Assembly (NCBI GenBank): GCA_965216755.1
Contig: CBDCGL010000011.1
Location: forward strand, 1,298,609-1,362,608
Direction: 5' to 3'
Origin: Alphaproteobacteria bacterium
GTDB taxonomy: Bacteria; Pseudomonadota; Alphaproteobacteria; UBA7887
Length of the DNA: 64,000 bases
The translations under genes and the position numbers were made by a program. This document shows positions 1 through 64,000 of the stretch, in pieces (within the stretch, counting starts at the first letter, position 1; every line of letters starts with the position of its first letter). The notes under the pieces are model-generated. The model had not been told where the DNA came from, searched no databases, and worked only from the letters and a program-made list of their open reading frames with translations.

Positions 1-297
1 CGCTGACTTAGCGTGGCTGGCTTGGTCGAGGTCCATTCTGGCTTATTAACGCCTCGTTGACGGCCGCTGCTTATCAGATCGGCACAAGGAATGCGCTGCT
101 CCGAATCCCCATGCGGGTCTGAGAGATACGCGATACAAACCGCATCAAATCGGACAATGCGGCATAATTCATAGGGTAATCGTCTTAACAGGGAGTTTCG
201 CCCAAAGAGAAAACGGCCGGGCCAGCGCGCAAAACGCAACAATCCAATCAACTGGGCTCTTCTTCGCACATGCCGTGCCGTGGACCGGAATAGGTAA

Positions 298-735
298 TCA
301 CCACAACAAACTTTGTTTTGGTGGCCGGATAGGCTTCGAGAGCCAACTGGTGCCCCAATATGCCGTGCCAACGGTCGGATCGCCGGCATCGGGCTCGCCA
401 TTCTCCGATGCCATGGTTCCCAACAAGGTCCGAAAGCGGTTCATTACCGCGCGTTTGTTGTATCGCCCGGTGACCAGTTGCACTTTTTGGAGCCCCGCTT
501 CTCCGCAAAAGAAACCGACCACCTCTTGCGTGTCGTGGGGCGTGCCCGGCGGATGCAGGGTAGCGCCCGTGACGTTTCCAACAGTCTCGGGGTACGTCGC
601 GCCTTTCGCCTCGGCCACGGGCATGCCCCAATCAAGAAAAAACGGAGCATGACCCGCGTCGGCGCCGTCGGACGCGCCGATCCCCCACAGACACAAGCCA
701 CACGCAGTCCCAAACGCAGGTAGAACTCTCATGTC
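298..735 (-). CDS. hypothetical protein, possible N-terminal signal peptide
   Basis: ORF directly downstream (10 nt) of the aldolase/SDR gene on the same strand. Hydrophobic N-terminus MRVLPAFGTACGLCLWGIGA. No recognisable family. Confidence 0.3.
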   Translation of the reverse strand, partial: DMRVLPAFGTACGLCLWGIGASDGADAGHAPFFLDWGMPVAEAKGATYPETVGNVTGATLHPPGTPHDTQEVVGFFCGEAGLQKVQLVTGRYNKRAVMNRFRTLLGTMASENGEPDAGDPTVGTAYWGTSWLSKPIRPPKQSLLW

Positions 736-745
736 GAACCTCGAC

Positions 746-2800
746 TCACCTGGGCGCCGCGGCCATATTGCCACCGTCGACGGTCACGATCGATCCGGTG
801 GTTTTGTCCGCCATCGCCAAATCCACAAAAGCCCGAGCCACATCATCGGCCAGGACCTCACGGCCTAGTAGATTACCCGTCATGTAGTCGTCGATTGAAA
901 TTCCACGCGCATGTGCACGTGTCGCGATCATATCGTCGGTTACCAGACCCGATCGAACGCGATCCGCGTTTACTGCATTGGACCGTATACCGGCAGCGCC
1001 GTAATCAACTGCATACTGCTTGGCGAGGAACAAAGTGGCTGCTTTCGGAAGTCCGTAGGGTCCAAATTCGCGCCCCGGATTGAGAGCCTGCTTTGACGCG
1101 TTGAACAGCAGGACGCCACCAATGCCTTGGGCCACCATGATTTTTACGGCGGCCTGCGCAACAGTTTGGTGTGCGAAGAAATTGAGTTCGAAACTCTCTC
1201 TGAGTTGTGCGTCCGAGACCTCACCCATACGCCCTTGCCATGCGGCCCCAGCGTTTGAAACAACGATGTCTAGGCCGCCAAAATGCGCGGCGATGTCATC
1301 AAACGCCTTTTGCACATGGCCGCTGTCGGTCACATCGCAAGTTAGCCCCAAACCATTGATTTTCACGGCCGCTTTGCCAACAGCGGCCGCGTCGATATCT
1401 AGTATGGCGACTTCCGCGCCGGCGCGCGCAAAAGCGGTCGCAGTCGCCACGCCGATGGCGCCGGCACCGCCGGTCACGGCCACGATGCGTCCCGCCAACG
1501 GTTTTTCTTTGGCCTTGCCGAGTTTGGCTTGCTCCAACGACCAATACTCAATGTCGAACAAGTCTGAATCCGAAATGCTTTGGTATGTGCCGAGGCGCTC
1601 GGCATCGGCAATTACCTTGATATTGGCTTCGATCAAATCCGCCGCAATCTTGGATGCCTTGGCCGAATTGCCCAATCCGAACGCGCCGACGCCGGGGACC
1701 AGAATACTCCGTGGCATTGAATCAAGCTGCGTTCGGGCTGTGATTTGGCGCGCATTGTTGCGCGCAAAATAAGCCGCGTATTCGTCGCCGTAACTATCCA
1801 GAGCGCGCCGAACCCCGGATGCCCAACGCGCCAGGTCATCGACACCTGGTGCAGGCACGACCAAGGGCCATGGCTTTATGCGAATTGCATGATCCGGGGT
1901 AATCGGGCCGGCCCGTCCATAGCGGGCGACTTCCGCCCCGTTAACAAAAGCAAGGATACTTGGATCCGATCGCAGCGTCATGACCATCGGGCGATAACGC
2001 CCGTGGCCCCGGTCGCGCGGTTGCGCGATCATGCCACGTAGCAGAGGTGCGACGCGCGCCGCCGACGCGATTGTTGCCGGCAGCTCAACCGACGGGAAAT
2101 GCGACTTCGGCGCCTGCGAAATTCGATCCTCGGCCAAGCTGACCAAATCGACCATACGCTCGTACGACAGCTTAGCGCTGTCGCCAAAAGAGAAGATACC
2201 GTGCTTAAGGAGAACCAAGCCTTCACAATCGGGATTTTCGTCCAGCACCCGCGCCGCCGCTTTGGCAAGCGTAAATCCCGGCATGATGTAGGGGACGAGA
2301 GCGGCGCGCCGGCCAAATACCTCAGCGCATAGGTCAGCGCCGTTGGGTTGATCGGTGAGCGCCAATACGGCGTTGGCGTGCGTATGATCAACGTACTTAT
2401 GGGGTAGGAACGCGTGTAGCAATGTCTCAACGGATGGATTGGGAGCCGTACTGTCCAACAGATTGCCACGCTGGACGTTGACCATATCCTCGTCGCTGAG
2501 CGCATCCCGCTTTCGCAGGCGCCTGAGCGGCGCAAGACGGACTGCGGGAAGCCCCGCCGGCTCAATGTCCGCCATGCCCCAGCCCGACCCTTTGACGCAC
2601 AGAACCTCGACCTCATCGCCGATAATGTCCGCCATGACCGTCTTGACCGAGGTGTTGCCGCCGCCGTGTAGCACCAAGCGCGGGTCCCGACCGAGCAAGC
2701 GGCTGGAGTAGACTCGCAATGCGAGCTCCCGCCCCACATTCTGACGGCCATAGTGGGCGACGGTCTCGTCGGCGTCGCCATCTGACCAAAGACTTTCCAT
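746..2800 (-). CDS. bifunctional class II aldolase / short-chain dehydrogenase (rhamnulose-1-phosphate aldolase/alcohol dehydrogenase-like)
   Basis: 684-aa ORF. N-terminal class II aldolase/adducin-like region. C-terminal SDR Rossmann motif VTGGAGAIG and catalytic region. Architecture typical of the RhaD/SDR fusion family. Confidence 0.8.
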   Translation of the reverse strand: MESLWSDGDADETVAHYGRQNVGRELALRVYSSRLLGRDPRLVLHGGGNTSVKTVMADIIGDEVEVLCVKGSGWGMADIEPAGLPAVRLAPLRRLRKRDALSDEDMVNVQRGNLLDSTAPNPSVETLLHAFLPHKYVDHTHANAVLALTDQPNGADLCAEVFGRRAALVPYIMPGFTLAKAAARVLDENPDCEGLVLLKHGIFSFGDSAKLSYERMVDLVSLAEDRISQAPKSHFPSVELPATIASAARVAPLLRGMIAQPRDRGHGRYRPMVMTLRSDPSILAFVNGAEVARYGRAGPITPDHAIRIKPWPLVVPAPGVDDLARWASGVRRALDSYGDEYAAYFARNNARQITARTQLDSMPRSILVPGVGAFGLGNSAKASKIAADLIEANIKVIADAERLGTYQSISDSDLFDIEYWSLEQAKLGKAKEKPLAGRIVAVTGGAGAIGVATATAFARAGAEVAILDIDAAAVGKAAVKINGLGLTCDVTDSGHVQKAFDDIAAHFGGLDIVVSNAGAAWQGRMGEVSDAQLRESFELNFFAHQTVAQAAVKIMVAQGIGGVLLFNASKQALNPGREFGPYGLPKAATLFLAKQYAVDYGAAGIRSNAVNADRVRSGLVTDDMIATRAHARGISIDDYMTGNLLGREVLADDVARAFVDLAMADKTTGSIVTVDGGNMAAAPR

Positions 2801-2833
2801 AGAAACCCCTAGTTCAGGCCCCGAGTCGTGCCG

Positions 2834-3946
2834 CTAGGCCGCGTCGGCGGCATGCTCCGGATAAAGGCCCAGAAGCCCTTCGCGCGAGGCCGGACACACG
2901 CCACGCTCGGTTATTAATGCGGTCACCAGCCGCGACGGCGTGACATCGAATGCGTAATTGGCCGCCTGGCTATTCGGCGGAGTTAACGCCACTGTGGTCA
3001 CCGCGCCGCGATCGTCGCGTCCTGAAATCTCGGTGACTTCGCGTGGGTCCCGTTGCTCTATCGGCACTGACCCGATCCCGTCGCCGATTTTCCAATCAAT
3101 TGTTGACGACGGCAGCGCCACATAAAACGGCACACGTGTATCCCGCGCCGCCAGAGCCTTCAAATACGTGCCGATCTTGTTGCAGACATCGCCATGTGCC
3201 GTGGTCCGGTCGGTGCCAACCAAACACATATCGACCATGCCATGTTGCATCAGATGGCCGCCCGCATTGTCGACAATCACCGTGTGCGGCACTCCATGGC
3301 CACCAAGTTCCCACGCGGTCAATGAAGCGCCTTGATTGCGCGGTCGCGTTTCATCGACGAAAACATGTAGGGAAATGCCCTGTTCGTGTGCCGCATAAAT
3401 CGGGGCCAACGCGGTACCCCAATCAACGGCGGCCAGCCATCCGGCGTTGCAATGGGTCAGCACGTTGACAGGTCGATCAGGTGCCGCGGCATGGGCTTCC
3501 CGAATAAGCTCCGCACCGTGTGTCCCGATGCTCCGACACGTCGCGACGTCTTCATCGCAAATGGCCGCAGCCCGGGCATAGGCCAGAGCAACGCGGCCTT
3601 CGCCGGTTGTGTCAGTCAAGCTTGCCCGCATCTGATTTAGCGCCCAGCGTAGATTGACCGCCGTCGGCCGTGTTTCGAGCAATTGCCGACACGCCTCGTC
3701 CAACGCCTCGTCGCGGCCATCCGCGCGCAAGGCCAAGCACACACCGTATGCTGTGGTTGCGCCGATCAGCGGCGCGCCGCGTACCTGCATCGACCGAATA
3801 GCCTGCGCCGCGTCGGCCACGGTTTCGAGTCGCGCCACCGCAAATTCATGCGGAAGCGCCGTTTGGTCGATGATATTCACCGCCCAACCGTCGTCCGCCA
3901 GCCAGATCGTCCGATAGGACTTATCACCAACTCTCATGGCATCCAC
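2834..3946 (-). CDS. mtnA: S-methyl-5-thioribose-1-phosphate isomerase
   Basis: 370 aa with strong MtnA/eIF-2B-related family similarity (TIWLADDGWAVNIIDQTALPHEF, HCNAGWLA, GTDRTTAHGDVCNKIGTY). Confidence 0.85.
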   Translation of the reverse strand: MDAMRVGDKSYRTIWLADDGWAVNIIDQTALPHEFAVARLETVADAAQAIRSMQVRGAPLIGATTAYGVCLALRADGRDEALDEACRQLLETRPTAVNLRWALNQMRASLTDTTGEGRVALAYARAAAICDEDVATCRSIGTHGAELIREAHAAAPDRPVNVLTHCNAGWLAAVDWGTALAPIYAAHEQGISLHVFVDETRPRNQGASLTAWELGGHGVPHTVIVDNAGGHLMQHGMVDMCLVGTDRTTAHGDVCNKIGTYLKALAARDTRVPFYVALPSSTIDWKIGDGIGSVPIEQRDPREVTEISGRDDRGAVTTVALTPPNSQAANYAFDVTPSRLVTALITERGVCPASREGLLGLYPEHAADAA

Positions 3947-4059
3947 GCCGCATTCCGACGGCGCGTAAGTTAAACGCTGTGCGAGACCACTTCAATTGTG
4001 GCTCAGACTGGTGCCGACACCTATACTCGCCGCCGCTTGAACGATAGTGGCGACCGCAC

Positions 4060-5355
4060 ATGATTCCACGCTACAGCCGACCAGAAATGGCGCAGATTTG
4101 GGCGCCGGAAACGCGTTTTCAAATCTGGCTTGATATTGAGCGCTATGCCTGCGAAGCGCAGGAGAAACTGGGCGTGATTCCATCCGGCGTTGCCACCGCA
4201 CTTGAGCAACGGGGCCAATTTGACGTCGATCGAATCGCCGCGATCGAACGCGACGTAAAACATGACGTGATCGCGTTTCTCACCAACGTCGCCGAACATG
4301 TCGGCGAGGAAGCTCGATTTGTCCACCAGGGTCTGACTTCGTCGGACATTTTGGATACGTGTTTGGCGGTCCAGTTGTGCCGTGCGACGGACTTGCTGAT
4401 CGATGACGTGAACTCTGTATTGGCGGCGCTCAAGACCCGGGCCTATGAGTTCAAGGACGTGGTTTGCGTCGGCCGCAGCCACGCAATTCACGCGGAGCCG
4501 ACGACATTCGGGCTGAAGTTGGCGTATGCACATGCCGAGTTTGCCCGCAACCTGACGCGGTTGAAGACAGCCCGAGACGAAATCGCGACCTGCGCCATTT
4601 CCGGGGCGGTTGGGACATTTGCCAATGTCGATCCGGAGGTGGAACGTCATGTCGCCAATCGGCTTGGTCTCTGTGTCGAAACCATATCGACGCAGGTCAT
4701 TCCGCGCGACCGGCACGCCATGTTTTTTGCGGTTTTGGGTGTCGTCGCGTCATCGATCGAACGGCTCGCAACAGAAATTCGTCATTTGCAACGCACTGAG
4801 GTGCGCGAAGCCGAGGAATATTTCGCCGTCGGTCAAAAAGGGTCCTCGGCCATGCCGCACAAACGCAATCCGGTTCTGACCGAGAATCTGACCGGCTTGG
4901 CCCGGGTAATCCGCATGGCTGTCGTGCCCTCCTTGGAGAATGTCGCCTTGTGGCATGAGCGCGATATTTCTCACTCCTCGGTCGAGCGCGTGATTGCCCC
5001 GGATTCCACGGTCACGCTTGATTTCGCCCTGACGCGGCTCGCCAGAGTCATCGAAACTCTGGTCGTTTACCCGGACGCAATGCGGCGGAATCTTGAGAAA
5101 TTGGGCGGCCTCATTCATTCGCAACAGGTGCTGCTTGCCCTGACGCAAGCCGGAATGAGCCGCGAAAACGCATATGAAACGGTACAGCGCAACGCCATGA
5201 CGACTTGGACTGAGGGCGGCCGGTTTCTCGATCGCTTAGCCGCCGATCCCCAAGTATCCGCGCATCTGGACAAATCCGCGCTGAGCCTCCTTTTTGATAT
5301 TTCCCACCACACGAAACACGTCGATACGATATTCGCGCGGGTCTTCGGGACATAG
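4060..5355 (+). CDS. purB: adenylosuccinate lyase
   Basis: 431 aa. Start MIPRYSRPEMAQIW and the fumarate-lyase signature GSSAMPHKRNP. Confidence 0.9.
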   Translation: MIPRYSRPEMAQIWAPETRFQIWLDIERYACEAQEKLGVIPSGVATALEQRGQFDVDRIAAIERDVKHDVIAFLTNVAEHVGEEARFVHQGLTSSDILDTCLAVQLCRATDLLIDDVNSVLAALKTRAYEFKDVVCVGRSHAIHAEPTTFGLKLAYAHAEFARNLTRLKTARDEIATCAISGAVGTFANVDPEVERHVANRLGLCVETISTQVIPRDRHAMFFAVLGVVASSIERLATEIRHLQRTEVREAEEYFAVGQKGSSAMPHKRNPVLTENLTGLARVIRMAVVPSLENVALWHERDISHSSVERVIAPDSTVTLDFALTRLARVIETLVVYPDAMRRNLEKLGGLIHSQQVLLALTQAGMSRENAYETVQRNAMTTWTEGGRFLDRLAADPQVSAHLDKSALSLLFDISHHTKHVDTIFARVFGT

Positions 5356-5396
5356 CCAACAACCGGGCGTTAATGGTCGACGGCGATACTCGGCTC

Positions 5397-6056
5397 ATGG
5401 CGTACCCCGCAATACCCGCCGCCGTATTGTTGATCGTTTTCAACTGTGTGATTGCAGCAAGCGCCGTCGCGGCCGCGCGGGTTGAGACGCGTGTTGGCGA
5501 TACGACGGTGTCCTTAATTGCGGACCCAGAATCCGGGTTGGTCGCATTGTCGAGCGACATCGGGATCAAGCTCGTCGACACTGTCAACGGGTTGATTTAC
5601 TTGCTTGATCAGGGGCAACCGGCACGGGTTGTCGATCTAAAGAAGCTACCCGAGCCACGCATCGGAGGGCATGTTGTGGTTCAGAAAATCGGACCTGGAC
5701 CACGGATCGCGGGTTTTCCAACGTCGCGATTTCGGATTTGGTTCGACGGCCAGCTGTGCACGACCGTCGACGCCAATCTTTGGTTAAATCGGTCGCTCGA
5801 TCCGGCGCCGCGTGCCTTCGAACTGTTGGATCGACTCAATATGGCTCTGTCGCCTGGTGCCGGCGCACCGTGCGAGCGCATCCCTTACCGTCACTATAAG
5901 TGGATCGGATGGGGCATGCGCGTCGCGGATGTCAACGGCCAAGTCGTTGAAGCGACACTCGTCGAAGCTCACGCCGCAATTCCCGTAGGAGCATTGCGTT
6001 TGCCGCTCGAGCCAACGGACGTGACCGACGCAATACTTGCGGCCGGTACGCGCTAG
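5397..6056 (+). CDS. hypothetical exported protein
   Basis: ORF with a hydrophobic N-terminal segment (AIPAAVLLIVFNCVIAASAVAAA). No family recognised. Start chosen at the internal Met preceding the hydrophobic helix. Confidence 0.4.
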   Translation: MAYPAIPAAVLLIVFNCVIAASAVAAARVETRVGDTTVSLIADPESGLVALSSDIGIKLVDTVNGLIYLLDQGQPARVVDLKKLPEPRIGGHVVVQKIGPGPRIAGFPTSRFRIWFDGQLCTTVDANLWLNRSLDPAPRAFELLDRLNMALSPGAGAPCERIPYRHYKWIGWGMRVADVNGQVVEATLVEAHAAIPVGALRLPLEPTDVTDAILAAGTR

Positions 6057-6128
6057 TGCCCTGGTTCCGGATCTTCGATGATTCTTGGTTGTTGGTTGGC
6101 GAAATCGCGATCCGTTCGGACATAATTA

Positions 6129-6212
6129 CGGTGACAGTTTACTAAATACACCATATTTTGACCTCTTGTGTCCCAAGCCACTACATTTTGTGTATTTAGT
6201 AAACTGTCACCG
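6129..6212. repeat. 23-bp perfect inverted repeat (CGGTGACAGTTTACTAAATACAC ... GTGTATTTAGTAAACTGTCACCG) with 38-bp AT-rich spacer
   Basis: Read directly from the sequence. Lies in the gap between convergent genes 5397..6056(+) and 6234..6554(-). Flanked by additional partial TAATTACG/CGTAATT symmetry. Confidence 0.8.
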
Positions 6213-6233
6213 TAACACCGTAATTCGTAATTG

Positions 6234-6554
6234 TTACTCACTCATGATTTGCTGTTTTGCGGTCTCGTAGAGCCGATCCATCTCCAGGCGTATCTTGTGC
6301 TCGTCGATATCCAGGCCCTTGTCCGCAAAATCCTTTAGAACCTTTTCCACGACATCATCGGGCCCAGGTTTCTCAAAATCAGCCAGGACGACGGTCTTGG
6401 CGTATGATTCTGCATCGGCGCCAGACAGGCCAAGCTTTGCCGCGGCCCAGGTACCAAGCAATTTGTTGCGCCGCGCCGTCGCCTTAAAGCGGAGTTCTTC
6501 GTCGTGCTCGAACTTCTTCTCCGCGCCGCGTTCACGTTCATCGAAAGTGGTCAT
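6234..6554 (-). CDS. DUF1476 family protein (F1Fo-ATPase inhibitor subunit zeta-like)
   Basis: 106 aa, MTTFDERERGAEKKFEHDEELRFKATARRNKLLGTWAAAKLGL. Matches the conserved alphaproteobacterial DUF1476/zeta-subunit family in length and N-terminal motif. Confidence 0.7.
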   Translation of the reverse strand: MTTFDERERGAEKKFEHDEELRFKATARRNKLLGTWAAAKLGLSGADAESYAKTVVLADFEKPGPDDVVEKVLKDFADKGLDIDEHKIRLEMDRLYETAKQQIMSE

Positions 6555-6689
6555 GCCTTTCCCTACTATGCCTCTTTGTGCTCAGTATACCCCGCAATCG
6601 GACGGTGACGGGTGACATATTGTGCACGTCTGTGTCCGTTACTACCATCGCCGCCGCGTGCAAATAGGCCCTGAGAGCCCCACTCCAAG

Positions 6690-7448
6690 ATGTGTACCGT
6701 TGTCATACTGCGCCGCCCAGACCAAGACTGGCCGACAATCGTGGGGGCGAACCGCGATGAAATGCATCACCGGCCTTGGCAACCTCCGGCCCGACATTGG
6801 CGAGACCGCCGCGACGTACTCGCCGGCCGAGACGAATTGGCCGGTGGCAGTTGGTTGGGTCTCAATGACGACGGTGTGTTGGCCGCCGTGCTCAATCGCA
6901 CGGGCGAACTAGGGCCTTCATCCGAAAAACGCTCGCGCGGCGAACTGGTGCTCGAGGCGCTGGATCACGCGGACGCAAGAACGGCCGCGGAAGCGCTCTC
7001 GACGCTCGACGCCCGTGCATACCGAGGGTTCAACTTGGTCATTGCTGATAATCGCGACGCCTTTTGGCTTCACGGTCGTGGTGGGACTGATCGCCATGTC
7101 CGTGCTCACGCGATTCCCGGCGGCCTATCGATGGTAACGGCGCATGACCTGAATGACACGGATTCGCCGCGTATTGCCCACTACCGAGCAAAGTTCGCGA
7201 ATGCCACCGCACCAGACCCAGCCGCCAATTCATGGAAGTCTTGGGAAGCCTTGTTGGCGGATCGCGTTGGCAACCAGACATATGGTCCGACCGGCGCGAT
7301 GTGTATAGAAACGGATCAGGGGTTTGGCACCATATCAAGCTCGCTGATTGCCCTGCCCGGTATAAATCTTTGGCCACAAAAACCCGTCTGGCGATTCTCC
7401 GCGGGGCCGCCGCAGGAAGACGGCTATAAACCAGTGGCGATGGACTGA
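6690..7448 (+). CDS. NRDE family protein (TANGO2-like, DUF833)
   Basis: Begins MCTVVI, characteristic of the family, and contains the literal NRDE motif (GANRDEMHHRP). Confidence 0.75.
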   Translation: MCTVVILRRPDQDWPTIVGANRDEMHHRPWQPPARHWRDRRDVLAGRDELAGGSWLGLNDDGVLAAVLNRTGELGPSSEKRSRGELVLEALDHADARTAAEALSTLDARAYRGFNLVIADNRDAFWLHGRGGTDRHVRAHAIPGGLSMVTAHDLNDTDSPRIAHYRAKFANATAPDPAANSWKSWEALLADRVGNQTYGPTGAMCIETDQGFGTISSSLIALPGINLWPQKPVWRFSAGPPQEDGYKPVAMD

Positions 7449-7594
7449 CTCACCCGGTGACTCCAGGCGGCATCCGCTGATTGTTTCTTGGATTAATCGA
7501 TGGGTCCCATAGATTGTGCTGGCGAACGCGGCTTGCTAACGGCACCTTTAAACACAAAAGAATGCGCAAAACAGTACGAGGAGAGGAGATCACA

Positions 7595-8116
7595 ATGAAG
7601 GCTAGAATTTTGGCGATCGGCACCGTCACCGCGATCATCGCCGCTTCCAGCGCTTGGGCCGGATCGGAGCGTGTCACGTTTCCAGAGGGTTTTAAGGATT
7701 CGTTCACGTACTTTATGACCAGCGAGCGCGCCGACAACAATCAAGTGCGCTTCCTCTATGCGAATGACTTGGCCATTCAGGGCGCCCGCGAAGGCGGCGC
7801 GCTACCGAACGGGGCACAGTTCGCTATGGAGGTTTTTGCAGCCCAAGTCGACGAGAACGGCGAACCAGTGCTGGACAGCGACGGTAAATTCATACCGGAG
7901 ATCTTGAAGGTCATCGCAGTCATGGAAAAGGGCGAAGGCTGGGGCAACGACTACCCCGAGGATGTTCGCAATGGGGACTGGGAATACGCCTTTTTTGCCC
8001 CGGACGGAGCATTGAAGGCCGATGTCGAGACCGGGCCATGCATGGAATGCCATTTACCGTACGCGGAGGACGACTACATCATCTATCGCGATCAACTTGA
8101 TGCGGCCGCTCAGTAA
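7595..8116 (+). CDS. cytochrome P460-like periplasmic haem protein
   Basis: RBS GAGGAG then ATG at 7595. Signal peptide MKARILAIGTVTAIIAASSAWA. Single C-terminal CMECH haem-binding motif. Size about 170 aa, typical of the P460 family. Confidence 0.55.
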   Translation: MKARILAIGTVTAIIAASSAWAGSERVTFPEGFKDSFTYFMTSERADNNQVRFLYANDLAIQGAREGGALPNGAQFAMEVFAAQVDENGEPVLDSDGKFIPEILKVIAVMEKGEGWGNDYPEDVRNGDWEYAFFAPDGALKADVETGPCMECHLPYAEDDYIIYRDQLDAAAQ

Positions 8117-8340
8117 TGAAACGCAAGGCGTTGATATAACAAAATGAATCTCTCCAATAAGGGTTGGAAATAGGCAATTCCAATCTAAGGGAGGCCGTCC
8201 TCGACGGCGTTGGCGATTAGTCCGCGCGCACGTTGTCGGTGGTCTCCTTTTGCGCTATTTAGGACCCATAAAGGCGGCCAGACGACTCGCGATCAGGCCG
8301 TCTTTCGTTCTTTTCCAAGGCCGCCGAAGGGATCGCTTGC

Positions 8341-9105
8341 ATGTCTCGCCGAAGACAAATTTACGAGGGCAAAGCAAAGGTCCTGTTCGAAGGGCCAGAA
8401 CCGGGCACATTGGTCCAATATTTCAAGGACGATGCCACGGCCCATAACAACAAGAAGCGCGGCACGATCACAGGCAAAGGCGTGCTCAACAATAGAATCT
8501 CCGAGTATCTGATGACACGTCTTGGAGAAATTGGAATTCCGACACACTTCGTGCGTCGACTCAACATGCGGGAGCAGTTGATCAAGGAAGTGGAGATCAT
8601 TCCAATCGAGGTCGTGGTCCGAAACGTGGCCGCCGGATCGTTTACGAACCGCTTTGGGTTGCCGGAGGGATCGGCACTACCACGCTCCATCGTCGAATAT
8701 TACTACAAATCCGACGAGCTCGATGACCCGATGGTTGCCGAAGAGCATATCACCGCATTTGGTTGGGCAACACCGCAGGAGCTCGACGAAATGTTGTCGA
8801 TGTCCTTGCGGATCAATGACTTCATCTCGGGTTTGTTGTTTGGATTGGGGATCCGCTTGGTCGACTTCAAGCTCGAATTTGGTCGGCTCTACGAGAGCGA
8901 TGATATGCGTGTTGTTTTGGCCGACGAGATTAGCCCGGACAATTGTCGACTTTGGGACACAAAAACGAATGAAAAGCTGGACAAAGACCGATTTCGGCGC
9001 GATTTAGACCGGGTCGAGGAAGCGTATCAAGAAGTCGCGCGCCGTCTCGGAATCTTGCCGGAAGGCGGACCACGCGACCTCAAAGGGCCGGAGACGATGC
9101 AGTAG
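8341..9105 (+). CDS. purC: phosphoribosylaminoimidazole-succinocarboxamide synthase
   Basis: 254 aa. SAICAR synthetase motifs ([29 protein letters not shown]). Confidence 0.9.
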
Positions 9106-9126
9106 GCTTTTGAGGAGCGAGATTCT

Positions 9127-9366
9127 GTGAAAGCCGTCGTCCACATCACTCTCAAGAACGGTGTCTTGGATCCCGAGGGAAAAGCGATTCAAAACGCCTT
9201 GCATGCGCTTGGTTTCGACGACGTCAACAATGTTCGTCAAGGCAAAGTTATCGAACTGACGATAAACGAGGCCAGTCCGGCGCAGGCGCGTGCCACCGTT
9301 GAAGCTATGTGCACCAAGCTGCTCGCGAACACGGTCATCGAGGACTATCGAATCGATCTTGAATAA
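9127..9366 (+). CDS. purS: phosphoribosylformylglycinamidine synthase subunit PurS
   Basis: 79 aa, GTG start. VHITLKNGVLDPEGKAIQNAL, typical PurS. Position between purC and purQ. Confidence 0.9.
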   Translation: MKAVVHITLKNGVLDPEGKAIQNALHALGFDDVNNVRQGKVIELTINEASPAQARATVEAMCTKLLANTVIEDYRIDLE

Positions 9367-9387
9367 ACCAAAGTCCGGATCGGACGA

Positions 9388-10077
9388 TTGAAATCCGCGG
9401 TTATTGTTTTTCCAGGCTCGAATTGCGATCGAGACGTCGCGGTTGCCTTGGCCGAAAGTCTTGGGCGCGCACCTGAAATGGTGTGGCATGGCTGGACCGA
9501 ACTCCCCCCGGTCGATCTCATTGTTTTGCCTGGCGGCTTTTCGTATGGCGACTATTTGCGCGCGGGCGCGATGTCTGCGCATTCACCTATAATGCGGGCC
9601 GTGATCGCACGCGCCGATGATGGTGTCCCAGTCCTCGGCATCTGCAACGGCTTTCAAATCTTGACCGAGTGCGGACTGCTTCCCGGCGTATTGATGCGGA
9701 ACCAGAATCTTCGTTTTCTTTGCCACGATGTGTCCTTGCGAGTCGAAATCAACGACACACGATTTACCCATCGCTATCGCGAAGGCGAAGTTATTCGCGT
9801 ACCAATCGCCCACAATGATGGCAATTACCAAGCCGATTCGGACACGTTGGAGCGGCTGGAAGGCGACGGACGCGTTGCGTTTCGGTATTGCTTCCCGGAC
9901 GGAACTGTGGGCGCAAAGTCGGCGCCAAATGGCGCTCGAAACGCCATCGCAGGAATCGTCGATGAAAACCGCACAATATTGGGCATGATGCCGCATCCGG
10001 AACGCGCGGTTGAACCAGCGCTCGGCGGAACAGATGGTCGCCGACTATTCGAATCGCTCGTGGATACCCTGTCTTGA
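9388..10077 (+). CDS. purQ: phosphoribosylformylglycinamidine synthase subunit PurQ (glutaminase)
   Basis: 229 aa, TTG start. [12 protein letters not shown] and the GICNGFQ catalytic-Cys motif. Confidence 0.9.
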
Positions 10078-12245
10078 CAAAGGTAAATGCCGAGCTGGCC
10101 GCTGGAATGGGCTTGAGCGCAGATGAGTTCAAACGCGTCTGCGAGATCCTCGGGCGGATCCCAAACGTCACTGAACTTGGCCTTTTCTCGGCCATGTGGA
10201 GCGAGCATTGTTCATACAAGTCGTCACGGATCTGGTTGAGGACACTGCCGACTGAGGCGCCGTGGGTGATTTGTGGCCCCGGGGAAAACGCGGGTGTCAT
10301 CGATATTGGCGATGGTCGGGCCGCCATCTTCAAGATGGAGAGCCACAACCATCCCTCCTACATCGAGCCGTATCAGGGCGCGGCAACGGGCGTCGGTGGC
10401 ATCCTGCGCGATGTTTTCACCATGGGCGCGCGCCCCGTCGCCAATCTGAACTGCTTGCGTTTTGGTCGGCCAGATCATCCGCGCAGCCGCCATCTGGTTG
10501 CGGGCGTCGTGGCCGGTATCGGCGGCTATGGCAATTGCATTGGCGTGCCCACGGTCGGCGGCGAGGTGAGTTTCGATAGCCGCTATGACGGCAATATTCT
10601 GGTCAATGCCATGACCGTGGGCATTGCCGATTCCGACCGAATTTTCTACGCCAAGGCCACGGGGGTCGGCAGCCCGGTGGTTTATGTCGGATCGAAGACC
10701 GGGCGCGACGGCATTCACGGCGCCACCATGGCTTCGGCGGCTTTTGCGGAGGATTCAGAGGAGAAGCGGCCGACCGTGCAGGTAGGTGACCCCTTTACCG
10801 AAAAGCTGTTGCTGGAAGCTTGCTTGGAGCTGATGGCGACCGACGCGATTATCGGTATTCAGGACATGGGCGCGGCCGGCCTGACGTCATCGTCCATCGA
10901 AATGGCCGCCAAGGGCGAAGGCGGCATTGTTTTGAACTTGGATCGTGTGCCGGTGCGTGAAGACGGCATGAGTCCCTATGAGATAATGCTGTCTGAAAGC
11001 CAAGAGCGCATGCTGATGGTGTTGCGTCCGGGCCAAGAGGAGACGGCGCGGCGGATCTTCGAAAAGTGGGGCTTGGATGTCTCTGTGATCGGGTCCGTGA
11101 CCGACACGGGCCGCATGGTCTTGCGCGTTGGCGATGAGGTTGTCGCCGATGCGCCCATCGAGCCCCTGGCAGAGGGCGTACGCTATGAACGCCCGTGGCA
11201 ACGCCCGCAGACGCCACGTCCCCTGCCCGATCTACTGGCCGCCGAGCCGTTGGTCGCCCTAGAGGGCATGCTGGCGGGCCCTGATCTCTGCGGGCGGCGC
11301 TGGGTATGGGAACAATATGACCATATGGTCATGGCCGACACAGTCCAGCGCCCTGGTGGCGACGCCGCGGTCGTGCGCGTGCACGGCACGAAGAAAGGCC
11401 TGGCGATAGCCACGGATTGTACGCCACGCTATTGCGAAGCCGATCCCGAATTGGGTGGTGCACAGGCAGTTGCCGAGTGCTGGCGAAACCTCACCGCGGT
11501 CGGCGCGCGGCCGCTGGCTATCACCGACTGCCTCAATTTCGGCAACCCGGAACGGCCGCACGTGATGGGTCAATTTGTGCTTGCGTTGAGAGGTATGAAA
11601 GAGGCTTGCAAAGCCCTTGATTTCCCCGTCATTTCCGGAAATGTGTCGTTCTATAACGAGACCGAGGGCCGCAATATTCCACCAACACCACAGATCGGTG
11701 GTGTTGGATTGTTGGACGACGTGTCAGGAATGGTCGACTTGGCCGTCCGACAAACTGGCGACAGCCTGATTATGATCGGGCGCGACGGGGCTCATCTCGG
11801 ACAATCGCTTTATGCGCGCCACTTGATTTGTGAAGACCTTGGCACCCCGCCTAACCTCAACCTGGACGACGAAAGGCGTTATGGCGATTTTGTACGAGCG
11901 TTGATCGGTGCCGGTCGCGTTTCGGCGTGTCACGATATTTCGGACGGCGGCTTGCTTGTCGCGGCGGCCGAAATGGCCATGGCTGGTGATATCGGCCTCG
12001 CATTCGACACGGAATTCGATATCGGTCAATTGTTTGGTGAGGATCAGGCCCGGTATCTTGTCGCAGCGGCACCGGACTCCGCGGATGCTATAATTCGCGA
12101 TGCGCTTTGTGCAGGGTTGACGGTGAAGCGGATTGCGACGGCCGGTGGCGACGCGTTGACACTACCTGGCGCCGGTGCCATATCGGTAGCCGATTTGCGT
12201 GCAGCGCATGAACGCTGGTTCCCGGCTTACATGGCACGTGCCTAA
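10074..12245 (+). CDS. purL: phosphoribosylformylglycinamidine synthase subunit PurL
   Basis: 723 aa, overlaps the purQ stop. FGAM synthase II motifs ([12 protein letters not shown]-synthase-related repeats). Confidence 0.9.
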
Positions 12246-12264
12246 TTGGCAAGGAGACGACCCC

Positions 12265-12504
12265 ATGGCGATGGACGCGACCGAGATAGAGCGACTGATC
12301 CGTGAGGCTTTGCCAGATGCCGAGGTGCACATAGAGGACCTTCGCGGCGACGGGGACCATTACGCGGCCTATGTCGTGGCGGCCGCGTTTAAAGGGAAGA
12401 CACGCGTCCAACAGCACCAGATGGTTTATCAAGCCCTGCAAGGCGCCATGGGCGGCGCGCTTCACGCGCTAGCCTTGCAAACAGCGGTACCCGAGGACGC
12501 CTGA
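12265..12504 (+). CDS. BolA family protein
   Basis: AAGGAG RBS 8 nt upstream of ATG 12265. About 79 aa with the BolA fold pattern. Conserved position immediately before the Grx4-type glutaredoxin. Confidence 0.8.
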   Translation: MAMDATEIERLIREALPDAEVHIEDLRGDGDHYAAYVVAAAFKGKTRVQQHQMVYQALQGAMGGALHALALQTAVPEDA

Positions 12505-12574
12505 ATCTGGTGTATATTGGACCACAATACAACGCAGCCCAAGAAGGCGGCATGAGGATATCGAGGAGTGATCG

Positions 12575-12922
12575 ATGACGACCACGGAAACCAATCCGGC
12601 TTTTGAACGGATTGACAAAGAAGTAAAAGACAATCAAGTGCTGCTGTTCATGAAGGGCACGCCGGTGTTTCCGCAGTGCGGCTTTTCCGCGCTGGCGGTT
12701 CAGGTGCTCAGCCATATGGGCGTCAAATTCAAGAGCATCGACGTGTTGAATGAACCCACGATCCGTCAGGGCATCAAGGACTACAGCAATTGGCCGACCA
12801 TCCCCCAGCTCTATGTTGCGGGCGAGTTTGTTGGCGGGTCGGATATCATTCGGGAGATGTTCGAGAACGGCGAACTCAAACAGATGCTCGACGACAAGGG
12901 TGTCGAAACCACGGTCGAGTAG
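12575..12922 (+). CDS. grxD: Grx4-family monothiol glutaredoxin
   Basis: 115 aa with CGFS active site (PQCGFSA) and WPTIPQLYV motif. Confidence 0.9.
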   Translation: MTTTETNPAFERIDKEVKDNQVLLFMKGTPVFPQCGFSALAVQVLSHMGVKFKSIDVLNEPTIRQGIKDYSNWPTIPQLYVAGEFVGGSDIIREMFENGELKQMLDDKGVETTVE

Positions 12923-12995
12923 GCCCGACAATCGCGCATTGAAAGTTAACAGAATGGCTCGGTCTTGACCGAGCCGTTTCTGTCTCAGCCTAACC

Positions 12996-13964
12996 TTATC
13001 TCGGGATCAACTGAGCCCGGAAGAATGCGACATTGATGATCAGGCCAGGCAACAGCCACTGAAAGAGTCGGACCATGTTCAAGATCTCAGCCAGCGACGC
13101 ATCGCGCGTGGCGGCACTTTGCAATGTCGCGCTACGTAAAGCGCCCGGATTCGGCAGCATCCGCGTTTCCGCAACGAACGCATCATGAAGGTTCGTGACT
13201 AATTCCTCATAACCGGCCGTGCCGATGTGGCAGCGTAGATCCTGCCATGCAAGAGCAAAATAACTCGGCCATCGCGCAAGTGCGCGGTAGTCGGTGTTCA
13301 CAAATGGCAAGCCCAAGTGCGATTTGATGTCGTCATAGACCGCCCGGGTCGGCGCATCGACATGATGCGATTCCATAAGCAGAAATGGCACGGTCACTTT
13401 GGGCGCGCGCTGTTTGGCATATGGTGGGGCCATGGTTTCGTGTGACAGCTCGTGACCTTCCAATAGCCAGCGACTGATCGTCGCGATCATCGCGTATGGA
13501 AAATTGCCATACGAAAAAACCTCAATGACATCGCGGATTTCGTCAATTTCGCGAGGCGCATAGCCGTTGCCCGATAGTGCCGGTTCCAAACCTGTCGGTT
13601 GGAGTTGCCAAACCGCGCTCTCGGCCTGCGCGCGGAGCCGCTGACAAGCCGTGACAAACGGTGCGCTGGCGGCGAGCGGCCTGAGTCCCGGCCACAGTAC
13701 CTGGTAGAATGCACGATAGTGTGCGTGCGCCATGGCAATGACGCCCATCCAAGGCACCTGCAAGACTCTTTTGGTGTCCTCGTAATCCGCCTTGAGCGCC
13801 CCGTCGGCCAAATACTCCGGCAATGCGTGTATGGTCGGCGTGGGTTCCGGGTACAAGCGAGAAAGCGTCACGGCAAGGCTAGACCACATCAGATTCGATC
13901 GTCTGTAGCGACGGCACTGTCGCCACAAAAGACGGTCGCTCTGATAGACGTTGAAACAGGGCAT
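12996..13964 (-). CDS. hypothetical protein (possibly DehI-like)
   Basis: 322-aa ORF of normal composition. No firm family; weak recollection of halocarboxylic-acid dehalogenase DehI-like internal duplication. True start may be the downstream Met (MWSS...). Confidence 0.4.
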   Translation of the reverse strand: MPCFNVYQSDRLLWRQCRRYRRSNLMWSSLAVTLSRLYPEPTPTIHALPEYLADGALKADYEDTKRVLQVPWMGVIAMAHAHYRAFYQVLWPGLRPLAASAPFVTACQRLRAQAESAVWQLQPTGLEPALSGNGYAPREIDEIRDVIEVFSYGNFPYAMIATISRWLLEGHELSHETMAPPYAKQRAPKVTVPFLLMESHHVDAPTRAVYDDIKSHLGLPFVNTDYRALARWPSYFALAWQDLRCHIGTAGYEELVTNLHDAFVAETRMLPNPGALRSATLQSAATRDASLAEILNMVRLFQWLLPGLIINVAFFRAQLIPR

Positions 13965-14012
13965 CCAGATGGGCGTATTCGCGCTGCCCGTCGTATCCCG
14001 GCATACGCACGT

Positions 14013-14516
14013 TCAAATAGCCCAAGGAGTCCCAACCGCGATATCACCCAATCCAAATTGGTCGCCAACGCAAAAAGTCGAACCTGGTGTCAGTCGCGCG
14101 ATTTCTCGAATACCAGCTCGGACTTTTCGCCGCTGACGCTTCTGCCACGGACGACTGCGTTGCGGCTCGCGACGCAGCTCTTCGATCACCAGCAGGACGA
14201 CGGCATCACAAACGCCGTCGGCAAGGACTTGTAGCCGAAGCGCGTCCAACCGTAAGTTGGGGTCCCGCGGTAGCAAAGACGGCATGGGAAACTTGGTCTC
14301 CAAAAACTCCAGAATGAACCGCGAATCGTAAACCGCCGTGCCGTCATCCAATATCAGCACCGGCAACTTCTCGAGCGGATTGTAGCGTGGCGTTTCGGCG
14401 CCGGCATTCCACGGCACTTCGGTGACCAGTTCAAATGACAGGTTCTTTTCGGCCAGGGCGATGCGCACCTTGCGCGCATAAGGGCTCGGTGTCGCGCTAA
14501 TCAGCTTCATGTGCAT
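14013..14516 (-). CDS. glutathione S-transferase family protein (short, possibly C-terminally truncated)
   Basis: Thioredoxin-like GST N-domain (MKLISATPSPYARKVRIALAEKNLSFELV...LPVLILDDGTAVYDSRFILEFLE) and part of the C-domain. Only about 165 aa, so truncation or frameshift is possible. Confidence 0.55.
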   Translation of the reverse strand: MHMKLISATPSPYARKVRIALAEKNLSFELVTEVPWNAGAETPRYNPLEKLPVLILDDGTAVYDSRFILEFLETKFPMPSLLPRDPNLRLDALRLQVLADGVCDAVVLLVIEELRREPQRSRPWQKRQRRKVRAGIREIARLTPGSTFCVGDQFGLGDIAVGTPWAI

Positions 14517-14684
14517 GCAAGATGGATTTCGACCGCGCGACTGTGCCATAGGCAGGCGCCGTTGTCACCTGGCCGATATGCGCTTGATAGATTTCGTTGG
14601 CTGTTGCCGCTTTTGAAACAATCTACAGTGGGTTATCAGTTGGAATGCGTAAGTACCGGAAATTCACCCTGGAAGGATAGGCAC

Positions 14685-15245
14685 GTGGTCAGGATTGACC
14701 GGATTTACACGCGCGGCGGCGACAAAGGGATGACAACGCTGGGCGACGGCACGAAGGTCTCGAAAGCCGCACTCCGTGTGCAATGCTATGGCGCCACCGA
14801 CGAAGCCAACGGCGTCATCGGCTTGGCGCGTTTGCATACCGAAGGTGACGCCGACGCCATGTTGGCGCGCATACAGAATGACCTGTTTGACGTCGGCGCC
14901 GATCTCTGCGTGCCGGCCAAAGACGACTCGCGCGCACGGCTTCGTATCGAGGATAGCCAGGTGGCTCGGTTGGAAAGCGAAATCGATTCCATGGCCGCAG
15001 CGTTGGCGCCACTGGCGTCGTTCATATTGCCGGGTGGTTCGCAGGCTTCCGCCCATTTACATTTGGCGCGCACGGTTGTTCGGCGTGCGGAGCAGCTTGT
15101 CGTAGCACTGATGGACACAGAAACGATCAATCCGGCAGCGTTGAAATATCTCAATCGATTGTCAGATCATTTATTCACTCTAGCGCGCTTTCTCAACGAT
15201 AAGGGCGCGCGCGACGTGCTTTGGGTCCCCGGCGCCAATCGCTAG
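14685..15245 (+). CDS. PduO-type ATP:cob(I)alamin adenosyltransferase
   Basis: GGAAGGA RBS then GTG 14685. IYTRGGDKGMTTLGDGTKVSK...CYGATDEANGVIGLARL, canonical PduO/MMAB N-terminal domain. Confidence 0.8.
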   Translation: MVRIDRIYTRGGDKGMTTLGDGTKVSKAALRVQCYGATDEANGVIGLARLHTEGDADAMLARIQNDLFDVGADLCVPAKDDSRARLRIEDSQVARLESEIDSMAAALAPLASFILPGGSQASAHLHLARTVVRRAEQLVVALMDTETINPAALKYLNRLSDHLFTLARFLNDKGARDVLWVPGANR

Positions 15246-15261
15246 GCCTGGCCACCGGCCT

Positions 15262-16296
15262 CTAATTCTGGAATTTGACCAGATGTCTAGCGACAAAGGG
15301 GGCCAGAAAGATGATCTCGAAAATCCGTGCCAAATGGTGAATGGCAACGAAACCGGGTTCAATATCCAGCGCCAGAGCAATCAAGCACATCTCGGCGACG
15401 CCACCGGGCGCGAATGACAGCAACACCGCTATGTAATCGAGTCCAAGGGGGAATGCGACAACCAGCGACGCGACCGCCGTCACGGCCAATATCAAGGCGG
15501 TCGCAACGACGGCATGCCCGGACAAATGCAGTAGAACGCCGCGGCCGACATTCGAAAAACGGCTGCCAATCGCGGCGCCGAGCACGAGCAACGTCCCGGC
15601 CAACAGCCAAGCTGGTAGCGCGCCCTCAACAATGCCGGTTGTGTAAAGCAGGGCACTGGCGAACATCGCGCCAATCATCGGTGCAGCCGGTGTACGCAAC
15701 AACCGCGCCGCGGTAGCGCCGATACCGGCAACAATTCCCAGAAGGATCGCATCATCCCACGATATCAATGCGTCCACGCTTGCCCCTGGCGCCCGATTGG
15801 AGTCGCCGCCGAGAAGGGAAACGATCAAAGGGGCGGCAAAGACCAAAAGCATGACGCGCAAGCTTTGAATAAAGGCGATGCGTTGTTCGTTGCCGCCAGC
15901 CGCCGCACCCAGAATGATCATCGGGGTTAGCGCCCCGGGCGCCGAAGCGAATAAGGCGGTCGTGCGGTCGATGCGCGCAATTCTTTGGTAATAAGCCGCG
16001 GTTAGGAGGGTCAGAATCGGCACGTACAACAAGACCGCAACAACGCTCCATGGCCAAAGGGCGATGCCATGAAGAACCTCCGGTGTGAATGACGAACCCA
16101 AAAAAACACCGAGGACGCCGAGCATTGCGGCGCGCAAGTTCATGGGCACGGCCACCGGCAGGCCCACCATGCTGGCTGCAAACGTCGCCATGATCGGCCC
16201 GAGCATCCAAGCCAATGGTATGTCGATCCAATGGGCAATGGCGCCACCGATGCCGCCAAGGGTGAGCGCGGCCGCGAGCTTTTGCAGCATTGTCAT
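15262..16296 (-). CDS. AbrB-family (putative ammonia monooxygenase-like) integral membrane protein
   Basis: 344 aa, highly hydrophobic with an internally duplicated multi-TM architecture typical of the AbrB duplication family. Confidence 0.65.
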   Translation of the reverse strand: MTMLQKLAAALTLGGIGGAIAHWIDIPLAWMLGPIMATFAASMVGLPVAVPMNLRAAMLGVLGVFLGSSFTPEVLHGIALWPWSVVAVLLYVPILTLLTAAYYQRIARIDRTTALFASAPGALTPMIILGAAAGGNEQRIAFIQSLRVMLLVFAAPLIVSLLGGDSNRAPGASVDALISWDDAILLGIVAGIGATAARLLRTPAAPMIGAMFASALLYTTGIVEGALPAWLLAGTLLVLGAAIGSRFSNVGRGVLLHLSGHAVVATALILAVTAVASLVVAFPLGLDYIAVLLSFAPGGVAEMCLIALALDIEPGFVAIHHLARIFEIIFLAPFVARHLVKFQN

Positions 16297-16347
16297 CCAT
16301 CGGTGGCTGACGCTGCGTGAAAAGTGGTTGCGAATTGCGTGTGGCCC

Positions 16348-16797
16348 CTAGGCGCTGGCAGCGTCTTGCTTGGAACCTGGCTCGGCCGGACCCTTAAGTT
16401 CGACAACATTGCCGTCCGGATCTTCGATATACAAGGAAACCCCGAACCCTTCCGCGCCATAGCGCCGTCCATCATCACCAACCGTTACACCCACGGTCGC
16501 GAGGGACGCTCTGAGCGATTCGACATCAAACGCGTCGACACGTATGCAAAAGTGATCAAGGTTGCGCGCACCCTGCCCTGGCGCATCGCCCCCTGTTCTG
16601 CCGATTGGGCCGTGAACATCGACCAAATCGATCAAACTGGCGCCGGCGCGCAACTGCACGAGCCCCAATTCGTCCAGCGTACGTTCGACGCTACAGCCGA
16701 GCACGTCACAATAGAATCGAATCATGGGCTCTAGCTGCGCGGTCCGCAAAACGACATGGTCCAAGCCATGAATTCGTAAATTTGGTCCCTCCATCAC
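16348..16797 (-). CDS. VOC/glyoxalase-family protein
   Basis: 149 aa. HGLDHVVLRTAQLEPMIRFYCDVLG...LDHFCIRV...VVEL, a glyoxalase/bleomycin-resistance fold. Confidence 0.75.
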   Translation of the reverse strand: MMEGPNLRIHGLDHVVLRTAQLEPMIRFYCDVLGCSVERTLDELGLVQLRAGASLIDLVDVHGPIGRTGGDAPGQGARNLDHFCIRVDAFDVESLRASLATVGVTVGDDGRRYGAEGFGVSLYIEDPDGNVVELKGPAEPGSKQDAASA

Positions 16798-16808
16798 GGG
16801 CCACCTTT

Positions 16809-17441
16809 TTATTTGGTGCCGAAAAGCCGATCCCCCGCGTCGCCAATGCCGGGAACAATGTAGCCTTTCTCATTCAGACAATCGTCCATGCCGGCCGCGA
16901 AGACCGGCACGTCGGGATGGGCTTGATGAAACTTTTCGACACCTTCCGGAACCGTTAGCAAGCAAACGAACATAAGTGACCGAGCCCCTGCCGCCTTTAG
17001 CCGACTGACCGCGGCAACAGCGGTATTGCCCGTGGCCAACATTGGATCGACGACAATGATCAAGCGATCGCCCAGACTATGTGGCACCTTGAAATAATAT
17101 TCGACCGCCACCAGAGAACTTGGTTCGCGATATAGGCCAACATGCCCGACCCGCGCAGAAGGTAGCAAATCGAGCATGCCCTGTAGAAGACCGTCGCCAG
17201 CGCGCATGATTGAAACCAAGCACAATTTCTTTCCCGCCAGGACCGGCGCGGTCATCGGGGCGATCGGCGTTTCGATCTCGCGCGTCGCGAGAGGCAAACC
17301 GCGCGTAATTTCGTATGCCATGAGCGTCCCAGATTCACGCAGCAACTGGCGGAAATTGGCAGTCGATGTCTCCCGTCGCCGCATCAGTGTCAGCTTATGC
17401 TGGACCAGAGGATGGTCTATGATTGTCAGCGCTGCTGTCAT
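16809..17441 (-). CDS. upp: uracil phosphoribosyltransferase
   Basis: 210 aa. PRTase motif [16 protein letters not shown] and the UPRT family pattern. Confidence 0.9.
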
Positions 17442-17498
17442 GGTTGCATTCCCCCCAATTCGGCGGTGACGTCCGCGGAACGATTAAATCGCTTCGAA

Positions 17499-18740
17499 CT
17501 AAAAGATGGTCGCGTCACTCGCCACGCGAATGGGTGGTCCGCCACCTGGGCGCTGTTCGGCAGCCAACTGCCGGCCAGCCGCCCAAGTTCCGCCTTCGAG
17601 TATCTTGACCAACGGCAACATCTCCTCATTTAGCCCCAAACGCCCGCGAATATTGACCGCCAATCGATCCAGCAATGCCACCGTTAGCGCCCGCCATTCT
17701 GTAACGATTTCCGAGTCGGCAGCGTGCTCTTCATCAAGTATTTCGGCATACTGCGGCTTGAGGAGTCCACAGTCGATCATCAAGCCGCCGTTGCGATATT
17801 CCGCAAGGCCGGTCAACATATCGAGCGCGGTGACGGTAATTCCGGCTTCAGCGAGCGGTTCGACCAGCGAATAGGTCAGCCACATCGACAGCTTGTGAAA
17901 CGGCACCAAGCCGTTGGTCAGATCGTTTGTGCGCACGGCTGGATGGTGGCCAACATCGCCAAGATTGACGCCACCCAATTCGATTCGCCGGGGCCATATG
18001 CCCGAAAAGCCCCGCATAACTGCTGAAAACAGAATCGGCGCCGCCAGGGTGTGGCTGCGTGTGCGCCGCACGATATAGTCGTAGATGTGTCCGACACGCG
18101 GTCTTGACGATCCAAAAATCGCTGTTTCATGTTGCATAGTTTGGCCCAGTTGCCGAAGCAGCGCGACGCGCCCAGCAACACCCACCAGCGGATTGTCCGC
18201 GCCGACTTGAAACGCGTTTGCAAGAGTTGACTCGTCAATTCCACCCAATGCGACTGCGTCGGCACGCAACGGATGCCGCGTGTCGCTTGACAAGGCGCCC
18301 GATGCGAACAAATCAAGGCTGGCCAGCGCCAGCCCTTCGGAGCGTTGCAGCACCGAGCCCGTTTGTTGGTCTCTATAGCTCCAATGGTCGCCTGCCCCAG
18401 CATCGAGTAGGACACTGATTGTAACAAGATCGATTCGGCTGCGCGCGCGCTCGGCGGGGCTTTCGTCTTGTAGCCGGCCGGCTAGGCCTTGCCAGCGATC
18501 CTCACCGGCCACCATGAAATGGCGCCATCGGCTATGCATCGGGATTTCAAGTGTGGGAAAGCGCCCGCGCGTGACCGCAACGACATATTCGGCGGCCCGA
18601 TCGACTTGGTCCAGGTCAACAGTGAAATGGCCCAGCGTACCCGCGATGCCGGCATCAAGAACCAAATTGCAGCGGCGGCGTATTGCAGCCGGCGACCGAA
18701 GCCACAAGATCGCGTCGGCCGGTGTTTGGCTATCCCGCAA
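17499..18740 (-). CDS. DUF1688 (URC4/urg3-like) protein
   Basis: 413 aa. Sits between a GTP-cyclohydrolase-II-like (URC1-like) gene and upp, exactly the URC-pathway gene trio. Family call is by recollection plus context. Confidence 0.5.
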   Translation of the reverse strand: MRDSQTPADAILWLRSPAAIRRRCNLVLDAGIAGTLGHFTVDLDQVDRAAEYVVAVTRGRFPTLEIPMHSRWRHFMVAGEDRWQGLAGRLQDESPAERARSRIDLVTISVLLDAGAGDHWSYRDQQTGSVLQRSEGLALASLDLFASGALSSDTRHPLRADAVALGGIDESTLANAFQVGADNPLVGVAGRVALLRQLGQTMQHETAIFGSSRPRVGHIYDYIVRRTRSHTLAAPILFSAVMRGFSGIWPRRIELGGVNLGDVGHHPAVRTNDLTNGLVPFHKLSMWLTYSLVEPLAEAGITVTALDMLTGLAEYRNGGLMIDCGLLKPQYAEILDEEHAADSEIVTEWRALTVALLDRLAVNIRGRLGLNEEMLPLVKILEGGTWAAGRQLAAEQRPGGGPPIRVASDATIF

Positions 18741-18798
18741 GCGTGCTCCCTGGCGCTAGAAGATCGCCGGATCAGTTGTGGACGCGCATTTCCGGGGT

Positions 18799-20145
18799 TC
18801 AGTCGCCGAGCCGACGACCTTTTGGCGTGGCCAGATCCTGCGCGCTTGGTGTTTCGCCAGAGGAGTAATAGCCCGCAGACATCTTCGCATCAATCTCCAC
18901 GCGCGCGTCCGCGGGGATCAGTTCTTCGGGAATTGGCACACGTTGCTTGATTTCGATCCCCTGCCGAACGATGGCGTCGTGCTTGGTATCGCTCATGGAC
19001 ACGAACTGATCGATGCGCGTCACACCCAACCAATGCAACACATCAGGCATGAGCTCTTGGAAGCGCACATCTTGAATGCCCGCGACGCATTCAGTTCGTT
19101 CAAAATATGCTTCCGCTCGATCCCCGCCGGCCTGACGCTTACGGGCGTTGTAAACCAAGAATTTGGTAACTTCGCCCAAGGCCCGCCCTTCCTTGCGATT
19201 GTAGACAATCATGCCGACCCCGCCACGTTGCGCGGCGCCAATACACACTTCGATGCCATGGGTCAGGTACGGCCGACAGGTGCAAATATCTGACCCGAAA
19301 ACATCGGACCCGTTGCATTCGTCGTGGACTCGGCAAGCCACATCGCGTGTCGGATCGGCAAGCGCCGCGGGGTCACCAAATATGTAGACGGTGTGACCAC
19401 CAATCGGCGGCAGAAACACGTGCCGATCCGGCCTGGTGACCAGATCCGGAAACATGCCTCCGGTGTGTTCAAAAAGGGCGCGCCGCAAATCCGTTTCAGA
19501 GATGCCGCACCGGGCCGCCACGCCGGGAAGATACCAAACCGGCTCAATGGCGGCCTTGGTCACCTTCACGTCACCGTTTGGAGCCAGAATTTGCCCATCG
19601 GTCGCCAGGCGGCCCTTGGCCACCGCCGATTCCATTTCCGGCAAGCGAATGCGCGCTTTCGTGACCGCAATAGTTGGTCGGATGTCCCAACCATCGCGCA
19701 GTTTGTCGGCGAAGGCATCGCTGACCAAATGACCATAGGGGTCCAAGGACACGATCTTGTCTGGGTCAGCCCATTGAGCGTGCGGACCGATCTGAACAGC
19801 TGGAGCCGTGTCCGACAGATCCGGCACGTGGAGCGGATCCAATGTTTGGGCGGCAATCGCCAAAGCACGGTACAGCGCGTAAGAACCGGAATGGGCGCCG
19901 ATGACATTACGATGGTTGGGGTCGGCCAAAGTGCCGATTATCGGGCCCCGCGCGCTGGCGTTTCGTGCACCCCAGCATATGGCAGGCGCCGCATTTCCAT
20001 TCTGCGGTGGATGCGACGTGAGTACGATGTGATTGGCTCGACCGGTGCCATCCATGGTCTTGGTTCCGTGTCCCCTCAGCGTCGCCTTGGCCCTATATCG
20101 CGTCGCCGCCGCGCGGTGTACCGCGACCGCACGAACGCGCGCCAC
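18799..20145 (-). CDS. GTP cyclohydrolase II-like protein (URC1-like)
   Basis: Cys-rich zinc-site region CRVHDECNGSDVFGSDICTCRPYLTHGIE, typical of RibA-like cyclohydrolase II. The long N-terminal extension resembles URC1. True start probably internal (MDGTGRAN...). Confidence 0.6.
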   Translation of the reverse strand: MARVRAVAVHRAAATRYRAKATLRGHGTKTMDGTGRANHIVLTSHPPQNGNAAPAICWGARNASARGPIIGTLADPNHRNVIGAHSGSYALYRALAIAAQTLDPLHVPDLSDTAPAVQIGPHAQWADPDKIVSLDPYGHLVSDAFADKLRDGWDIRPTIAVTKARIRLPEMESAVAKGRLATDGQILAPNGDVKVTKAAIEPVWYLPGVAARCGISETDLRRALFEHTGGMFPDLVTRPDRHVFLPPIGGHTVYIFGDPAALADPTRDVACRVHDECNGSDVFGSDICTCRPYLTHGIEVCIGAAQRGGVGMIVYNRKEGRALGEVTKFLVYNARKRQAGGDRAEAYFERTECVAGIQDVRFQELMPDVLHWLGVTRIDQFVSMSDTKHDAIVRQGIEIKQRVPIPEELIPADARVEIDAKMSAGYYSSGETPSAQDLATPKGRRLGD

Positions 20146-20231
20146 GAAAACCCTCGCTCACAAGAAATTGGGTCGACCGCGCCTTATGTCGAGGTATCGC
20201 GGCGCTTCAATCCCGGAAAACCCCGCTTTAT

Positions 20232-21119
20232 CTAGTCTCCCTCTCCATAACGTGAATCGAAGTCCCATACCTCTTGAAATCCCATAAGCCGGCTGAAATC
20301 AGAAAATGGATAAAGCGCCGACGTGATTTGCTCGCTGCCGCCGTTTGTCTTCAAAGTGTCATATACAGACGCTATGGCTGCGCCGATGGCCAGAAAAGCG
20401 GTCGCTGGGAATATGGCGACACGATAACCGATTTCGCCCAGTTTTTCCGCATTGAACACCGGCGAGCGACCGCCTTCGACCATGTTGGCCAAACAAGGCG
20501 TGTCAAAACTACGGCAAATCTTGGCCATTTCATCCTCGGACTCTGGCGACTCGACAAACAGCACGTCTGCACCCGCCGCCGCATAGGCCTCCGCGCGCCG
20601 CAGCGCTTCGTCAAGCCCCAAGGTGGTGCGCGCGTCGGTACGCGCGATGATCAGCAAGTTCGGGTCAGAGCGACTGTCGATGGCGACCTTGATTTTGGTC
20701 ACCATGTCTTCAGTCGGAACCACGCGGCGCCCCAGCGTGTGGCCACATTTTTTCGGAAATTCCTGGTCTTCGAGTTGGACCGCACTGGCACCCGCGGCTT
20801 CGTAAGACTGTATCGTGTGGCGGACATTGAGCGCGCCGCCATAGCCAGTGTCGGCGTCTGCAATCAGGGCCGCAGTTGTCCGCGCGCTCAGACAGCGGAC
20901 TCGATCAACCATGTCGGTCAGGGTCGCATAGCCGGCGTCCGGCAATCCCAGATACGAAGCGGAGACTCCATAGCCCGTCATATACAGAGCTTCAAATCCG
21001 ACGCTTTCGGCGATACGGACTGAAATACCATCGAAAACGCCAGGCGCCAAAACCAAGGGGCCAGATCCGATGCGACTCCGTAAAAGAGCGCGTTTGTCAC
21101 GCGTGTCAATCGGGGACAT
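20232..21119 (-). CDS. isocitrate lyase/PEP mutase family protein (methylisocitrate lyase / carboxyvinyl-carboxyphosphonate phosphorylmutase-like)
   Basis: 295 aa. GVFDGISVRIAESVGFEALYMTGYG...DADTGYGG, hallmark of the ICL/PEPM superfamily. Confidence 0.8.
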   Translation of the reverse strand: MSPIDTRDKRALLRSRIGSGPLVLAPGVFDGISVRIAESVGFEALYMTGYGVSASYLGLPDAGYATLTDMVDRVRCLSARTTAALIADADTGYGGALNVRHTIQSYEAAGASAVQLEDQEFPKKCGHTLGRRVVPTEDMVTKIKVAIDSRSDPNLLIIARTDARTTLGLDEALRRAEAYAAAGADVLFVESPESEDEMAKICRSFDTPCLANMVEGGRSPVFNAEKLGEIGYRVAIFPATAFLAIGAAIASVYDTLKTNGGSEQITSALYPFSDFSRLMGFQEVWDFDSRYGEGD

Positions 21120-21363
21120 CTATTATCTCCTTGCGAAGCTCTCTGGCGATTTCGAACCACTTCCTGCTAGCATGTTGCCCGCCTGCCGGGCTGTCAAACA
21201 CGACAGCGCGGGGTCATTGGTGGCTCGGTCAGATGCTCGGGTGCCCCTTCGCGGGGTACCTTCATCTCCTATATGCGTCCCCAATTGTTACGCGGTCCGG
21301 GGCTTTAAGATCCGGTGGAGTCTGTAGTGCAAGCAGCGAGTCACGCAGTCAAAAAGGGCTGTT

Positions 21364-22587
21364 TTGCCGATGGATAGTCAACAAATCGCGTTCGTCGGGA
21401 TTATGGCGGCGATCGCCGTCATCGCACTGCTGGCATTCTTTATTTTGTTGATTGCGAGAGCATCCGTTGCACGCCACAGCTCGGGAAATGGCGTTCGCCT
21501 CGTCTATCAGCCCCGCTGGTACGAGTTCGTCCTGGCGCTGTTGGTCCTAGCCGTGGTCGCGGGTGGCCTAATTTGGCAGGTGCCGCTTTGGGAACGCGCG
21601 CCGGCCCCGGAAGCGTCTGATAGCAGCGAGATCGCTGGCGCGAACGAAACCGAGGCCGCCGCGTCAGATATCGACGAAACAAATGGCACCGGAAGCGACG
21701 CGGCTGCGCCACCGGACCGCGCCGATGTCTCGCCGGACCTGGGCGATGGTCAGGCGGATGGCCGCGAAGGTGCATTCGTGACGGTCATGCTGATCGCCGC
21801 AGCTGTCGGATTCATTGCGTTTGTTGTGTTTCTGTTTGGCCATGGCCTCAATTCCGGACGCCCGTCGGGTGTCGCCGCATCTGGCACCGCGGACCATGCG
21901 ACGGTCACCGACGCGGTAGCGCGCGACACTGTCGAGGCGCCATCGACCGCACGCTTGCTCGGTTTGCTGGCGTTCGTTCTTTTGGTTCTTTTGGTCGGTT
22001 GGGCATATTTGGACCCGATCCAACGCAACGATCTCGTCGAAAATCTGATTTATCCGGCCGCCATGGCCGTGACCCTTGTTTTATTGTTCGATAAGGCCAG
22101 CCGGGAATGGGTCACCAAAGGCGCGGCGGAAACAGTTCGTGAGTGGCTATTTTGCGATGCTCTAGCTGTGTTTCTGCTGCTCGGCTACCTCAACTTGCGC
22201 CAATGGCAACCGGCAGAAGAACAAGCCTATGCGGCGATGTTTTGGGACATCGTCTATATCGCGACATTGTATTTTACGTTTTGGCTTGTTGATCGGAAGC
22301 ACACCACACTCCGTTTTCTGTTTGCCTATGGATTTATCGTTCTGGCGCCAGTGCTGCTTTTGATATGGCGACATGCGCACGATGTGTCGGGGATGGCCGC
22401 AACATCCTGGTGGGAAACAATTTGGCCTTGCTTCCTGCTCACGGTTTTGTTTTTCGTATTTGAGATCGTTCTGATCATTGCGTCTCGCGAAACCCCGCGA
22501 CATGGCGTCGGTGCAGTGAAGGACTTGGTATTTTTCATCATGTACGGCGTCTTGCTGTTGATCGCTATTCCGGAGGCGGCCGCATGA
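21364..22587 (+). CDS. hypothetical polytopic membrane protein
   Basis: 407 aa with many hydrophobic helices plus an acidic low-complexity loop. Stop overlaps the amidase start (ATGA), suggesting translational coupling. Confidence 0.5.
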   Translation: MPMDSQQIAFVGIMAAIAVIALLAFFILLIARASVARHSSGNGVRLVYQPRWYEFVLALLVLAVVAGGLIWQVPLWERAPAPEASDSSEIAGANETEAAASDIDETNGTGSDAAAPPDRADVSPDLGDGQADGREGAFVTVMLIAAAVGFIAFVVFLFGHGLNSGRPSGVAASGTADHATVTDAVARDTVEAPSTARLLGLLAFVLLVLLVGWAYLDPIQRNDLVENLIYPAAMAVTLVLLFDKASREWVTKGAAETVREWLFCDALAVFLLLGYLNLRQWQPAEEQAYAAMFWDIVYIATLYFTFWLVDRKHTTLRFLFAYGFIVLAPVLLLIWRHAHDVSGMAATSWWETIWPCFLLTVLFFVFEIVLIIASRETPRHGVGAVKDLVFFIMYGVLLLIAIPEAAA

Positions 22588-24011
22588 CGGCAAGTGACCT
22601 GACTGAGGTTGATATCAGTACGTTATCTTTGCTGATCAGCCGGCGCGATATTTCGCCCGTCGCCCTTGTCGAAGCTTACTTGTCAAAGATTGATCGCCGC
22701 AACCCGGCGCTGAACGCCTACATTTCAGTTTATCCTGAACAAGCGCATGAAGCCGCCACGATCGCTGAAAACGAAATCGCCGCCGGCGACTGGCGCGGCC
22801 CATTGCACGGCGTGCCGTTAGCAATAAAGGATCTCTACCAAGTCAGCGGAATGCGCCGGACCTGCGGCTCGCGCCTGATTGACGAACCACCGTCGGTAGA
22901 AGACTCAACCAGCGTCGCACGGCTACGAAACGCCGGCGCGATCATTCTCGGCATGGCAAACTTGCACGAGTTCGCGTTTGGACCAACCGGCGTCAATGAT
23001 CAATTCGGGTCGGCGCGCAATCCTTGGAATCCGGACCTATGTTGCGGCGGGTCGAGCTCTGGCTCCGCGTGCGCCGTCGCCGGCGGCCTAGCGGCCGGCG
23101 CGCTCGGCACGGACACCGGCGGTTCGATCCGTATTCCGGCCGCGCTGTGCGGTTGCGTTGGCCTGAAACAGTCTTACGGACTCGCAAGCCGGCATGGCAT
23201 TTATCCGGTCAGCGCGTTGTTTGACCATGGCGGTCCCATCACGCGAACGGTCGGCGACGCGGCGATTATGCTTGATGCCATTGCCGGGGCGGATCCTCGG
23301 GACCCGACCACAGCCGCGGCGCGCGTGGATGACTATGAACCCGAACTGGACCGTGGCGTTAGGGGGCTCCGAATTGGCGTGCCGCACGCGTTCTTTTTCG
23401 ATTCGCTACATAACGAGGTGGGCGACGCCGTCAACAGCGCGCTGACTCTGCTCAGCGATCTAGGCGCTGACGTCGTGGAAGTCGGGCTGCCGGTGGACTG
23501 CGACCAGGTTGAACGCGCATGGGACATCATTGCTTTGGCCGACGCCTACGCCGTGCACGAACAGCACGTTCGCGATGGCAGCGAGATGCTTTCGCGAGAT
23601 GTGCGGGCGCGCTTGTTGCGCGGGCGCGACATGCAGCCAGTCGATATCGCTGAGGCAAAGTCGGTGCGGTTGAAGGTGATAGCGGCCATGAAGGATTTCA
23701 TGCATTCGGTTGACGTCCTAGCCATGCCGACAAGCCCGATCCCGGCGGTCTCGCTTTCGGATCGGACGATTGAAATCGACGGAGAATCCATTCGCGCCGC
23801 CACCGTGCTGGGCCGCTTGACCCGTTTCGCGGCCTTTACCGGCCAACCGGCGATCTCGGTTCCCTGTGGCTTTACTGGCGACGGTCGGCCAATCGGTTTG
23901 CAGATGATCGGTGACTGGTTCGCCGAATCCTTTGTTCTAAGGACCGCGCGCGCCTATGAAAACGCAACTGATTGGCATATCCGCCGACCACCGCTGGATC
24001 CGGCCCCTTAG
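22584..24011 (+). CDS. amidase (amidase-signature family)
   Basis: 475 aa. AS-family signature GGSSSGSACAVAGG... and a GatA-like Ser-cisSer-Lys region. Confidence 0.85.
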   Translation: MTASDLTEVDISTLSLLISRRDISPVALVEAYLSKIDRRNPALNAYISVYPEQAHEAATIAENEIAAGDWRGPLHGVPLAIKDLYQVSGMRRTCGSRLIDEPPSVEDSTSVARLRNAGAIILGMANLHEFAFGPTGVNDQFGSARNPWNPDLCCGGSSSGSACAVAGGLAAGALGTDTGGSIRIPAALCGCVGLKQSYGLASRHGIYPVSALFDHGGPITRTVGDAAIMLDAIAGADPRDPTTAAARVDDYEPELDRGVRGLRIGVPHAFFFDSLHNEVGDAVNSALTLLSDLGADVVEVGLPVDCDQVERAWDIIALADAYAVHEQHVRDGSEMLSRDVRARLLRGRDMQPVDIAEAKSVRLKVIAAMKDFMHSVDVLAMPTSPIPAVSLSDRTIEIDGESIRAATVLGRLTRFAAFTGQPAISVPCGFTGDGRPIGLQMIGDWFAESFVLRTARAYENATDWHIRRPPLDPAP

Positions 24012-24135
24012 GCGACGTGTTGAAGATGGCTGGATTTAGGTCGGTGGACGCCATATGGTATGCGGCATGCGCGAATATCGCGCGCGTGCCTGGCGCTGAC
24101 CATGTGCATAGATTTGAACTTGGGACAAATGTGTT

Positions 24136-24615
24136 ATGAGCGGATGGCAGTGGTTTTGGACGCTTGTGGGTTTTCTTGCCTACATCGCCATAGCGATTTT
24201 TCTGTATTTCTACGTGCCGTTCGCAGAACTTTTCAAGCTCATTGTTTATGGCATAACTTTTGACAACATAATCTTTTGGACTGCGTTGATCACCGGAATC
24301 GTTGGGTTTTGTGCCTACCACTGGCGCGCCTATCGTGTGCATATCGTGCAACATGGCAATGTCGAGTCGATCGTTTTCGCATCACTTCGCGGCTCGACTT
24401 TCGTCGCGATCTTGTTGACCGCGGGCGCCGCATTGCAGGCCGTGCAAAGCCTTTGTATCAGCTTGTTGCGCCACGGCTATTCGGCGGACTCCGGCTTTGG
24501 CGGTCACTTGGCCGCAATTATCGCTTTGGTTCTGCTCACCGCTGTGTTCTGCATAATTTTTTGGCTGCTCAAGGTCGCGCGACCGGACAGCGCCCAGCGC
24601 CAACAAATCGGTTGA
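24136..24615 (+). CDS. small 4-TM membrane protein (paralogue of 38108..38635)
   Basis: 159 aa. FLYFYVPF...NIIFWTALITGIVGFCAYHWRAY. Clear sequence similarity to the ORF at 38108..38635. Confidence 0.55.
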   Translation: MSGWQWFWTLVGFLAYIAIAIFLYFYVPFAELFKLIVYGITFDNIIFWTALITGIVGFCAYHWRAYRVHIVQHGNVESIVFASLRGSTFVAILLTAGAALQAVQSLCISLLRHGYSADSGFGGHLAAIIALVLLTAVFCIIFWLLKVARPDSAQRQQIG

Positions 24616-24641
24616 CCGGACCCGGCTGGCTGCTTGGTCGC

Positions 24642-26126
24642 CTACTCAGCCGCCAACTTTCTCGAGGCGCCGTATCCACGCTCCGACGTTTGCCCCAGCA
24701 CCCCTTGGGACGCGGCAGCTCGGGCCATCGGCTCGTATATACCGCCATAGGGCCCGCGCTTGACAAACGCACCATCACCAGGCCGGCCGACATATTCGCC
24801 CCGGTCGATCACCACCTTGCCGCGGCTGATAACGGTTTCCGTTATCCCCCGCACCGGAAAGCCTTCGAAAGCATTATAGTCGATGTTCATATGGTGGGTT
24901 TTGGCGTTGTAGTAGCTGATCGTTTCTTCTTGGTCGGGGTCGAAAATCACAATATCTGCATCGCTCCCCACCGCGATGGTCCCCTTTCTGGGGAACAAGC
25001 CGAATATCTTGGCGGGGCCGGTTGAGGTCAGTTCAACGAATTTGTTAAGCGAGATCCGTCCCTGATTGACTCCATAGTGATAGATCAAACTCATCCGGTT
25101 TTCGATCCCCGGACCACCATTGGGAATCTTGCTGAAATCGTCTTTGCCAAGCTCCTTTTGCTCTTTCAAGCAAAACGGACAGTGATCGGTGGAGATAACG
25201 CTCAGATCACCGGTTCGCAGCCCGGACCACAGCTCATCCTGATTCCATTTTTCACGCAATGGCGGCGTCAGGACATATTTGGCGCCGTCAAATCCAGGTT
25301 CGTCATATGCATCCACGTCCAAGAGCAAATATTGCGGACAGGTCTCGGCGTGCGCCATAACGCCCCGGGCTTGCGCGTCCCTGAGTTCCTTAAGTGAGTC
25401 GTAGGCGCTGAGATGCACGATATAGATCGGCGCCCGGGCAACTTCGGCAATGGCAAGGGCGCGGTGGGTGCCTTCGGCTTCAAGCCGCGTAGGCCGGGTG
25501 TAGGCGTGGTATTTGGGTTCGATATGACCCTCAGATAGGGCGATTTTCACGAGTTCATCGATGACAATGCCGTTTTCGGCATGCATGCACACCAACGTGC
25601 CATCCTCTCCCGCCTTACGCATGGCCCGAAATATCGTCCCGTCGTCCGACAGCAGAACGCCAGGATATGCCATGAACAGCTTGTAACTGGTGACGCCTTC
25701 GTCAGCGAGACGTCGCATCTCCGGCACGCGCTCGTTGGGCATGTCGGTAATGATCATGTGAAAGGCATAGTCGATCGCGGTCGTCCCAGCGGCTTTGGCG
25801 TGCCATTTGTCGAGGGTTTCTATGGTCGAGTGGCCTTTCGGCTGCATTGCAAAATCGATTATGCAGGTCGTACCGCCATAGGCTGCGGCGCGGGTACCCG
25901 TTTCGAACGTGTCGGAGGTTTCCGTGCCCCCGAACGGCATTTCCAGGTGTGTATGGGGGTCAACGCCACCCGGAAAGACAAGCTTGCCCGAGGCATCGAT
26001 GATCCGATCTGCTTCAATCACGAGATCTTTGCCGATCAACGTGACCGTCGAATCGTTGATGAAGATGTCGGCGGTATAGTCATCGACCGCGGTTACCACG
26101 CGGCCGTTCTTTATCAACACGCTCAT
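24642..26126 (-). CDS. dihydropyrimidinase / D-hydantoinase
   Basis: 494 aa. Cyclic amidohydrolase metal-site motifs (GGVDPHTHLEMPF, carbamylated-Lys region, HxH...D). Confidence 0.9.
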   Translation of the reverse strand: MSVLIKNGRVVTAVDDYTADIFINDSTVTLIGKDLVIEADRIIDASGKLVFPGGVDPHTHLEMPFGGTETSDTFETGTRAAAYGGTTCIIDFAMQPKGHSTIETLDKWHAKAAGTTAIDYAFHMIITDMPNERVPEMRRLADEGVTSYKLFMAYPGVLLSDDGTIFRAMRKAGEDGTLVCMHAENGIVIDELVKIALSEGHIEPKYHAYTRPTRLEAEGTHRALAIAEVARAPIYIVHLSAYDSLKELRDAQARGVMAHAETCPQYLLLDVDAYDEPGFDGAKYVLTPPLREKWNQDELWSGLRTGDLSVISTDHCPFCLKEQKELGKDDFSKIPNGGPGIENRMSLIYHYGVNQGRISLNKFVELTSTGPAKIFGLFPRKGTIAVGSDADIVIFDPDQEETISYYNAKTHHMNIDYNAFEGFPVRGITETVISRGKVVIDRGEYVGRPGDGAFVKRGPYGGIYEPMARAAASQGVLGQTSERGYGASRKLAAE

Positions 26127-26302
26127 CGTGGCCTCCGCCTAGGGCTTTTGGGTTCAAATACAGCCGCCTGCATTGTAGTATCAGAATCTGAATGGGTGAA
26201 GAAAGCGAATGTGCTGAGGCACGCTAGTAAGATCGCATATGGCCACGTGGGTCTAGATCTACGTGTGCAAAGATCGAAAACCCGGGAGGATGGAGGAACG
26301 CG

Positions 26303-27592
26303 ATGCCGGCCAAGAGTTCAAGTCCGTCAGCAAAGAAAACCAACGCTGGAGTGACACGCCGCCGCTTTATGGGAACCACAGCCGGCGCTGTCGCTGCAGC
26401 TACGACAATCAGTGGGTTTCCCTATATCGCGCGCGCGCAAGATCCTCTGCGCACGGTTGGTTTGGGTGTAAGCGTCATCAACGAGATTCAAGGGCAAGCG
26501 TCGAGCGATCTTGGCATGGACGTGCGCGGGCAGGCCCTCGGCTATGGCGCGATGTTCGGTAAGATGCTGAACCAAAACGATCAATACGAGATCGCCGAAG
26601 GCTACTTCAATGACATGGATGTGTTTATTCCGGCGAAAGTTTGGCAGCCGATTGACACGACGCGGATAACCGAATGGGACAAAGTCAGCGATCTGAGCAA
26701 GACGGGGCGTCTCACTCCAGATTCGAATCCGGGACAAGGCGATGCACCGTTTCGCCACCTGTGGCTGGATGAGAATGGCGACCGGGTCGAAGGTCCATCG
26801 CGTTACATTTCCATGGTGCCCGGTTGGCACAACGCAGACTCGATCGGCTACAACCCAGACGATACGGGGCGCAAAATCGAAAGCTGGGCAGAACTGTTCA
26901 GTGAGGATTTTGCCGGTGCCGTCGCGCTGTTGAACGTGCCGCAAATTGGCGTCATGGACGCCGCCATGGGAATTGAAGCTTTGGGTCTGCGCACTTTTGG
27001 CGACAAGGGCAACATGAACCGCGAGGAAATCGACTTCCTGATTGATTTCTTGATCGAGAAGAAAAACGAGGGGCACTTCCGCGCGTTTTGGGAGACCTTC
27101 GGGCAATCGGTCAATCTGATGGTTAGCGGTGAAGTGGTGTTGGAAAGCATGTGGTCGCCCGCTGTCACCGCCGTCAAAGCAGAAGGCGTACGATGCGTGT
27201 ACGCCTCGCCAAAGGAAGGCATGCGCGGTTGGCACGGCGGCTTGGCCATTTCCGCCCAAGTCACCGGCGCGGCCTTGGATCGGGCGTACGAATATATCAA
27301 CTGGTGGCTGTCGGGATGGCCCGGCGCTTTCGTAGCCCGCCAAGGCTACTACATGTCGGTGCCCGACAATGTGAAAGCACATCTGGAACCAGAGGAATGG
27401 GATTTTTGGTATCTCGGCAAACCTGCCGCGAAAGAACTACCCGATCCTTTCGGCACGATCATTGTCGAAGAAGGTGAAATTCGCGACGGCGGGTCGTATG
27501 AAGAACGGTTCCGCAATATTGCGGTGTGGAACTCGCTGATGGAAGAGAACGACTATCTGGTCAAACGCTGGACAGAGTTCCTTAGCGCTTAG
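26303..27592 (+). CDS. ABC transporter substrate-binding protein (PotD/PotF-like family), Tat signal
   Basis: Twin-arginine motif RRRFMGTTAGAVAAATTISGFPYIARA. Extracellular solute-binding family fold. Followed by two permeases and an ATPase. Confidence 0.8.
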   Translation: MPAKSSSPSAKKTNAGVTRRRFMGTTAGAVAAATTISGFPYIARAQDPLRTVGLGVSVINEIQGQASSDLGMDVRGQALGYGAMFGKMLNQNDQYEIAEGYFNDMDVFIPAKVWQPIDTTRITEWDKVSDLSKTGRLTPDSNPGQGDAPFRHLWLDENGDRVEGPSRYISMVPGWHNADSIGYNPDDTGRKIESWAELFSEDFAGAVALLNVPQIGVMDAAMGIEALGLRTFGDKGNMNREEIDFLIDFLIEKKNEGHFRAFWETFGQSVNLMVSGEVVLESMWSPAVTAVKAEGVRCVYASPKEGMRGWHGGLAISAQVTGAALDRAYEYINWWLSGWPGAFVARQGYYMSVPDNVKAHLEPEEWDFWYLGKPAAKELPDPFGTIIVEEGEIRDGGSYEERFRNIAVWNSLMEENDYLVKRWTEFLSA

Positions 27593-27650
27593 CCTTGAAA
27601 CCAATGTTGAGACTGTACACGGGCGGGGCCAATGGCTCCGCCCGTCTTGC

Positions 27651-28634
27651 ATGATGGCGCAGGTCGAAAATATTCAGCATCCGGGTTTGATCGGTACCCA
27701 ACCGCAGGCGCCTGAGCAGGCGATCCGACGCAAACAGATTCGGCGAGAAACTGGCTTCCCAACCGGCTGGCTTATTGCGCCTGCAACGCTGTGGCTTATC
27801 ATTTTTTTGGTCATTCCCTTAGTCAGTATTATCGTCTTCAGTTTCTGGACCAGTACGGGCCACGGCATGGTACCGGAACTGACTCTTCAGCATTACTACG
27901 ATTTCTTCGTTGCCGAGGGGTTCTTCGATCCGGAAGCACGACAATTTCTTACACCATCCGTTTTCATTCGCACCCTGTGGGAGACCTTCCGGTTTACAGC
28001 CGAAGTGATGATCTTATGTCTGATTGTTGGCTATCCAATTGCATACTTTTTATCTATGCAGGTGCAGTCCTTTAAATGGCAAATGGCGTTGTTTTTGCTC
28101 GCCATGGTGCCGTTTTGGACAAGCTATCTGATCCGCGCGGTTGCATGGCTACCCATGCTGGGACGGCGCGGATTGCTCAACCAAGCTCTGGTCAATATCG
28201 GCATTCTCGATAAGCCGGCCACGTTCCTGCTCTATTCGGAATTCGGCTACACCATGGCGCTGGTGCAGCTCTATGTCGTGTTGTCCGTTGGACCGATTTT
28301 CTTTTCACTGGCGAAGATCGACAAGAGCATACTGGAAGCCGCGCGCGATATGGGCGCGACGCCATTTCAGATCTTTCGTGAAATTATCGGGCCGCTGTCG
28401 CTGCCGGGTGTCGCAATCGGCATGATATTCATTTTTGTCATGTTGATGGGTGAGTTTGCCACGGCTGTGGTCGTCTATGGCGGCAAGACATCGACCACTG
28501 GCACGGTGATCCTCAACTATTATGCCATTGCCAACTATCCGTTTGCCGCAGTCAATGCCCTGATGCTGATGCTGGCGATGATGATGGGCGTGGTCATTAT
28601 CCTGAAACTGGTCAATATTCGAAAAGAACTCTAA
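27651..28634 (+). CDS. ABC transporter permease (PotB-like)
   Basis: 327 aa, 6-TM. EAA-like motif region LEAARDMGATPFQIFREIIGP. Confidence 0.85.
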   Translation: MMAQVENIQHPGLIGTQPQAPEQAIRRKQIRRETGFPTGWLIAPATLWLIIFLVIPLVSIIVFSFWTSTGHGMVPELTLQHYYDFFVAEGFFDPEARQFLTPSVFIRTLWETFRFTAEVMILCLIVGYPIAYFLSMQVQSFKWQMALFLLAMVPFWTSYLIRAVAWLPMLGRRGLLNQALVNIGILDKPATFLLYSEFGYTMALVQLYVVLSVGPIFFSLAKIDKSILEAARDMGATPFQIFREIIGPLSLPGVAIGMIFIFVMLMGEFATAVVVYGGKTSTTGTVILNYYAIANYPFAAVNALMLMLAMMMGVVIILKLVNIRKEL

Positions 28635-28644
28635 GGCGCGGACC

Positions 28645-29472
28645 ATGGCGAGATGGACGGCGGAACGGCGGCGCAAATTGGCGGTGAAGACGGGCTTCAG
28701 CGCTTATTACGTAATTTTTCTGTTGTTCATCTATGGCCCGATGATCGCCATGTTCATCTTGTCATTCCAAGGTGAACGTGGTGGCACCAGCTTCCCGATG
28801 CGTGGTACCAGTTTCCATTGGTGGCGCAAATTGATCGAGCCATCTACTGTCGGTGATCTACAAGGCGCGATGGGACGATCCTTGATATTGGCGTTGATCG
28901 TCATGGTGATCACCGCCCTGTTTGCTACCATGTTGGCGATGGCGTTTCGTAAGCGTTTCATCGGTTCGGGCGCGTTGTTTTATACGGTCCTCGCCGGTCT
29001 GATGATGCCGGGAATCCTGCTGAGCCTGGGCATGGCAACCTTCCTGAAACAGATCGGCATTCAGCCAGCCTGGTGGTCTTCGGGTCTGGGCGTGCATGTC
29101 GTCTGGACCCTGCCCTTTGGATTCTTGGTGATGATGGCGGTGTTCAATCGCTTTGATGCGACCCTCGAAGAAGCCGCGCGCGACATGGGTGCCGACGAGT
29201 GGACCGTGTTTAAGGAGATTACGCTGCCCTTGGTAACGCCTGGTATCGTCGCGGCAGGCTTGTTTGGTTTTACGCTATCTTACGACGAGTTTGCCCGCAC
29301 AACGCTGTTGGCGGGTGAGTTCAACACCCTGCCACTCGATATCAATGCTTCGATGACACAACGAATCCGACCGACTCTTTTTGCCCTCGGCACAGCTTCG
29401 ACCTTGTTCTCGTTGGGAATGATCGGCCTATTCCTGATGGTCTATACGATACTCTACCGCCGATCTCACTAA
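28645..29472 (+). CDS. ABC transporter permease (PotC-like)
   Basis: 275 aa. EEAARDMGADEWTVFKEITLPL binding-protein-dependent transport motif. Confidence 0.85.
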   Translation: MARWTAERRRKLAVKTGFSAYYVIFLLFIYGPMIAMFILSFQGERGGTSFPMRGTSFHWWRKLIEPSTVGDLQGAMGRSLILALIVMVITALFATMLAMAFRKRFIGSGALFYTVLAGLMMPGILLSLGMATFLKQIGIQPAWWSSGLGVHVVWTLPFGFLVMMAVFNRFDATLEEAARDMGADEWTVFKEITLPLVTPGIVAAGLFGFTLSYDEFARTTLLAGEFNTLPLDINASMTQRIRPTLFALGTASTLFSLGMIGLFLMVYTILYRRSH

Positions 29473-29489
29473 GAGGCGGTGCGGACGAC

Positions 29490-30578
29490 TCATATCTGTT
29501 CCAGCAACGCCGCCGATTCCACCGACCAACAGATGGTCTCGACCTCGCCCAGGTCATAAACGCGGTCTGAGACGTTGCGGTGCTGTTCCACATGTACATA
29601 GTGGTTTGGCGCCACTTCGAATACGTCGGTTTCGAGCGACCCCTTGAATTCCGTTGTCACGAATCGACCGGTGACGCTGTTCGCCATATCGCGCTGGGTG
29701 CCGGTGTGCATCAAATCCGCGCGAACCGAAAAATGCGCCCGATCGCCGATCGGCACATGGCGCACATCGGGCGGAACAGTGACATAGTACAGATGTTCCC
29801 CTGACTCGACAAAGACGACGCTGCCGCTGCGGGATCGAATGATCCCTTCGAAGAGATTGTTATTGCCAATGAACTCGGCGACGAACTTGGTGCGTGGCCG
29901 TTCATAGATTTCTCGCGAGGTGCCGGTCTGTTGGATCCTGGCATCACTCATGACTATGACTTTGTCAGCCATTGACATGGCTTCTTCCTGGGAATGCGTG
30001 ACCATGATGAAAGTCATATTGAGCTCGCGTTGAATGCGCTTGAGCTCGTAAATCATGGTATGCCGAAGGTTATAGTCCAGCGCCCCTAGCGGTTCGTCGA
30101 GCAAAAGGACCGTGGGCCGGCTAATGAGCGCGCGCGCAAGTGCGACACGTTGTTGTTGACCACCGCTCAAGTCATGTGGGCGACGGGTCGCCAACGGATC
30201 CAAACCAACCATTTCCAACATGTCCCAAACTGGCTTGGCGCGCTCGTCCTTTGATTGCCCCTGCATTTTGAGACTGAACTCGACGTTCTGAAAAACCGTG
30301 CGGTGCGGAAATAAGGCAAAGCTTTGAAACATCATCGAGGTATCGCGGTGCGACGGCGGCAAATCCGTAACATCCTGACCTGATATGATAATTCGGCCGG
30401 CAGTGACTTCTTCTAGGCCACCGATCATGCGCAAGGTCGTCGTTTTTCCGCAGCCCGACGGTCCCAGCATGGCGACAAACTCGCCATGCGCGATCTCGGC
30501 ATTGAAATCAATGACCGCCCTAACGTGGCCATCAAACGTCTTGTCGACGCCCTCTAGAATGACATCGTAGTCGGCCAT
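29490..30578 (-). CDS. ABC transporter ATP-binding protein (PotA-like)
   Basis: Walker A GPSGCGKTT, signature LSGGQQQRVALARAL, Walker B LLLDEP. C-terminal TOBE-like domain. Confidence 0.9.
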   Translation of the reverse strand: MADYDVILEGVDKTFDGHVRAVIDFNAEIAHGEFVAMLGPSGCGKTTTLRMIGGLEEVTAGRIIISGQDVTDLPPSHRDTSMMFQSFALFPHRTVFQNVEFSLKMQGQSKDERAKPVWDMLEMVGLDPLATRRPHDLSGGQQQRVALARALISRPTVLLLDEPLGALDYNLRHTMIYELKRIQRELNMTFIMVTHSQEEAMSMADKVIVMSDARIQQTGTSREIYERPRTKFVAEFIGNNNLFEGIIRSRSGSVVFVESGEHLYYVTVPPDVRHVPIGDRAHFSVRADLMHTGTQRDMANSVTGRFVTTEFKGSLETDVFEVAPNHYVHVEQHRNVSDRVYDLGEVETICWSVESAALLEQI

Positions 30579-30587
30579 GCCTCGCGC

Positions 30588-33413
30588 TTATTGACGCAAC
30601 CTTGCCAGTGTTTGGATCAACTCCCAAACGCGCTCGAAAGTCACGTCTTCAAAGCCGCCTTGGCGTTCGAGATCGCGTAACAATCCAACCGCGCGAACCT
30701 GCGCTTGGTTGTCGCCGGCCTCGGCCTCAAGCGCACTGAGCGCCTGGGCAAACGGCACATCGCGCGCTTCCGAAGTTGCCAACGCCCTGCCAACCAGCAC
30801 GTCAAGGTTCTCAAACGCTTGGCGTAGAGAGTTCGGGTCGTGCGGCTGGCCGAGCAGTCCGCGAATACCATTTGCGGTGAATCTATCTCGCAACCCATCC
30901 GGCAATGACTGGCCGAACCCCTCCAAGGCCTCGCCCAGACCGAAGCCCGACGTGAACAAGCCGCGGATCGTGTCGATCGTACCACCTGAACCATTCTCAC
31001 CGCCGAACATACGGATCTGCGCCCCACTCAGCGCCGAGCCCATGGCCTTCGCTTGATCAATATGCACATCGCGTTCGGCCTCGATGAACATCTTGGCCAG
31101 TTCGAGGAAGGTCGCGGCTTCGTTGTACTTCTTGAGCGCGCTCGCTTTGGCATCAAGGCCAGCGGCTTCGGCCTCAAGCATGCGCTGCGTGTTTTCAACA
31201 CGTAGCGTTTCGATTTCCATCTCGGCGCGGCCCTTGGCGCCCGCTTCACGTTCCATGCCTTCGGCGGCAATTTTCTGGGCGTCACTGTTTGCACGTGCGC
31301 GCATAAGTGTCGCCGCCGCCTCGCGTTCGGCCGCATCTTTGCGCGCATCGGATTGCGTAACCATGTGCATGCGCGTGATTTCGGCCTTCGATTCCTCCTC
31401 AATGCGCCGCGCCGCGGCTTCCTTTTCGGCCGCAAGTCGTTCGACCTCTTTGGCACGCTTGGCGTCTGCAACGACCCGAACGGAATCGACATTGTGTTCC
31501 GCTTGCTCTTTCGCGGCGGTCGTCTCCAGACGCGTAACCTCCACGGCCTCAAGCTCCTGCGTCTTCTGCACAAGCGCGATTTCGCGTTGTCGCTCCTCTA
31601 ACTCGCGCGCCAGGAAACGCTGAATGTCCACTTTCTCGCGCTCTTGTTCTTTTTGGATGATCGCGATTTCGCGCTCGCGTTCCTCAAGCTCCACGGTCTT
31701 GGCTTGGCGCACCTCTGCCCGCCGCAGCTCTTCGTCCTTCGCCACCAAGGCAATCGCGCGATCGCGTTCTTCCTGTTCACGGGCAAGCGCGCGGCGGACT
31801 TCGACCCGTTCCAGCTCCTCCGTCTTGGCAACCAGCGCGATTTCGCGGTCGCGTTCCTCCTGCTCACGTGCCAGCGCACGGCGCACCTCGGCTGCTTCGC
31901 GCACCTTCATTTCCTCGGCCACGGAGGCCTTTTTTTGGATTCGCGCGCGTTCAACCGCCAGTTCTTTCTCGATTTCCGTTTCCTGAACCTGCCAACGTTG
32001 ATCCAAAATAAAGCGTTGCTTCTCTGCCAATATTCGCGCGCGTTCATCAGAGATTTCGCGCTCATGCTGAGCCGTCGCCAAGGCATCGTCCTTTTCGACG
32101 TTCAACGCGATTAGGCGGGTTTCCAAGCCGCGTTTGCGCATGGCAATCGCCGCCTCTTCTGTCGCCTTATGGCGTTCGTCGCGAGCGATCTCCTCTGCCG
32201 ACATGACGGCTGTGACCCGTTGGATATCTGCTTGCTGCCGCTCCTGCTCCTTGGCGGTCAGCTCGATCTGGCGCTCCTTTTCGGCCCTTTCGCGTGACAA
32301 GGCGCGGCCGATTTCAGCGAGTTCTTCCTGTTCCGACTTGGTAATCAACTCAATCTCGCGATCCTTCTCTGCCTTTTCCAGAGCGAGACGACGCTCGATA
32401 TCGGCAAGCTCTTCTTCCTTCGCCTTAGCAATCAACGCAATTTCCTTCTCGCGCCTCTCAGCTTCTAATGCGAGATCCTTCCGAATTTCAGATGCTTCTC
32501 GTTTCTGCGCCTCCTCTGTAATTGCGATCTCGCGGCCGGTGCGCAGCTGCTCTAGTTCCTTGTCGTTCTCGATCTCGCGCTGTTCAACCGCCATACGCTG
32601 ATCAAGGACGTAGATCTGCTTTTCGCCGAGCCGCAAAGCTTGTTCGTTTGAGACGTCCTTATCTTGAGACGCGCGCGCAAATGCCTCCTGGCGTTCGATT
32701 TCCAAGAGCTCGAGCTGGGTATCCAAGTCCTTCTGGCGAATTGCAACCGTGGTCCGCTTTTCGGTTTCGTGCACTTTCTTGCGGGCGTCCGACGTGATTG
32801 CCGTAATGATCTTCAAACCTTCTGCGTCAAAGACATTGTCGGTCTTGAAATGGTCTTTGCCGGTCTGTTCCAAAGTCACGATCGTCACCTCTTCCAGCGA
32901 CAGACCGTTGGCTTGGAAACTGGAAATCACGCTTTCCTTGACAGCTTGGGCGAAGGATTCTCGGTTCTCGTGCAATTCGTTCAGGGTCTTGGTGGCGGCG
33001 TAGCTACGAACGGCGCTGACCACTTTTGCCTCAAGCAAATTCCGAACTTTGTCGGGGTCGAACGTCTTGTCGCCCAGGCTTCGGCTGGCAGTCAAAACGT
33101 CGTCGACCGTGCGGCCGACATGCGCATAGAGTTCGGCGACAATATCAATGCGGATTTTGTCCGACGTGAGGACGGCTTGGTCGCGCGCACGACTGACGAT
33201 CAGCTTGATCGTTTCCAGCGATACCCAGGTTACGTCATGAAAAACAGGAAGAACGACCGCGCCCTGCCCAATGCACACTTTTGTTCCCAGAAATCCCGTT
33301 CGAATGAAGGCGAGGTTCGCTGGCGCGCGCTTGTAGACCCATATCGACAACACATAGACAATCGCTATGACAACGATGATTGACAGTATTATTGTTAGCC
33401 AGAGTTCAAGCAT
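30588..33413 (-). CDS. flotillin-like SPFH/band-7 domain protein with very long repetitive coiled-coil
   Basis: 941 aa. N-terminal TM plus SPFH domain (YqiK/flotillin-like). Central region of E/R/A/K-rich heptad repeats with near-identical copies (ALAREQEERDREIALVAKTEELERVEVRR ...). Confidence 0.75.
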   Translation of the reverse strand: MLELWLTIILSIIVVIAIVYVLSIWVYKRAPANLAFIRTGFLGTKVCIGQGAVVLPVFHDVTWVSLETIKLIVSRARDQAVLTSDKIRIDIVAELYAHVGRTVDDVLTASRSLGDKTFDPDKVRNLLEAKVVSAVRSYAATKTLNELHENRESFAQAVKESVISSFQANGLSLEEVTIVTLEQTGKDHFKTDNVFDAEGLKIITAITSDARKKVHETEKRTTVAIRQKDLDTQLELLEIERQEAFARASQDKDVSNEQALRLGEKQIYVLDQRMAVEQREIENDKELEQLRTGREIAITEEAQKREASEIRKDLALEAERREKEIALIAKAKEEELADIERRLALEKAEKDREIELITKSEQEELAEIGRALSRERAEKERQIELTAKEQERQQADIQRVTAVMSAEEIARDERHKATEEAAIAMRKRGLETRLIALNVEKDDALATAQHEREISDERARILAEKQRFILDQRWQVQETEIEKELAVERARIQKKASVAEEMKVREAAEVRRALAREQEERDREIALVAKTEELERVEVRRALAREQEERDRAIALVAKDEELRRAEVRQAKTVELEEREREIAIIQKEQEREKVDIQRFLARELEERQREIALVQKTQELEAVEVTRLETTAAKEQAEHNVDSVRVVADAKRAKEVERLAAEKEAAARRIEEESKAEITRMHMVTQSDARKDAAEREAAATLMRARANSDAQKIAAEGMEREAGAKGRAEMEIETLRVENTQRMLEAEAAGLDAKASALKKYNEAATFLELAKMFIEAERDVHIDQAKAMGSALSGAQIRMFGGENGSGGTIDTIRGLFTSGFGLGEALEGFGQSLPDGLRDRFTANGIRGLLGQPHDPNSLRQAFENLDVLVGRALATSEARDVPFAQALSALEAEAGDNQAQVRAVGLLRDLERQGGFEDVTFERVWELIQTLARLRQ

Positions 33414-33513
33414 CTCTTGACCACCTCGTTACCGGCAAGGTTTCCACGCCCTTTGGTCTTCAGCGCACCAGAGGTGCGCGCGGGCGGTTTCCCACCGTAT
33501 TTCCTCTCCACGC

Positions 33514-35796
33514 TCAGGCACGGCGCGCGCCACCCGGGCGTTCGCCGAAATCAAACAACGACGACTCCCCGCGACCGTGGCGCATGCCATCGCGCAATGT
33601 CTCGGTTGCCTGGCGGTCAACTTCAACACCCTCGCCGTCCAATACCACACCATAATCTTGCCGTGCCGCTTCGATACTCACAAGCTTTCGTGCAACATCA
33701 TTGCGCACCGCGACGGGATCGCGATCCAAAGGGTCGCCCCAGCCGCCACCCCCGGCGGTGCGAAAAATGACGCGATCCCCGTGGGCGACTTCCACATTGT
33801 CGATTTTCGAAGGTAGTGGCTCCCGCGTGCCGTCGGCTCTTATCAGCCACTTCTCCGAACACTGACCAGGCCTGCCGCCCAAAATGCCCCACGGTTGTGT
33901 CAGGTGCCGATCGTCATGAACGGAAATGTGGCCCGGCTCCATAAGCTGGTAAACCTTGTCCACGCCATTGCCACCGCGATGCTTGCCGGCGCCGCCAGTG
34001 TCGACGATCGTGCCATAGCTTTCGATCATCATCGGGTAGTAGCTCTCGAGATATTCGGTCGGGATGTTCTCGAACAACGGCCACCAGGAATGACCGTCCA
34101 TGCCATCGCCGACCGGGCGCCCGGGAATGCCACCGTAAAGAATTTCCATGAGCTGAAACGGTTCGCCGCGGGCATCAACACCGGAGTAAAGGAAATGCGG
34201 GCTGGAGCCGTATCCCGCCGCCGTCGCCAATTCCGGCGCGTTCTTGCTAAGCGCTCCACCCAACACATCAAACTGACGCGACAAGGCGTGCGTTCGGCAA
34301 CCGAGCGCGGCCGGAAAGTCTGGTTGCACCAGCGAACCATGCGGCAAGGTCACATGAATCAGGTCATAAAAGCCATCGTTGAACAAGATCTGGGGATCAA
34401 ACACCATGATCATGTAGACCCCGATGAACATCTTGAACATGCCTTCATGCAGGTAGAAGTTGATCGGCCCCGGCGCCTGCGTGGCTGTGCCGGTCCAATC
34501 GAAATAGCCATGTTCCCCTTCTCGCCAAACGGTCAATTTCATTTTGAAGGGACCGTTGCCGCAACCGTCGTCGTCAACAAAATCCTCGAATGACTGCGGT
34601 TCCTCGGGCAGGTTTTGCACGATCAACGTGCGCATGGCTTTGTTGGTGCGCTCCAGCAGCGCATCGCACGCGCTCTTGTACGTCTCCACACCAAAGCGCT
34701 GACAGATTTCGATAACCCGTCGCTCCCCAGCGCGGCTGCCCGCGATGATCGCCATCAGGTCGCTGTAGTTCATTTCGGGCGTGCGCGTGTTGTTCATCAA
34801 AAGATCGAGCGCCGCCTTATTCAGCACGCCGCGTTCATAAATCTTGATGGGCGGAATGCGGATGCCCTCACCGAAAATCGACGTTGCCGCGGTTGGCATG
34901 CTGCCGGGCACCCAACCGCCGACATCCATCATGTGCCCGAACATCGAACTGAATCCGACCAACTCGCCTTCAAAAAAGATCGGTACGAGTACCATCCAGT
35001 CGTTGATGTGACTGATCGCGCCGCCGCACTTGTAGGGATCACTCTGCAGAAGCACGTCGCCCGGATCAAAGGCAACGCCGTGGGTTTCGAGCATCTCCGG
35101 GACATATGAACCAAACTGCCCAACGATCATCCGACCCTTGCGATCGGTGATCATCGGAAACTCATCATGCTGCTCGCGGATGACTGGCGACATCGCCGAA
35201 CGAAACAACACAGCGTCCATTTCGTGACGCGCATTGCGCAATGCGTTTTCGATCAGGTCCAGCGTGATCGTATCCAGGCTTGTCGCCCCGCCTGGCGTGC
35301 GGTCGATGTCCGCCGATTTGTCTTCGGACTTCTCGACAACGGGCGCCGGCGCCGACCCCGTTGGCTTGGCTTCCACTTGGCCATTGCCGGGAAACATCGC
35401 CGCGCATTTGAGTAGCGCATCATCGGTCGCGCGCTGCAACGCCGCGCCTTCGTCGCCAGCGATTCGCGCACTGCCGAATTGCATTTTGCTGGCGCCGTCC
35501 ACCAGCAATTTGCACAGGACGGTCACGCGACCGCGCTCAATTTTGTGCTCAACGATCTCTGATGACCATGCATCACCAAACTGCTGGTTCAGCAATGCGA
35601 CCGCATCCGAAACGGCACCGGTTTCAAGCTGCAAGCTCGCCGACGCCAGATCTTCTTTTGTCGCAGGACGGTGTTCGACGCCAACAACGCCCAGCTCTTT
35701 AGATTGAACAGCCGCAATCGCGTCGAACTGGGCTTTGCTTGCCTTCAGCAAGTCATCCAGCGACAGTAACTTTGGCGGCGGTTCGGGTTCGCTCAT
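33514..35796 (-). CDS. hydantoinase B/oxoprolinase-family protein with about 180-aa N-terminal extension
   Basis: 760 aa. C-terminal roughly 580 aa is a typical HyuB/N-methylhydantoinase B domain. N-terminal extension is homologous to standalone ORF 42332..42820. Confidence 0.8.
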   Translation of the reverse strand: MSEPEPPPKLLSLDDLLKASKAQFDAIAAVQSKELGVVGVEHRPATKEDLASASLQLETGAVSDAVALLNQQFGDAWSSEIVEHKIERGRVTVLCKLLVDGASKMQFGSARIAGDEGAALQRATDDALLKCAAMFPGNGQVEAKPTGSAPAPVVEKSEDKSADIDRTPGGATSLDTITLDLIENALRNARHEMDAVLFRSAMSPVIREQHDEFPMITDRKGRMIVGQFGSYVPEMLETHGVAFDPGDVLLQSDPYKCGGAISHINDWMVLVPIFFEGELVGFSSMFGHMMDVGGWVPGSMPTAATSIFGEGIRIPPIKIYERGVLNKAALDLLMNNTRTPEMNYSDLMAIIAGSRAGERRVIEICQRFGVETYKSACDALLERTNKAMRTLIVQNLPEEPQSFEDFVDDDGCGNGPFKMKLTVWREGEHGYFDWTGTATQAPGPINFYLHEGMFKMFIGVYMIMVFDPQILFNDGFYDLIHVTLPHGSLVQPDFPAALGCRTHALSRQFDVLGGALSKNAPELATAAGYGSSPHFLYSGVDARGEPFQLMEILYGGIPGRPVGDGMDGHSWWPLFENIPTEYLESYYPMMIESYGTIVDTGGAGKHRGGNGVDKVYQLMEPGHISVHDDRHLTQPWGILGGRPGQCSEKWLIRADGTREPLPSKIDNVEVAHGDRVIFRTAGGGGWGDPLDRDPVAVRNDVARKLVSIEAARQDYGVVLDGEGVEVDRQATETLRDGMRHGRGESSLFDFGERPGGARRA

Positions 35797-35831
35797 CAGC
35801 CTTGCATCCTCGCCTTCAGTCCTCGTCGATC

Positions 35832-37889
35832 TCAGTTTTCGGCATTTGCAGGATTGATCAAGAAGTTGAGATGCGTATCGACGCGACCAACATAGCCTGG
35901 ATGAACAACAGTCGTCGTGTCCGTCTGCATAATAATGGCCGGACCCACGACCCGATTGCCGGCGACCAAACGGCTCCGATCATAGATTTCCGCGTCAATG
36001 AAGGCACCGTCGAAATAAACCTGGTGCTGTTCGACGACAGCCGCCGCCGCATCCGCGCTGCCAAGTGCGAAGTCTGGCGCGCGTGGACGTGGCACAGCGC
36101 CACTGCCCACCGCACGCAAGTTCACCAGCTCCACTGGTTGGTCGAGCCGAAATCCATACAATTTCTCGTGCGCCGCGCCGAAACGATCCGCGATATCAGC
36201 CAACCCGCCAGCAGCTAGGCTATCCGGCGCGGCGTCCAGGGTGAATTCATAGCCTTGTCGCAGATAACGGACATCGACCTCGTAACGCACGTTCTGTTCT
36301 GTTTCATCAACGCCGTCGTCATGCAGCCAAGCACGGGCTTGGCGCCCCAATTCCATGAAGTGCACTTGTAGTTGGTCGCCATCGACGTCATCGATGTTTC
36401 GAATGAAAGTCCGGGCAAACTCGTTTTTGACGTCGGACGACAGAAAGCCCAGCGCCGATAGCACGCCCGGCGTTGGCGGCACCACGACCGGAAAGCATCC
36501 CGCCAAGGCCGCCAACGCATTGCCGTGCATGGGTCCGGCGCCGCCAAACGCAACCAAGGCGAAATCCCGTGGGTCGAGGCCCTTTTGCACAGTCAGCAGT
36601 CGCAAGGCGCCAAACATGTTCTCGTTAACGATGTCCAAAATGCCTTGTGCCGCCTGACAGGCATCCAAACCGAGCGTACGGCCGACTTTTTCCATGGCGT
36701 CTTCGGCGGCCTTGATGTCCAGCTGCATCTCGCCGCCGAGCAAGCTGGGTGGCAGTCGCCCCAACACGACGTTCGCGTCGGTGACGGTCGGATTGTCCCC
36801 CCCATTGCTATAGCAAGCCGGACCGGGCATCGCTCCGGCGCTTTCAGGCCCAACCCGCAGAGCCCCGGTCAGCGGAACGTGGGCGATCGAGCCACCGCCG
36901 GCACCGACACTATGCACTTCGACCGACGGAATCTTTATTGGGTAATAGCCAAGTGAGGTTTGGCGCGAAATAACGGGCTTGCCATCACGGATCATCGACA
37001 CGTCGGTCGACGTGCCCCCCATGTCGAATCCAAGGGCATCCGGAAACCCGGCCGATGAGGCGACGTACGCTGCCCCCGAAACGCCACCAGCCGGACCGGA
37101 GAGCATGGTGTGGACTGGTGACTCCGTCGCCCGGGCGACGCTCATCAGCCCGCCGTCCGAACGGATGATACTGACGTGAGGCGCGAAATCGATCGCGCGC
37201 AGCTTCTCTTCGAAATTGCGTAAATAGGCACGCATTGCCGGCCGCACATAGGCGTTCATCACAGCGACCAGCGTCCGCTCATACTCTCGAAACTCCGGCA
37301 GGATATCCGAGGATAGAGAAACAGGAAAATCTACGCCCATATCCCGGATGATTTCACGTATGCGTCGCTCGTGGATCGGATTGGCATAGGCGTGCAGCAA
37401 AGCCACCGTGATGGATTCGACGCCAAGGGCCGATAGATCCTGAACAGCGGATTGGACGCGCGCCTCGTTCAAAGGTGTCACAACGTCGCCGTGAGCGTTA
37501 ACGCGTTCCGGTACGCCGCGCGTGGCTTCCAGATCGGCAAGCGGGTCAGGTTTGACCATAATCATCCACCCGGCCAGCGGACCCGGCGTCTGCGACCGTG
37601 CCATGTGGAGAACTTGCTCAAAATTCTCGGTGACAATCAGGCCGACCTTGGCGCCTTTTTCTTCCAGCACGATGTTTGTGGAAACCGTCGTACCATGCAG
37701 AAGACTTAGTATTGTGTCCGGCGCGACACCTGAATCCGCCACGATTCGTTCGATGCCCTTGAGAATTCCGACCGATTGGTCTTCTGGCGTGGACGGTGTC
37801 TTCAGAAGGTGGATATCGCCAGTCGCGTCATTAAACAGCAGCAGGTCGGTGAAAGTCCCACCAACGTCGATTCCGAGTCGGGTGGCCAT
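35832..37889 (-). CDS. hydantoinase A/oxoprolinase-family protein
   Basis: 685 aa. Start MATRLGIDVGGTFTDLLLF, the ASKHA-fold HyuA signature. Confidence 0.9.
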   Translation of the reverse strand: MATRLGIDVGGTFTDLLLFNDATGDIHLLKTPSTPEDQSVGILKGIERIVADSGVAPDTILSLLHGTTVSTNIVLEEKGAKVGLIVTENFEQVLHMARSQTPGPLAGWMIMVKPDPLADLEATRGVPERVNAHGDVVTPLNEARVQSAVQDLSALGVESITVALLHAYANPIHERRIREIIRDMGVDFPVSLSSDILPEFREYERTLVAVMNAYVRPAMRAYLRNFEEKLRAIDFAPHVSIIRSDGGLMSVARATESPVHTMLSGPAGGVSGAAYVASSAGFPDALGFDMGGTSTDVSMIRDGKPVISRQTSLGYYPIKIPSVEVHSVGAGGGSIAHVPLTGALRVGPESAGAMPGPACYSNGGDNPTVTDANVVLGRLPPSLLGGEMQLDIKAAEDAMEKVGRTLGLDACQAAQGILDIVNENMFGALRLLTVQKGLDPRDFALVAFGGAGPMHGNALAALAGCFPVVVPPTPGVLSALGFLSSDVKNEFARTFIRNIDDVDGDQLQVHFMELGRQARAWLHDDGVDETEQNVRYEVDVRYLRQGYEFTLDAAPDSLAAGGLADIADRFGAAHEKLYGFRLDQPVELVNLRAVGSGAVPRPRAPDFALGSADAAAAVVEQHQVYFDGAFIDAEIYDRSRLVAGNRVVGPAIIMQTDTTTVVHPGYVGRVDTHLNFLINPANAEN

Positions 37890-38107
37890 GCGCGAATCCC
37901 TGTTTGCCGTCTCCAGCGTCCACCGTCAACTCCCCAGATCCGTCGATAGGCGCCATCAGAACCCGCTCCAAGGTCATAGGTTCCGGAGGTCGATGCGCGA
38001 ATGATTCCCGACATGTACGACTCGGTCAACCCGCTTCGGCGCCATAGACGTCACCGAAACGATCGTGTAGCGTTTCGCCCAGCAAAATCTCGGACCAACG
38101 GTCAGCT

Positions 38108-38635
38108 ATGGCGCAGGAATCGACACATAGTCCATCGCGACGCTTTTGGGTGTTCCTTGTTGGCCTGATTGTCGCTCTTATTTTCCTGTATTTTTACGAA
38201 CCGTTCGAAAATTTCGTGGTCACCGGAATCGGCAATATCCGATCTGACAATATTATTTTCTGGTTTGCATCTTTGGTTGGTGTGGTCGGATATGCCATTG
38301 CCCACTGGCAAACCTTCCAGCAAAAGATATTTCGACGCGGGGCAGAGCTGGATGCCGATGCTTTGGTCTTCGACACCCTTCAGATCTCGATTCTGATCGC
38401 GGTAATATTTTGTGCCGGCGCGACATTGCAGGCGATCGGAATTCTCAGCGAACATTTGATCACCCGTGGCAGCATCATTGATGGCGTGTTTGGCGGCCGC
38501 CTACTGACCATCATTCTATTGGTATTCTTGGCAATCGGATTTTACTTGTTGCACCATGTGGTGCGTGCGTTCCGCTCTGGTTGGCGGCCAAAACGGCCAC
38601 CTGGTCGTGGAGATTCGCCGGCCCACCGAGGCTAA
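38108..38635 (+). CDS. small 4-TM membrane protein (paralogue of 24136..24615)
   Basis: 175 aa. FLYFYEPF...NIIFWFASLVGVVGYAIAHWQTF. Same architecture and motifs as 24136..24615. Confidence 0.55.
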   Translation: MAQESTHSPSRRFWVFLVGLIVALIFLYFYEPFENFVVTGIGNIRSDNIIFWFASLVGVVGYAIAHWQTFQQKIFRRGAELDADALVFDTLQISILIAVIFCAGATLQAIGILSEHLITRGSIIDGVFGGRLLTIILLVFLAIGFYLLHHVVRAFRSGWRPKRPPGRGDSPAHRG

Positions 38636-38645
38636 CGAGGACTTC

Positions 38646-39689
38646 TTAGACGGCGATCGACTGCTGCTGGAGCCGCGACGGGTCGGCCGGATTCGACAGC
38701 GCGTTGAAAGCCGCGAGAGACTCCTTGAGCCGCGCGGGCGCCAAGTTCCGCACAATGAAAATCAGGCGCGACCGCCGATCCTCGTCTGGCCAGGCGCTCA
38801 AATGTGTCGGCGGATGGACAATATGCTGGACCCCATTGATGACCACCGGGTCCGCCATGCCGGCCACATTCAAGAGCCCCTTGATCCGCAACACACGGTC
38901 GCCATGACGATTGAGCAACATCGTCATCCATATGCCGAAGGCGGTCCAATCAAGCGGCTGATCGAACATCAGGCAGAACGAATTCACGCCATCTGTATGT
39001 TGGTGGTTCCGATCCGGCGTCGCTTGGCGCCATTGGGCGACAGCTTGCGTGTGGCGGTCTTGGGCATAAAGGTCGTTTGTCACGAGTGCGATCGCGTCGA
39101 AACTCGACGCGGCGGCATCACTTACGGTTGCGCCAGGATTTCGCCGTTTCAGCTCTGCAATAAGCGAACGAATGCGATCTTCGGCGCACAAATCGGTTTT
39201 GGTCAACACCAACCCATCTGCGACCAACAATTGCTTTTCAGACTCGGGAAAAGTCGCCAACTGGCTTTCGCCATTGACTGCGTCGATAACCGTGATGACG
39301 TTGCCGAGCCGGAAGTGGTGCTGGATCACCTGATCCGACAGCAAGGTATAGGCAATGGGTACTGGATCGGCGAGCCCCGAAGTTTCAATGATAACACGAG
39401 AAAACGACGGAATATCGCCACGGGTCTGCTGCGACAGTAGGTCTCGAAGGGCCCCCTTTAGATCTTCGCGTACCGCGCAGCACACACACCCATTGTCGAG
39501 TAGCAACGTGTTTTCGGTGGCGTGCCCGATCAGATGGTGATCGAGTCCGACTTCGCCAAATTCATTCACCAAGACAGCGGTTTGCTTGAGTTGTGGCGCC
39601 TCGAGGATGCGCCGCAGCAGGGTCGTTTTGCCGCTGCCCAGAAAGCCAGTGACGACGTTGATCGGAATGAGGGTACCGTAGTCCGCCAT
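38646..39689 (-). CDS. CobW/COG0523-family GTPase (putative metallochaperone)
   Basis: P-loop GFLGSGKTTLLRRIL and a CxCC-like metal motif (GCVCCAVRED). C-terminal CobW domain. Start placed at MADYGT. Confidence 0.8.
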   Translation of the reverse strand: MADYGTLIPINVVTGFLGSGKTTLLRRILEAPQLKQTAVLVNEFGEVGLDHHLIGHATENTLLLDNGCVCCAVREDLKGALRDLLSQQTRGDIPSFSRVIIETSGLADPVPIAYTLLSDQVIQHHFRLGNVITVIDAVNGESQLATFPESEKQLLVADGLVLTKTDLCAEDRIRSLIAELKRRNPGATVSDAAASSFDAIALVTNDLYAQDRHTQAVAQWRQATPDRNHQHTDGVNSFCLMFDQPLDWTAFGIWMTMLLNRHGDRVLRIKGLLNVAGMADPVVINGVQHIVHPPTHLSAWPDEDRRSRLIFIVRNLAPARLKESLAAFNALSNPADPSRLQQQSIAV

Positions 39690-40069
39690 GGCTATAGCCC
39701 TTTCAGACAATAGGGAGCCGTTCTGCCGGAGCTGTTTTGTGCCAATATCAAGTTGCTGTCCGCAAGGCGTATCCGGCATACGGCCAAGGATAGCGGCGCA
39801 GGGATTGACGCAAAATCGCCCGGCCCCGCAGGTTTGTGGCCGGCGGGCGGCCACTTTGTCGCATGGCTTGCTCGATGCGCTCGTGCGGTGAATCGGACGA
39901 GATCCAAATATTCGGCTCGTGTCCTGACGAAACCGAAGTTCGTAAGGTGCCTGGGATCAGACGTGACGAACTTCGGATTCGGGACACGAGCATTGTGCTG
40001 CGCCGCCCTTCGTGTGGACAACCGCGCCGGATCGCAAACAGTATCGACTCCATATCGTCCGAAATGGCG

Positions 40070-40387
40070 CTAGCGTGCCAGGGTGGCAAGCAATGTGTCG
40101 TCCAATGGATCGCAATCACGACCAATCAACGACTCGGCCGCGGCCCATAGCGCCGTCATATTGTCAACAATCGCCGTTCGACCCGTGCGTGAACGCAATA
40201 TATAGCTCGCGCCGGCAAAATCGCTGACCGTGAGTCCATAATAGCGCAGCACGTGATTTGCCAGGCGTAAGCGCTGTTGGCGCTCTTGTCGTCGCGTGTG
40301 ACCGCGCTGGTGGCGAAAGGCTTTTGGGTGACTGCTCGTTTCGGTCCAATGTCCAGGTCCGCCGAGCACACCACATAGACCGCACAT
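40070..40387 (-). CDS. small hypothetical protein
   Basis: 105-aa ORF starting 10 nt after the deacetylase stop on the same strand. Codon usage looks coding. No family recognised. Confidence 0.3.
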   Translation of the reverse strand: MCGLCGVLGGPGHWTETSSHPKAFRHQRGHTRRQERQQRLRLANHVLRYYGLTVSDFAGASYILRSRTGRTAIVDNMTALWAAAESLIGRDCDPLDDTLLATLAR

Positions 40388-40396
40388 TAACCGGAC

Positions 40397-41473
40397 CTAT
40401 CCTGCCGCCACGTTCGCGCGCGCGGGTTGGCGCGGATGGCGGCGCGCAAAGTCGTCGGCAATCTCATCGAATGTTGTGAACCGAACGCCCGCGTGACTGG
40501 TGAAATATTCAACAAGACGTTCGAGCATCAAAAGCACTTGCGGCCTTCCGGAAACATCCGGATGGATTGTCATCGTGAATACGGCATAGTCGTATTCACG
40601 ATAAACCCAATCGAATTGATCGCGCCACAAATCCTCAATATCGCGGGGATTGACAAAACCGAAACTATTCGGCGCGGCCTTTATGAACATCATAGGCGGC
40701 AAGTCATCCAAATACCAACTACCCGGGATGTCGATCAGGTCGGTTTCTGCCCCGCGCACCAAAGGCTTCATCCATTCGTCAGGATGTTTGGAATAATCGA
40801 TCGGCGTCCAGCTATCGCCGACGCGGACATAAAACGGATGGAAGTCCCTGTTCATCAAGCTGTGGTCATATTTGATGCCCCGCTTGAGCAGCAGTTCGTT
40901 GGTGACCGGGCTGAACTCCCACCACGGCGCCACATAGCCGGTCGGGCGCCGGCCACTCAAGCGCTCGATCAGGTCGATGCATTTGTCCATGACGGCCTCT
41001 TCCTGTTCCGGCGTCATGGCAATCGGATTTTCGTGGGAATAGCCGTGCATGCCGATTTCGTGGCCAGCTTCGACGACCATGCGGCACTCGTCGGGGAATG
41101 TCTCTATCGAATGGCCGGGAATGAACCACGAGGTCGGAATACCCAACTTGTCGAACAAGCGTACCAATCGCGGCACGCCAACTTCGCCGGCAAACAAACC
41201 GCGCGAGATATCACATGGTGAATCCTCGCCACCGTAGGAGCCGAGCCAGCCCGCGACGGCATCAACATCGACACCGAACGCACAGAAGATCTCCTTCTTG
41301 CCGCCGCCGCCGGCCTTCGCCAGGTGCCGCGAGCCAATGTTAGCCGTGCTGGTGCTCGGTGTAATGAGCGGTCGTGGTCGATAACGTTCCGCACTCGCGC
41401 GGCCGCCGGAACTTCGCAACGCTTTGTTATGATCGCTGCCTGGTCGTTGATTCATCACACGCCTCCCGCTCAC
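40397..41473 (-). CDS. polysaccharide deacetylase-family protein (PuuE-like)
   Basis: NodB-homology domain motifs ([17 protein letters not shown]). True start may be a few codons downstream of 41473. Confidence 0.8.
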
Positions 41474-41606
41474 GACCGATCGTCTCAGCCGCCGCTATCT
41501 TGCGTCGGTTGCGCTTTGTGGGGCAAGAGCCGTTTCATCAAGACCGCACACCCGTTGCCGGACAATGGCACACGGGGTATCGTTTTGCGTCAACACGCGG
41601 AGAAAG

Positions 41607-42320
41607 ATGGCCATGGGCGAGACACATCACGAAACGTTTGAGGACTATCAGCGAAAGGGCTTGGGAAGTCGTTCTGGCTTTGGCGAGAAACCGGCGTTCG
41701 TGGTCGTCGATTTTAGCAATGGTTTTACTGATCCAACCAGCCCGCTGGGCGGCGACTTCAGCAAGGAGCTAGCCGTAACGGCGGCGTTACTCGACGGTTT
41801 TCGTCGCCGTGGCTTGCCAATTGTATTTACAACGGTTGCCTACGAGCCGCATTTCCGCGATGCCGGAGTCTTCATCAAGAAAGTCCCGTCGCTGTCGATC
41901 CTGCTCAAGGGCTCGCAAATGGTCGCGATCGATGACCGTATCCGGCCGCGCCCGGATGAGATGGTGCTGGAAAAGAAGTTCGCGAGCGCGTTTTTTGGTA
42001 CCGAATTGGACCGCCATTTGCGCTCTTTGGCTGTAGATACGGTCGTGATCGCCGGCGCCACGACCAGCGGTTGCGTTCGCGCCAGCGCCGTCGACTCGAT
42101 GCAGCATGGATTCCAGACGATTGTGGTCCGCGATGCGGTCGGCGACCGCGCGCAAGGTCCCCATGAGGCGAACTTGTTTGATATCGACGCCAAATATGGA
42201 GACGTCGTCTCCGGTCAGCAGGTTCTGACATATCTGGAAGAGCTCGGTCGTGCTGGCGGGATGGCAAGTAAGGCAGCCGATGCCTTTGACCGCTGGTGGA
42301 ATCGCGGCGCAGTCGCCTGA
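41607..42320 (+). CDS. isochorismatase-family cysteine hydrolase (N-carbamoylsarcosine amidase-like)
   Basis: GGAGAAAG RBS then ATG 41607. PAFVVVDFSNGF...VVIAGATTSGCVRASAVD catalytic-Cys motif. Confidence 0.8.
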   Translation: MAMGETHHETFEDYQRKGLGSRSGFGEKPAFVVVDFSNGFTDPTSPLGGDFSKELAVTAALLDGFRRRGLPIVFTTVAYEPHFRDAGVFIKKVPSLSILLKGSQMVAIDDRIRPRPDEMVLEKKFASAFFGTELDRHLRSLAVDTVVIAGATTSGCVRASAVDSMQHGFQTIVVRDAVGDRAQGPHEANLFDIDAKYGDVVSGQQVLTYLEELGRAGGMASKAADAFDRWWNRGAVA

Positions 42321-42331
42321 CGGACGTCACG

Positions 42332-42820
42332 ATGACCGACGAACGCCGCGGCGCGTACAGTTCACCGCTTGACGACATGCTGGTCCAGGCGCGCCAGCAA
42401 TTTGACAGTTTGCTCGATGCGGAGGCGGCGGTCGAGGCGCCGCCCTCGCAGTCAGCCGAAGCGCTGGGCGCACCCGCCCGAATGACGCGACCGGATCTGG
42501 CACCATTGCCCGGCGCCGAAGATGCGATCCGCATGTTGCAACAGAAACATGTCAACAATTGGCGATATAATGTTGTCGAACGCCGCCATGATGGATCAAG
42601 TGTCACGGTTCTGGTCGAATTGTTCGTCGCCGATATGACAGATCCCGTCTCAGCTTACGGCCACGCCCCAGGAAAAAGCAGTAGCGGCATTGTCCGTGGC
42701 ACATCTGACGGCGTGTCATTTTCGATTGCGATGGGCCGGCCATCGCGGGCGACGAACCTGGATGCCGCATACGACCGCGCGATCGCGGATGCCCTGACCA
42801 ATTGCGTCGCATTGCTATAG
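42332..42820 (+). CDS. hypothetical protein homologous to the N-terminal extension of the HyuB-like protein
   Basis: Alignable to residues about 10-180 of ORF 33514..35796. Matching blocks: LDD[LM]L..A..QFD, A[VI].[LM]L.Q...W...VE[HR]...G.VTVL..L.V, final A..DAL..C.A[LM]. Confidence 0.55.
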   Translation: MTDERRGAYSSPLDDMLVQARQQFDSLLDAEAAVEAPPSQSAEALGAPARMTRPDLAPLPGAEDAIRMLQQKHVNNWRYNVVERRHDGSSVTVLVELFVADMTDPVSAYGHAPGKSSSGIVRGTSDGVSFSIAMGRPSRATNLDAAYDRAIADALTNCVALL

Positions 42821-42872
42821 GACGGGATAAAAGGGGCCGACGATGCGCGAACATCGCCGGCCCACGCCACTA

Positions 42873-44633
42873 TCATGCAAGTGGTCCAGGGTTTTTTAGG
42901 TACTTGTTTTTGATTGCGTCGGCGGTCCAGTAAGCCAACGCGCCCACCTGACCAGTCGGATTGAAACACGAAAGTTGTGGAAAAGCGCTGGCGCCCACCA
43001 CAAACAGGTTGTCGACATCCCAACTCTGAAGATACCGATTGACGGCACTATTGTCTGGTGCGTCGCCAGCGATCGCCCCGCCGACTTGGTGGATCATGAA
43101 GTAATACTGGCCCTGATCAAAACGCTGCGGCAGCCCCCACAACGCATAGTGGCTCGGATTCATTGCCTTAGCAACTTCTTCGCCCTTGCCGACCATGTAA
43201 CGGCTCAGTTTGTGTTCGTTGGGTCCAAAGTCGTAGGTCAGCCGCAACAGCGGATTGCCCCATGCGTCGTTGTAGTTGGGATCAAGATCCATGTAGTTGC
43301 CGCGATAGGACAAATGATCATGCAGGCCGACCACAAGGAAGCTGCGGTTGTAGTAGTGGGCTACGGCTTTTTTCCAATCCGATCCCCACGCCGGCGTGCC
43401 TGGTGGAGCCGGTTGGAAGGCCAGTGGACCATGACCACCCATCCAGGCCACCATCAGGCTTCCTCCGATGAAATCAAGGCCGCTGTGGTCGAAGTTGTCG
43501 CCCTGCAAATCAGCGACGGCCGTATCGAGAGCCCCCGTCGCCATGTACGGATTGAAGTGATGTCCATCGTCGAAATAGGCCTGAATTCCTGGCGTTACCC
43601 AATGCCATGAGAAATTCTTACCGACCGCGCCCTTGCCTGTGGCTGGATCGTATGGCGCGCCGATGCCGGAGACCAACATCAGCTGGACATTGCTCCAAGT
43701 GAACGCCGTGAGAAGCACAATGTCGGCGGGTTGCTCGATTTCACGACCCAGACCGTCAATATATGTGACGCCGGTTGCCTTGTTGCCATTCGTGTTAATT
43801 CGGGTTACCGCTGCATTCGTCCGCACTTCGAAGTTTCCGGTATCAAACGCGGCTGGTAACGTGCAGGTCTGCGGTGTCGACTTTGCGGCCGTTTCACACG
43901 CATAATTCATGCAATAGCCGCAATAGACGCATTCACCCAAGCTCACCCCATCCGGATTGGTGTAAGGCTGACTGCACTGCGCTGCGGGCATGGGAAACGG
44001 GTGGTAGCCAAGACTTTTGGTGGCTTCCGCATAGACGTTGCCGGCGTGGCTCCGCTTCAATGGCGGATTCGGATAGTCGCGCGAACGCGGTCCCTCAAAG
44101 GGGTTGCCACCGGCTTGGACGTTGCCTTGAACATTTCCGGCCTTGCCCGATATGCCGCACGTATATTCAAACTGATCGTAATAAGGCTCCATTTCCTCGT
44201 AAGTCATGGGCCAGTCTTGGATCGTGCAGTCTTCGGGAATCATGCGTGCGCCATAGCGTTCGATTGTTTGGCTCCGGATATTGAAATCCCACGGGGTTAG
44301 GCGCCATGTCCACCCGGCCCAATGAAACCCCGCCCCGCCCACGCCAGACCCCCATGGCCAGGGACCGTGGCGTCGCTGCGGACGCGCGACTTCGCCCGTC
44401 GAATTACGAAACGTATGGGTCGTTTTTGACAGATCCTCGAACATTTCGAGGCGCCGTTCATACTTGAGTTGATCATGCATGGAAGGAAGACTGTAGTCCT
44501 CCTGCCGCCGCTCGCCACCACGCTCGAGGCCAACAACCTTGAGGCCTGCTTTGGCGAGCTCAAGTGCCATAATGCTTCCCGACCAACCGACACCGATCGT
44601 CACAACGTCGACCGGTTTCATTTTGATCGCCAT
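42873..44633 (-). CDS. GMC-family FAD oxidoreductase (gluconate 2-dehydrogenase flavoprotein subunit-like)
   Basis: 586 aa. N-terminal FAD motif VDVVTIGVGWSGSIMALELAKAG and the GMC C-terminal region. Confidence 0.85.
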   Translation of the reverse strand: MAIKMKPVDVVTIGVGWSGSIMALELAKAGLKVVGLERGGERRQEDYSLPSMHDQLKYERRLEMFEDLSKTTHTFRNSTGEVARPQRRHGPWPWGSGVGGAGFHWAGWTWRLTPWDFNIRSQTIERYGARMIPEDCTIQDWPMTYEEMEPYYDQFEYTCGISGKAGNVQGNVQAGGNPFEGPRSRDYPNPPLKRSHAGNVYAEATKSLGYHPFPMPAAQCSQPYTNPDGVSLGECVYCGYCMNYACETAAKSTPQTCTLPAAFDTGNFEVRTNAAVTRINTNGNKATGVTYIDGLGREIEQPADIVLLTAFTWSNVQLMLVSGIGAPYDPATGKGAVGKNFSWHWVTPGIQAYFDDGHHFNPYMATGALDTAVADLQGDNFDHSGLDFIGGSLMVAWMGGHGPLAFQPAPPGTPAWGSDWKKAVAHYYNRSFLVVGLHDHLSYRGNYMDLDPNYNDAWGNPLLRLTYDFGPNEHKLSRYMVGKGEEVAKAMNPSHYALWGLPQRFDQGQYYFMIHQVGGAIAGDAPDNSAVNRYLQSWDVDNLFVVGASAFPQLSCFNPTGQVGALAYWTADAIKNKYLKNPGPLA

Positions 44634-44747
44634 TCTCTCCTCCTCTCACGGCACGCGTCGCCTCTCGACACACGCCGCTTGTGGTATAATTTTGGATAGC
44701 GTGCTTATTTCCGCTTCAGCATCAACTTTTCTACGAAGCGAATGCAG

Positions 44748-45590
44748 CTACATGAAACCCACAAAATGGTTCGCGTTCCAATCCATCGCGACGTCTTCCG
44801 ATTCCGTACGTTTCTTGGGCGCCTCTGTCTTACGCGGTGCTTCGGCACGTTTGTGATGGGGATGACCATGATGGTCCTTCGGCACACGTGCCTGACGCAC
44901 ATCTTCCATGCTCACGGGCTCCACGTCGTACGGTTCGTTCTGGCCGATCACTTCGCTGTAAGACGCGGCGACGCCCGGATAGCCAACCAGTTTCCACCCG
45001 ATCATATCGCGATTGCCGCCATAGGCGGGATCGGCAAAAAACCCATCCTTTGTGTCGGTGATCAAGTGAGCAAAGAAAGTTGCACCCGGCACCTCTTCCA
45101 GCGACACGTCACCGGATACACCCTGCAATCCGCTCAGAACGTCTTCCTGCTGAGCCGCTTCGAGCTGGCTAAAGAACTTGCCATAGCTTTCCTGGCAGTA
45201 CTGATCCGTGGCAGCGATGCCAACTTGGTAGAGCTGCCGAGGTGACAGGGGTAGCTGATAGCCTTGGTACCCGGTTGTGTCGCCGAACGGGCCTTGCTGA
45301 TAAAATCGCGCACCGGCGCCATAGTCACCAGCCAACTGCTGATCGATAAAGTACGAGACGTCCGCCTCCAAAGCGCCGGGCCCGAGATCATCGGCCGGGA
45401 TTAGGCGAGCGACCGCCGCTTCAATGAAGGCGGCTTCTGCGTCGGTAAAAAATGTATACGTCTTGTCCATCGTACCTAGATCGGCACGATGAACGCGCGC
45501 CTCTGTGTGTGGCGCCGAGGCGACAACGTCCGACGCGGCCACGGATGCGACCGTGCCCGCGAGTATCTGTAGGAACCTTCGCCGGTCCAT
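44748..45590 (-). CDS. gluconate 2-dehydrogenase subunit 3-family protein, Tat signal
   Basis: MDRRRFLQILAGTVASVAASDVVASA twin-arginine signal. Upstream partner of the GMC flavoprotein, as in membrane-associated flavoprotein dehydrogenases. Confidence 0.7.
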   Translation of the reverse strand: MDRRRFLQILAGTVASVAASDVVASAPHTEARVHRADLGTMDKTYTFFTDAEAAFIEAAVARLIPADDLGPGALEADVSYFIDQQLAGDYGAGARFYQQGPFGDTTGYQGYQLPLSPRQLYQVGIAATDQYCQESYGKFFSQLEAAQQEDVLSGLQGVSGDVSLEEVPGATFFAHLITDTKDGFFADPAYGGNRDMIGWKLVGYPGVAASYSEVIGQNEPYDVEPVSMEDVRQARVPKDHHGHPHHKRAEAPRKTEAPKKRTESEDVAMDWNANHFVGFM

Positions 45591-46084
45591 CTTGGGTTTT
45601 CCTCCCTAAAAGGACCGCGCAGCGGATCGTAAACGGTCGGCGGAAAGACTTTGTCGTCAGCCCTGCCCCCCGGCCGGACACCCGCGACACGATCCGTGAT
45701 TCTTGAGTCGAACCAAAAGCGTAGCTGGCGTCCGTTTGCGGTTCAAACCGAAAATGCCGCCGATTCAGTTTGTTGCAGCGCAAACTAACGATCAACCATG
45801 CGCAAACGCACATGGCTGCTTGTCAATACGGGCACCGGATGAAACGACATCCGTCTATGAATTCAAGGCTGTAGAGACACCCGGCATACGCTTTAGACGT
45901 TCCGAACAAGGTGCCGGTGCGTCGAAATGCAGGTCACCGCGACGTGCCGGTGGATTGCCATGCGCGCCCGAGTCGATGCCAATTTCCAAGAAACTTGAGA
46001 TTGACTAGAACATTTGTAGTCCGAAACGCCGTGCGATTCGCAGGTTTCGTCGCGCGTCGCCCCTACCTATTGCTGACACGGCGC

Positions 46085-47101
46085 TTACGTGTAAAGCCGC
46101 TCGCCTCTTATACCCTCATATAGATGGGCGACCTGATCCGCGTATCCGTTGAAGAGCAATGTTGGTATTTTCTCTTTCGACCCCAACCGCTTCTCAGTCC
46201 GTTGACTCCAACGCGGGTGGCGGACTTTAGGATTGACGTTCGCCCAAAAGCCATACTCGTTCGGTTGGACGTCCTCCCAAAACGTCTGCGGCCTGTCTTC
46301 CACCAGCGTGAATCGCGTGATGGACTTGATGTGCTTAAAGCCATATTTCCAAGGCACCGCGAGACGCAACGGCGCCCCATTCTGTTCCGGCAAAGGCTTG
46401 CCATAGGCGCCGACAACGACGAAGGCGAGTTCATTGGTCGCCTCGTCAATAGTCAAAGCCTCCGTATACGGCCACGGATACCACGCCTGGCGTTGGCCAG
46501 GCGCGATATCGCTGTCGAAGAAGCTTTCCATGCGAAGAAACTTGGCGTCGCTCAAAGGGCGCGCCATGGCGATCAGCTCGCTAAGCGGAAATCCGCTCCA
46601 GGGCACCACCATCGACCAGGCTTCGACACAACGATGCCGATATACCCGCTCCTCGAGCGGCATTCTGTGAACCAAATCATCGAATGAAATCGAGATCGGT
46701 TTTTCGACCAATCCGTCGATGGTGACATCCCAGGGGCTGGTCTGAAGGTTGACGGCCGTTTTCCATATGTTCTTGTGCGAGCCGAACTCGAGAAAATTGT
46801 TGTACCGAGTCACCAACTTTTTCTCCGTGATCGAGTCGTCAGCCACGTACGCGGCATTGCGCATGACCGGGAGAAGCTCGGCAACCGAGCGTGCCCCCGC
46901 GGTCGATATTTCCGGTGCATCCGGCGCTGCCGATTGTTCGCCTTCGTCGCCCGTATCACACGCGGCGATAAGTCCCGTTACCGACACCATCGTGGAGGCT
47001 ATCGCCAACCCGCGCAGAAACTTACGGCGTTCCCGGAATGTATGCTCGGGAGTCACGGCGCTCTCGTCGATCGCCCATCCGGGCCGCACACGCACCAGCA
47101 T
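46085..47101 (-). CDS. msrP: protein-methionine-sulfoxide reductase catalytic subunit MsrP (YedY; sulfite-oxidase-fold Mo enzyme)
   Basis: 338 aa. Tat signal RRKFLRGLAIASTMVSV. The Mo-domain region around the VYRHRCVEAWSMVVPW motif is characteristic of MsrP/YedY. Confidence 0.85.
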   Translation of the reverse strand: MLVRVRPGWAIDESAVTPEHTFRERRKFLRGLAIASTMVSVTGLIAACDTGDEGEQSAAPDAPEISTAGARSVAELLPVMRNAAYVADDSITEKKLVTRYNNFLEFGSHKNIWKTAVNLQTSPWDVTIDGLVEKPISISFDDLVHRMPLEERVYRHRCVEAWSMVVPWSGFPLSELIAMARPLSDAKFLRMESFFDSDIAPGQRQAWYPWPYTEALTIDEATNELAFVVVGAYGKPLPEQNGAPLRLAVPWKYGFKHIKSITRFTLVEDRPQTFWEDVQPNEYGFWANVNPKVRHPRWSQRTEKRLGSKEKIPTLLFNGYADQVAHLYEGIRGERLYT

Positions 47102-47235
47102 ATCCTTACATCACCTGCCCGGCCCGAAGTACCAGATCCGAAGTCAACATATGCCGTGTACATAGCGTATATCGCGACAGCCACGCCATAAACAAATTTG
47201 TGCGCCACGCAGTCATACCAATCCCGAGCGGCATT

Positions 47236-47658
47236 CTATTGTGAGGCAAGTGGATAAAGTATCAACGCGCCATTTGGCGCGATCCAATACCACCCGTGAG
47301 CGCCCGCATGGATCTCAGTTGGTTCACCCGCCTCGGCCATACCAAAGAAACCCGGCACGTTCGGGACCATCGGCATAGCCGGCATACCCACCATGCCGAC
47401 CATCCCCGCTTGCGGCATGGTCGGCCCCGACGGATACAGGGCCAACTGACCCGTGGTCAGGATTCGATACCATCCCGTTGACCCCAGGACACCCCCAGCA
47501 GTGTAGCCGCGCGTCGCAGGATCCAAGCTCGATTGGCTTGCCGCAACCGTCCCCCCTGCGACCATCAAGAAAAGACACGCCAAAACTAGGCCACCGTAAG
47601 CCTTTAGCTTGTAGCTACCGCACCTGTCCGGTGCCACCCTCGTGCCCAGCGTGTTCAC
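47236..47658 (-). CDS. small secreted protein with duplicated G[WF][YF]..P.G.L.LYP motif
   Basis: 140 aa. Signal-like LVLACLFLMVAGGTVAA. Two copies of the motif (GWYRILTTGQLALYP, GWYWIAPNGALILYP) flank a short Met/Pro-rich segment (GMVGMVGMPAMPMVP). Confidence 0.6.
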   Translation of the reverse strand: MNTLGTRVAPDRCGSYKLKAYGGLVLACLFLMVAGGTVAASQSSLDPATRGYTAGGVLGSTGWYRILTTGQLALYPSGPTMPQAGMVGMVGMPAMPMVPNVPGFFGMAEAGEPTEIHAGAHGWYWIAPNGALILYPLASQ

Positions 47659-49016
47659 GTCGAACCCGACGACTCCTCATGCAAACCATATTTTCGGATC
47701 AGACGGTACGTGTTTCGCTCACTTATTCCAAGTGTGGCCGCAACTTTTACCCTATGACCCGAGTATTTTTCCAAGAGATGCTTCAGATAATCTTGCTCTA
47801 TTTCTTTCAAGCTCGGTTCGTGATCAAATGACAAGACCAACTCCTCGGCCTTCGGCGACTGCTCGGTCGACAGAACGACATGCTCTTCATGAATGGTCGG
47901 ATGTGCACCGGACAGAATTATCGCGCGCTCCACTACATTCTTCAGCTCTCGCACGTTACCCGGCCAATCATATGCCATCATTCTTTTCATGGCGCGCCGC
48001 GATACGCGCTTGTCAATCCGTCTTGAAAAATCGTGATTGCTAATGAAATGATTAACCAAGTCTTCAATGTCCTCTCGACGTTCACGCAATGGCGGTACCG
48101 TTATGACAAAGGCACTGAGTCGATAAAACAAATCTGAACGAAACCGGCCGTCCCGACTGAACTTCTCTAGATTGGCATTTGTCGCGGCAACAATTCGAAC
48201 ATGCGCTGTCAGGTCCTTTGTGCCGCCGACGCGCCGGAATTGACCGGATTCAAGAACGCGCAGCAACTTTGCCTGGATGGACGAAGTGATTTCGCCGATC
48301 TCATCGAGAAAGAGCGTGCCGCCTTCGGCCCCCTCGATTAACCCTTTCTTCTGTCGATCAGCACCGGTAAAGGACCCACGCTCATGGCCGAAAAGTTCCG
48401 ATTCGAACAACGTTTCCTGTAAGGTACAGCAGTCCAACGCGACAAAATTGCGATTTAGTCGCGCGCTGCGTTCGTGGATTTCGTGGGCGACAAGCTCCTT
48501 GCCGACACCGCTTTCGCCTTGGATCAAAACGGTCATATCCGACGGCGCCACAGCATCGATCAGACGATTGACCTGCTCCACCGCCGTGCTGTTGCCGACC
48601 AAAAAAGTTCGCCGACTGGTGCGCAACCGATCTTCAACAAACTGCAAATTGCGGCGCAGCGCGGCATTCTCCAAGACTCGGTCGACAACGACTTCCAATT
48701 CTTCCAAGTTGACGGGCTTGGAGAGATAGTCGGCAACGCCCAACTGCATGGCCTTCACGGCTTTCTGCACAGACGCATATGCCGTTAATATGATGACCGG
48801 TTGCTGCGCGACGAGATCCGAAAGGAATTCGTACCCGTCAGCATCAGGTAGTCGTGGATCAAGAACGATCAGGTGTGGCTCGTACGCTGTCAGATAGTTT
48901 TCCGCAGCCGCCCAACAATCGACGCCCTCGGTTGCATAGCCGACTTGGTTGAGTTGCTTGACAAGCAAACTATTCAGAACTTGATCGTCCTCAATGATCA
49001 ATATGTTCGGCTTCAA
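47655..49016 (-). CDS. sigma-54-dependent response regulator (NtrC/Fis family)
   Basis: GGGAG RBS then TTG start at LKPNILIIEDD. Receiver domain, AAA+ sigma-54 activator domain (GESGVGKE, GAFTGA-like ESELFGHERGSFTGA), C-terminal HTH. Confidence 0.85.
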   Translation of the reverse strand: MKPNILIIEDDQVLNSLLVKQLNQVGYATEGVDCWAAAENYLTAYEPHLIVLDPRLPDADGYEFLSDLVAQQPVIILTAYASVQKAVKAMQLGVADYLSKPVNLEELEVVVDRVLENAALRRNLQFVEDRLRTSRRTFLVGNSTAVEQVNRLIDAVAPSDMTVLIQGESGVGKELVAHEIHERSARLNRNFVALDCCTLQETLFESELFGHERGSFTGADRQKKGLIEGAEGGTLFLDEIGEITSSIQAKLLRVLESGQFRRVGGTKDLTAHVRIVAATNANLEKFSRDGRFRSDLFYRLSAFVITVPPLRERREDIEDLVNHFISNHDFSRRIDKRVSRRAMKRMMAYDWPGNVRELKNVVERAIILSGAHPTIHEEHVVLSTEQSPKAEELVLSFDHEPSLKEIEQDYLKHLLEKYSGHRVKVAATLGISERNTYRLIRKYGLHEESSGST

Positions 49017-50979
49017 CGCAGGCTCCCTGATCGACAACTGCCTGATATCCGGCGCGCGGCAACCGAATCTCAAATAGGGTTCCGACGCCGACACCACTCC
49101 TTACCTCGATCGTGCCCCCGTAGCGCTCGATGATAGCTTTGGCAATCGAAAGGCCCAATCCGGTCCCTTTTTCACCATCTGCCCGGCGGCTGAAAAATGG
49201 ATCATAAATGTGAGGAAGGTCTCCAGGCTGGATCCCACAGCCCGTATCCTCGAATATGATTTCTACGTTGTCTTGCGTCTCCGAAGTCGCGATTCTGAGT
49301 TCGTCGCCCGGCGACATGGCGTGAAACGCGTTTTGCACAAAATTCAGGACAATCATTCGAATCTCGCTGTCGCTGCACAGTACGCGCGGTTGCCGCGGAT
49401 CCAGATCAAGCTCTATGCGATGTTCATGCGACTTGGATTCAAACGACAATAGAGACACGGTGTCGCTGATCGCACGGTTGACATCGACCAGTTCCGGGGA
49501 CCTGCTTGGTGGTGCGCTCAACTTCATCAAGCGCTCTGTCACTTCGATGCATTTATCGATCTCAGTATCGACAGTACTCAGATACTGACCTATGTCATCA
49601 AGGGACTTATCTTCCCGCCCCGTTGCTCGGAGCGCCGCTTGCAGCGCCAACCTGATAGAGCTCAGCGGATTGTGGATTTCGTGCGCGACACCCGTGGCGA
49701 GTTGGTCCAATTCCTTCAACTTCTGCTCTTGGGAAATTTGCATCTCGTTTGATAGGTCGCGAATGGACTCAACGACCAGCGTCTTCGGCCGTCCCTCTTC
49801 TTCCAACATAAGTGGTGCGGCGTAAACCTGCACCCGCGACAGGGACCCGTCGTTTAGAACATGCTGGTGGATCGTCTTTACGGGTTTCCCTGTGCGCGCG
49901 ATTTCAGTCAACGGACAAATGACCAATCCAGCCGGACAGGGGCTTTCGCGGCGATGACTTGACTCATAGCAGGGTATGCCGACCACGTCGGTCATATGAA
50001 CGCCAAGATGGCGACAATAGGCCGAATTCGCCGTGACGATCGCGTGGTCCGAATCGATCACACGCAATGGATCTGGATTTGCTTCCAACAATGCTTGCAG
50101 AAATTGCCCTCGCCTTTGCGATTCCCGGATACTTGTCGCCAGATTGTGTGCCATTTCGTTGAAACGGTTTTCAAGCTCGGCCATTTCGTCACGCCCACGT
50201 ACGGCGACTCGGCTATCAAGCTGTCCCGAAGACAGTTTGCGCGTCGCCGTCGCCAACTGGCGAACTGGGCGAACCACGTTGTTGCGGACAAACCACCATC
50301 CAGCACCAACCGTCAACAACACCACGAGCGCGCCCGAACCGGTTAACATAAAGGCCAGCATACGGGCATCCCGACGCACCGGCGCGGCGTCATAGTCGAC
50401 AAAGATGACACCATTGACCGGATGCGCTTCGACCGAACCATGACACCCGATACAAGCAGGGCGGTTCCGGATCGGGTTCACGCTGCGCAACACCTCCCGT
50501 CCCTGCGCATCAACAGTAAAAACACTGCGCGGCCGGGACGCCGTCTCCGATGCGTGACACCCGGCGCAGGCAGGATCGGTGCCGCGGTCAAACCGTATTC
50601 CGACACGATCTCCTGACGATGCAAACCTCACTTCACCCGCCGGGTTCACAATCATGACGCCGCTAATCCCCTGCTGCTGACCGAGGCGTACGACAATATC
50701 CCGCAATCCACTCAGGTCTCTTTTCAGCATCGCATTCTCTAGCGATGCTTGGAGCAAGCGATTGATCTGTGTTGAGGCCTCCGTGCGTTCGCGCTCCAGT
50801 TGCGCGCGATACATGCCGACAAACAGCACTAAGAAAATAAGCGACGCGGCAACCAGACCAATCGTCATAATGACGGTAAATCTACGATCTAGTCGCGATA
50901 TCAACGGCGTGACCCTCAGCCAGAAACCCCTTTTGACAATGTCACAAATCGGACATTTCAATTGGGCCCAAAAAAGCAC
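48991..50979 (-). CDS. sensor histidine kinase with periplasmic di-haem (2x CXXCH) sensor domain
   Basis: TM helix, then periplasmic domain with CAGCH and CIGCH. HAMP, PAS-like, HisKA (HEIHNPLSSI) and HATPase_c domains follow. GTG start at 50979 or ATG at 50868. Confidence 0.8.
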   Translation of the reverse strand: MLFWAQLKCPICDIVKRGFWLRVTPLISRLDRRFTVIMTIGLVAASLIFLVLFVGMYRAQLERERTEASTQINRLLQASLENAMLKRDLSGLRDIVVRLGQQQGISGVMIVNPAGEVRFASSGDRVGIRFDRGTDPACAGCHASETASRPRSVFTVDAQGREVLRSVNPIRNRPACIGCHGSVEAHPVNGVIFVDYDAAPVRRDARMLAFMLTGSGALVVLLTVGAGWWFVRNNVVRPVRQLATATRKLSSGQLDSRVAVRGRDEMAELENRFNEMAHNLATSIRESQRRGQFLQALLEANPDPLRVIDSDHAIVTANSAYCRHLGVHMTDVVGIPCYESSHRRESPCPAGLVICPLTEIARTGKPVKTIHQHVLNDGSLSRVQVYAAPLMLEEEGRPKTLVVESIRDLSNEMQISQEQKLKELDQLATGVAHEIHNPLSSIRLALQAALRATGREDKSLDDIGQYLSTVDTEIDKCIEVTERLMKLSAPPSRSPELVDVNRAISDTVSLLSFESKSHEHRIELDLDPRQPRVLCSDSEIRMIVLNFVQNAFHAMSPGDELRIATSETQDNVEIIFEDTGCGIQPGDLPHIYDPFFSRRADGEKGTGLGLSIAKAIIERYGGTIEVRSGVGVGTLFEIRLPRAGYQAVVDQGACVEAEHIDH

Positions 50980-51039
50980 ATAGTTATAAGGGTTTTTGGG
51001 ACGTAACGCCAGCGCGGCGCCCTCCCAACGCGAGTCGTC

Positions 51040-52113
51040 TTATGCCAAGACTTGAAAGAGATTGAGCTTTCGTCCGGTTTCACGACATACCCAACACGTC
51101 GCGGACTCAAGAGCCTGGTCGCCCGGCATGTGAAACGGCGTACCACAGCGCGCACAGACCTGGCGCCGCAACGGCAATTGAAGCTGCGTGGGCGCGATGT
51201 CGGTCCCGATCGATATGGCGTGCTGTCTGCAAACATCCACACACAGCATACACCCACTGCATCGGTTCGCCTTCAGCCCATAGTGCGTATTGTCACCGTC
51301 ACGCCGCAGAGTGATCGCGCCATGTGCGCACAAGCGCACGCAGGCGTCACAGCCCGAGCACCGTTCGCTGTCGATCTCCGGGACAAAGGGAAGTAGAGCC
51401 GTATCGCCATCCGCGAACAGAGGTGGCCTGTGCTTTGGCCGTGGCGCCTCGTCCGCGACCGTCTGTCGCTCGACGCGATCGATAAGTGTACTAACCATAC
51501 CCTTCAGGAGCGAACGACGGCCGAGCCCGTTGTCGCGCCGGCGCACTTCGGCGCCGTCACGCGCCGCCCGCCACTTGCCGACGGGCAGCAAGCGAATGGC
51601 CAAAGCCGGCTGGTCCCGCGCCGACAAATACTGGTTCACGGTATCAACGACAGACTCAAGGCGCATACACGCCCCCCGCCGGCATGTGTCACATGGTGCC
51701 TCGGCGACCCACAACGTATAGATTCCGCGGTCGTGAAGTTGGAACAAAGCACGCATCGAAATTGCATGGACACATGGCACGACGCCTGCGCCGTCGTCGC
51801 TTGTCGCAGTATCGCAGGCGACGAACGCGACGCCTTGCCCGCGCACATCACGCATTGTTGTGGCAAATTTGGCCTCGATCGCGGATTCTGGGCATACTGC
51901 CGCGCACAGGCCGCAGCCGTCGCAACGGCCGACGTCGATCATCAAGCCATCATCGCACAACGACAAAGCGCCTTCGGGGCAGGCCTTGACACAGGCGGTG
52001 CATGTCGCATCGACCGTACGCCCGTGGACGCATAAGTTGCCATCAATCTCGGGACATTGATCGTGCGCCGCATCCCTCGGCGAATCCGCCATTTCCAATC
52101 GACCAATCACCAA
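51040..52113 (-). CDS. multi-cluster 4Fe-4S ferredoxin-type protein
   Basis: 357 aa. Several CxxCxxCxxxCP motifs (CTACVKACPE, CDGCGLCAAVCPE, CSGCDACVRLC, CSGCMLCVDVC). Confidence 0.7.
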   Translation of the reverse strand: MVIGRLEMADSPRDAAHDQCPEIDGNLCVHGRTVDATCTACVKACPEGALSLCDDGLMIDVGRCDGCGLCAAVCPESAIEAKFATTMRDVRGQGVAFVACDTATSDDGAGVVPCVHAISMRALFQLHDRGIYTLWVAEAPCDTCRRGACMRLESVVDTVNQYLSARDQPALAIRLLPVGKWRAARDGAEVRRRDNGLGRRSLLKGMVSTLIDRVERQTVADEAPRPKHRPPLFADGDTALLPFVPEIDSERCSGCDACVRLCAHGAITLRRDGDNTHYGLKANRCSGCMLCVDVCRQHAISIGTDIAPTQLQLPLRRQVCARCGTPFHMPGDQALESATCWVCRETGRKLNLFQVLA

Positions 52114-52880
52114 CTCGGCGCGGTGCCAGGTAGATAAGTTGGGCCCAATTCGCCGCAGTCTTTTGAAAATCTCTTGTTGGCGCGTAGCTGCTCGTAGTTG
52201 GGCTTGGGCTGATCAAGTGCAAGTGCGAACAATTCACGTGCGCGATGAAGATAGGCTGCAGTCGTTCCCGCCAAACCCGCGTAGAAAGGCATTTCGCACC
52301 GCGCCATGACGCGCTCCGCGAAAGCGTCGATCCAGAGCAGGAGGTGCTGATCCAAAAACGCTGCCGCGTCTCTCACCGCCTGCAAATCGCGTCCATCCGT
52401 CAGCAACCGGCCAACAAACTGCAGTTGCAAAACCAGGTGATCATCCGCGCGACTTGCCCAGTCTTGAACACAAACACCGTGGCGCCGGTACCAAGCCCGC
52501 ACTTCAAACATCGGTTGCTGACGTTCCAATCCATCTTCGTCCAGCCACACCGATTCGTAAGGGGACGCGCGGTAGCCATGCGTCAAATAGATTTCGCCAT
52601 ATTCGACCGCGAGCCGATCCAGTACGTCATCACCAGGTGTATCTGGCAACGCCGCCACCGCCTGATCGAATATATCGAGTGCGGCGCGTCCCGCCGCCGT
52701 CTCCAGTCGAAGACCCAGGCTTTGGGCAAGCCCTTCTTCACGCAGCGCTGCTAGGGTCTTCGCCTCTGGCTCCTTGTCATGAAGCATGGCCAAGAGCTTG
52801 AGATCCGCGGCCACACTCGTCCGCAGTTGGTCGAGCAAATCACGACCCCCGGGCATCTCGGACGCCACGGCCGATGCCAT
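52107..52880 (-). CDS. TorD/DmsD-family redox-enzyme maturation chaperone
   Basis: Family-like motif pattern (PDDHL.LQLQF..L, ESVWLDEDGL). ATG at 52880 sits 1 nt after the DmsB-like stop. Confidence 0.6.
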   Translation of the reverse strand: MASAVASEMPGGRDLLDQLRTSVAADLKLLAMLHDKEPEAKTLAALREEGLAQSLGLRLETAAGRAALDIFDQAVAALPDTPGDDVLDRLAVEYGEIYLTHGYRASPYESVWLDEDGLERQQPMFEVRAWYRRHGVCVQDWASRADDHLVLQLQFVGRLLTDGRDLQAVRDAAAFLDQHLLLWIDAFAERVMARCEMPFYAGLAGTTAAYLHRARELFALALDQPKPNYEQLRANKRFSKDCGELGPTYLPGTAPSW

Positions 52881-52881
52881 T

Positions 52882-53553
52882 TCAGCCGGCATCGACGCGG
52901 CCTTTGCTGTGCGCCACAAAAGCAATCGACGGTCTGGTTAACGCTGGATCCGCCAAATTCTTGACTTGCTGCGTCACTTTGTCCGCCGGACCCAACGCCT
53001 TAGTCTCATAGCCACCCGCTACGATCTGGTCAATCGGCCCAACATCCAGCACGCGCATCATGCAAGCCATGACGCAATAGGGTTTTCGACCCGCATCAAT
53101 TTCGTCGACGCACATATTGCATTTCTTGACCAGGTTATCTTCCGGATCAAATTGCGGTGCACCATAGGGGCATGCGGCCTCGCATCGCCGACACCCAATG
53201 CACAGCGTCGAGTCGATATCAACGATGCCATCTTTCTTGCGCTTGAATATGGCCCCGGTCGGACATGTCGGCAAACATGCCGGTTCTGCGCAATGGTTGC
53301 ATGACATATTAACCTTGTACGCATAAACGTCCGGGAACTGGCCGCCTTCGATGTATTGCACTCGGCGAAATCGAGGCCCTGGGCCAAGACCATTCTTGTC
53401 TTTACAAGCAATTTCGCACGCGCGGCACCCGATACAATCAACGTTGTGATGCACGAATCCGAGTTGCGTATCGGGCACGACCGGCTTGTAAACTTCGCGC
53501 TTGCGCCTCTTGACTGCTTCTTTGACCCGTGCCTTATCGATCTGGTTCGTCAT
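52882..53553 (-). CDS. DMSO-reductase-family iron-sulfur subunit (DmsB-like, 4x [4Fe-4S])
   Basis: 223 aa with four ferredoxin Cys clusters (CIGCRACEIAC, CNHCAEPACLPTCP, CIGCRRCEAACP, CNMCVDEID...CVMAC). Confidence 0.85.
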   Translation of the reverse strand: MTNQIDKARVKEAVKRRKREVYKPVVPDTQLGFVHHNVDCIGCRACEIACKDKNGLGPGPRFRRVQYIEGGQFPDVYAYKVNMSCNHCAEPACLPTCPTGAIFKRKKDGIVDIDSTLCIGCRRCEAACPYGAPQFDPEDNLVKKCNMCVDEIDAGRKPYCVMACMMRVLDVGPIDQIVAGGYETKALGPADKVTQQVKNLADPALTRPSIAFVAHSKGRVDAG

Positions 53554-53576
53554 GGAACAACTCCCCCTAAAACGTT

Positions 53577-56117
53577 TTAGTTGTCACGCCGGAAAACGTG
53601 GCCACGTGCCGTGGCAAGCTTGTCCCATCCGGGCCTGTGGGTGAGCTCTGTCTTGGACATGTTGACCAGAATCGTATTGTACGCGAACGCGCCCGCCGGA
53701 CTCGGTTCGTCGGCTGTCAAGAAGTCCGGATTGCCCGAGCGGTCGACCCCTGTTTCATCGAGATCCATCCAGGCCCCTTCGTGCAGAACGACGACGCCGG
53801 GCATGCACCTTTCGGTCACATAGGCCGGCACAACCGTGGCACCACGATCGTTCCAAACATAGACGGCGTCACCAGTCTTGATACCCAACCCCTCGGCGTC
53901 TTTCGTGTTGATCGTCACCTCTTGCTCGTAGGTCTCGCGCAACCAAGGAATGTTGTTGAAGATCGAATGGGTGCGCCACCGGGGATGCGGCGTGATCATG
54001 TGGAACGGATACTTCTCCGCTTTCGGGTGATTGAGCGACTCCCACGGCTCAATCCATTTCGGGATGTAAGGGATCGGCGCGCCAAACTGCGTCTTCTTCC
54101 AATCCGTGACCGACGCCAACTGTGTCGAGAAAATCTCAACCTTTCCTGACGGAGTCGAGAACGGTTGACCTTTCTCGACTTGATCCCGGAACGCAACGTG
54201 TGGTTCGTCGAGCTCAAATTTGTAGACCCCACGTTTCTTGAACTCATCCCACGATATCTCGACGTGGTGGTGATGCCGTACTTTGGTCTCCCACCACTCA
54301 CTGAGATACGCTTCGTCGACAGCGTCGTCATTGTAGAAATAGTCGCGCGTGGCCTTCGGATTGAAGACGTTTCCAAATCCCAATCGGAAGCCGAGCTCGG
54401 TGAAGATCTGCAAGTCGCTTTTGCTTTCCCCCAACGGCTCAATGACTTTCGGCCGATGAATGTAGTAATGCCCCTTGTACCAAGGTAGGGCCACGTCGTG
54501 CCGTTCGAAATGCGTGGCTACCGGTAGTAACACGTCGGCCCAAATCCCGGACGGGGTTATCGTGGAGTCTTGGCAAACCACGAGATCAAGCTTCTTTATG
54601 GCTTCGATCTCTTTGTTGATATTCGTCAACTGATTGAACCAATCGGATGCCTGCCACCAAATTGCACGGATATTCGGAATCACGCCGTCCATTGGCCCAG
54701 GTTTTGGCCACAATCCAACATCCTCGCGCCGCACATACGGGTAGTTCAACACACAATGCGCCCACCGATCGGACTTAATCGCAGCCGCGTGCACGTTAGC
54801 ATATTGATCGTATGGGCCGGCGACGCTTTCCATATGCCAGCCCTTGCCGACACCTTCACTCGAACCGCCCAAAACACCGATGTTCCCGGTTTGCGCTTGC
54901 AGCGCCGCGGCCATACGGCTGTATTGTTCCCCATAGGCGGCGCGCCCGGGCGCCCAAGACGCCTTGAGCGCGGCTGGCTTGGTTGTGCCATACATTTCGG
55001 CCAATTTCTTGATGTCCGCGGCGGACACACCGCAAATGGGTTCGGCCCACTCCGGTGTTTTTGGTTGACCATCATAACGGCCATAAATGTAGTCGCGGAA
55101 GTTCTCCATATTGGCCGCCCAGGGCGGCATGGTGCCCTGATCCATTCCCAAGCAGAATCTATCGATGAAATCTTGATCCTGCCAATTATTCTCAAAAATG
55201 TGGAAGGCCATGGCGGCAAGCATCGCCGCGTCTGTGTTCGGCTTGATCGGAATCCACCATGCGTCGTAGGCGGCTGCCGAGTCCGTGTACTGAGGATCGA
55301 CGACGACAAATTTGCAGCCGCGTTGCTTCGCCAGCCGCATATAGTAGAACGTATTGCCGCCATGAAATGTGTAAGCCGGATTCCAGCCCCACATAATGAT
55401 CAATTTGGAATGAGCGAACGCGTCATCCTCGTTGCCGTCTTCGATTGTTCCGAACGTCTGTAGTGAACTAAATGTTGTACCTTGATAGGATGGCACGGAC
55501 CATGACACGGTGCGGCAGCCAAATATGCCGAGGAACCGACCCAGAGACCCTTCGATCTGATCCGACTTGTGCAGGGCACCCCAAGACGCACCCGCATAGG
55601 ACTGATCGAGAATGGCCGTCGGGCCGTATGTATTCTTCAGGTGCAACATGCGCTCGGCGAGATAGTCAAGGGTATAGTCCCAAGACGCGCGTTTGAACTT
55701 GCCCTCACCACGTGCGCCGACCCGGATCATTGGGTAAAGCAACCGTTCCGGCGAATAAATACGCGATCGATACGATCGGCCACGCAAGCAAGCCCGCACT
55801 TGCGGCACCGCTTCCGTGTCAGTGTTAAACGCATCGCCTTGATAGGTTCCGTCGTCCGTCGACAAGCGAACGATCACATTGCCCTTTTTGTGCGCAACCA
55901 GCATATGGCGCGAACCACAGTTGTGTGCGCAGCTGGTGACAACCGTGGTGAGCTCATCATCCGTGTAATAGGGCTCATAAGCGAACGCGTCAGCCTGTTG
56001 GCTCTGTGCGGTGCTCACCAAGCCGGCCGTCGCGCCGGCGGCGGCCGATTGCAGAAAGCCCCGCCGCGAAACATTGAACGCTGATCTCAATTCATCCAGG
56101 CGATTTTGTTTAGTCAT
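53577..56117 (-). CDS. molybdopterin oxidoreductase catalytic subunit (DMSO reductase family, DmsA-like), Tat signal
   Basis: 846 aa. Tat signal SRRGFLQSAAAGATAGLVSTAQS. N-terminal Cys cluster for [4Fe-4S] (CAHNCGSRH...), bis-MGD domains, C-terminal molybdopterin dinucleotide-binding domain. Confidence 0.85.
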   Translation of the reverse strand: MTKQNRLDELRSAFNVSRRGFLQSAAAGATAGLVSTAQSQQADAFAYEPYYTDDELTTVVTSCAHNCGSRHMLVAHKKGNVIVRLSTDDGTYQGDAFNTDTEAVPQVRACLRGRSYRSRIYSPERLLYPMIRVGARGEGKFKRASWDYTLDYLAERMLHLKNTYGPTAILDQSYAGASWGALHKSDQIEGSLGRFLGIFGCRTVSWSVPSYQGTTFSSLQTFGTIEDGNEDDAFAHSKLIIMWGWNPAYTFHGGNTFYYMRLAKQRGCKFVVVDPQYTDSAAAYDAWWIPIKPNTDAAMLAAMAFHIFENNWQDQDFIDRFCLGMDQGTMPPWAANMENFRDYIYGRYDGQPKTPEWAEPICGVSAADIKKLAEMYGTTKPAALKASWAPGRAAYGEQYSRMAAALQAQTGNIGVLGGSSEGVGKGWHMESVAGPYDQYANVHAAAIKSDRWAHCVLNYPYVRREDVGLWPKPGPMDGVIPNIRAIWWQASDWFNQLTNINKEIEAIKKLDLVVCQDSTITPSGIWADVLLPVATHFERHDVALPWYKGHYYIHRPKVIEPLGESKSDLQIFTELGFRLGFGNVFNPKATRDYFYNDDAVDEAYLSEWWETKVRHHHHVEISWDEFKKRGVYKFELDEPHVAFRDQVEKGQPFSTPSGKVEIFSTQLASVTDWKKTQFGAPIPYIPKWIEPWESLNHPKAEKYPFHMITPHPRWRTHSIFNNIPWLRETYEQEVTINTKDAEGLGIKTGDAVYVWNDRGATVVPAYVTERCMPGVVVLHEGAWMDLDETGVDRSGNPDFLTADEPSPAGAFAYNTILVNMSKTELTHRPGWDKLATARGHVFRRDN

Positions 56118-56187
56118 TACTGAGTTCCTGTCTGGTGTCGCCTACTGCACAACTTGTCGTTGCTATTTCCTGCCATGACGTTTGACG

Positions 56188-56988
56188 TCACTGCGCGTTG
56201 ATGCGAAAGCGTGACGCCGACTCGGTCGGGCGATCGACCGCCCATTCCGGCGTTTCTTCCGGCATGTCCGGCCAAGGATGTCGCGGGTATGGATACGATG
56301 TCGCGTACCACGCACGGCCACCATGACAGCCGTAGCAAACATCTGAGCTCTCTCTTGCCAGTTCTTCTATGGCATCTGCCTTGAGGTAGTTGACGTTGTG
56401 CCGAACCGTACGGAACAGTTCCTCATGACACAGCTGGCATCCATTGGGTGTCGCCTCATCCTCCAGATCAACACGAACTTCTGGCCAAGGCCCCTCGACG
56501 CCGAGCATCAGTTCGTTTGGAAAACGCCCATGACACAACAAGCACGTTTCTTGAGGGACCACCGACTTACGTAAACTAAATCCAGCGTCAGCGGCGGTCG
56601 GTGGTATGGGTGCTTCTTCACGGGGATCGTGACCCAGGTGGCAGGTGTTGCATTGCAAATCCATAACCTGCGTCGCGTATGGGGTTATCAAATGCCTCCG
56701 ATGAAAAGTTTCTTGATCTCCCTGATATGTATCCAATGTCTGATACCACGCCGTTGATTCCACAGCTTCAACGCCTGCCGGCGACTCGCTTAGAACGCGG
56801 CGGTCGATAATTTCCTGGTGACAGGACAAACATTGATCGTTCGTTGCTGACTCGATTGCCGGCCGGAAATGAATTGGATCCCAGATGGCGCTCTCATAGT
56901 CGATCTCCGCGGCACTAGCACCGGACGCCGCCCACAACCCGACATACATGGCAGTCAACGGCCGCACGATGGCCATCACCTTATTCAT
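56188..56988 (-). CDS. pentaheme c-type cytochrome
   Basis: 266 aa. Signal peptide and five CXXCH motifs (CLSCH, CNTCH, CLLCH, CQLCH, CYGCH). Confidence 0.75.
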   Translation of the reverse strand: MNKVMAIVRPLTAMYVGLWAASGASAAEIDYESAIWDPIHFRPAIESATNDQCLSCHQEIIDRRVLSESPAGVEAVESTAWYQTLDTYQGDQETFHRRHLITPYATQVMDLQCNTCHLGHDPREEAPIPPTAADAGFSLRKSVVPQETCLLCHGRFPNELMLGVEGPWPEVRVDLEDEATPNGCQLCHEELFRTVRHNVNYLKADAIEELARESSDVCYGCHGGRAWYATSYPYPRHPWPDMPEETPEWAVDRPTESASRFRINAQ

Positions 56989-57359
56989 TGTTGCCCCACC
57001 ACTTGTTGCGTCGCCCCACTCATGGAGGCCGTTTCTTCATTGGATATCTCGCTGTGGCTCTGGTGCCATCCACGAATGTCGTACGGTCCGGTCATGCCTG
57101 GACGTGTAAAAGGCGTGAACCAGGCCCCCTGATCTTCGAGAAAACGGAGACTATAGGGATAAGGACTGTCGACGCCTGTGAGGGCGTGGTCATACCAAGC
57201 CCCATTCTTTTCCAACTCATGGACCACCGGCGCGTCTGCCGGCCGCTGATCTGGCTTGGTTCCAGCGACTGAAAGAGTTGTTTGGCTGGCTTGCGCGCCT
57301 ACATGTCCGAGACTGGCCAGAACGACACCCGCCAGCGGCACAAGTTTCCACAGTGTCAT
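56985..57359 (-). CDS. hypothetical secreted protein
   Basis: Start placed at MTLWKLVPLAGVVLASLGHVGAQA (signal peptide). Stop overlaps the cytochrome start (ATGA). Contains two GAW[YF] segments. Confidence 0.45.
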   Translation of the reverse strand: MTLWKLVPLAGVVLASLGHVGAQASQTTLSVAGTKPDQRPADAPVVHELEKNGAWYDHALTGVDSPYPYSLRFLEDQGAWFTPFTRPGMTGPYDIRGWHQSHSEISNEETASMSGATQQVVGQQ

Positions 57360-57474
57360 GCTATTTCTCACTCTTCTTTTTCTTGCCCGCACGCGTCGTC
57401 CCTCCCGGCTGGTAAACGCTGTCAAAGAAAATCCTGAACTCTTGGTCATCCTGCCAGTCGCTGGCCTCATCCGG

Positions 57475-57933
57475 CTAGTTTGTCACGTCGGAGTTATCCT
57501 GATCCACATTGCTCGGTCCCGCCATCGGTTGTGTGGCAGTCGGTGCCTGGCCATGCATCCACGGCATGGAGCGCGGTCCTTGTTGGCCAAATAACAAGCC
57601 CGCCGGTGCGTAAAGCAGCAGCCCACCATCTGGCGCGACCCGAAAGAACCCGCGGGAATTGACCAGATTTGTGCTGCCGAACATGCCCAGGATCGTGTAC
57701 ATCACCTCAGGCGGCACGACTTGGCTCACAGGATAAAGGACGATCCCCCCATTTGGCATAAACTGAAAGAAGCCATGGGCGTCCACCAACGAACCAACGG
57801 CGATCGGCTGATCTGGATTAGCCGGCACAAGCGACTGACCATCTTGCGCGAGAACTTGCATCGGTTTGGCCGCCATGAATGCTGTCATGAGCAAGACGAC
57901 GCCAAAACTTGTCACACGCCTAATTACAATCAT
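57475..57933 (-). CDS. small secreted protein with duplicated G[WF][YF]..P.G.L.LYP motif (paralogue of 47236..47658)
   Basis: 152 aa. Signal peptide VVLLMTAFMAAKPMQVLA. Motif copies GFFQFMPNGGIVLYP and GFFRVAPDGGLLLYAP. Met/Pro-rich tail (MPWMHGQAPTATQPMAGP). Confidence 0.6.
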   Translation of the reverse strand: MIVIRRVTSFGVVLLMTAFMAAKPMQVLAQDGQSLVPANPDQPIAVGSLVDAHGFFQFMPNGGIVLYPVSQVVPPEVMYTILGMFGSTNLVNSRGFFRVAPDGGLLLYAPAGLLFGQQGPRSMPWMHGQAPTATQPMAGPSNVDQDNSDVTN

Positions 57934-58082
57934 TGTCTAACTCACAATGTTCCGATCGTGCCATCATGCGTGAAGGTCGCAATCGGGAAGAAAGAGGCTT
58001 CGCGGTGAGTGTCCGGAAAACAACTGACTCGACTTCTGTCGGCGTTCACCGGACACATACACCATGCTAGCGCTTTAGCGTT

Positions 58083-59480
58083 TTAGCGCGGCGGTTCCCA
58101 GTTGCGGGCTGCCATACCTGGCATACCTTGCATGCCCCACATGCCGGGCATACCCTGCATGCCCCACATTCCGGGCATACCCTGCATGCCCCACATTCCG
58201 GGCATACCCTGCATGCCCCACATTCCGGGCATGCCCTGCATACCCCACATTCCGGGGTAGCTGGCGTACATCCCCCACATGCCGGGGTTCATCCCCCACA
58301 TACCAGGCATACCTTGCATGCCCCACATACCGGGCATGCCGTACATGCCGCCCATGCCCCACATGCCAGGGTTCATGCCCCACATACCGGGCATACCTTG
58401 CATGCCCCACATACCGGGCATGCCGTACATACCGCGCATGCCCCACATGCCAGGCATTCCGTACATGCCGCCCATACCGGGCATGCCGTACATGCCGCCC
58501 ATGCCCCACATGCCAGGCATTCCGTACATGCCGCCCATACCGGGCATGCCGTACATGCCGCCCATGCCCCACATGCCGGGGTTCATCCCCCACATGCCGC
58601 GCATGCCATACATGCCGGGCATTCCGTACATGCCACCCATGCCGCGCATGCCCCACATGCCGGGCATTCCGTACATGCCGCCCATGCCGGGATAGTTCGC
58701 GTACATGCCATACATACCGCCCATACCGGGCATTCCGTACATACCGCCCATGCCCCACATGCCGGGGTTCATCCCCCACATGCCGCGCATGCCATACATG
58801 CCGGGCATTCCGTACATGCCACCCATGCCGCGCATGCCCCACATGCCGGGCATTCCGTACATGCCGCCCATGCCGGGATAGTTCGCGTACATGCCATACA
58901 TACCGCCCATACCGGGCATTCCGTACATACCGCCCATGCCGGGCATGCCGTACATGCCGCCCATACCGGGCATGCCGTACATGCCGCCCATACCGGGCAT
59001 TCCGTACATGCCGCCCATGCCCCACATGCCGGGGTTCATCCCCCACATGCCGCGCATGCCATACATGCCGGGCGTTCCGTACATGCCGCCCATGCCGGGA
59101 TAGTTCGCGTACATGCCGCCCATGCCCCACATGCCGGGGTTCATCCCCCACATGCCGCCCATGCCGGGATAGTTCGCGTACATGCCGCCCATGCCCCACA
59201 TGCCGGGATTCATCCCCCACATGCCGCGCATGCCATACATGCCGCCCATGCCCCACATGCCGGGGTTCATCCCCCACATGCCGCGCATGCCATACATGCC
59301 GGGCATTCCGTACATGCCACCCATGCCGGGATAGTTCGCGTACATGCCGGGCATGCCTTGCATGCTCCACATGCCGGGATACATCCCCTGCATACCTTGG
59401 CCGGCGGATGGCTGTGACATCATTAGCATCGCGCCAATGACCATCGCCGTACCGGCCACTCTCCTTAGCTGCTTCAACAT
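58083..59480 (-). CDS. secreted methionine-rich G-M-X tripeptide-repeat protein 1
   Basis: GAGGAAGG RBS 8 nt upstream of ATG 59480. Signal peptide [27 protein letters not shown]. About 440 aa of ([22 protein letters not shown]...) repeats with interspersed YANYPG. Same strand as the whole cluster. Confidence 0.7.
58110..59410. repeat. coding tandem repeat: 9-nt/27-nt units with 186-nt higher-order near-perfect copies
   Basis: For example, the stretch beginning cccatgccccacatgccgggg at 58561 recurs at 58747. No stop codons in any of six frames, so all frames give long artefactual ORFs. Confidence 0.85.
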
Positions 59481-59805
59481 TTAACGAACCTTCCTCATAA
59501 CAATTGTTCGGTCGGCTTAGACTTCACTCAATCCTCGAATCCCAGTTGCAAGTGCCGCCGTTCAAGGTCCGACACCGACAAATCTCGATCTTGGACCGGC
59601 GTTGCGGACAGAACATCAGCTATGCATCGTTGTTCCGTGAACCCTATCCATTTGTTCGCACTGCAACCTTTCGCCGTTTTATTGACGGCATTGAATAAAA
59701 AGATCTGTGGCTTACGCCCCGTTCTTGAGGGAACGGCCCAGTTGCTCTGTCAGAATTCCCAAGCCATGGTGGGCGCTCTGTTGCGCCCACCATGCTGCAG
59801 TCGAC

Positions 59806-60843
59806 TTAGCCGTCTTTATCGTCGTCGGACTCACCCGACATGCCTTCCATGCCGGACATACCTTCCATGCCGGTCATGCCGGACATACCGCTCATGCCGG
59901 ACATACCTTCCATGCCGGACATACCGCCCATGCCGGACATACCTTCCATGCCGGACATGCCTTCCATGCCGGTCATGCCTTCCATGCCGGTCATTCCGGG
60001 CATCCCCGTCATACCCATTCCAGGCATGCCGTACATTCCGCCCATGCCGGGCTGTAACGCAGCCAAGTTTGCCGGATAGAGCGTGATGACGTTACCAGGG
60101 CCAACGGTGAAGTAGCCGGCGAAGACCGCGCCACCACTCATGCCTTGCATGCCGCCCATACCGGGCATGCCTTGCATGCCGCCCATACCGGGCATGCCTT
60201 GCATTCCCCACATACCGGGCATGCCTTGCATACCCCACATACCGGGCATGCCTTGCATACCCCACATGCCGGGCATGCCTTGCATTCCCCACATGCCGGG
60301 CATGCCTTGCATTCCCCACATACCGGGCATGCCTTGCATTCCCCACATGCCGGGCGTGCCTTGCATTCCCCACATGCCGGGCATGCCTTGCATTCCCCAC
60401 ATGCCGGGATAGTTGGCATACCGTTGGCCTTGCATGCCCCACATGCCGGGGTTCATCCCCCACATGCCGGGCATACCTTGCATACCCCACATACCGGGAT
60501 AGTTCGAATACTGTTGACCTTGCATGCCCCACATGCCGGGGTTCATCCCCCACATGCCGGGCATACCTTGCATACCCCACATGCCGGGCATACCTTGCAT
60601 ACCCCACATACCGGGCATACCTTGCATACCCCACATACCGGGCATGCCTTGCATACCCCACATGCCGGGATAGTTCGAATACTGCTGACCTTGCATGCCC
60701 CACATACCGGGCATACCTTGCATACCCCATTGATTGGGCATAGTTTGCTGGCTATGTGCCGTGCTTGTCGCGCTCAGTGACGCCATCGCAACAACGGCAA
60801 CGAGGCCAACAACCCTCCCAATCTTTTTTAGCGTACTAATCAT
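59806..60843 (-). CDS. secreted methionine-rich G-M-X tripeptide-repeat protein 2 with central LYP motif and acidic GM[EST] C-terminal repeats
   Basis: Signal peptide MISTLKKIGRVVGLVAVVAMASLSATSTAHS. About 200 aa of almost uniform GMWGMQGMP repeats. Then GGAVFAGYFTVGPGNVITLYPANLAALQPG. Then [25 protein letters not shown]... ending GESDDDKDG. Confidence 0.7.
   Translation of the reverse strand: MISTLKKIGRVVGLVAVVAMASLSATSTAHSQQTMPNQWGMQGMPGMWGMQGQQYSNYPGMWGMQGMPGMWGMQGMPGMWGMQGMPGMWGMQGMPGMWGMNPGMWGMQGQQYSNYPGMWGMQGMPGMWGMNPGMWGMQGQRYANYPGMWGMQGMPGMWGMQGTPGMWGMQGMPGMWGMQGMPGMWGMQGMPGMWGMQGMPGMWGMQGMPGMWGMQGMPGMGGMQGMPGMGGMQGMSGGAVFAGYFTVGPGNVITLYPANLAALQPGMGGMYGMPGMGMTGMPGMTGMEGMTGMEGMSGMEGMSGMGGMSGMEGMSGMSGMSGMTGMEGMSGMEGMSGESDDDKDG
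59830..60740. repeat. coding tandem repeat (27-nt unit catgccgggcatgccttgcattccccac and variants)
   Basis: Many consecutive perfect 27-mers at about 60140..60420. Open in all six frames. Confidence 0.85.
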
Positions 60844-61109
60844 TCGTACCTCTATGTCGCCGTCTCCCGTGGAGACAGCGGTCCTTTAATGTGCTGACCG
60901 AGAAAAGACGCCGCAGCACCCGGGATGAACATTTCCTAGGTACTGTGGCTCGAATTCCCACCTAACTGCTTGCCTTCCCGTTGACGCCGCTGATTGCGGC
61001 GCCGGCTTTTTAATAAGCAGATTTCGTGCCAGCCTTAGCGTGCAAGCGTAAGTATTTGAAATTTTGTATGAATTCGACTTCGGCCACGTTCAAGGGCCTG
61101 TCTCTAACC

Positions 61110-61188
61110 TGCCAAATTGGCAGACAAATCGGAGACCGAAATTAAGAATCTCTTGTTTTCAGCAGCTTGGAACCTGACATAATGTCAG
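61110..61188. promoter_or_regulatory. two palindromes in the 417-bp leader region upstream of Met-rich gene 2: TGCCAAATTGGCA (61110..61122) and CTGACATAATGTCAG (61174..61188)
   Basis: Perfect dyad symmetry read from the sequence. Function unknown: candidate operator or activator sites. Confidence 0.25.
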
Positions 61189-61261
61189 CGTCGCGCCGAA
61201 TGCAATGCGTTATCTGTGGCGAGGGCTCGGCGCGGCGTCAGTCCAGTGCGCGCCGACGGCG

Positions 61262-62335
61262 TCAATTGGCATCGACAAATCCGCGTTTGATGGTGTCCGT
61301 CGTCAACCCTGTTGCTTGGGCCGCGTCTGACACTTGCTGCCGTGTCTTTGGGTCCAACGGAATGCCGTTCGCCAGGCGCTCTGTTTTGGTCCGCCGCTCA
61401 ACCATGCCCGGCAACAATACCTCAGCGTCATCTGACACAGGCGGTGAAGCCGTAATAAAATCAACGAAGCGATCCATATCGCCGCCCATGGCAGCCGTAC
61501 CGGCCAAGCGCTCTGGATCAATCAAGATTGCCAACAGATTGTTGATTGGTCGGTCAGCGCTTGGATTGTCCGGATGGCCCGTGCCGCCGCCGACCATGGC
61601 ACCCGCAAATAATTCCACAAATATCGACAGCCCATGACCCTTGTGCCCGGCTGCGGTCGTCAGTGCACCCGGTGGATCCGTATAGAACGCTTCCGGATTT
61701 CGACTCGGTTGGCCCCGGTTGTCGATGATCGCCCCTTCAGGTAGCCGCGCGCCGCGGTTGCGGGCCACGCGGATTTTGCCTGCTGCGATGGCGCCGGTCG
61801 ACATGTCGTGAATGATGGGGTCGTGATCCGGACGCGGCACACCCAGTGCAATCGGATTCACCGACAGGCGACGGTCGCTGCCGCCGTAGGGCGCAACTTG
61901 AATGCCATAGCCAGTTGTATTGACGAAATGAAGCGAGGCGAATCCCGCGACCGCGGCCTGTTCGGCCCAAGCTCCGATACGGCCCATATGGCCACTGTTG
62001 CGCACGCCAATCACTGAAACGCCATGCCGACGCGCCCGATCAATGCCGAGGTCGATCGCCTCCTTCGCGATCACTTGGCCAAATCCTTGCCGACCATCAA
62101 CAGTAACAGTGGCACCGCCGTCCGCAACAATCTCGATATGCTGATTTGCGGTCAGCTTGCCATCTTTCATCAAGCCGACATAAGGCGCGACGCGGATCAC
62201 ACCATGGCTGTCATGGCCCATCAGATTCGACTCGATCAAATGGAGCCCGACAAGTCCGGCCTCCTCTGAGGAGCAACCGGCACACTCGAAAATTCGACAA
62301 ACCAGATCCTGGAGGGGTTCTGCGGCAACGTTCAT
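61262..62335 (-). CDS. Ldh_2-family (malate/L-lactate/ureidoglycolate dehydrogenase type) oxidoreductase
   Basis: AAGGA RBS then ATG 62335 (MNVAAEPLQDLVCRIFECAGCSSEEAGLVGLHLIESNLMGHDSHGV). Typical N-terminus and length (358 aa) of the family. Confidence 0.8.
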   Translation of the reverse strand: MNVAAEPLQDLVCRIFECAGCSSEEAGLVGLHLIESNLMGHDSHGVIRVAPYVGLMKDGKLTANQHIEIVADGGATVTVDGRQGFGQVIAKEAIDLGIDRARRHGVSVIGVRNSGHMGRIGAWAEQAAVAGFASLHFVNTTGYGIQVAPYGGSDRRLSVNPIALGVPRPDHDPIIHDMSTGAIAAGKIRVARNRGARLPEGAIIDNRGQPSRNPEAFYTDPPGALTTAAGHKGHGLSIFVELFAGAMVGGGTGHPDNPSADRPINNLLAILIDPERLAGTAAMGGDMDRFVDFITASPPVSDDAEVLLPGMVERRTKTERLANGIPLDPKTRQQVSDAAQATGLTTDTIKRGFVDAN

Positions 62336-62542
62336 GGGTAGCCATTCCTTGTCGGCATTGACATCGGCAGAATACGCGACGCCAAGACGGTATTCGTCAA
62401 ACCACTGGGCGGTCGAAGAGCCTACATGATCTGAGGCGTCGAGAGGAGGGTATCGTGGTTGAGTGATTGAGATTTCGCCGAGCGCGCGCGGCATGTTGGA
62501 AATAGGTTCGCCCCAACCGCCCGGCTCGGCTACCATCGGCCT

Positions 62543-63685
62543 ATGATGGGTCAAGCATCGACCGGGCAATCAGTCGCGCGCTCAAGAGCGGGTTGTTTTC
62601 ATACGCTGAATCCGTTGCGGCGGCGCGTTGCTTGTTGCGCTGTGATTGCGGTAAGTCTGGCGCGATCGGCTCTGGCACAAGACCCAGTCCCCGTGGAAGT
62701 CGTGGTCCCCCAACAGATCGAACGTGCGGCAACATTACGTCTCACCGGTACGTTAACAGCCGCGCGACATGCTTCCCTTTCCGCGCGGGAAGGCGGTTTG
62801 GTGACGGCCGTTATGGTCGATGCCGGCGATCGCGCGACCCACGGTGAGCCGTTGGTGCGCTTGGATGCTTCTCTGGTGGAGATCGAGCTTCGACGCGCCG
62901 AAGCGGCCCTTGATGAAGCATTGACGCGTCTCGCCGAAGCGCAACGCCTCCGCGACGAAGCCCATGCCCTCGGCGCCAACATTCCGCAAAGCACGCTGCG
63001 CACCCGCGAGGCACAGGTCGCCATCGAGCAAGCGGCCCTGGCGCGACTTGACGCGGAGAAACAACGCCAGGAAGAACTCGTCGCGCGCCATGAAGTTTTG
63101 GCGCCGTTTGATGGCGTCGTGAGCCGCAAACGGACCGAAGTTGGAGAATGGGTGACACCCGGCGAACCGGTTCTGGATTTCGTGGCCACCGATCAGTTGC
63201 GGCTCGATGTGCAGGTCCCGCAGGACCACTTCGCCGGGATACTCGTCGGCGGGTCGGTACGGGTGCGGCTGGATGCTTTCCCTGAAAAGCATTTTGTCGG
63301 ATCGGTCGCAGCGAAAGTGCCGGTCGGCGATGCCTCGTCGCGAACGTTCCTGGTTCGCGTGGTCCTGGACAATCCTTCCGGCGAGATCAGTGCCGGTATG
63401 TCGGGCGAGGTCGCCTTTGACACGCAACACAGCGCCGGCGGCTTGGTTCTGCCCCGCGATACCTTGAAGAGGTATCCTGATGGAACAACAACCGTATGGA
63501 TCGTGCGCGATGCAAGTGATGGGCTGAGCGCATATGAACGCGAGATCCAAATCGGTCCGCGCATTGGCGCAACGATCGAAGTGTTGGATGGACTGGACGC
63601 GGACGTTCGGGTCGTGGTGCGCGGGAACGAAACGCTGAGCGAGGGCGTGGCAGTGCGGATCGTCGACACGACCACGATGCGCTAG
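62543..63685 (+). CDS. efflux RND transporter periplasmic adaptor subunit
   Basis: Signal/TM, coiled-coil hairpin (EIELRRAEAALDEALTRLAEAQRL...), beta-barrel and MP domains. Start uncertain: ATG 62543 or TTG 62615. Confidence 0.8.
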   Translation: MMGQASTGQSVARSRAGCFHTLNPLRRRVACCAVIAVSLARSALAQDPVPVEVVVPQQIERAATLRLTGTLTAARHASLSAREGGLVTAVMVDAGDRATHGEPLVRLDASLVEIELRRAEAALDEALTRLAEAQRLRDEAHALGANIPQSTLRTREAQVAIEQAALARLDAEKQRQEELVARHEVLAPFDGVVSRKRTEVGEWVTPGEPVLDFVATDQLRLDVQVPQDHFAGILVGGSVRVRLDAFPEKHFVGSVAAKVPVGDASSRTFLVRVVLDNPSGEISAGMSGEVAFDTQHSAGGLVLPRDTLKRYPDGTTTVWIVRDASDGLSAYEREIQIGPRIGATIEVLDGLDADVRVVVRGNETLSEGVAVRIVDTTTMR

Positions 63686-63695
63686 CAGATTGCAA

Positions 63696-64000
63696 TGATC
63701 CGCGGGGCAATAAACCACGGAACGCAACTGGCGGTCGTCGTATTGGTTGTCTGCGTTCTGGGCTTGATCGCGGCGCTTCGTGTTCCGGTGCAGATGATTC
63801 CAGATCTGGAAGTGCGCACAATCAGTGTCCGGACCAGCTGGCCCGGGGCAACGCCCCAGGATGTTGAGAATGAGATTCTCATCGAGCAGGAAGACTACCT
63901 CCGAACCATCCCCAATGTGCAGCGCATGACGGCAACCGCCGAACGCGGCAGTGCGCGCATCGAATTGGAGTTTCCATTCGGCGTCGATATCAATGATGCG
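63696..64000 (+). CDS. efflux RND transporter permease (AcrB/CzcA family), 5' fragment running off the window
   Basis: MIRGAINHGTQLAVVVLVVCVLGLIAALRVPVQMIPDLEVRTISVRTSWPGATPQDVENEI, canonical N-terminus of RND pumps. Overlaps the adaptor stop. Confidence 0.8.

Follow-up and report, generated by a model that had tools for sequence, protein, structure and literature searches.

P2 and P1, two adjacent genes in the window (the whole 64-kb stretch of DNA that was analysed), encode exported proteins built almost entirely of Gly-Met-X units (GM proteins), and they are the promoter-proximal genes of a conserved, widespread sigma-54 operon for a DmsA/YnfE-like molybdoenzyme. An operon with lead genes of this kind is apparently undescribed so far. 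We give somewhat better than an even chance to the view that the GM proteins act as a high-capacity sacrificial Met sink, which would be re-reduced by a dedicated DmsAB-type reductase together with MsrP. Such a sink would be a variant of the MrpX/MsrP principle, known from Azospira, where MrpX (20% Met) and the periplasmic YedY/MsrP serve as hypochlorite scavengers through the sacrificial oxidation of Met (PMC4436054).

The original prediction described two minus-strand reading frames for secreted poly(Gly-Met-X) proteins, and both were recovered (Table 1), with GM units throughout and Sec-like signal peptides at the N-termini of P2 (MISTLKKIGRVVGLVAVVAMASLSATSTAHS) and P1. The whole mature sequence of each protein is (G-M-X)n, that is, arrays of M-X(1-2)-M-X(1-2)-M in an exported protein. 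Mature P1 consists of 130 GM-initial units (GMW 27, GMP 24, GMY 23, GMG 22, GMQ 8, GMR 8, GMNP 8, GMYANYP 5) and mature P2 of 80. Gly and Met dominate both compositions (P1: G 33.5%, M 29.2%, P 9.2%, Y 8.0%, W 6.2%; P2: G 28.1%, M 24.1%, Q 8.1%, P 7.5%, W 5.5%), while His (none in P1, one in P2), Asp and Cys are almost absent. The "several hundred Met per protein" first announced proved too many, as we counted 136 in P1 and 83 in P2. In P2 the signal peptide is followed by GMW/GMQ/GMP repeats, a central GYFTVGPGNVITLYP hairpin motif and an acidic GME/GMS/GMT tail (GMEGMSGMTGM...GESDDDKDG), so that both the LYP motif and the acidic tail of the earlier description are present. P1 ends in NWEPPR, a W-x-P-P type tail common to 20 GM proteins from related loci. 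The strong ribosome-binding site proposed for the first gene was found as GAGGAAGG, 8 nt before the ATG of P1, and GAGG precedes the ATG of P2. Directly 3' of the P2 stop codon lies a perfect stem-loop, G+C-rich and with no U-tract, which is possibly an mRNA stabiliser or a partial terminator. Searches of Pfam and NCBIfam yielded composition-driven collagen and adhesin matches only and no curated family, in agreement with the earlier remark that the architecture was not recognised as a described one.

Three observations indicate that the GM frame is genuine and neither chance nor artefact: at the DNA level the repeat copies match only imperfectly (62-95%), the Gly codons before Met vary at synonymous sites (GGC/GGT/GGA/GGG: 83/24/14/9 in P1 and 40/28/9/3 in P2, with ATG invariant), and the frame recurs in related loci. 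In 74 of 83 loci, complete long-read chromosomes included, the same frame with a signal peptide is found ahead of the gene for the orthologous enzyme. Other frames across the repeat are also open, but these carry neither signal peptides nor conserved motifs. Genes of the class flagged here are routinely broken or missed by assemblers and gene callers.

Table 1. Features of the GM operon and its surroundings in the window, with the basis of each assignment and its occurrence among the related loci.
Feature	Positions	Strand	Basis or occurrence
CusB/HlyD-type adaptor gene	62543..63685		recurs in 1 locus only
sigma-54 type -24/-12 promoter TGGCACGAAATCTGCT	61016..61031	-	173 nt upstream of P2 start codon
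P2, exported GM-repeat protein, 345 aa, 83 Met	59806..60843	-	ORF and composition
Stem-loop, 12 bp	59765..59794	-	
P1, exported GM-repeat protein, 465 aa, 136 Met	58083..59480	-	ORF and composition
P3, exported, 152 aa, two hairpin-motif copies (GFFQFMPNGGIVLYP, GFFRVAPDGGLLLYAP), no long GM repeat	57475..57933	-	
P4, exported, 124 aa, conserved uncharacterised family	56985..57359	-	56/83 loci
Pentaheme c-type cytochrome, periplasmic, five CXXCH, signal peptide	56188..56988	-	81/83 loci
DmsA/YnfE-like molybdopterin catalytic subunit, 846 aa, Tat-exported	53577..56117	-	Tat signal; TIGR02166, 607 bits
DmsB-like four-cluster iron-sulfur subunit	52882..53553	-	TIGR02951, 190.5 bits; 82/83 loci
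TorD/DmsD-like Tat proofreading chaperone (ORF as listed)	52107..52925	-	PF02613; 77/83 loci
Polyferredoxin, NapF-like	51040..52113	-	52/83 loci
Sensor histidine kinase (periplasmic domain, HAMP, PAS, HisKA, HATPase)	48991..50979	-	64/83 loci
sigma-54-dependent response regulator (ORF as listed)	47655..49097	-	63/83 loci
u140, exported, 140 aa, directly upstream of msrP	47236..47658	-	
MsrP, periplasmic protein-methionine-sulfoxide reductase catalytic subunit	46085..47101	-	NF003767, 420 bits (cut-off 207)

The cassette runs in the order GM proteins, P4, pentaheme cytochrome c, DmsA/YnfE-like enzyme, DmsB-like subunit, TorD-like chaperone (which probably begins only beyond the overlap), polyferredoxin, histidine kinase and sigma-54 regulator. 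MsrP, correctly placed in this cluster by the original prediction, comes after the cassette and is itself preceded by a fourth small Met-rich protein, u140; no msrQ adjoins it in the ORF list of the neighbourhood. The promoter is one of only two matches, allowing at most one mismatch, across the 64-kb window, and no sigma-70-like site was found on its minus strand. Of 52 related loci, 35 have an equivalent sigma-54 site before the cassette, and such sites are almost confined to that position.

Three smaller exported proteins accompany the GM pair. P3 matched no Pfam or NCBIfam family. P4 has the alignment consensus VAG..P.QRP..AP...W[YF]..AL.G...PYP.SLRFLEDQGAW.TPF..PGMTGPYDIRGWH and belongs to a family of 378 database clusters, all hypothetical and none with a Pfam domain; its AlphaFold2 (AF2) model was of low confidence. 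In u140 a hairpin (GWYRILTTGQLALYP), a short Met-rich linker (GMVGMVGMPAMPM...) and a second hairpin (GWYWIAPNGALILYP) follow one another, an architecture that is also that of the proteins P0007 and P0008. Both P3 and u140, which are further members of the family, like the operon with its molybdoenzyme and pentaheme cytochrome, had been missed at first reading.

Relatives of the DmsA-like enzyme with 74-80% identity occur in at least 594 species genomes of Alpha-, Beta- and Gammaproteobacteria. Carriers are found among Hyphomicrobiales, Rhodobacterales, Competibacter, Azonexus/Dechloromonas-like bacteria, Sedimenticola and Thiodiazotropha clam symbionts, with lucinid symbiont cassettes at loci L042, L049 and L052. 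A GM-repeat gene lies upstream of the enzyme in 74 of the 83 loci examined, as an ORF with a signal peptide in 72 and interrupted by an N gap in two; eight of the other nine are truncated upstream, and only L053 is truly without one. In the reverse search, which started from sequence alone, the GM proteins P0007, P0014 and P0004 proved to stand before the same cassette. The constant partner of the GM genes is the DmsA-like enzyme rather than MsrP, which is 11 kb away. Among the GM proteins of related loci the third triplet residue differs by lineage (S > G >> Y > P > Q/R/N), and it is Met content rather than sequence that is conserved.

Methionine-sulfoxide reductase genes adjoin the cassette in only 11 of the 83 loci. 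The gene beside the GM genes is msrP, in-line or divergent, at L001, L005, L027 and L037; the cassette is adjoined by msrA at L002, L012 and L028, and by msrA and msrB at L003, L004 and L016. Most of these loci are from related Alphaproteobacteria, and the adjacencies are therefore not fully independent events. P0013, an unrelated GM-repeat protein that carries WQPP, is encoded directly 3' of an msrP-msrQ-msrB operon with its own two-component system.

The catalytic subunit contains PF00384 (5e-42) and PF01568 (7e-22) domains, and the Tat model TIGR01409 scored above its cut-off. Its score of 607.1 bits with TIGR02166, the DmsA/YnfE subfamily model, is below the cut-off of 777.7, and the YnfE and DmsA exception models gave about 440 against cut-offs of 1600-1675; the enzyme forms a distinct clade. 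The closest solved structure is the DMSO reductase DorA (E 1.5e-70). In the alignment, the Mo ligand Ser147 of DorA has its counterpart in the Ser of VPSYQG, and Tyr114 is retained. Trp116 is replaced here and in all 83 relatives, so that the SYGW of DorA reads SYAG. Type III members of the DMSO reductase family reduce free and protein-bound Met-sulfoxide; DorA acts on protein-bound MetO in unfolded proteins at ~45,000 M-1 s-1, and its SYGW is reported to be necessary for sulfoxide reduction (PMC7402097).

Composition, export signals, operon layout, its conservation and the Msr neighbours are observed, whereas the inducing signal, the enzyme substrate and the redox cycling of the GM proteins are inferred. 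In the proposed scheme, the histidine kinase and sigma-54 regulator would turn on the promoter, and the GM proteins, being first in the operon, would be produced in excess. P2, P1, P3 and u140 would be exported and largely disordered, with their function residing in Met thioethers that form a regenerable periplasmic oxidant sink. Two-electron oxidants such as HOCl, chloramines, chlorite-derived species and peroxides would oxidise the 83 + 136 exposed Met to sulfoxide, which may spare essential envelope proteins. The Tat-exported DmsAB-type enzyme would then return the sulfoxides to Met with electrons supplied through the pentaheme cytochrome c, and MsrP would re-reduce them as well, as might MsrA/MsrB in other genomes. 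Flanked by Gly on one side and by a small or flexible residue on the other, each Met side chain could reach into the deep molybdenum active-site funnel. Docking or assembly may be the role of the short conserved motifs that punctuate the repeats, namely the aromatic ...G..LYP hairpin, GWxCTQWT and the W-x-P-P at the C-terminus.

Support for the sink comes from the pairing of a GM gene with the DmsA-like enzyme in nearly all loci, with which the reverse search agrees, and from the Msr neighbours, including P0013 beside msrP-msrQ-msrB. It comes also from the nearest relatives of the enzyme, which are S-/N-oxide reductases (DmsA/YnfE, DorA, TorA), from its Ser at the DorA Ser147 position and its retained Tyr114, and from the activity of DorA on protein-bound MetO; from the Azospira precedent; from the co-regulation suggested by the sigma-54 sites here and in the related loci; and from the retention of Met while the third triplet residue varies. 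Several points weaken the same reading: SYGW is only half kept, the enzyme falls under the DmsA/YnfE cut-off and could itself be the source of an oxidant, Msr genes adjoin so few of the loci, the Trp/Tyr-rich proteins of the window would take irreversible HOCl damage, and (M-X-X)n is equally an ideal ligand array for Cu(I)/Ag(I). Between the two precedents named in the original prediction, the gene context favoured the Met sink with Msr repair and not copper/silver binding, for which no copper gene is conserved in the 83 loci.

The spacing of Gly at every third residue persists in all lineages, including those with inserted triplets that lack Met (GQK, GQQ), and this retained periodicity hints at a structural constraint beyond the needs of a pure sink. 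A more far-reaching proposal, which we make tentatively and consider rather unlikely, is that a DmsAB-type enzyme linked to the respiratory chain has as its physiological substrate the protein-bound Met-sulfoxide of a dedicated polymeric carrier, as in a rechargeable periplasmic "methionine battery". Such a carrier would hold hundreds of two-electron equivalents per molecule pair, buffering oxidant bursts and discharging through the pentaheme cytochrome. The Gly-X-Y register and the hairpin, CTQW and W-x-P-P motifs might order the chains in a polyproline-II-like manner or dock them to the enzyme and P4. If correct, this would define a protein class not seen before and give the DMSO reductase family a new physiological role, in hundreds of species of proteobacteria with lucinid symbionts among them.

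The DmsA-like enzyme could also be the source of the oxidant rather than the repair enzyme, for example through oxyanion reduction. The GM proteins would then take up a reactive by-product formed as the enzyme respires an oxyanion or oxide, by analogy with the chlorite and hypochlorite that arise in perchlorate/chlorate reduction, and their recycling would fall to ordinary Msr enzymes with genes elsewhere. This matches Azospira, whose MrpX has a protective role in (per)chlorate respiration (PMC4436054), and the cassette has the look of a respiratory unit: its kinase and sigma-54 regulator resemble those of substrate-induced respiratory operons, and pentaheme cytochrome, FeS subunit, TorD-like chaperone and polyferredoxin are a typical respiratory reductase kit. 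A "DMSO reductase" is moreover reported among the most expressed genes of lucinid symbionts (bioRxiv 10.64898/2025.12.05.692423), which carry the cassette. We nevertheless regard this alternative as unlikely, given that neither chlorite dismutase nor another detoxifying enzyme recurs in the 83 loci and that the enzyme, which has a Ser aligned with the Mo ligand and Tyr114, belongs to the S-/N-oxide reductase branch, whose usual products (DMS, TMA, Met) are harmless. The adjacency of msrP, msrA or msrB to GM genes is compatible with this alternative and with a repaired sink alike.

Peptides of the form M-X(1-2)-M-X(1-2)-M bind Cu(I) with micromolar affinity. The GM proteins might accordingly be periplasmic soft-metal sponges on the model of SilE, CusF, the CopB/PcoB N-termini and the Met-rich insert of CueO, chelating Cu(I)/Ag(I) through M-X-X-M-X-X-M and Trp while the reductase only keeps the thioethers reduced. 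In other organisms, CusB-type adaptors for Cu(I)/Ag(I) efflux and one CusF-domain protein do contain GM-rich stretches, an adaptor gene of CusB/HlyD type is present in the window (Table 1), and E. coli MsrP maintains CusF under copper stress (PMC9302797). Against this, the 83 loci show no conserved gene for copper or silver resistance beside the cassette, the usual companions of a metal sponge (His, Asp and Cys) are nearly missing, and the regulator is sigma-54 dependent rather than of the CusRS/CopRS (OmpR) type. Copper binding is chemically possible with no support from gene context, and we think a metal sponge quite improbable.

Trp and Tyr are rare in triple helices. With X being Met in 114 of 115 triplets of P1 and 72 of 76 of P2, and with 23 Trp and 26 Tyr at Y in P1, we consider it very unlikely that the GM proteins form a collagen-like or polyproline-II periplasmic or surface matrix in which Met is incidental. 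Such a matrix would fit the Pfam Collagen scores (PF01391: 81.9 and 99.1 bits, cut-off 27.2), the uninterrupted Gly-X-Y runs of up to 23 (P1) and 31 (P2) triplets, the register kept in other lineages despite inserted non-Met triplets, and the GroEL Gly-Met tails, which are reported to form polyproline-II helices (PMC12571646). However, the Pfam matches reflect Gly-X-Y periodicity only. GMNP or GMYANYP inserts break the register into about 13 (P1) and 8 (P2) separate runs, Pfam and NCBIfam revealed no trimerisation, anchoring or other further domain, the collagen-like adhesin models Lcl, SclA and SclB scored 43-105 bits against cut-offs of 325-500, and the full-library HMMER matches were generic collagens of 35-45% identity without Met. 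A matrix would also leave the linkage to the reductase and Msr genes unexplained.

The principle of a Met sink with its reductase is so far known from one small peptide, MrpX, with MsrP. If the sink reading is true, at least several hundred species have a scaled-up form of this principle, rebuilt with a molybdoenzyme from another family, and both the very conserved, unnamed DmsA-like clade (probably the highly expressed "DMSO reductase" annotated in lucinid symbionts) and the unannotated P4 family would gain a testable function. The GM proteins may also serve as reagents, being natural Cys-free substrates for Msr assays with more than 100 Met.

Several known systems share some traits with the GM proteins. 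Scl1/Scl2 and Lcl (PF01391) likewise have Gly at every third residue over 20-30 triplets and some Pro, but not Met at X, common aromatics at Y or frequent register breaks. SilE, CusF, the CusB N-terminus, the disordered N-terminus of CopB/PcoB, the CueO insert and the Ctr1 Mets motifs are periplasmic, Met-dense and partly disordered with M-X-X-M spacing, whereas they hold tens of Met at most, usually with His/Asp, in cus/cop/sil operons under OmpR-type regulators, none of which is conserved here. The (GGM)n C-terminal tail of GroEL is similarly flexible but is cytoplasmic and only ~13 residues long. The Met-rich proteins of Liang et al. 2012 (PMC3514235), with at least 20% Met, are readily oxidised by hypochlorite and reduced by Msr, but have 32-50 Met, no repeat architecture and no linked reductase operon.

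With DmsABC/YnfEFGH of E. coli, DorA of Rhodobacter, MtsZ of H. influenzae and TorA the enzyme shares molybdopterin, dinucleotide-binding and N-terminal FeS domains, Tat export, a DmsB-like partner, a TorD-like chaperone, Ser at the Mo-ligand position and Tyr114. It differs from DmsABC in having a soluble pentaheme cytochrome in place of the DmsC membrane anchor, and from type III reductases in its FeS motif (C-X3-C-X3-H, CAHNCGSRH, in place of C-X3-C-X3-C), in SYAG for the SYGW of DorA, in a score under the DmsA/YnfE cut-off, and in its nearly constant GM-protein companions, usually joined by P4.

The closest precedent is MrpX with YedY1Z1 (MsrPQ) of Azospira suillum PS (Melnyk et al. 2015, PMC4436054), in which an exported Met-rich protein is likewise co-encoded and co-regulated with a periplasmic Mo Met-sulfoxide reductase. 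The traits of that system recur here in the 24-29% Met and signal peptides of P1 and P2, in the msrP gene that follows the small Met-rich u140, in the co-regulation suggested by promoter sites, and in the same proposed logic of oxidation and regeneration. Compared by composition, MrpX is small and 44% charged (PMC4436054) with no Gly-Met-X periodicity, whereas P1 and P2, with 136 and 83 Met, are almost uncharged (less than 4% in P1) and rich in Gly, Trp, Tyr and Pro. The MrpX system is controlled by the ECF sigma factor SigF with NrsF and is partnered by MsrP of the sulfite oxidase family; the GM genes would be controlled by a histidine kinase and a sigma-54 activator, and their constant partner is a DmsAB-type enzyme of the DMSO reductase family with a pentaheme cytochrome.

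Two tandem genes for exported Gly-Met-X (GM) repeat proteins, P2 (345 aa) and P1 (465 aa), open a long minus-strand cluster in the window (table). Both ORFs were re-examined at the sequence level, and the original prediction described them accurately in all respects but one: "several hundred Met per protein" overstated the counts, which are 136 in P1 and 83 in P2. Gly and Met make up 33.5% and 29.2% of P1, and 28.1% and 24.1% of P2; Pro and Trp are enriched in both proteins, Tyr additionally in P1 and Gln in P2. Met-rich proteins studied previously contain 32-50 Met each (PMC3514235). The N-termini of P1 and P2 resemble Sec signal peptides, and these putative export segments are followed by 130 units starting with Gly-Met in P1 and 80 in P2. 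The units are mostly tripeptides, GMQ among them, with interruptions that include GQQYSNYP. P2 carries the motif GYFTVGPGNVITLYP in its central part and has an acidic tail of GME/GMS/GMT units, while P1 ends in NWEPPR and has a Shine-Dalgarno sequence, GAGGAAGG, at its 5' side.

The GM coding frame is real: the DNA repeats are imperfect, their variation is synonymous (four Gly codons are in use and ATG is invariant), and this frame recurs, complete with signal peptide, in dozens of related genomes. The first two observations, together with orthologues on long-read chromosomes, also rule out an assembly artefact. Other open frames of the repeat (HARHV..., HAPHAGH...) neither encode a signal peptide nor are conserved in their own right. 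A RiPP precursor was rejected, as a radical-SAM gene lies near a single locus only (L081). A full-library HMMER search with P2 returned 10,856 matches, the best being long generic collagen-like (G-x-Q/P) proteins without Met, a periodicity artefact that leaves the limits of the family undefined. P1, P2 and the long form of P4, a small exported protein of the cluster, are absent from a 15-billion-protein collection that holds neighbouring genes of the same contig, and runs of N (assembly gaps or masking) lie inside GM ORFs of three related loci (L030:7832-8369, L070:8188-8918 and L077:872-1761). GM-repeat genes are therefore systematically mis-assembled or uncalled in public data.

Features of the minus-strand cluster and its surroundings (positions in the window)
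Order	Feature	Position	Strand	Remark
	CusB/HlyD-type membrane-fusion (efflux adaptor) gene	62543..63685	+	two genes upstream of P2, heading to window end
	sigma-54 -24/-12 element	61016..61031	-	173 nt upstream of P2
1	P2, GM-repeat protein	59806..60843	-	
	perfect 12-bp G+C-rich stem-loop	59765..59794	-	directly 3' of P2 stop codon; no U-tract
2	P1, GM-repeat protein	58083..59480	-	
3	P3	57475..57933	-	two copies of aromatic ...P.G..LYP hairpin motif
4	P4, small exported protein	56985..57359	-	unknown family
5	pentaheme c-type cytochrome	56188..56988	-	
6	DmsA/YnfE-like molybdoenzyme	53577..56117	-	Tat-exported
	FeS motif CAHNCGSRH	55900..55940	-	enzyme residues 62-71
7	DmsB-like FeS subunit	52882..53553	-	
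8	TorD-like chaperone	52107..52925	-	
9	polyferredoxin	51040..52113	-	
10	histidine kinase	48991..50979	-	
11	sigma-54-dependent response regulator	47655..49097	-	
12	u140	47236..47658	-	hairpin / short Met-rich linker / hairpin
13	MsrP	46085..47101	-	NF003767, 420 bits vs cut-off 207

The methionine sulfoxide reductase (Msr) gene msrP does belong to this cluster, as had been predicted; no msrQ adjoins it in the ORF neighbourhood of the window. A word-based homologue search with u140 matched u140 itself only, and its low-confidence AF2 model (pLDDT 42.6) has strands at the two hairpin motifs only. The remaining genes of the window are ordinary chromosomal ones (among them adenylosuccinate lyase-type, AIR-synthase-related purine-biosynthesis-type, hydantoinases, ABC transporters). 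In other genomes, the CusB/HlyD-type adaptor gene is not a conserved neighbour of the cassette.

The sigma-54 element, TGGCACGAAATCTGCT, is one of only two sigma-54-type matches in the 64 kb window, and no sigma-70-like promoter was found on the cluster's strand. Such sites lie 5' of GM or P4 genes in 35 of the 52 loci with sufficient upstream sequence, and are almost absent elsewhere in those 52 loci. The spacer of 325 nt between P2 and P1 has a somewhat stronger predicted fold than shuffled sequences (z = -2.3); Rfam gave no match across 45-64 kb of the window, which includes this spacer.

Conservation of the cassette was assessed with the DmsA-like protein as query against one genome for each species; this search gave at least 599 pattern matches and at least 594 confirmed relatives. 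The best 80 of these relatives are 74-80% identical to the query and come from Hyphomicrobiales, Rhodobacterales, Rhodospirillales, Rhodocyclaceae/Azonexus, Competibacteraceae, Sedimenticola, Candidatus Thiodiazotropha and Arenicellales; the nearest among the matches listed (80% identity) are from Hyphomicrobiaceae and other alphaproteobacterial MAGs. Together with three loci reached through GM-protein matches, they make up 83 loci; cultivable carriers include Zhengella mangrovi X9-2-2 (L035), Ruixingdingia sedimenti LG-4 (L044) and Thermopetrobacter sp. TC1 (L070). In 72 of the 83, the cytochrome and enzyme genes are directly preceded by a GM-rich ORF. Eight of the other 11 are truncated upstream, two (L030 and L070) have assembly gaps inside the GM ORF, and L053 alone genuinely lacks one. 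Conversely, three proteins found by P2 similarity alone (P0007, P0014 and P0004) each precede the same cassette. The DmsB-like subunit is present in 82 of the 83 loci, the pentaheme cytochrome in 81, the TorD-like chaperone in 77, the histidine kinase in 64, the sigma-54 response regulator in 63, P4 in 56 and the polyferredoxin in 52.

When every ORF of the loci was clustered in an unbiased way, the only other recurrent families, classified by Pfam, were a thioredoxin-NHL protein (12 gammaproteobacterial loci), a monoheme cytochrome (11), two unknown proteins (12-13 loci apiece), an ABC-type ATPase (6) and MsrA (6). The first, an exported thioredoxin-like and NHL-repeat protein of about 515 aa, is encoded downstream of the cassette at L013:14673-16220 and in 11 other gammaproteobacterial loci (Sedimenticola, Thiodiazotropha), and could be a thiol-based redox partner. 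A Hyphomicrobium MAG contig (CBDCUQ010000003.1) holds two complete cassettes about 16 kb apart (L006 and L034), each with its own GM proteins of differing composition. A divergent version, L081:8001-12987, encodes P0007 (hairpin / GM linker / hairpin), then a 72%-identical molybdoenzyme and a monoheme cytochrome c; neither a DmsB-like subunit nor a pentaheme cytochrome was detectable at this locus.

The P4 family comprises exported, tightly conserved proteins of about 100 aa in 378 clusters at 90% identity, all of them labelled hypothetical and lacking any Pfam domain. Homologues of P4 are present in Paracoccus sp. P2, Jhaorihella thermophila and Marimonas arenosa. Its alignment (A1) contains 19 invariant residues, including the ...PGMTGPYDIRGWH end. 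An AF2 model from a 40-sequence alignment was of low confidence (pLDDT 68.5, pTM 0.28). As no confident fold was obtained, P4 may need a partner, such as the reductase, in order to fold.

Three features are invariant in the GM proteins: export, Gly-Met dipeptides spaced with a period of three residues, and about 12-34% Met per ORF. The residue after Gly-Met depends on lineage (over all loci, S > G >> Y > P > Q, R, N), and the Trp/Tyr/Pro/Gln-rich flavour of the window's proteins is common mainly to Hyphomicrobiaceae relatives. Gammaproteobacterial GM proteins have two copies each of a hairpin motif, GYF[KQ]ITPQGQIFFYP, to which the central motif of P2 corresponds; the same aromatic motif occurs in P3, u140, P0007 and P0008. 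A GW[VT]CTQWT[YF] motif is found in 30 GM proteins and a C-terminal W-x-P-P in 20, P1 included, and Lys-rich tails recur. A third architecture in these loci joins a PepSY-like domain to the GM repeat (P0002, P0004). GM(S/G/Q/E) stretches also form linkers or tails in monoheme cytochromes c, NapC/NirT tetraheme cytochromes, Nitrospira CusB adaptors, a CusF-domain protein and an OmpA-domain protein (P0003, P0005, P0012, P0021, P0034, P0006, P0032, P0061, P0001), all of them periplasmic, and GM-rich ones likewise in LysM-domain periplasmic proteins. Thus, the repeat behaves as a reusable module beyond the cassette operon. Giant-virus or OmpA-fused GM-like proteins (P0043, P0001) were set aside because their contexts are unrelated.

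The catalytic subunit falls in the S-/N-oxide reductase branch, with DmsA/YnfE as best family and DorA and TorA as the closest solved structures. In alignment with DorA, the subunit has a Ser opposite the Mo ligand Ser147 and retains Tyr114; Trp116 of the SYGW motif is not kept, the clade reading SYAG. The N-terminal motif CAHNCGSRH has the form C-X3-C-X3-His, which is present in 77 of the best 80 of the at least 594 relatives, and the Pfam Fe4S4-domain match is sub-threshold (19.3 vs 22.7 bits). In E. coli DmsA, a third Cys occupies the position of this His. Judged from the motif, the enzyme could hold an unusual His-ligated or altered FS0 cluster.

Besides the u140-MsrP pair of the window, 10 other loci have canonical Msr genes immediately beside the cassette. 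An msrP gene is first and in line with the GM genes in L001 and L005, and divergent and adjacent in L027 and L037; msrA is adjacent in L002, L012 and L028; and msrA with msrB lies immediately 3' of the response regulator in L003, L004 and L016. On a metagenomic contig (L089:3161-8867), the gene for P0013, a membrane-anchored GM-repeat protein with a WQPP motif, directly follows an operon of OmpR-type response regulator, histidine kinase, msrP, msrQ and msrB. Here, GM repeats and methionine sulfoxide reductases have been paired independently.

The most economical reading, which we favour with moderate confidence, sees the GM proteins as a regenerable Met sink of large capacity and the cassette enzyme as their dedicated reductase. 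Disorder and flanking Gly would expose every thioether to oxidants and to the deep Mo funnel, and MsrP or MsrAB would assist the cassette enzyme in regenerating the GM proteins, perhaps by covering the other sulfoxide diastereomer. Protein-bound Met sulfoxide in unfolded proteins is reduced by DorA with an efficiency similar to that of classical Msrs (PMC7402097). The role of the DmsA-like enzyme in repair is less well supported than the Met sink itself, for which composition, export and Msr neighbours argue. A pure sink model does not explain why different lineages have kept the Gly-X-Y register.

The main rival keeps the sink and makes the DmsA-like enzyme the source of the oxidant, by analogy with (per)chlorate respiration; we consider this rather unlikely. 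No chlorite dismutase or similar gene is recurrent among the 83 loci. Binding of copper or silver, a precedent raised in the original prediction, is chemically attractive in that (M-X-X)n forms a continuous Mets motif, but the gene context lends it no support and we regard it as improbable. A structural, collagen-like role would account for the Gly-X-Y periodicity and the Pfam Collagen matches above cut-off, but is very improbable given that X is Met in 114 of 115 P1 triplets, Y is frequently aromatic, register breaks are common, a trimerisation domain is absent and curated adhesin models score far below threshold.

Full-text literature searches turned up no paper on Gly-Met-X repeat proteins or on the cassette, in agreement with the earlier view that the architecture is not a described family. 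A 2026 review of bacterial sulfoxide reductases covers MsrAB, MsrP, DmsABC, DorA, MtsZ and BisC only, leaving the cassette unmentioned. A 2025 preprint places "DMSO reductase" genes among those with the highest expression in lucinid symbionts; as Thiodiazotropha genomes carry the cassette, this signal may belong to the cassette system. In Azospira, hypochlorite sacrificially oxidises the exported Met-rich peptide MrpX, which periplasmic YedY/MsrP regenerates (PMC4436054). The principle would be common to both systems: the cassette appears to be the MrpX/MsrP principle realised through a different molybdoenzyme and an apparently unrelated protein family.
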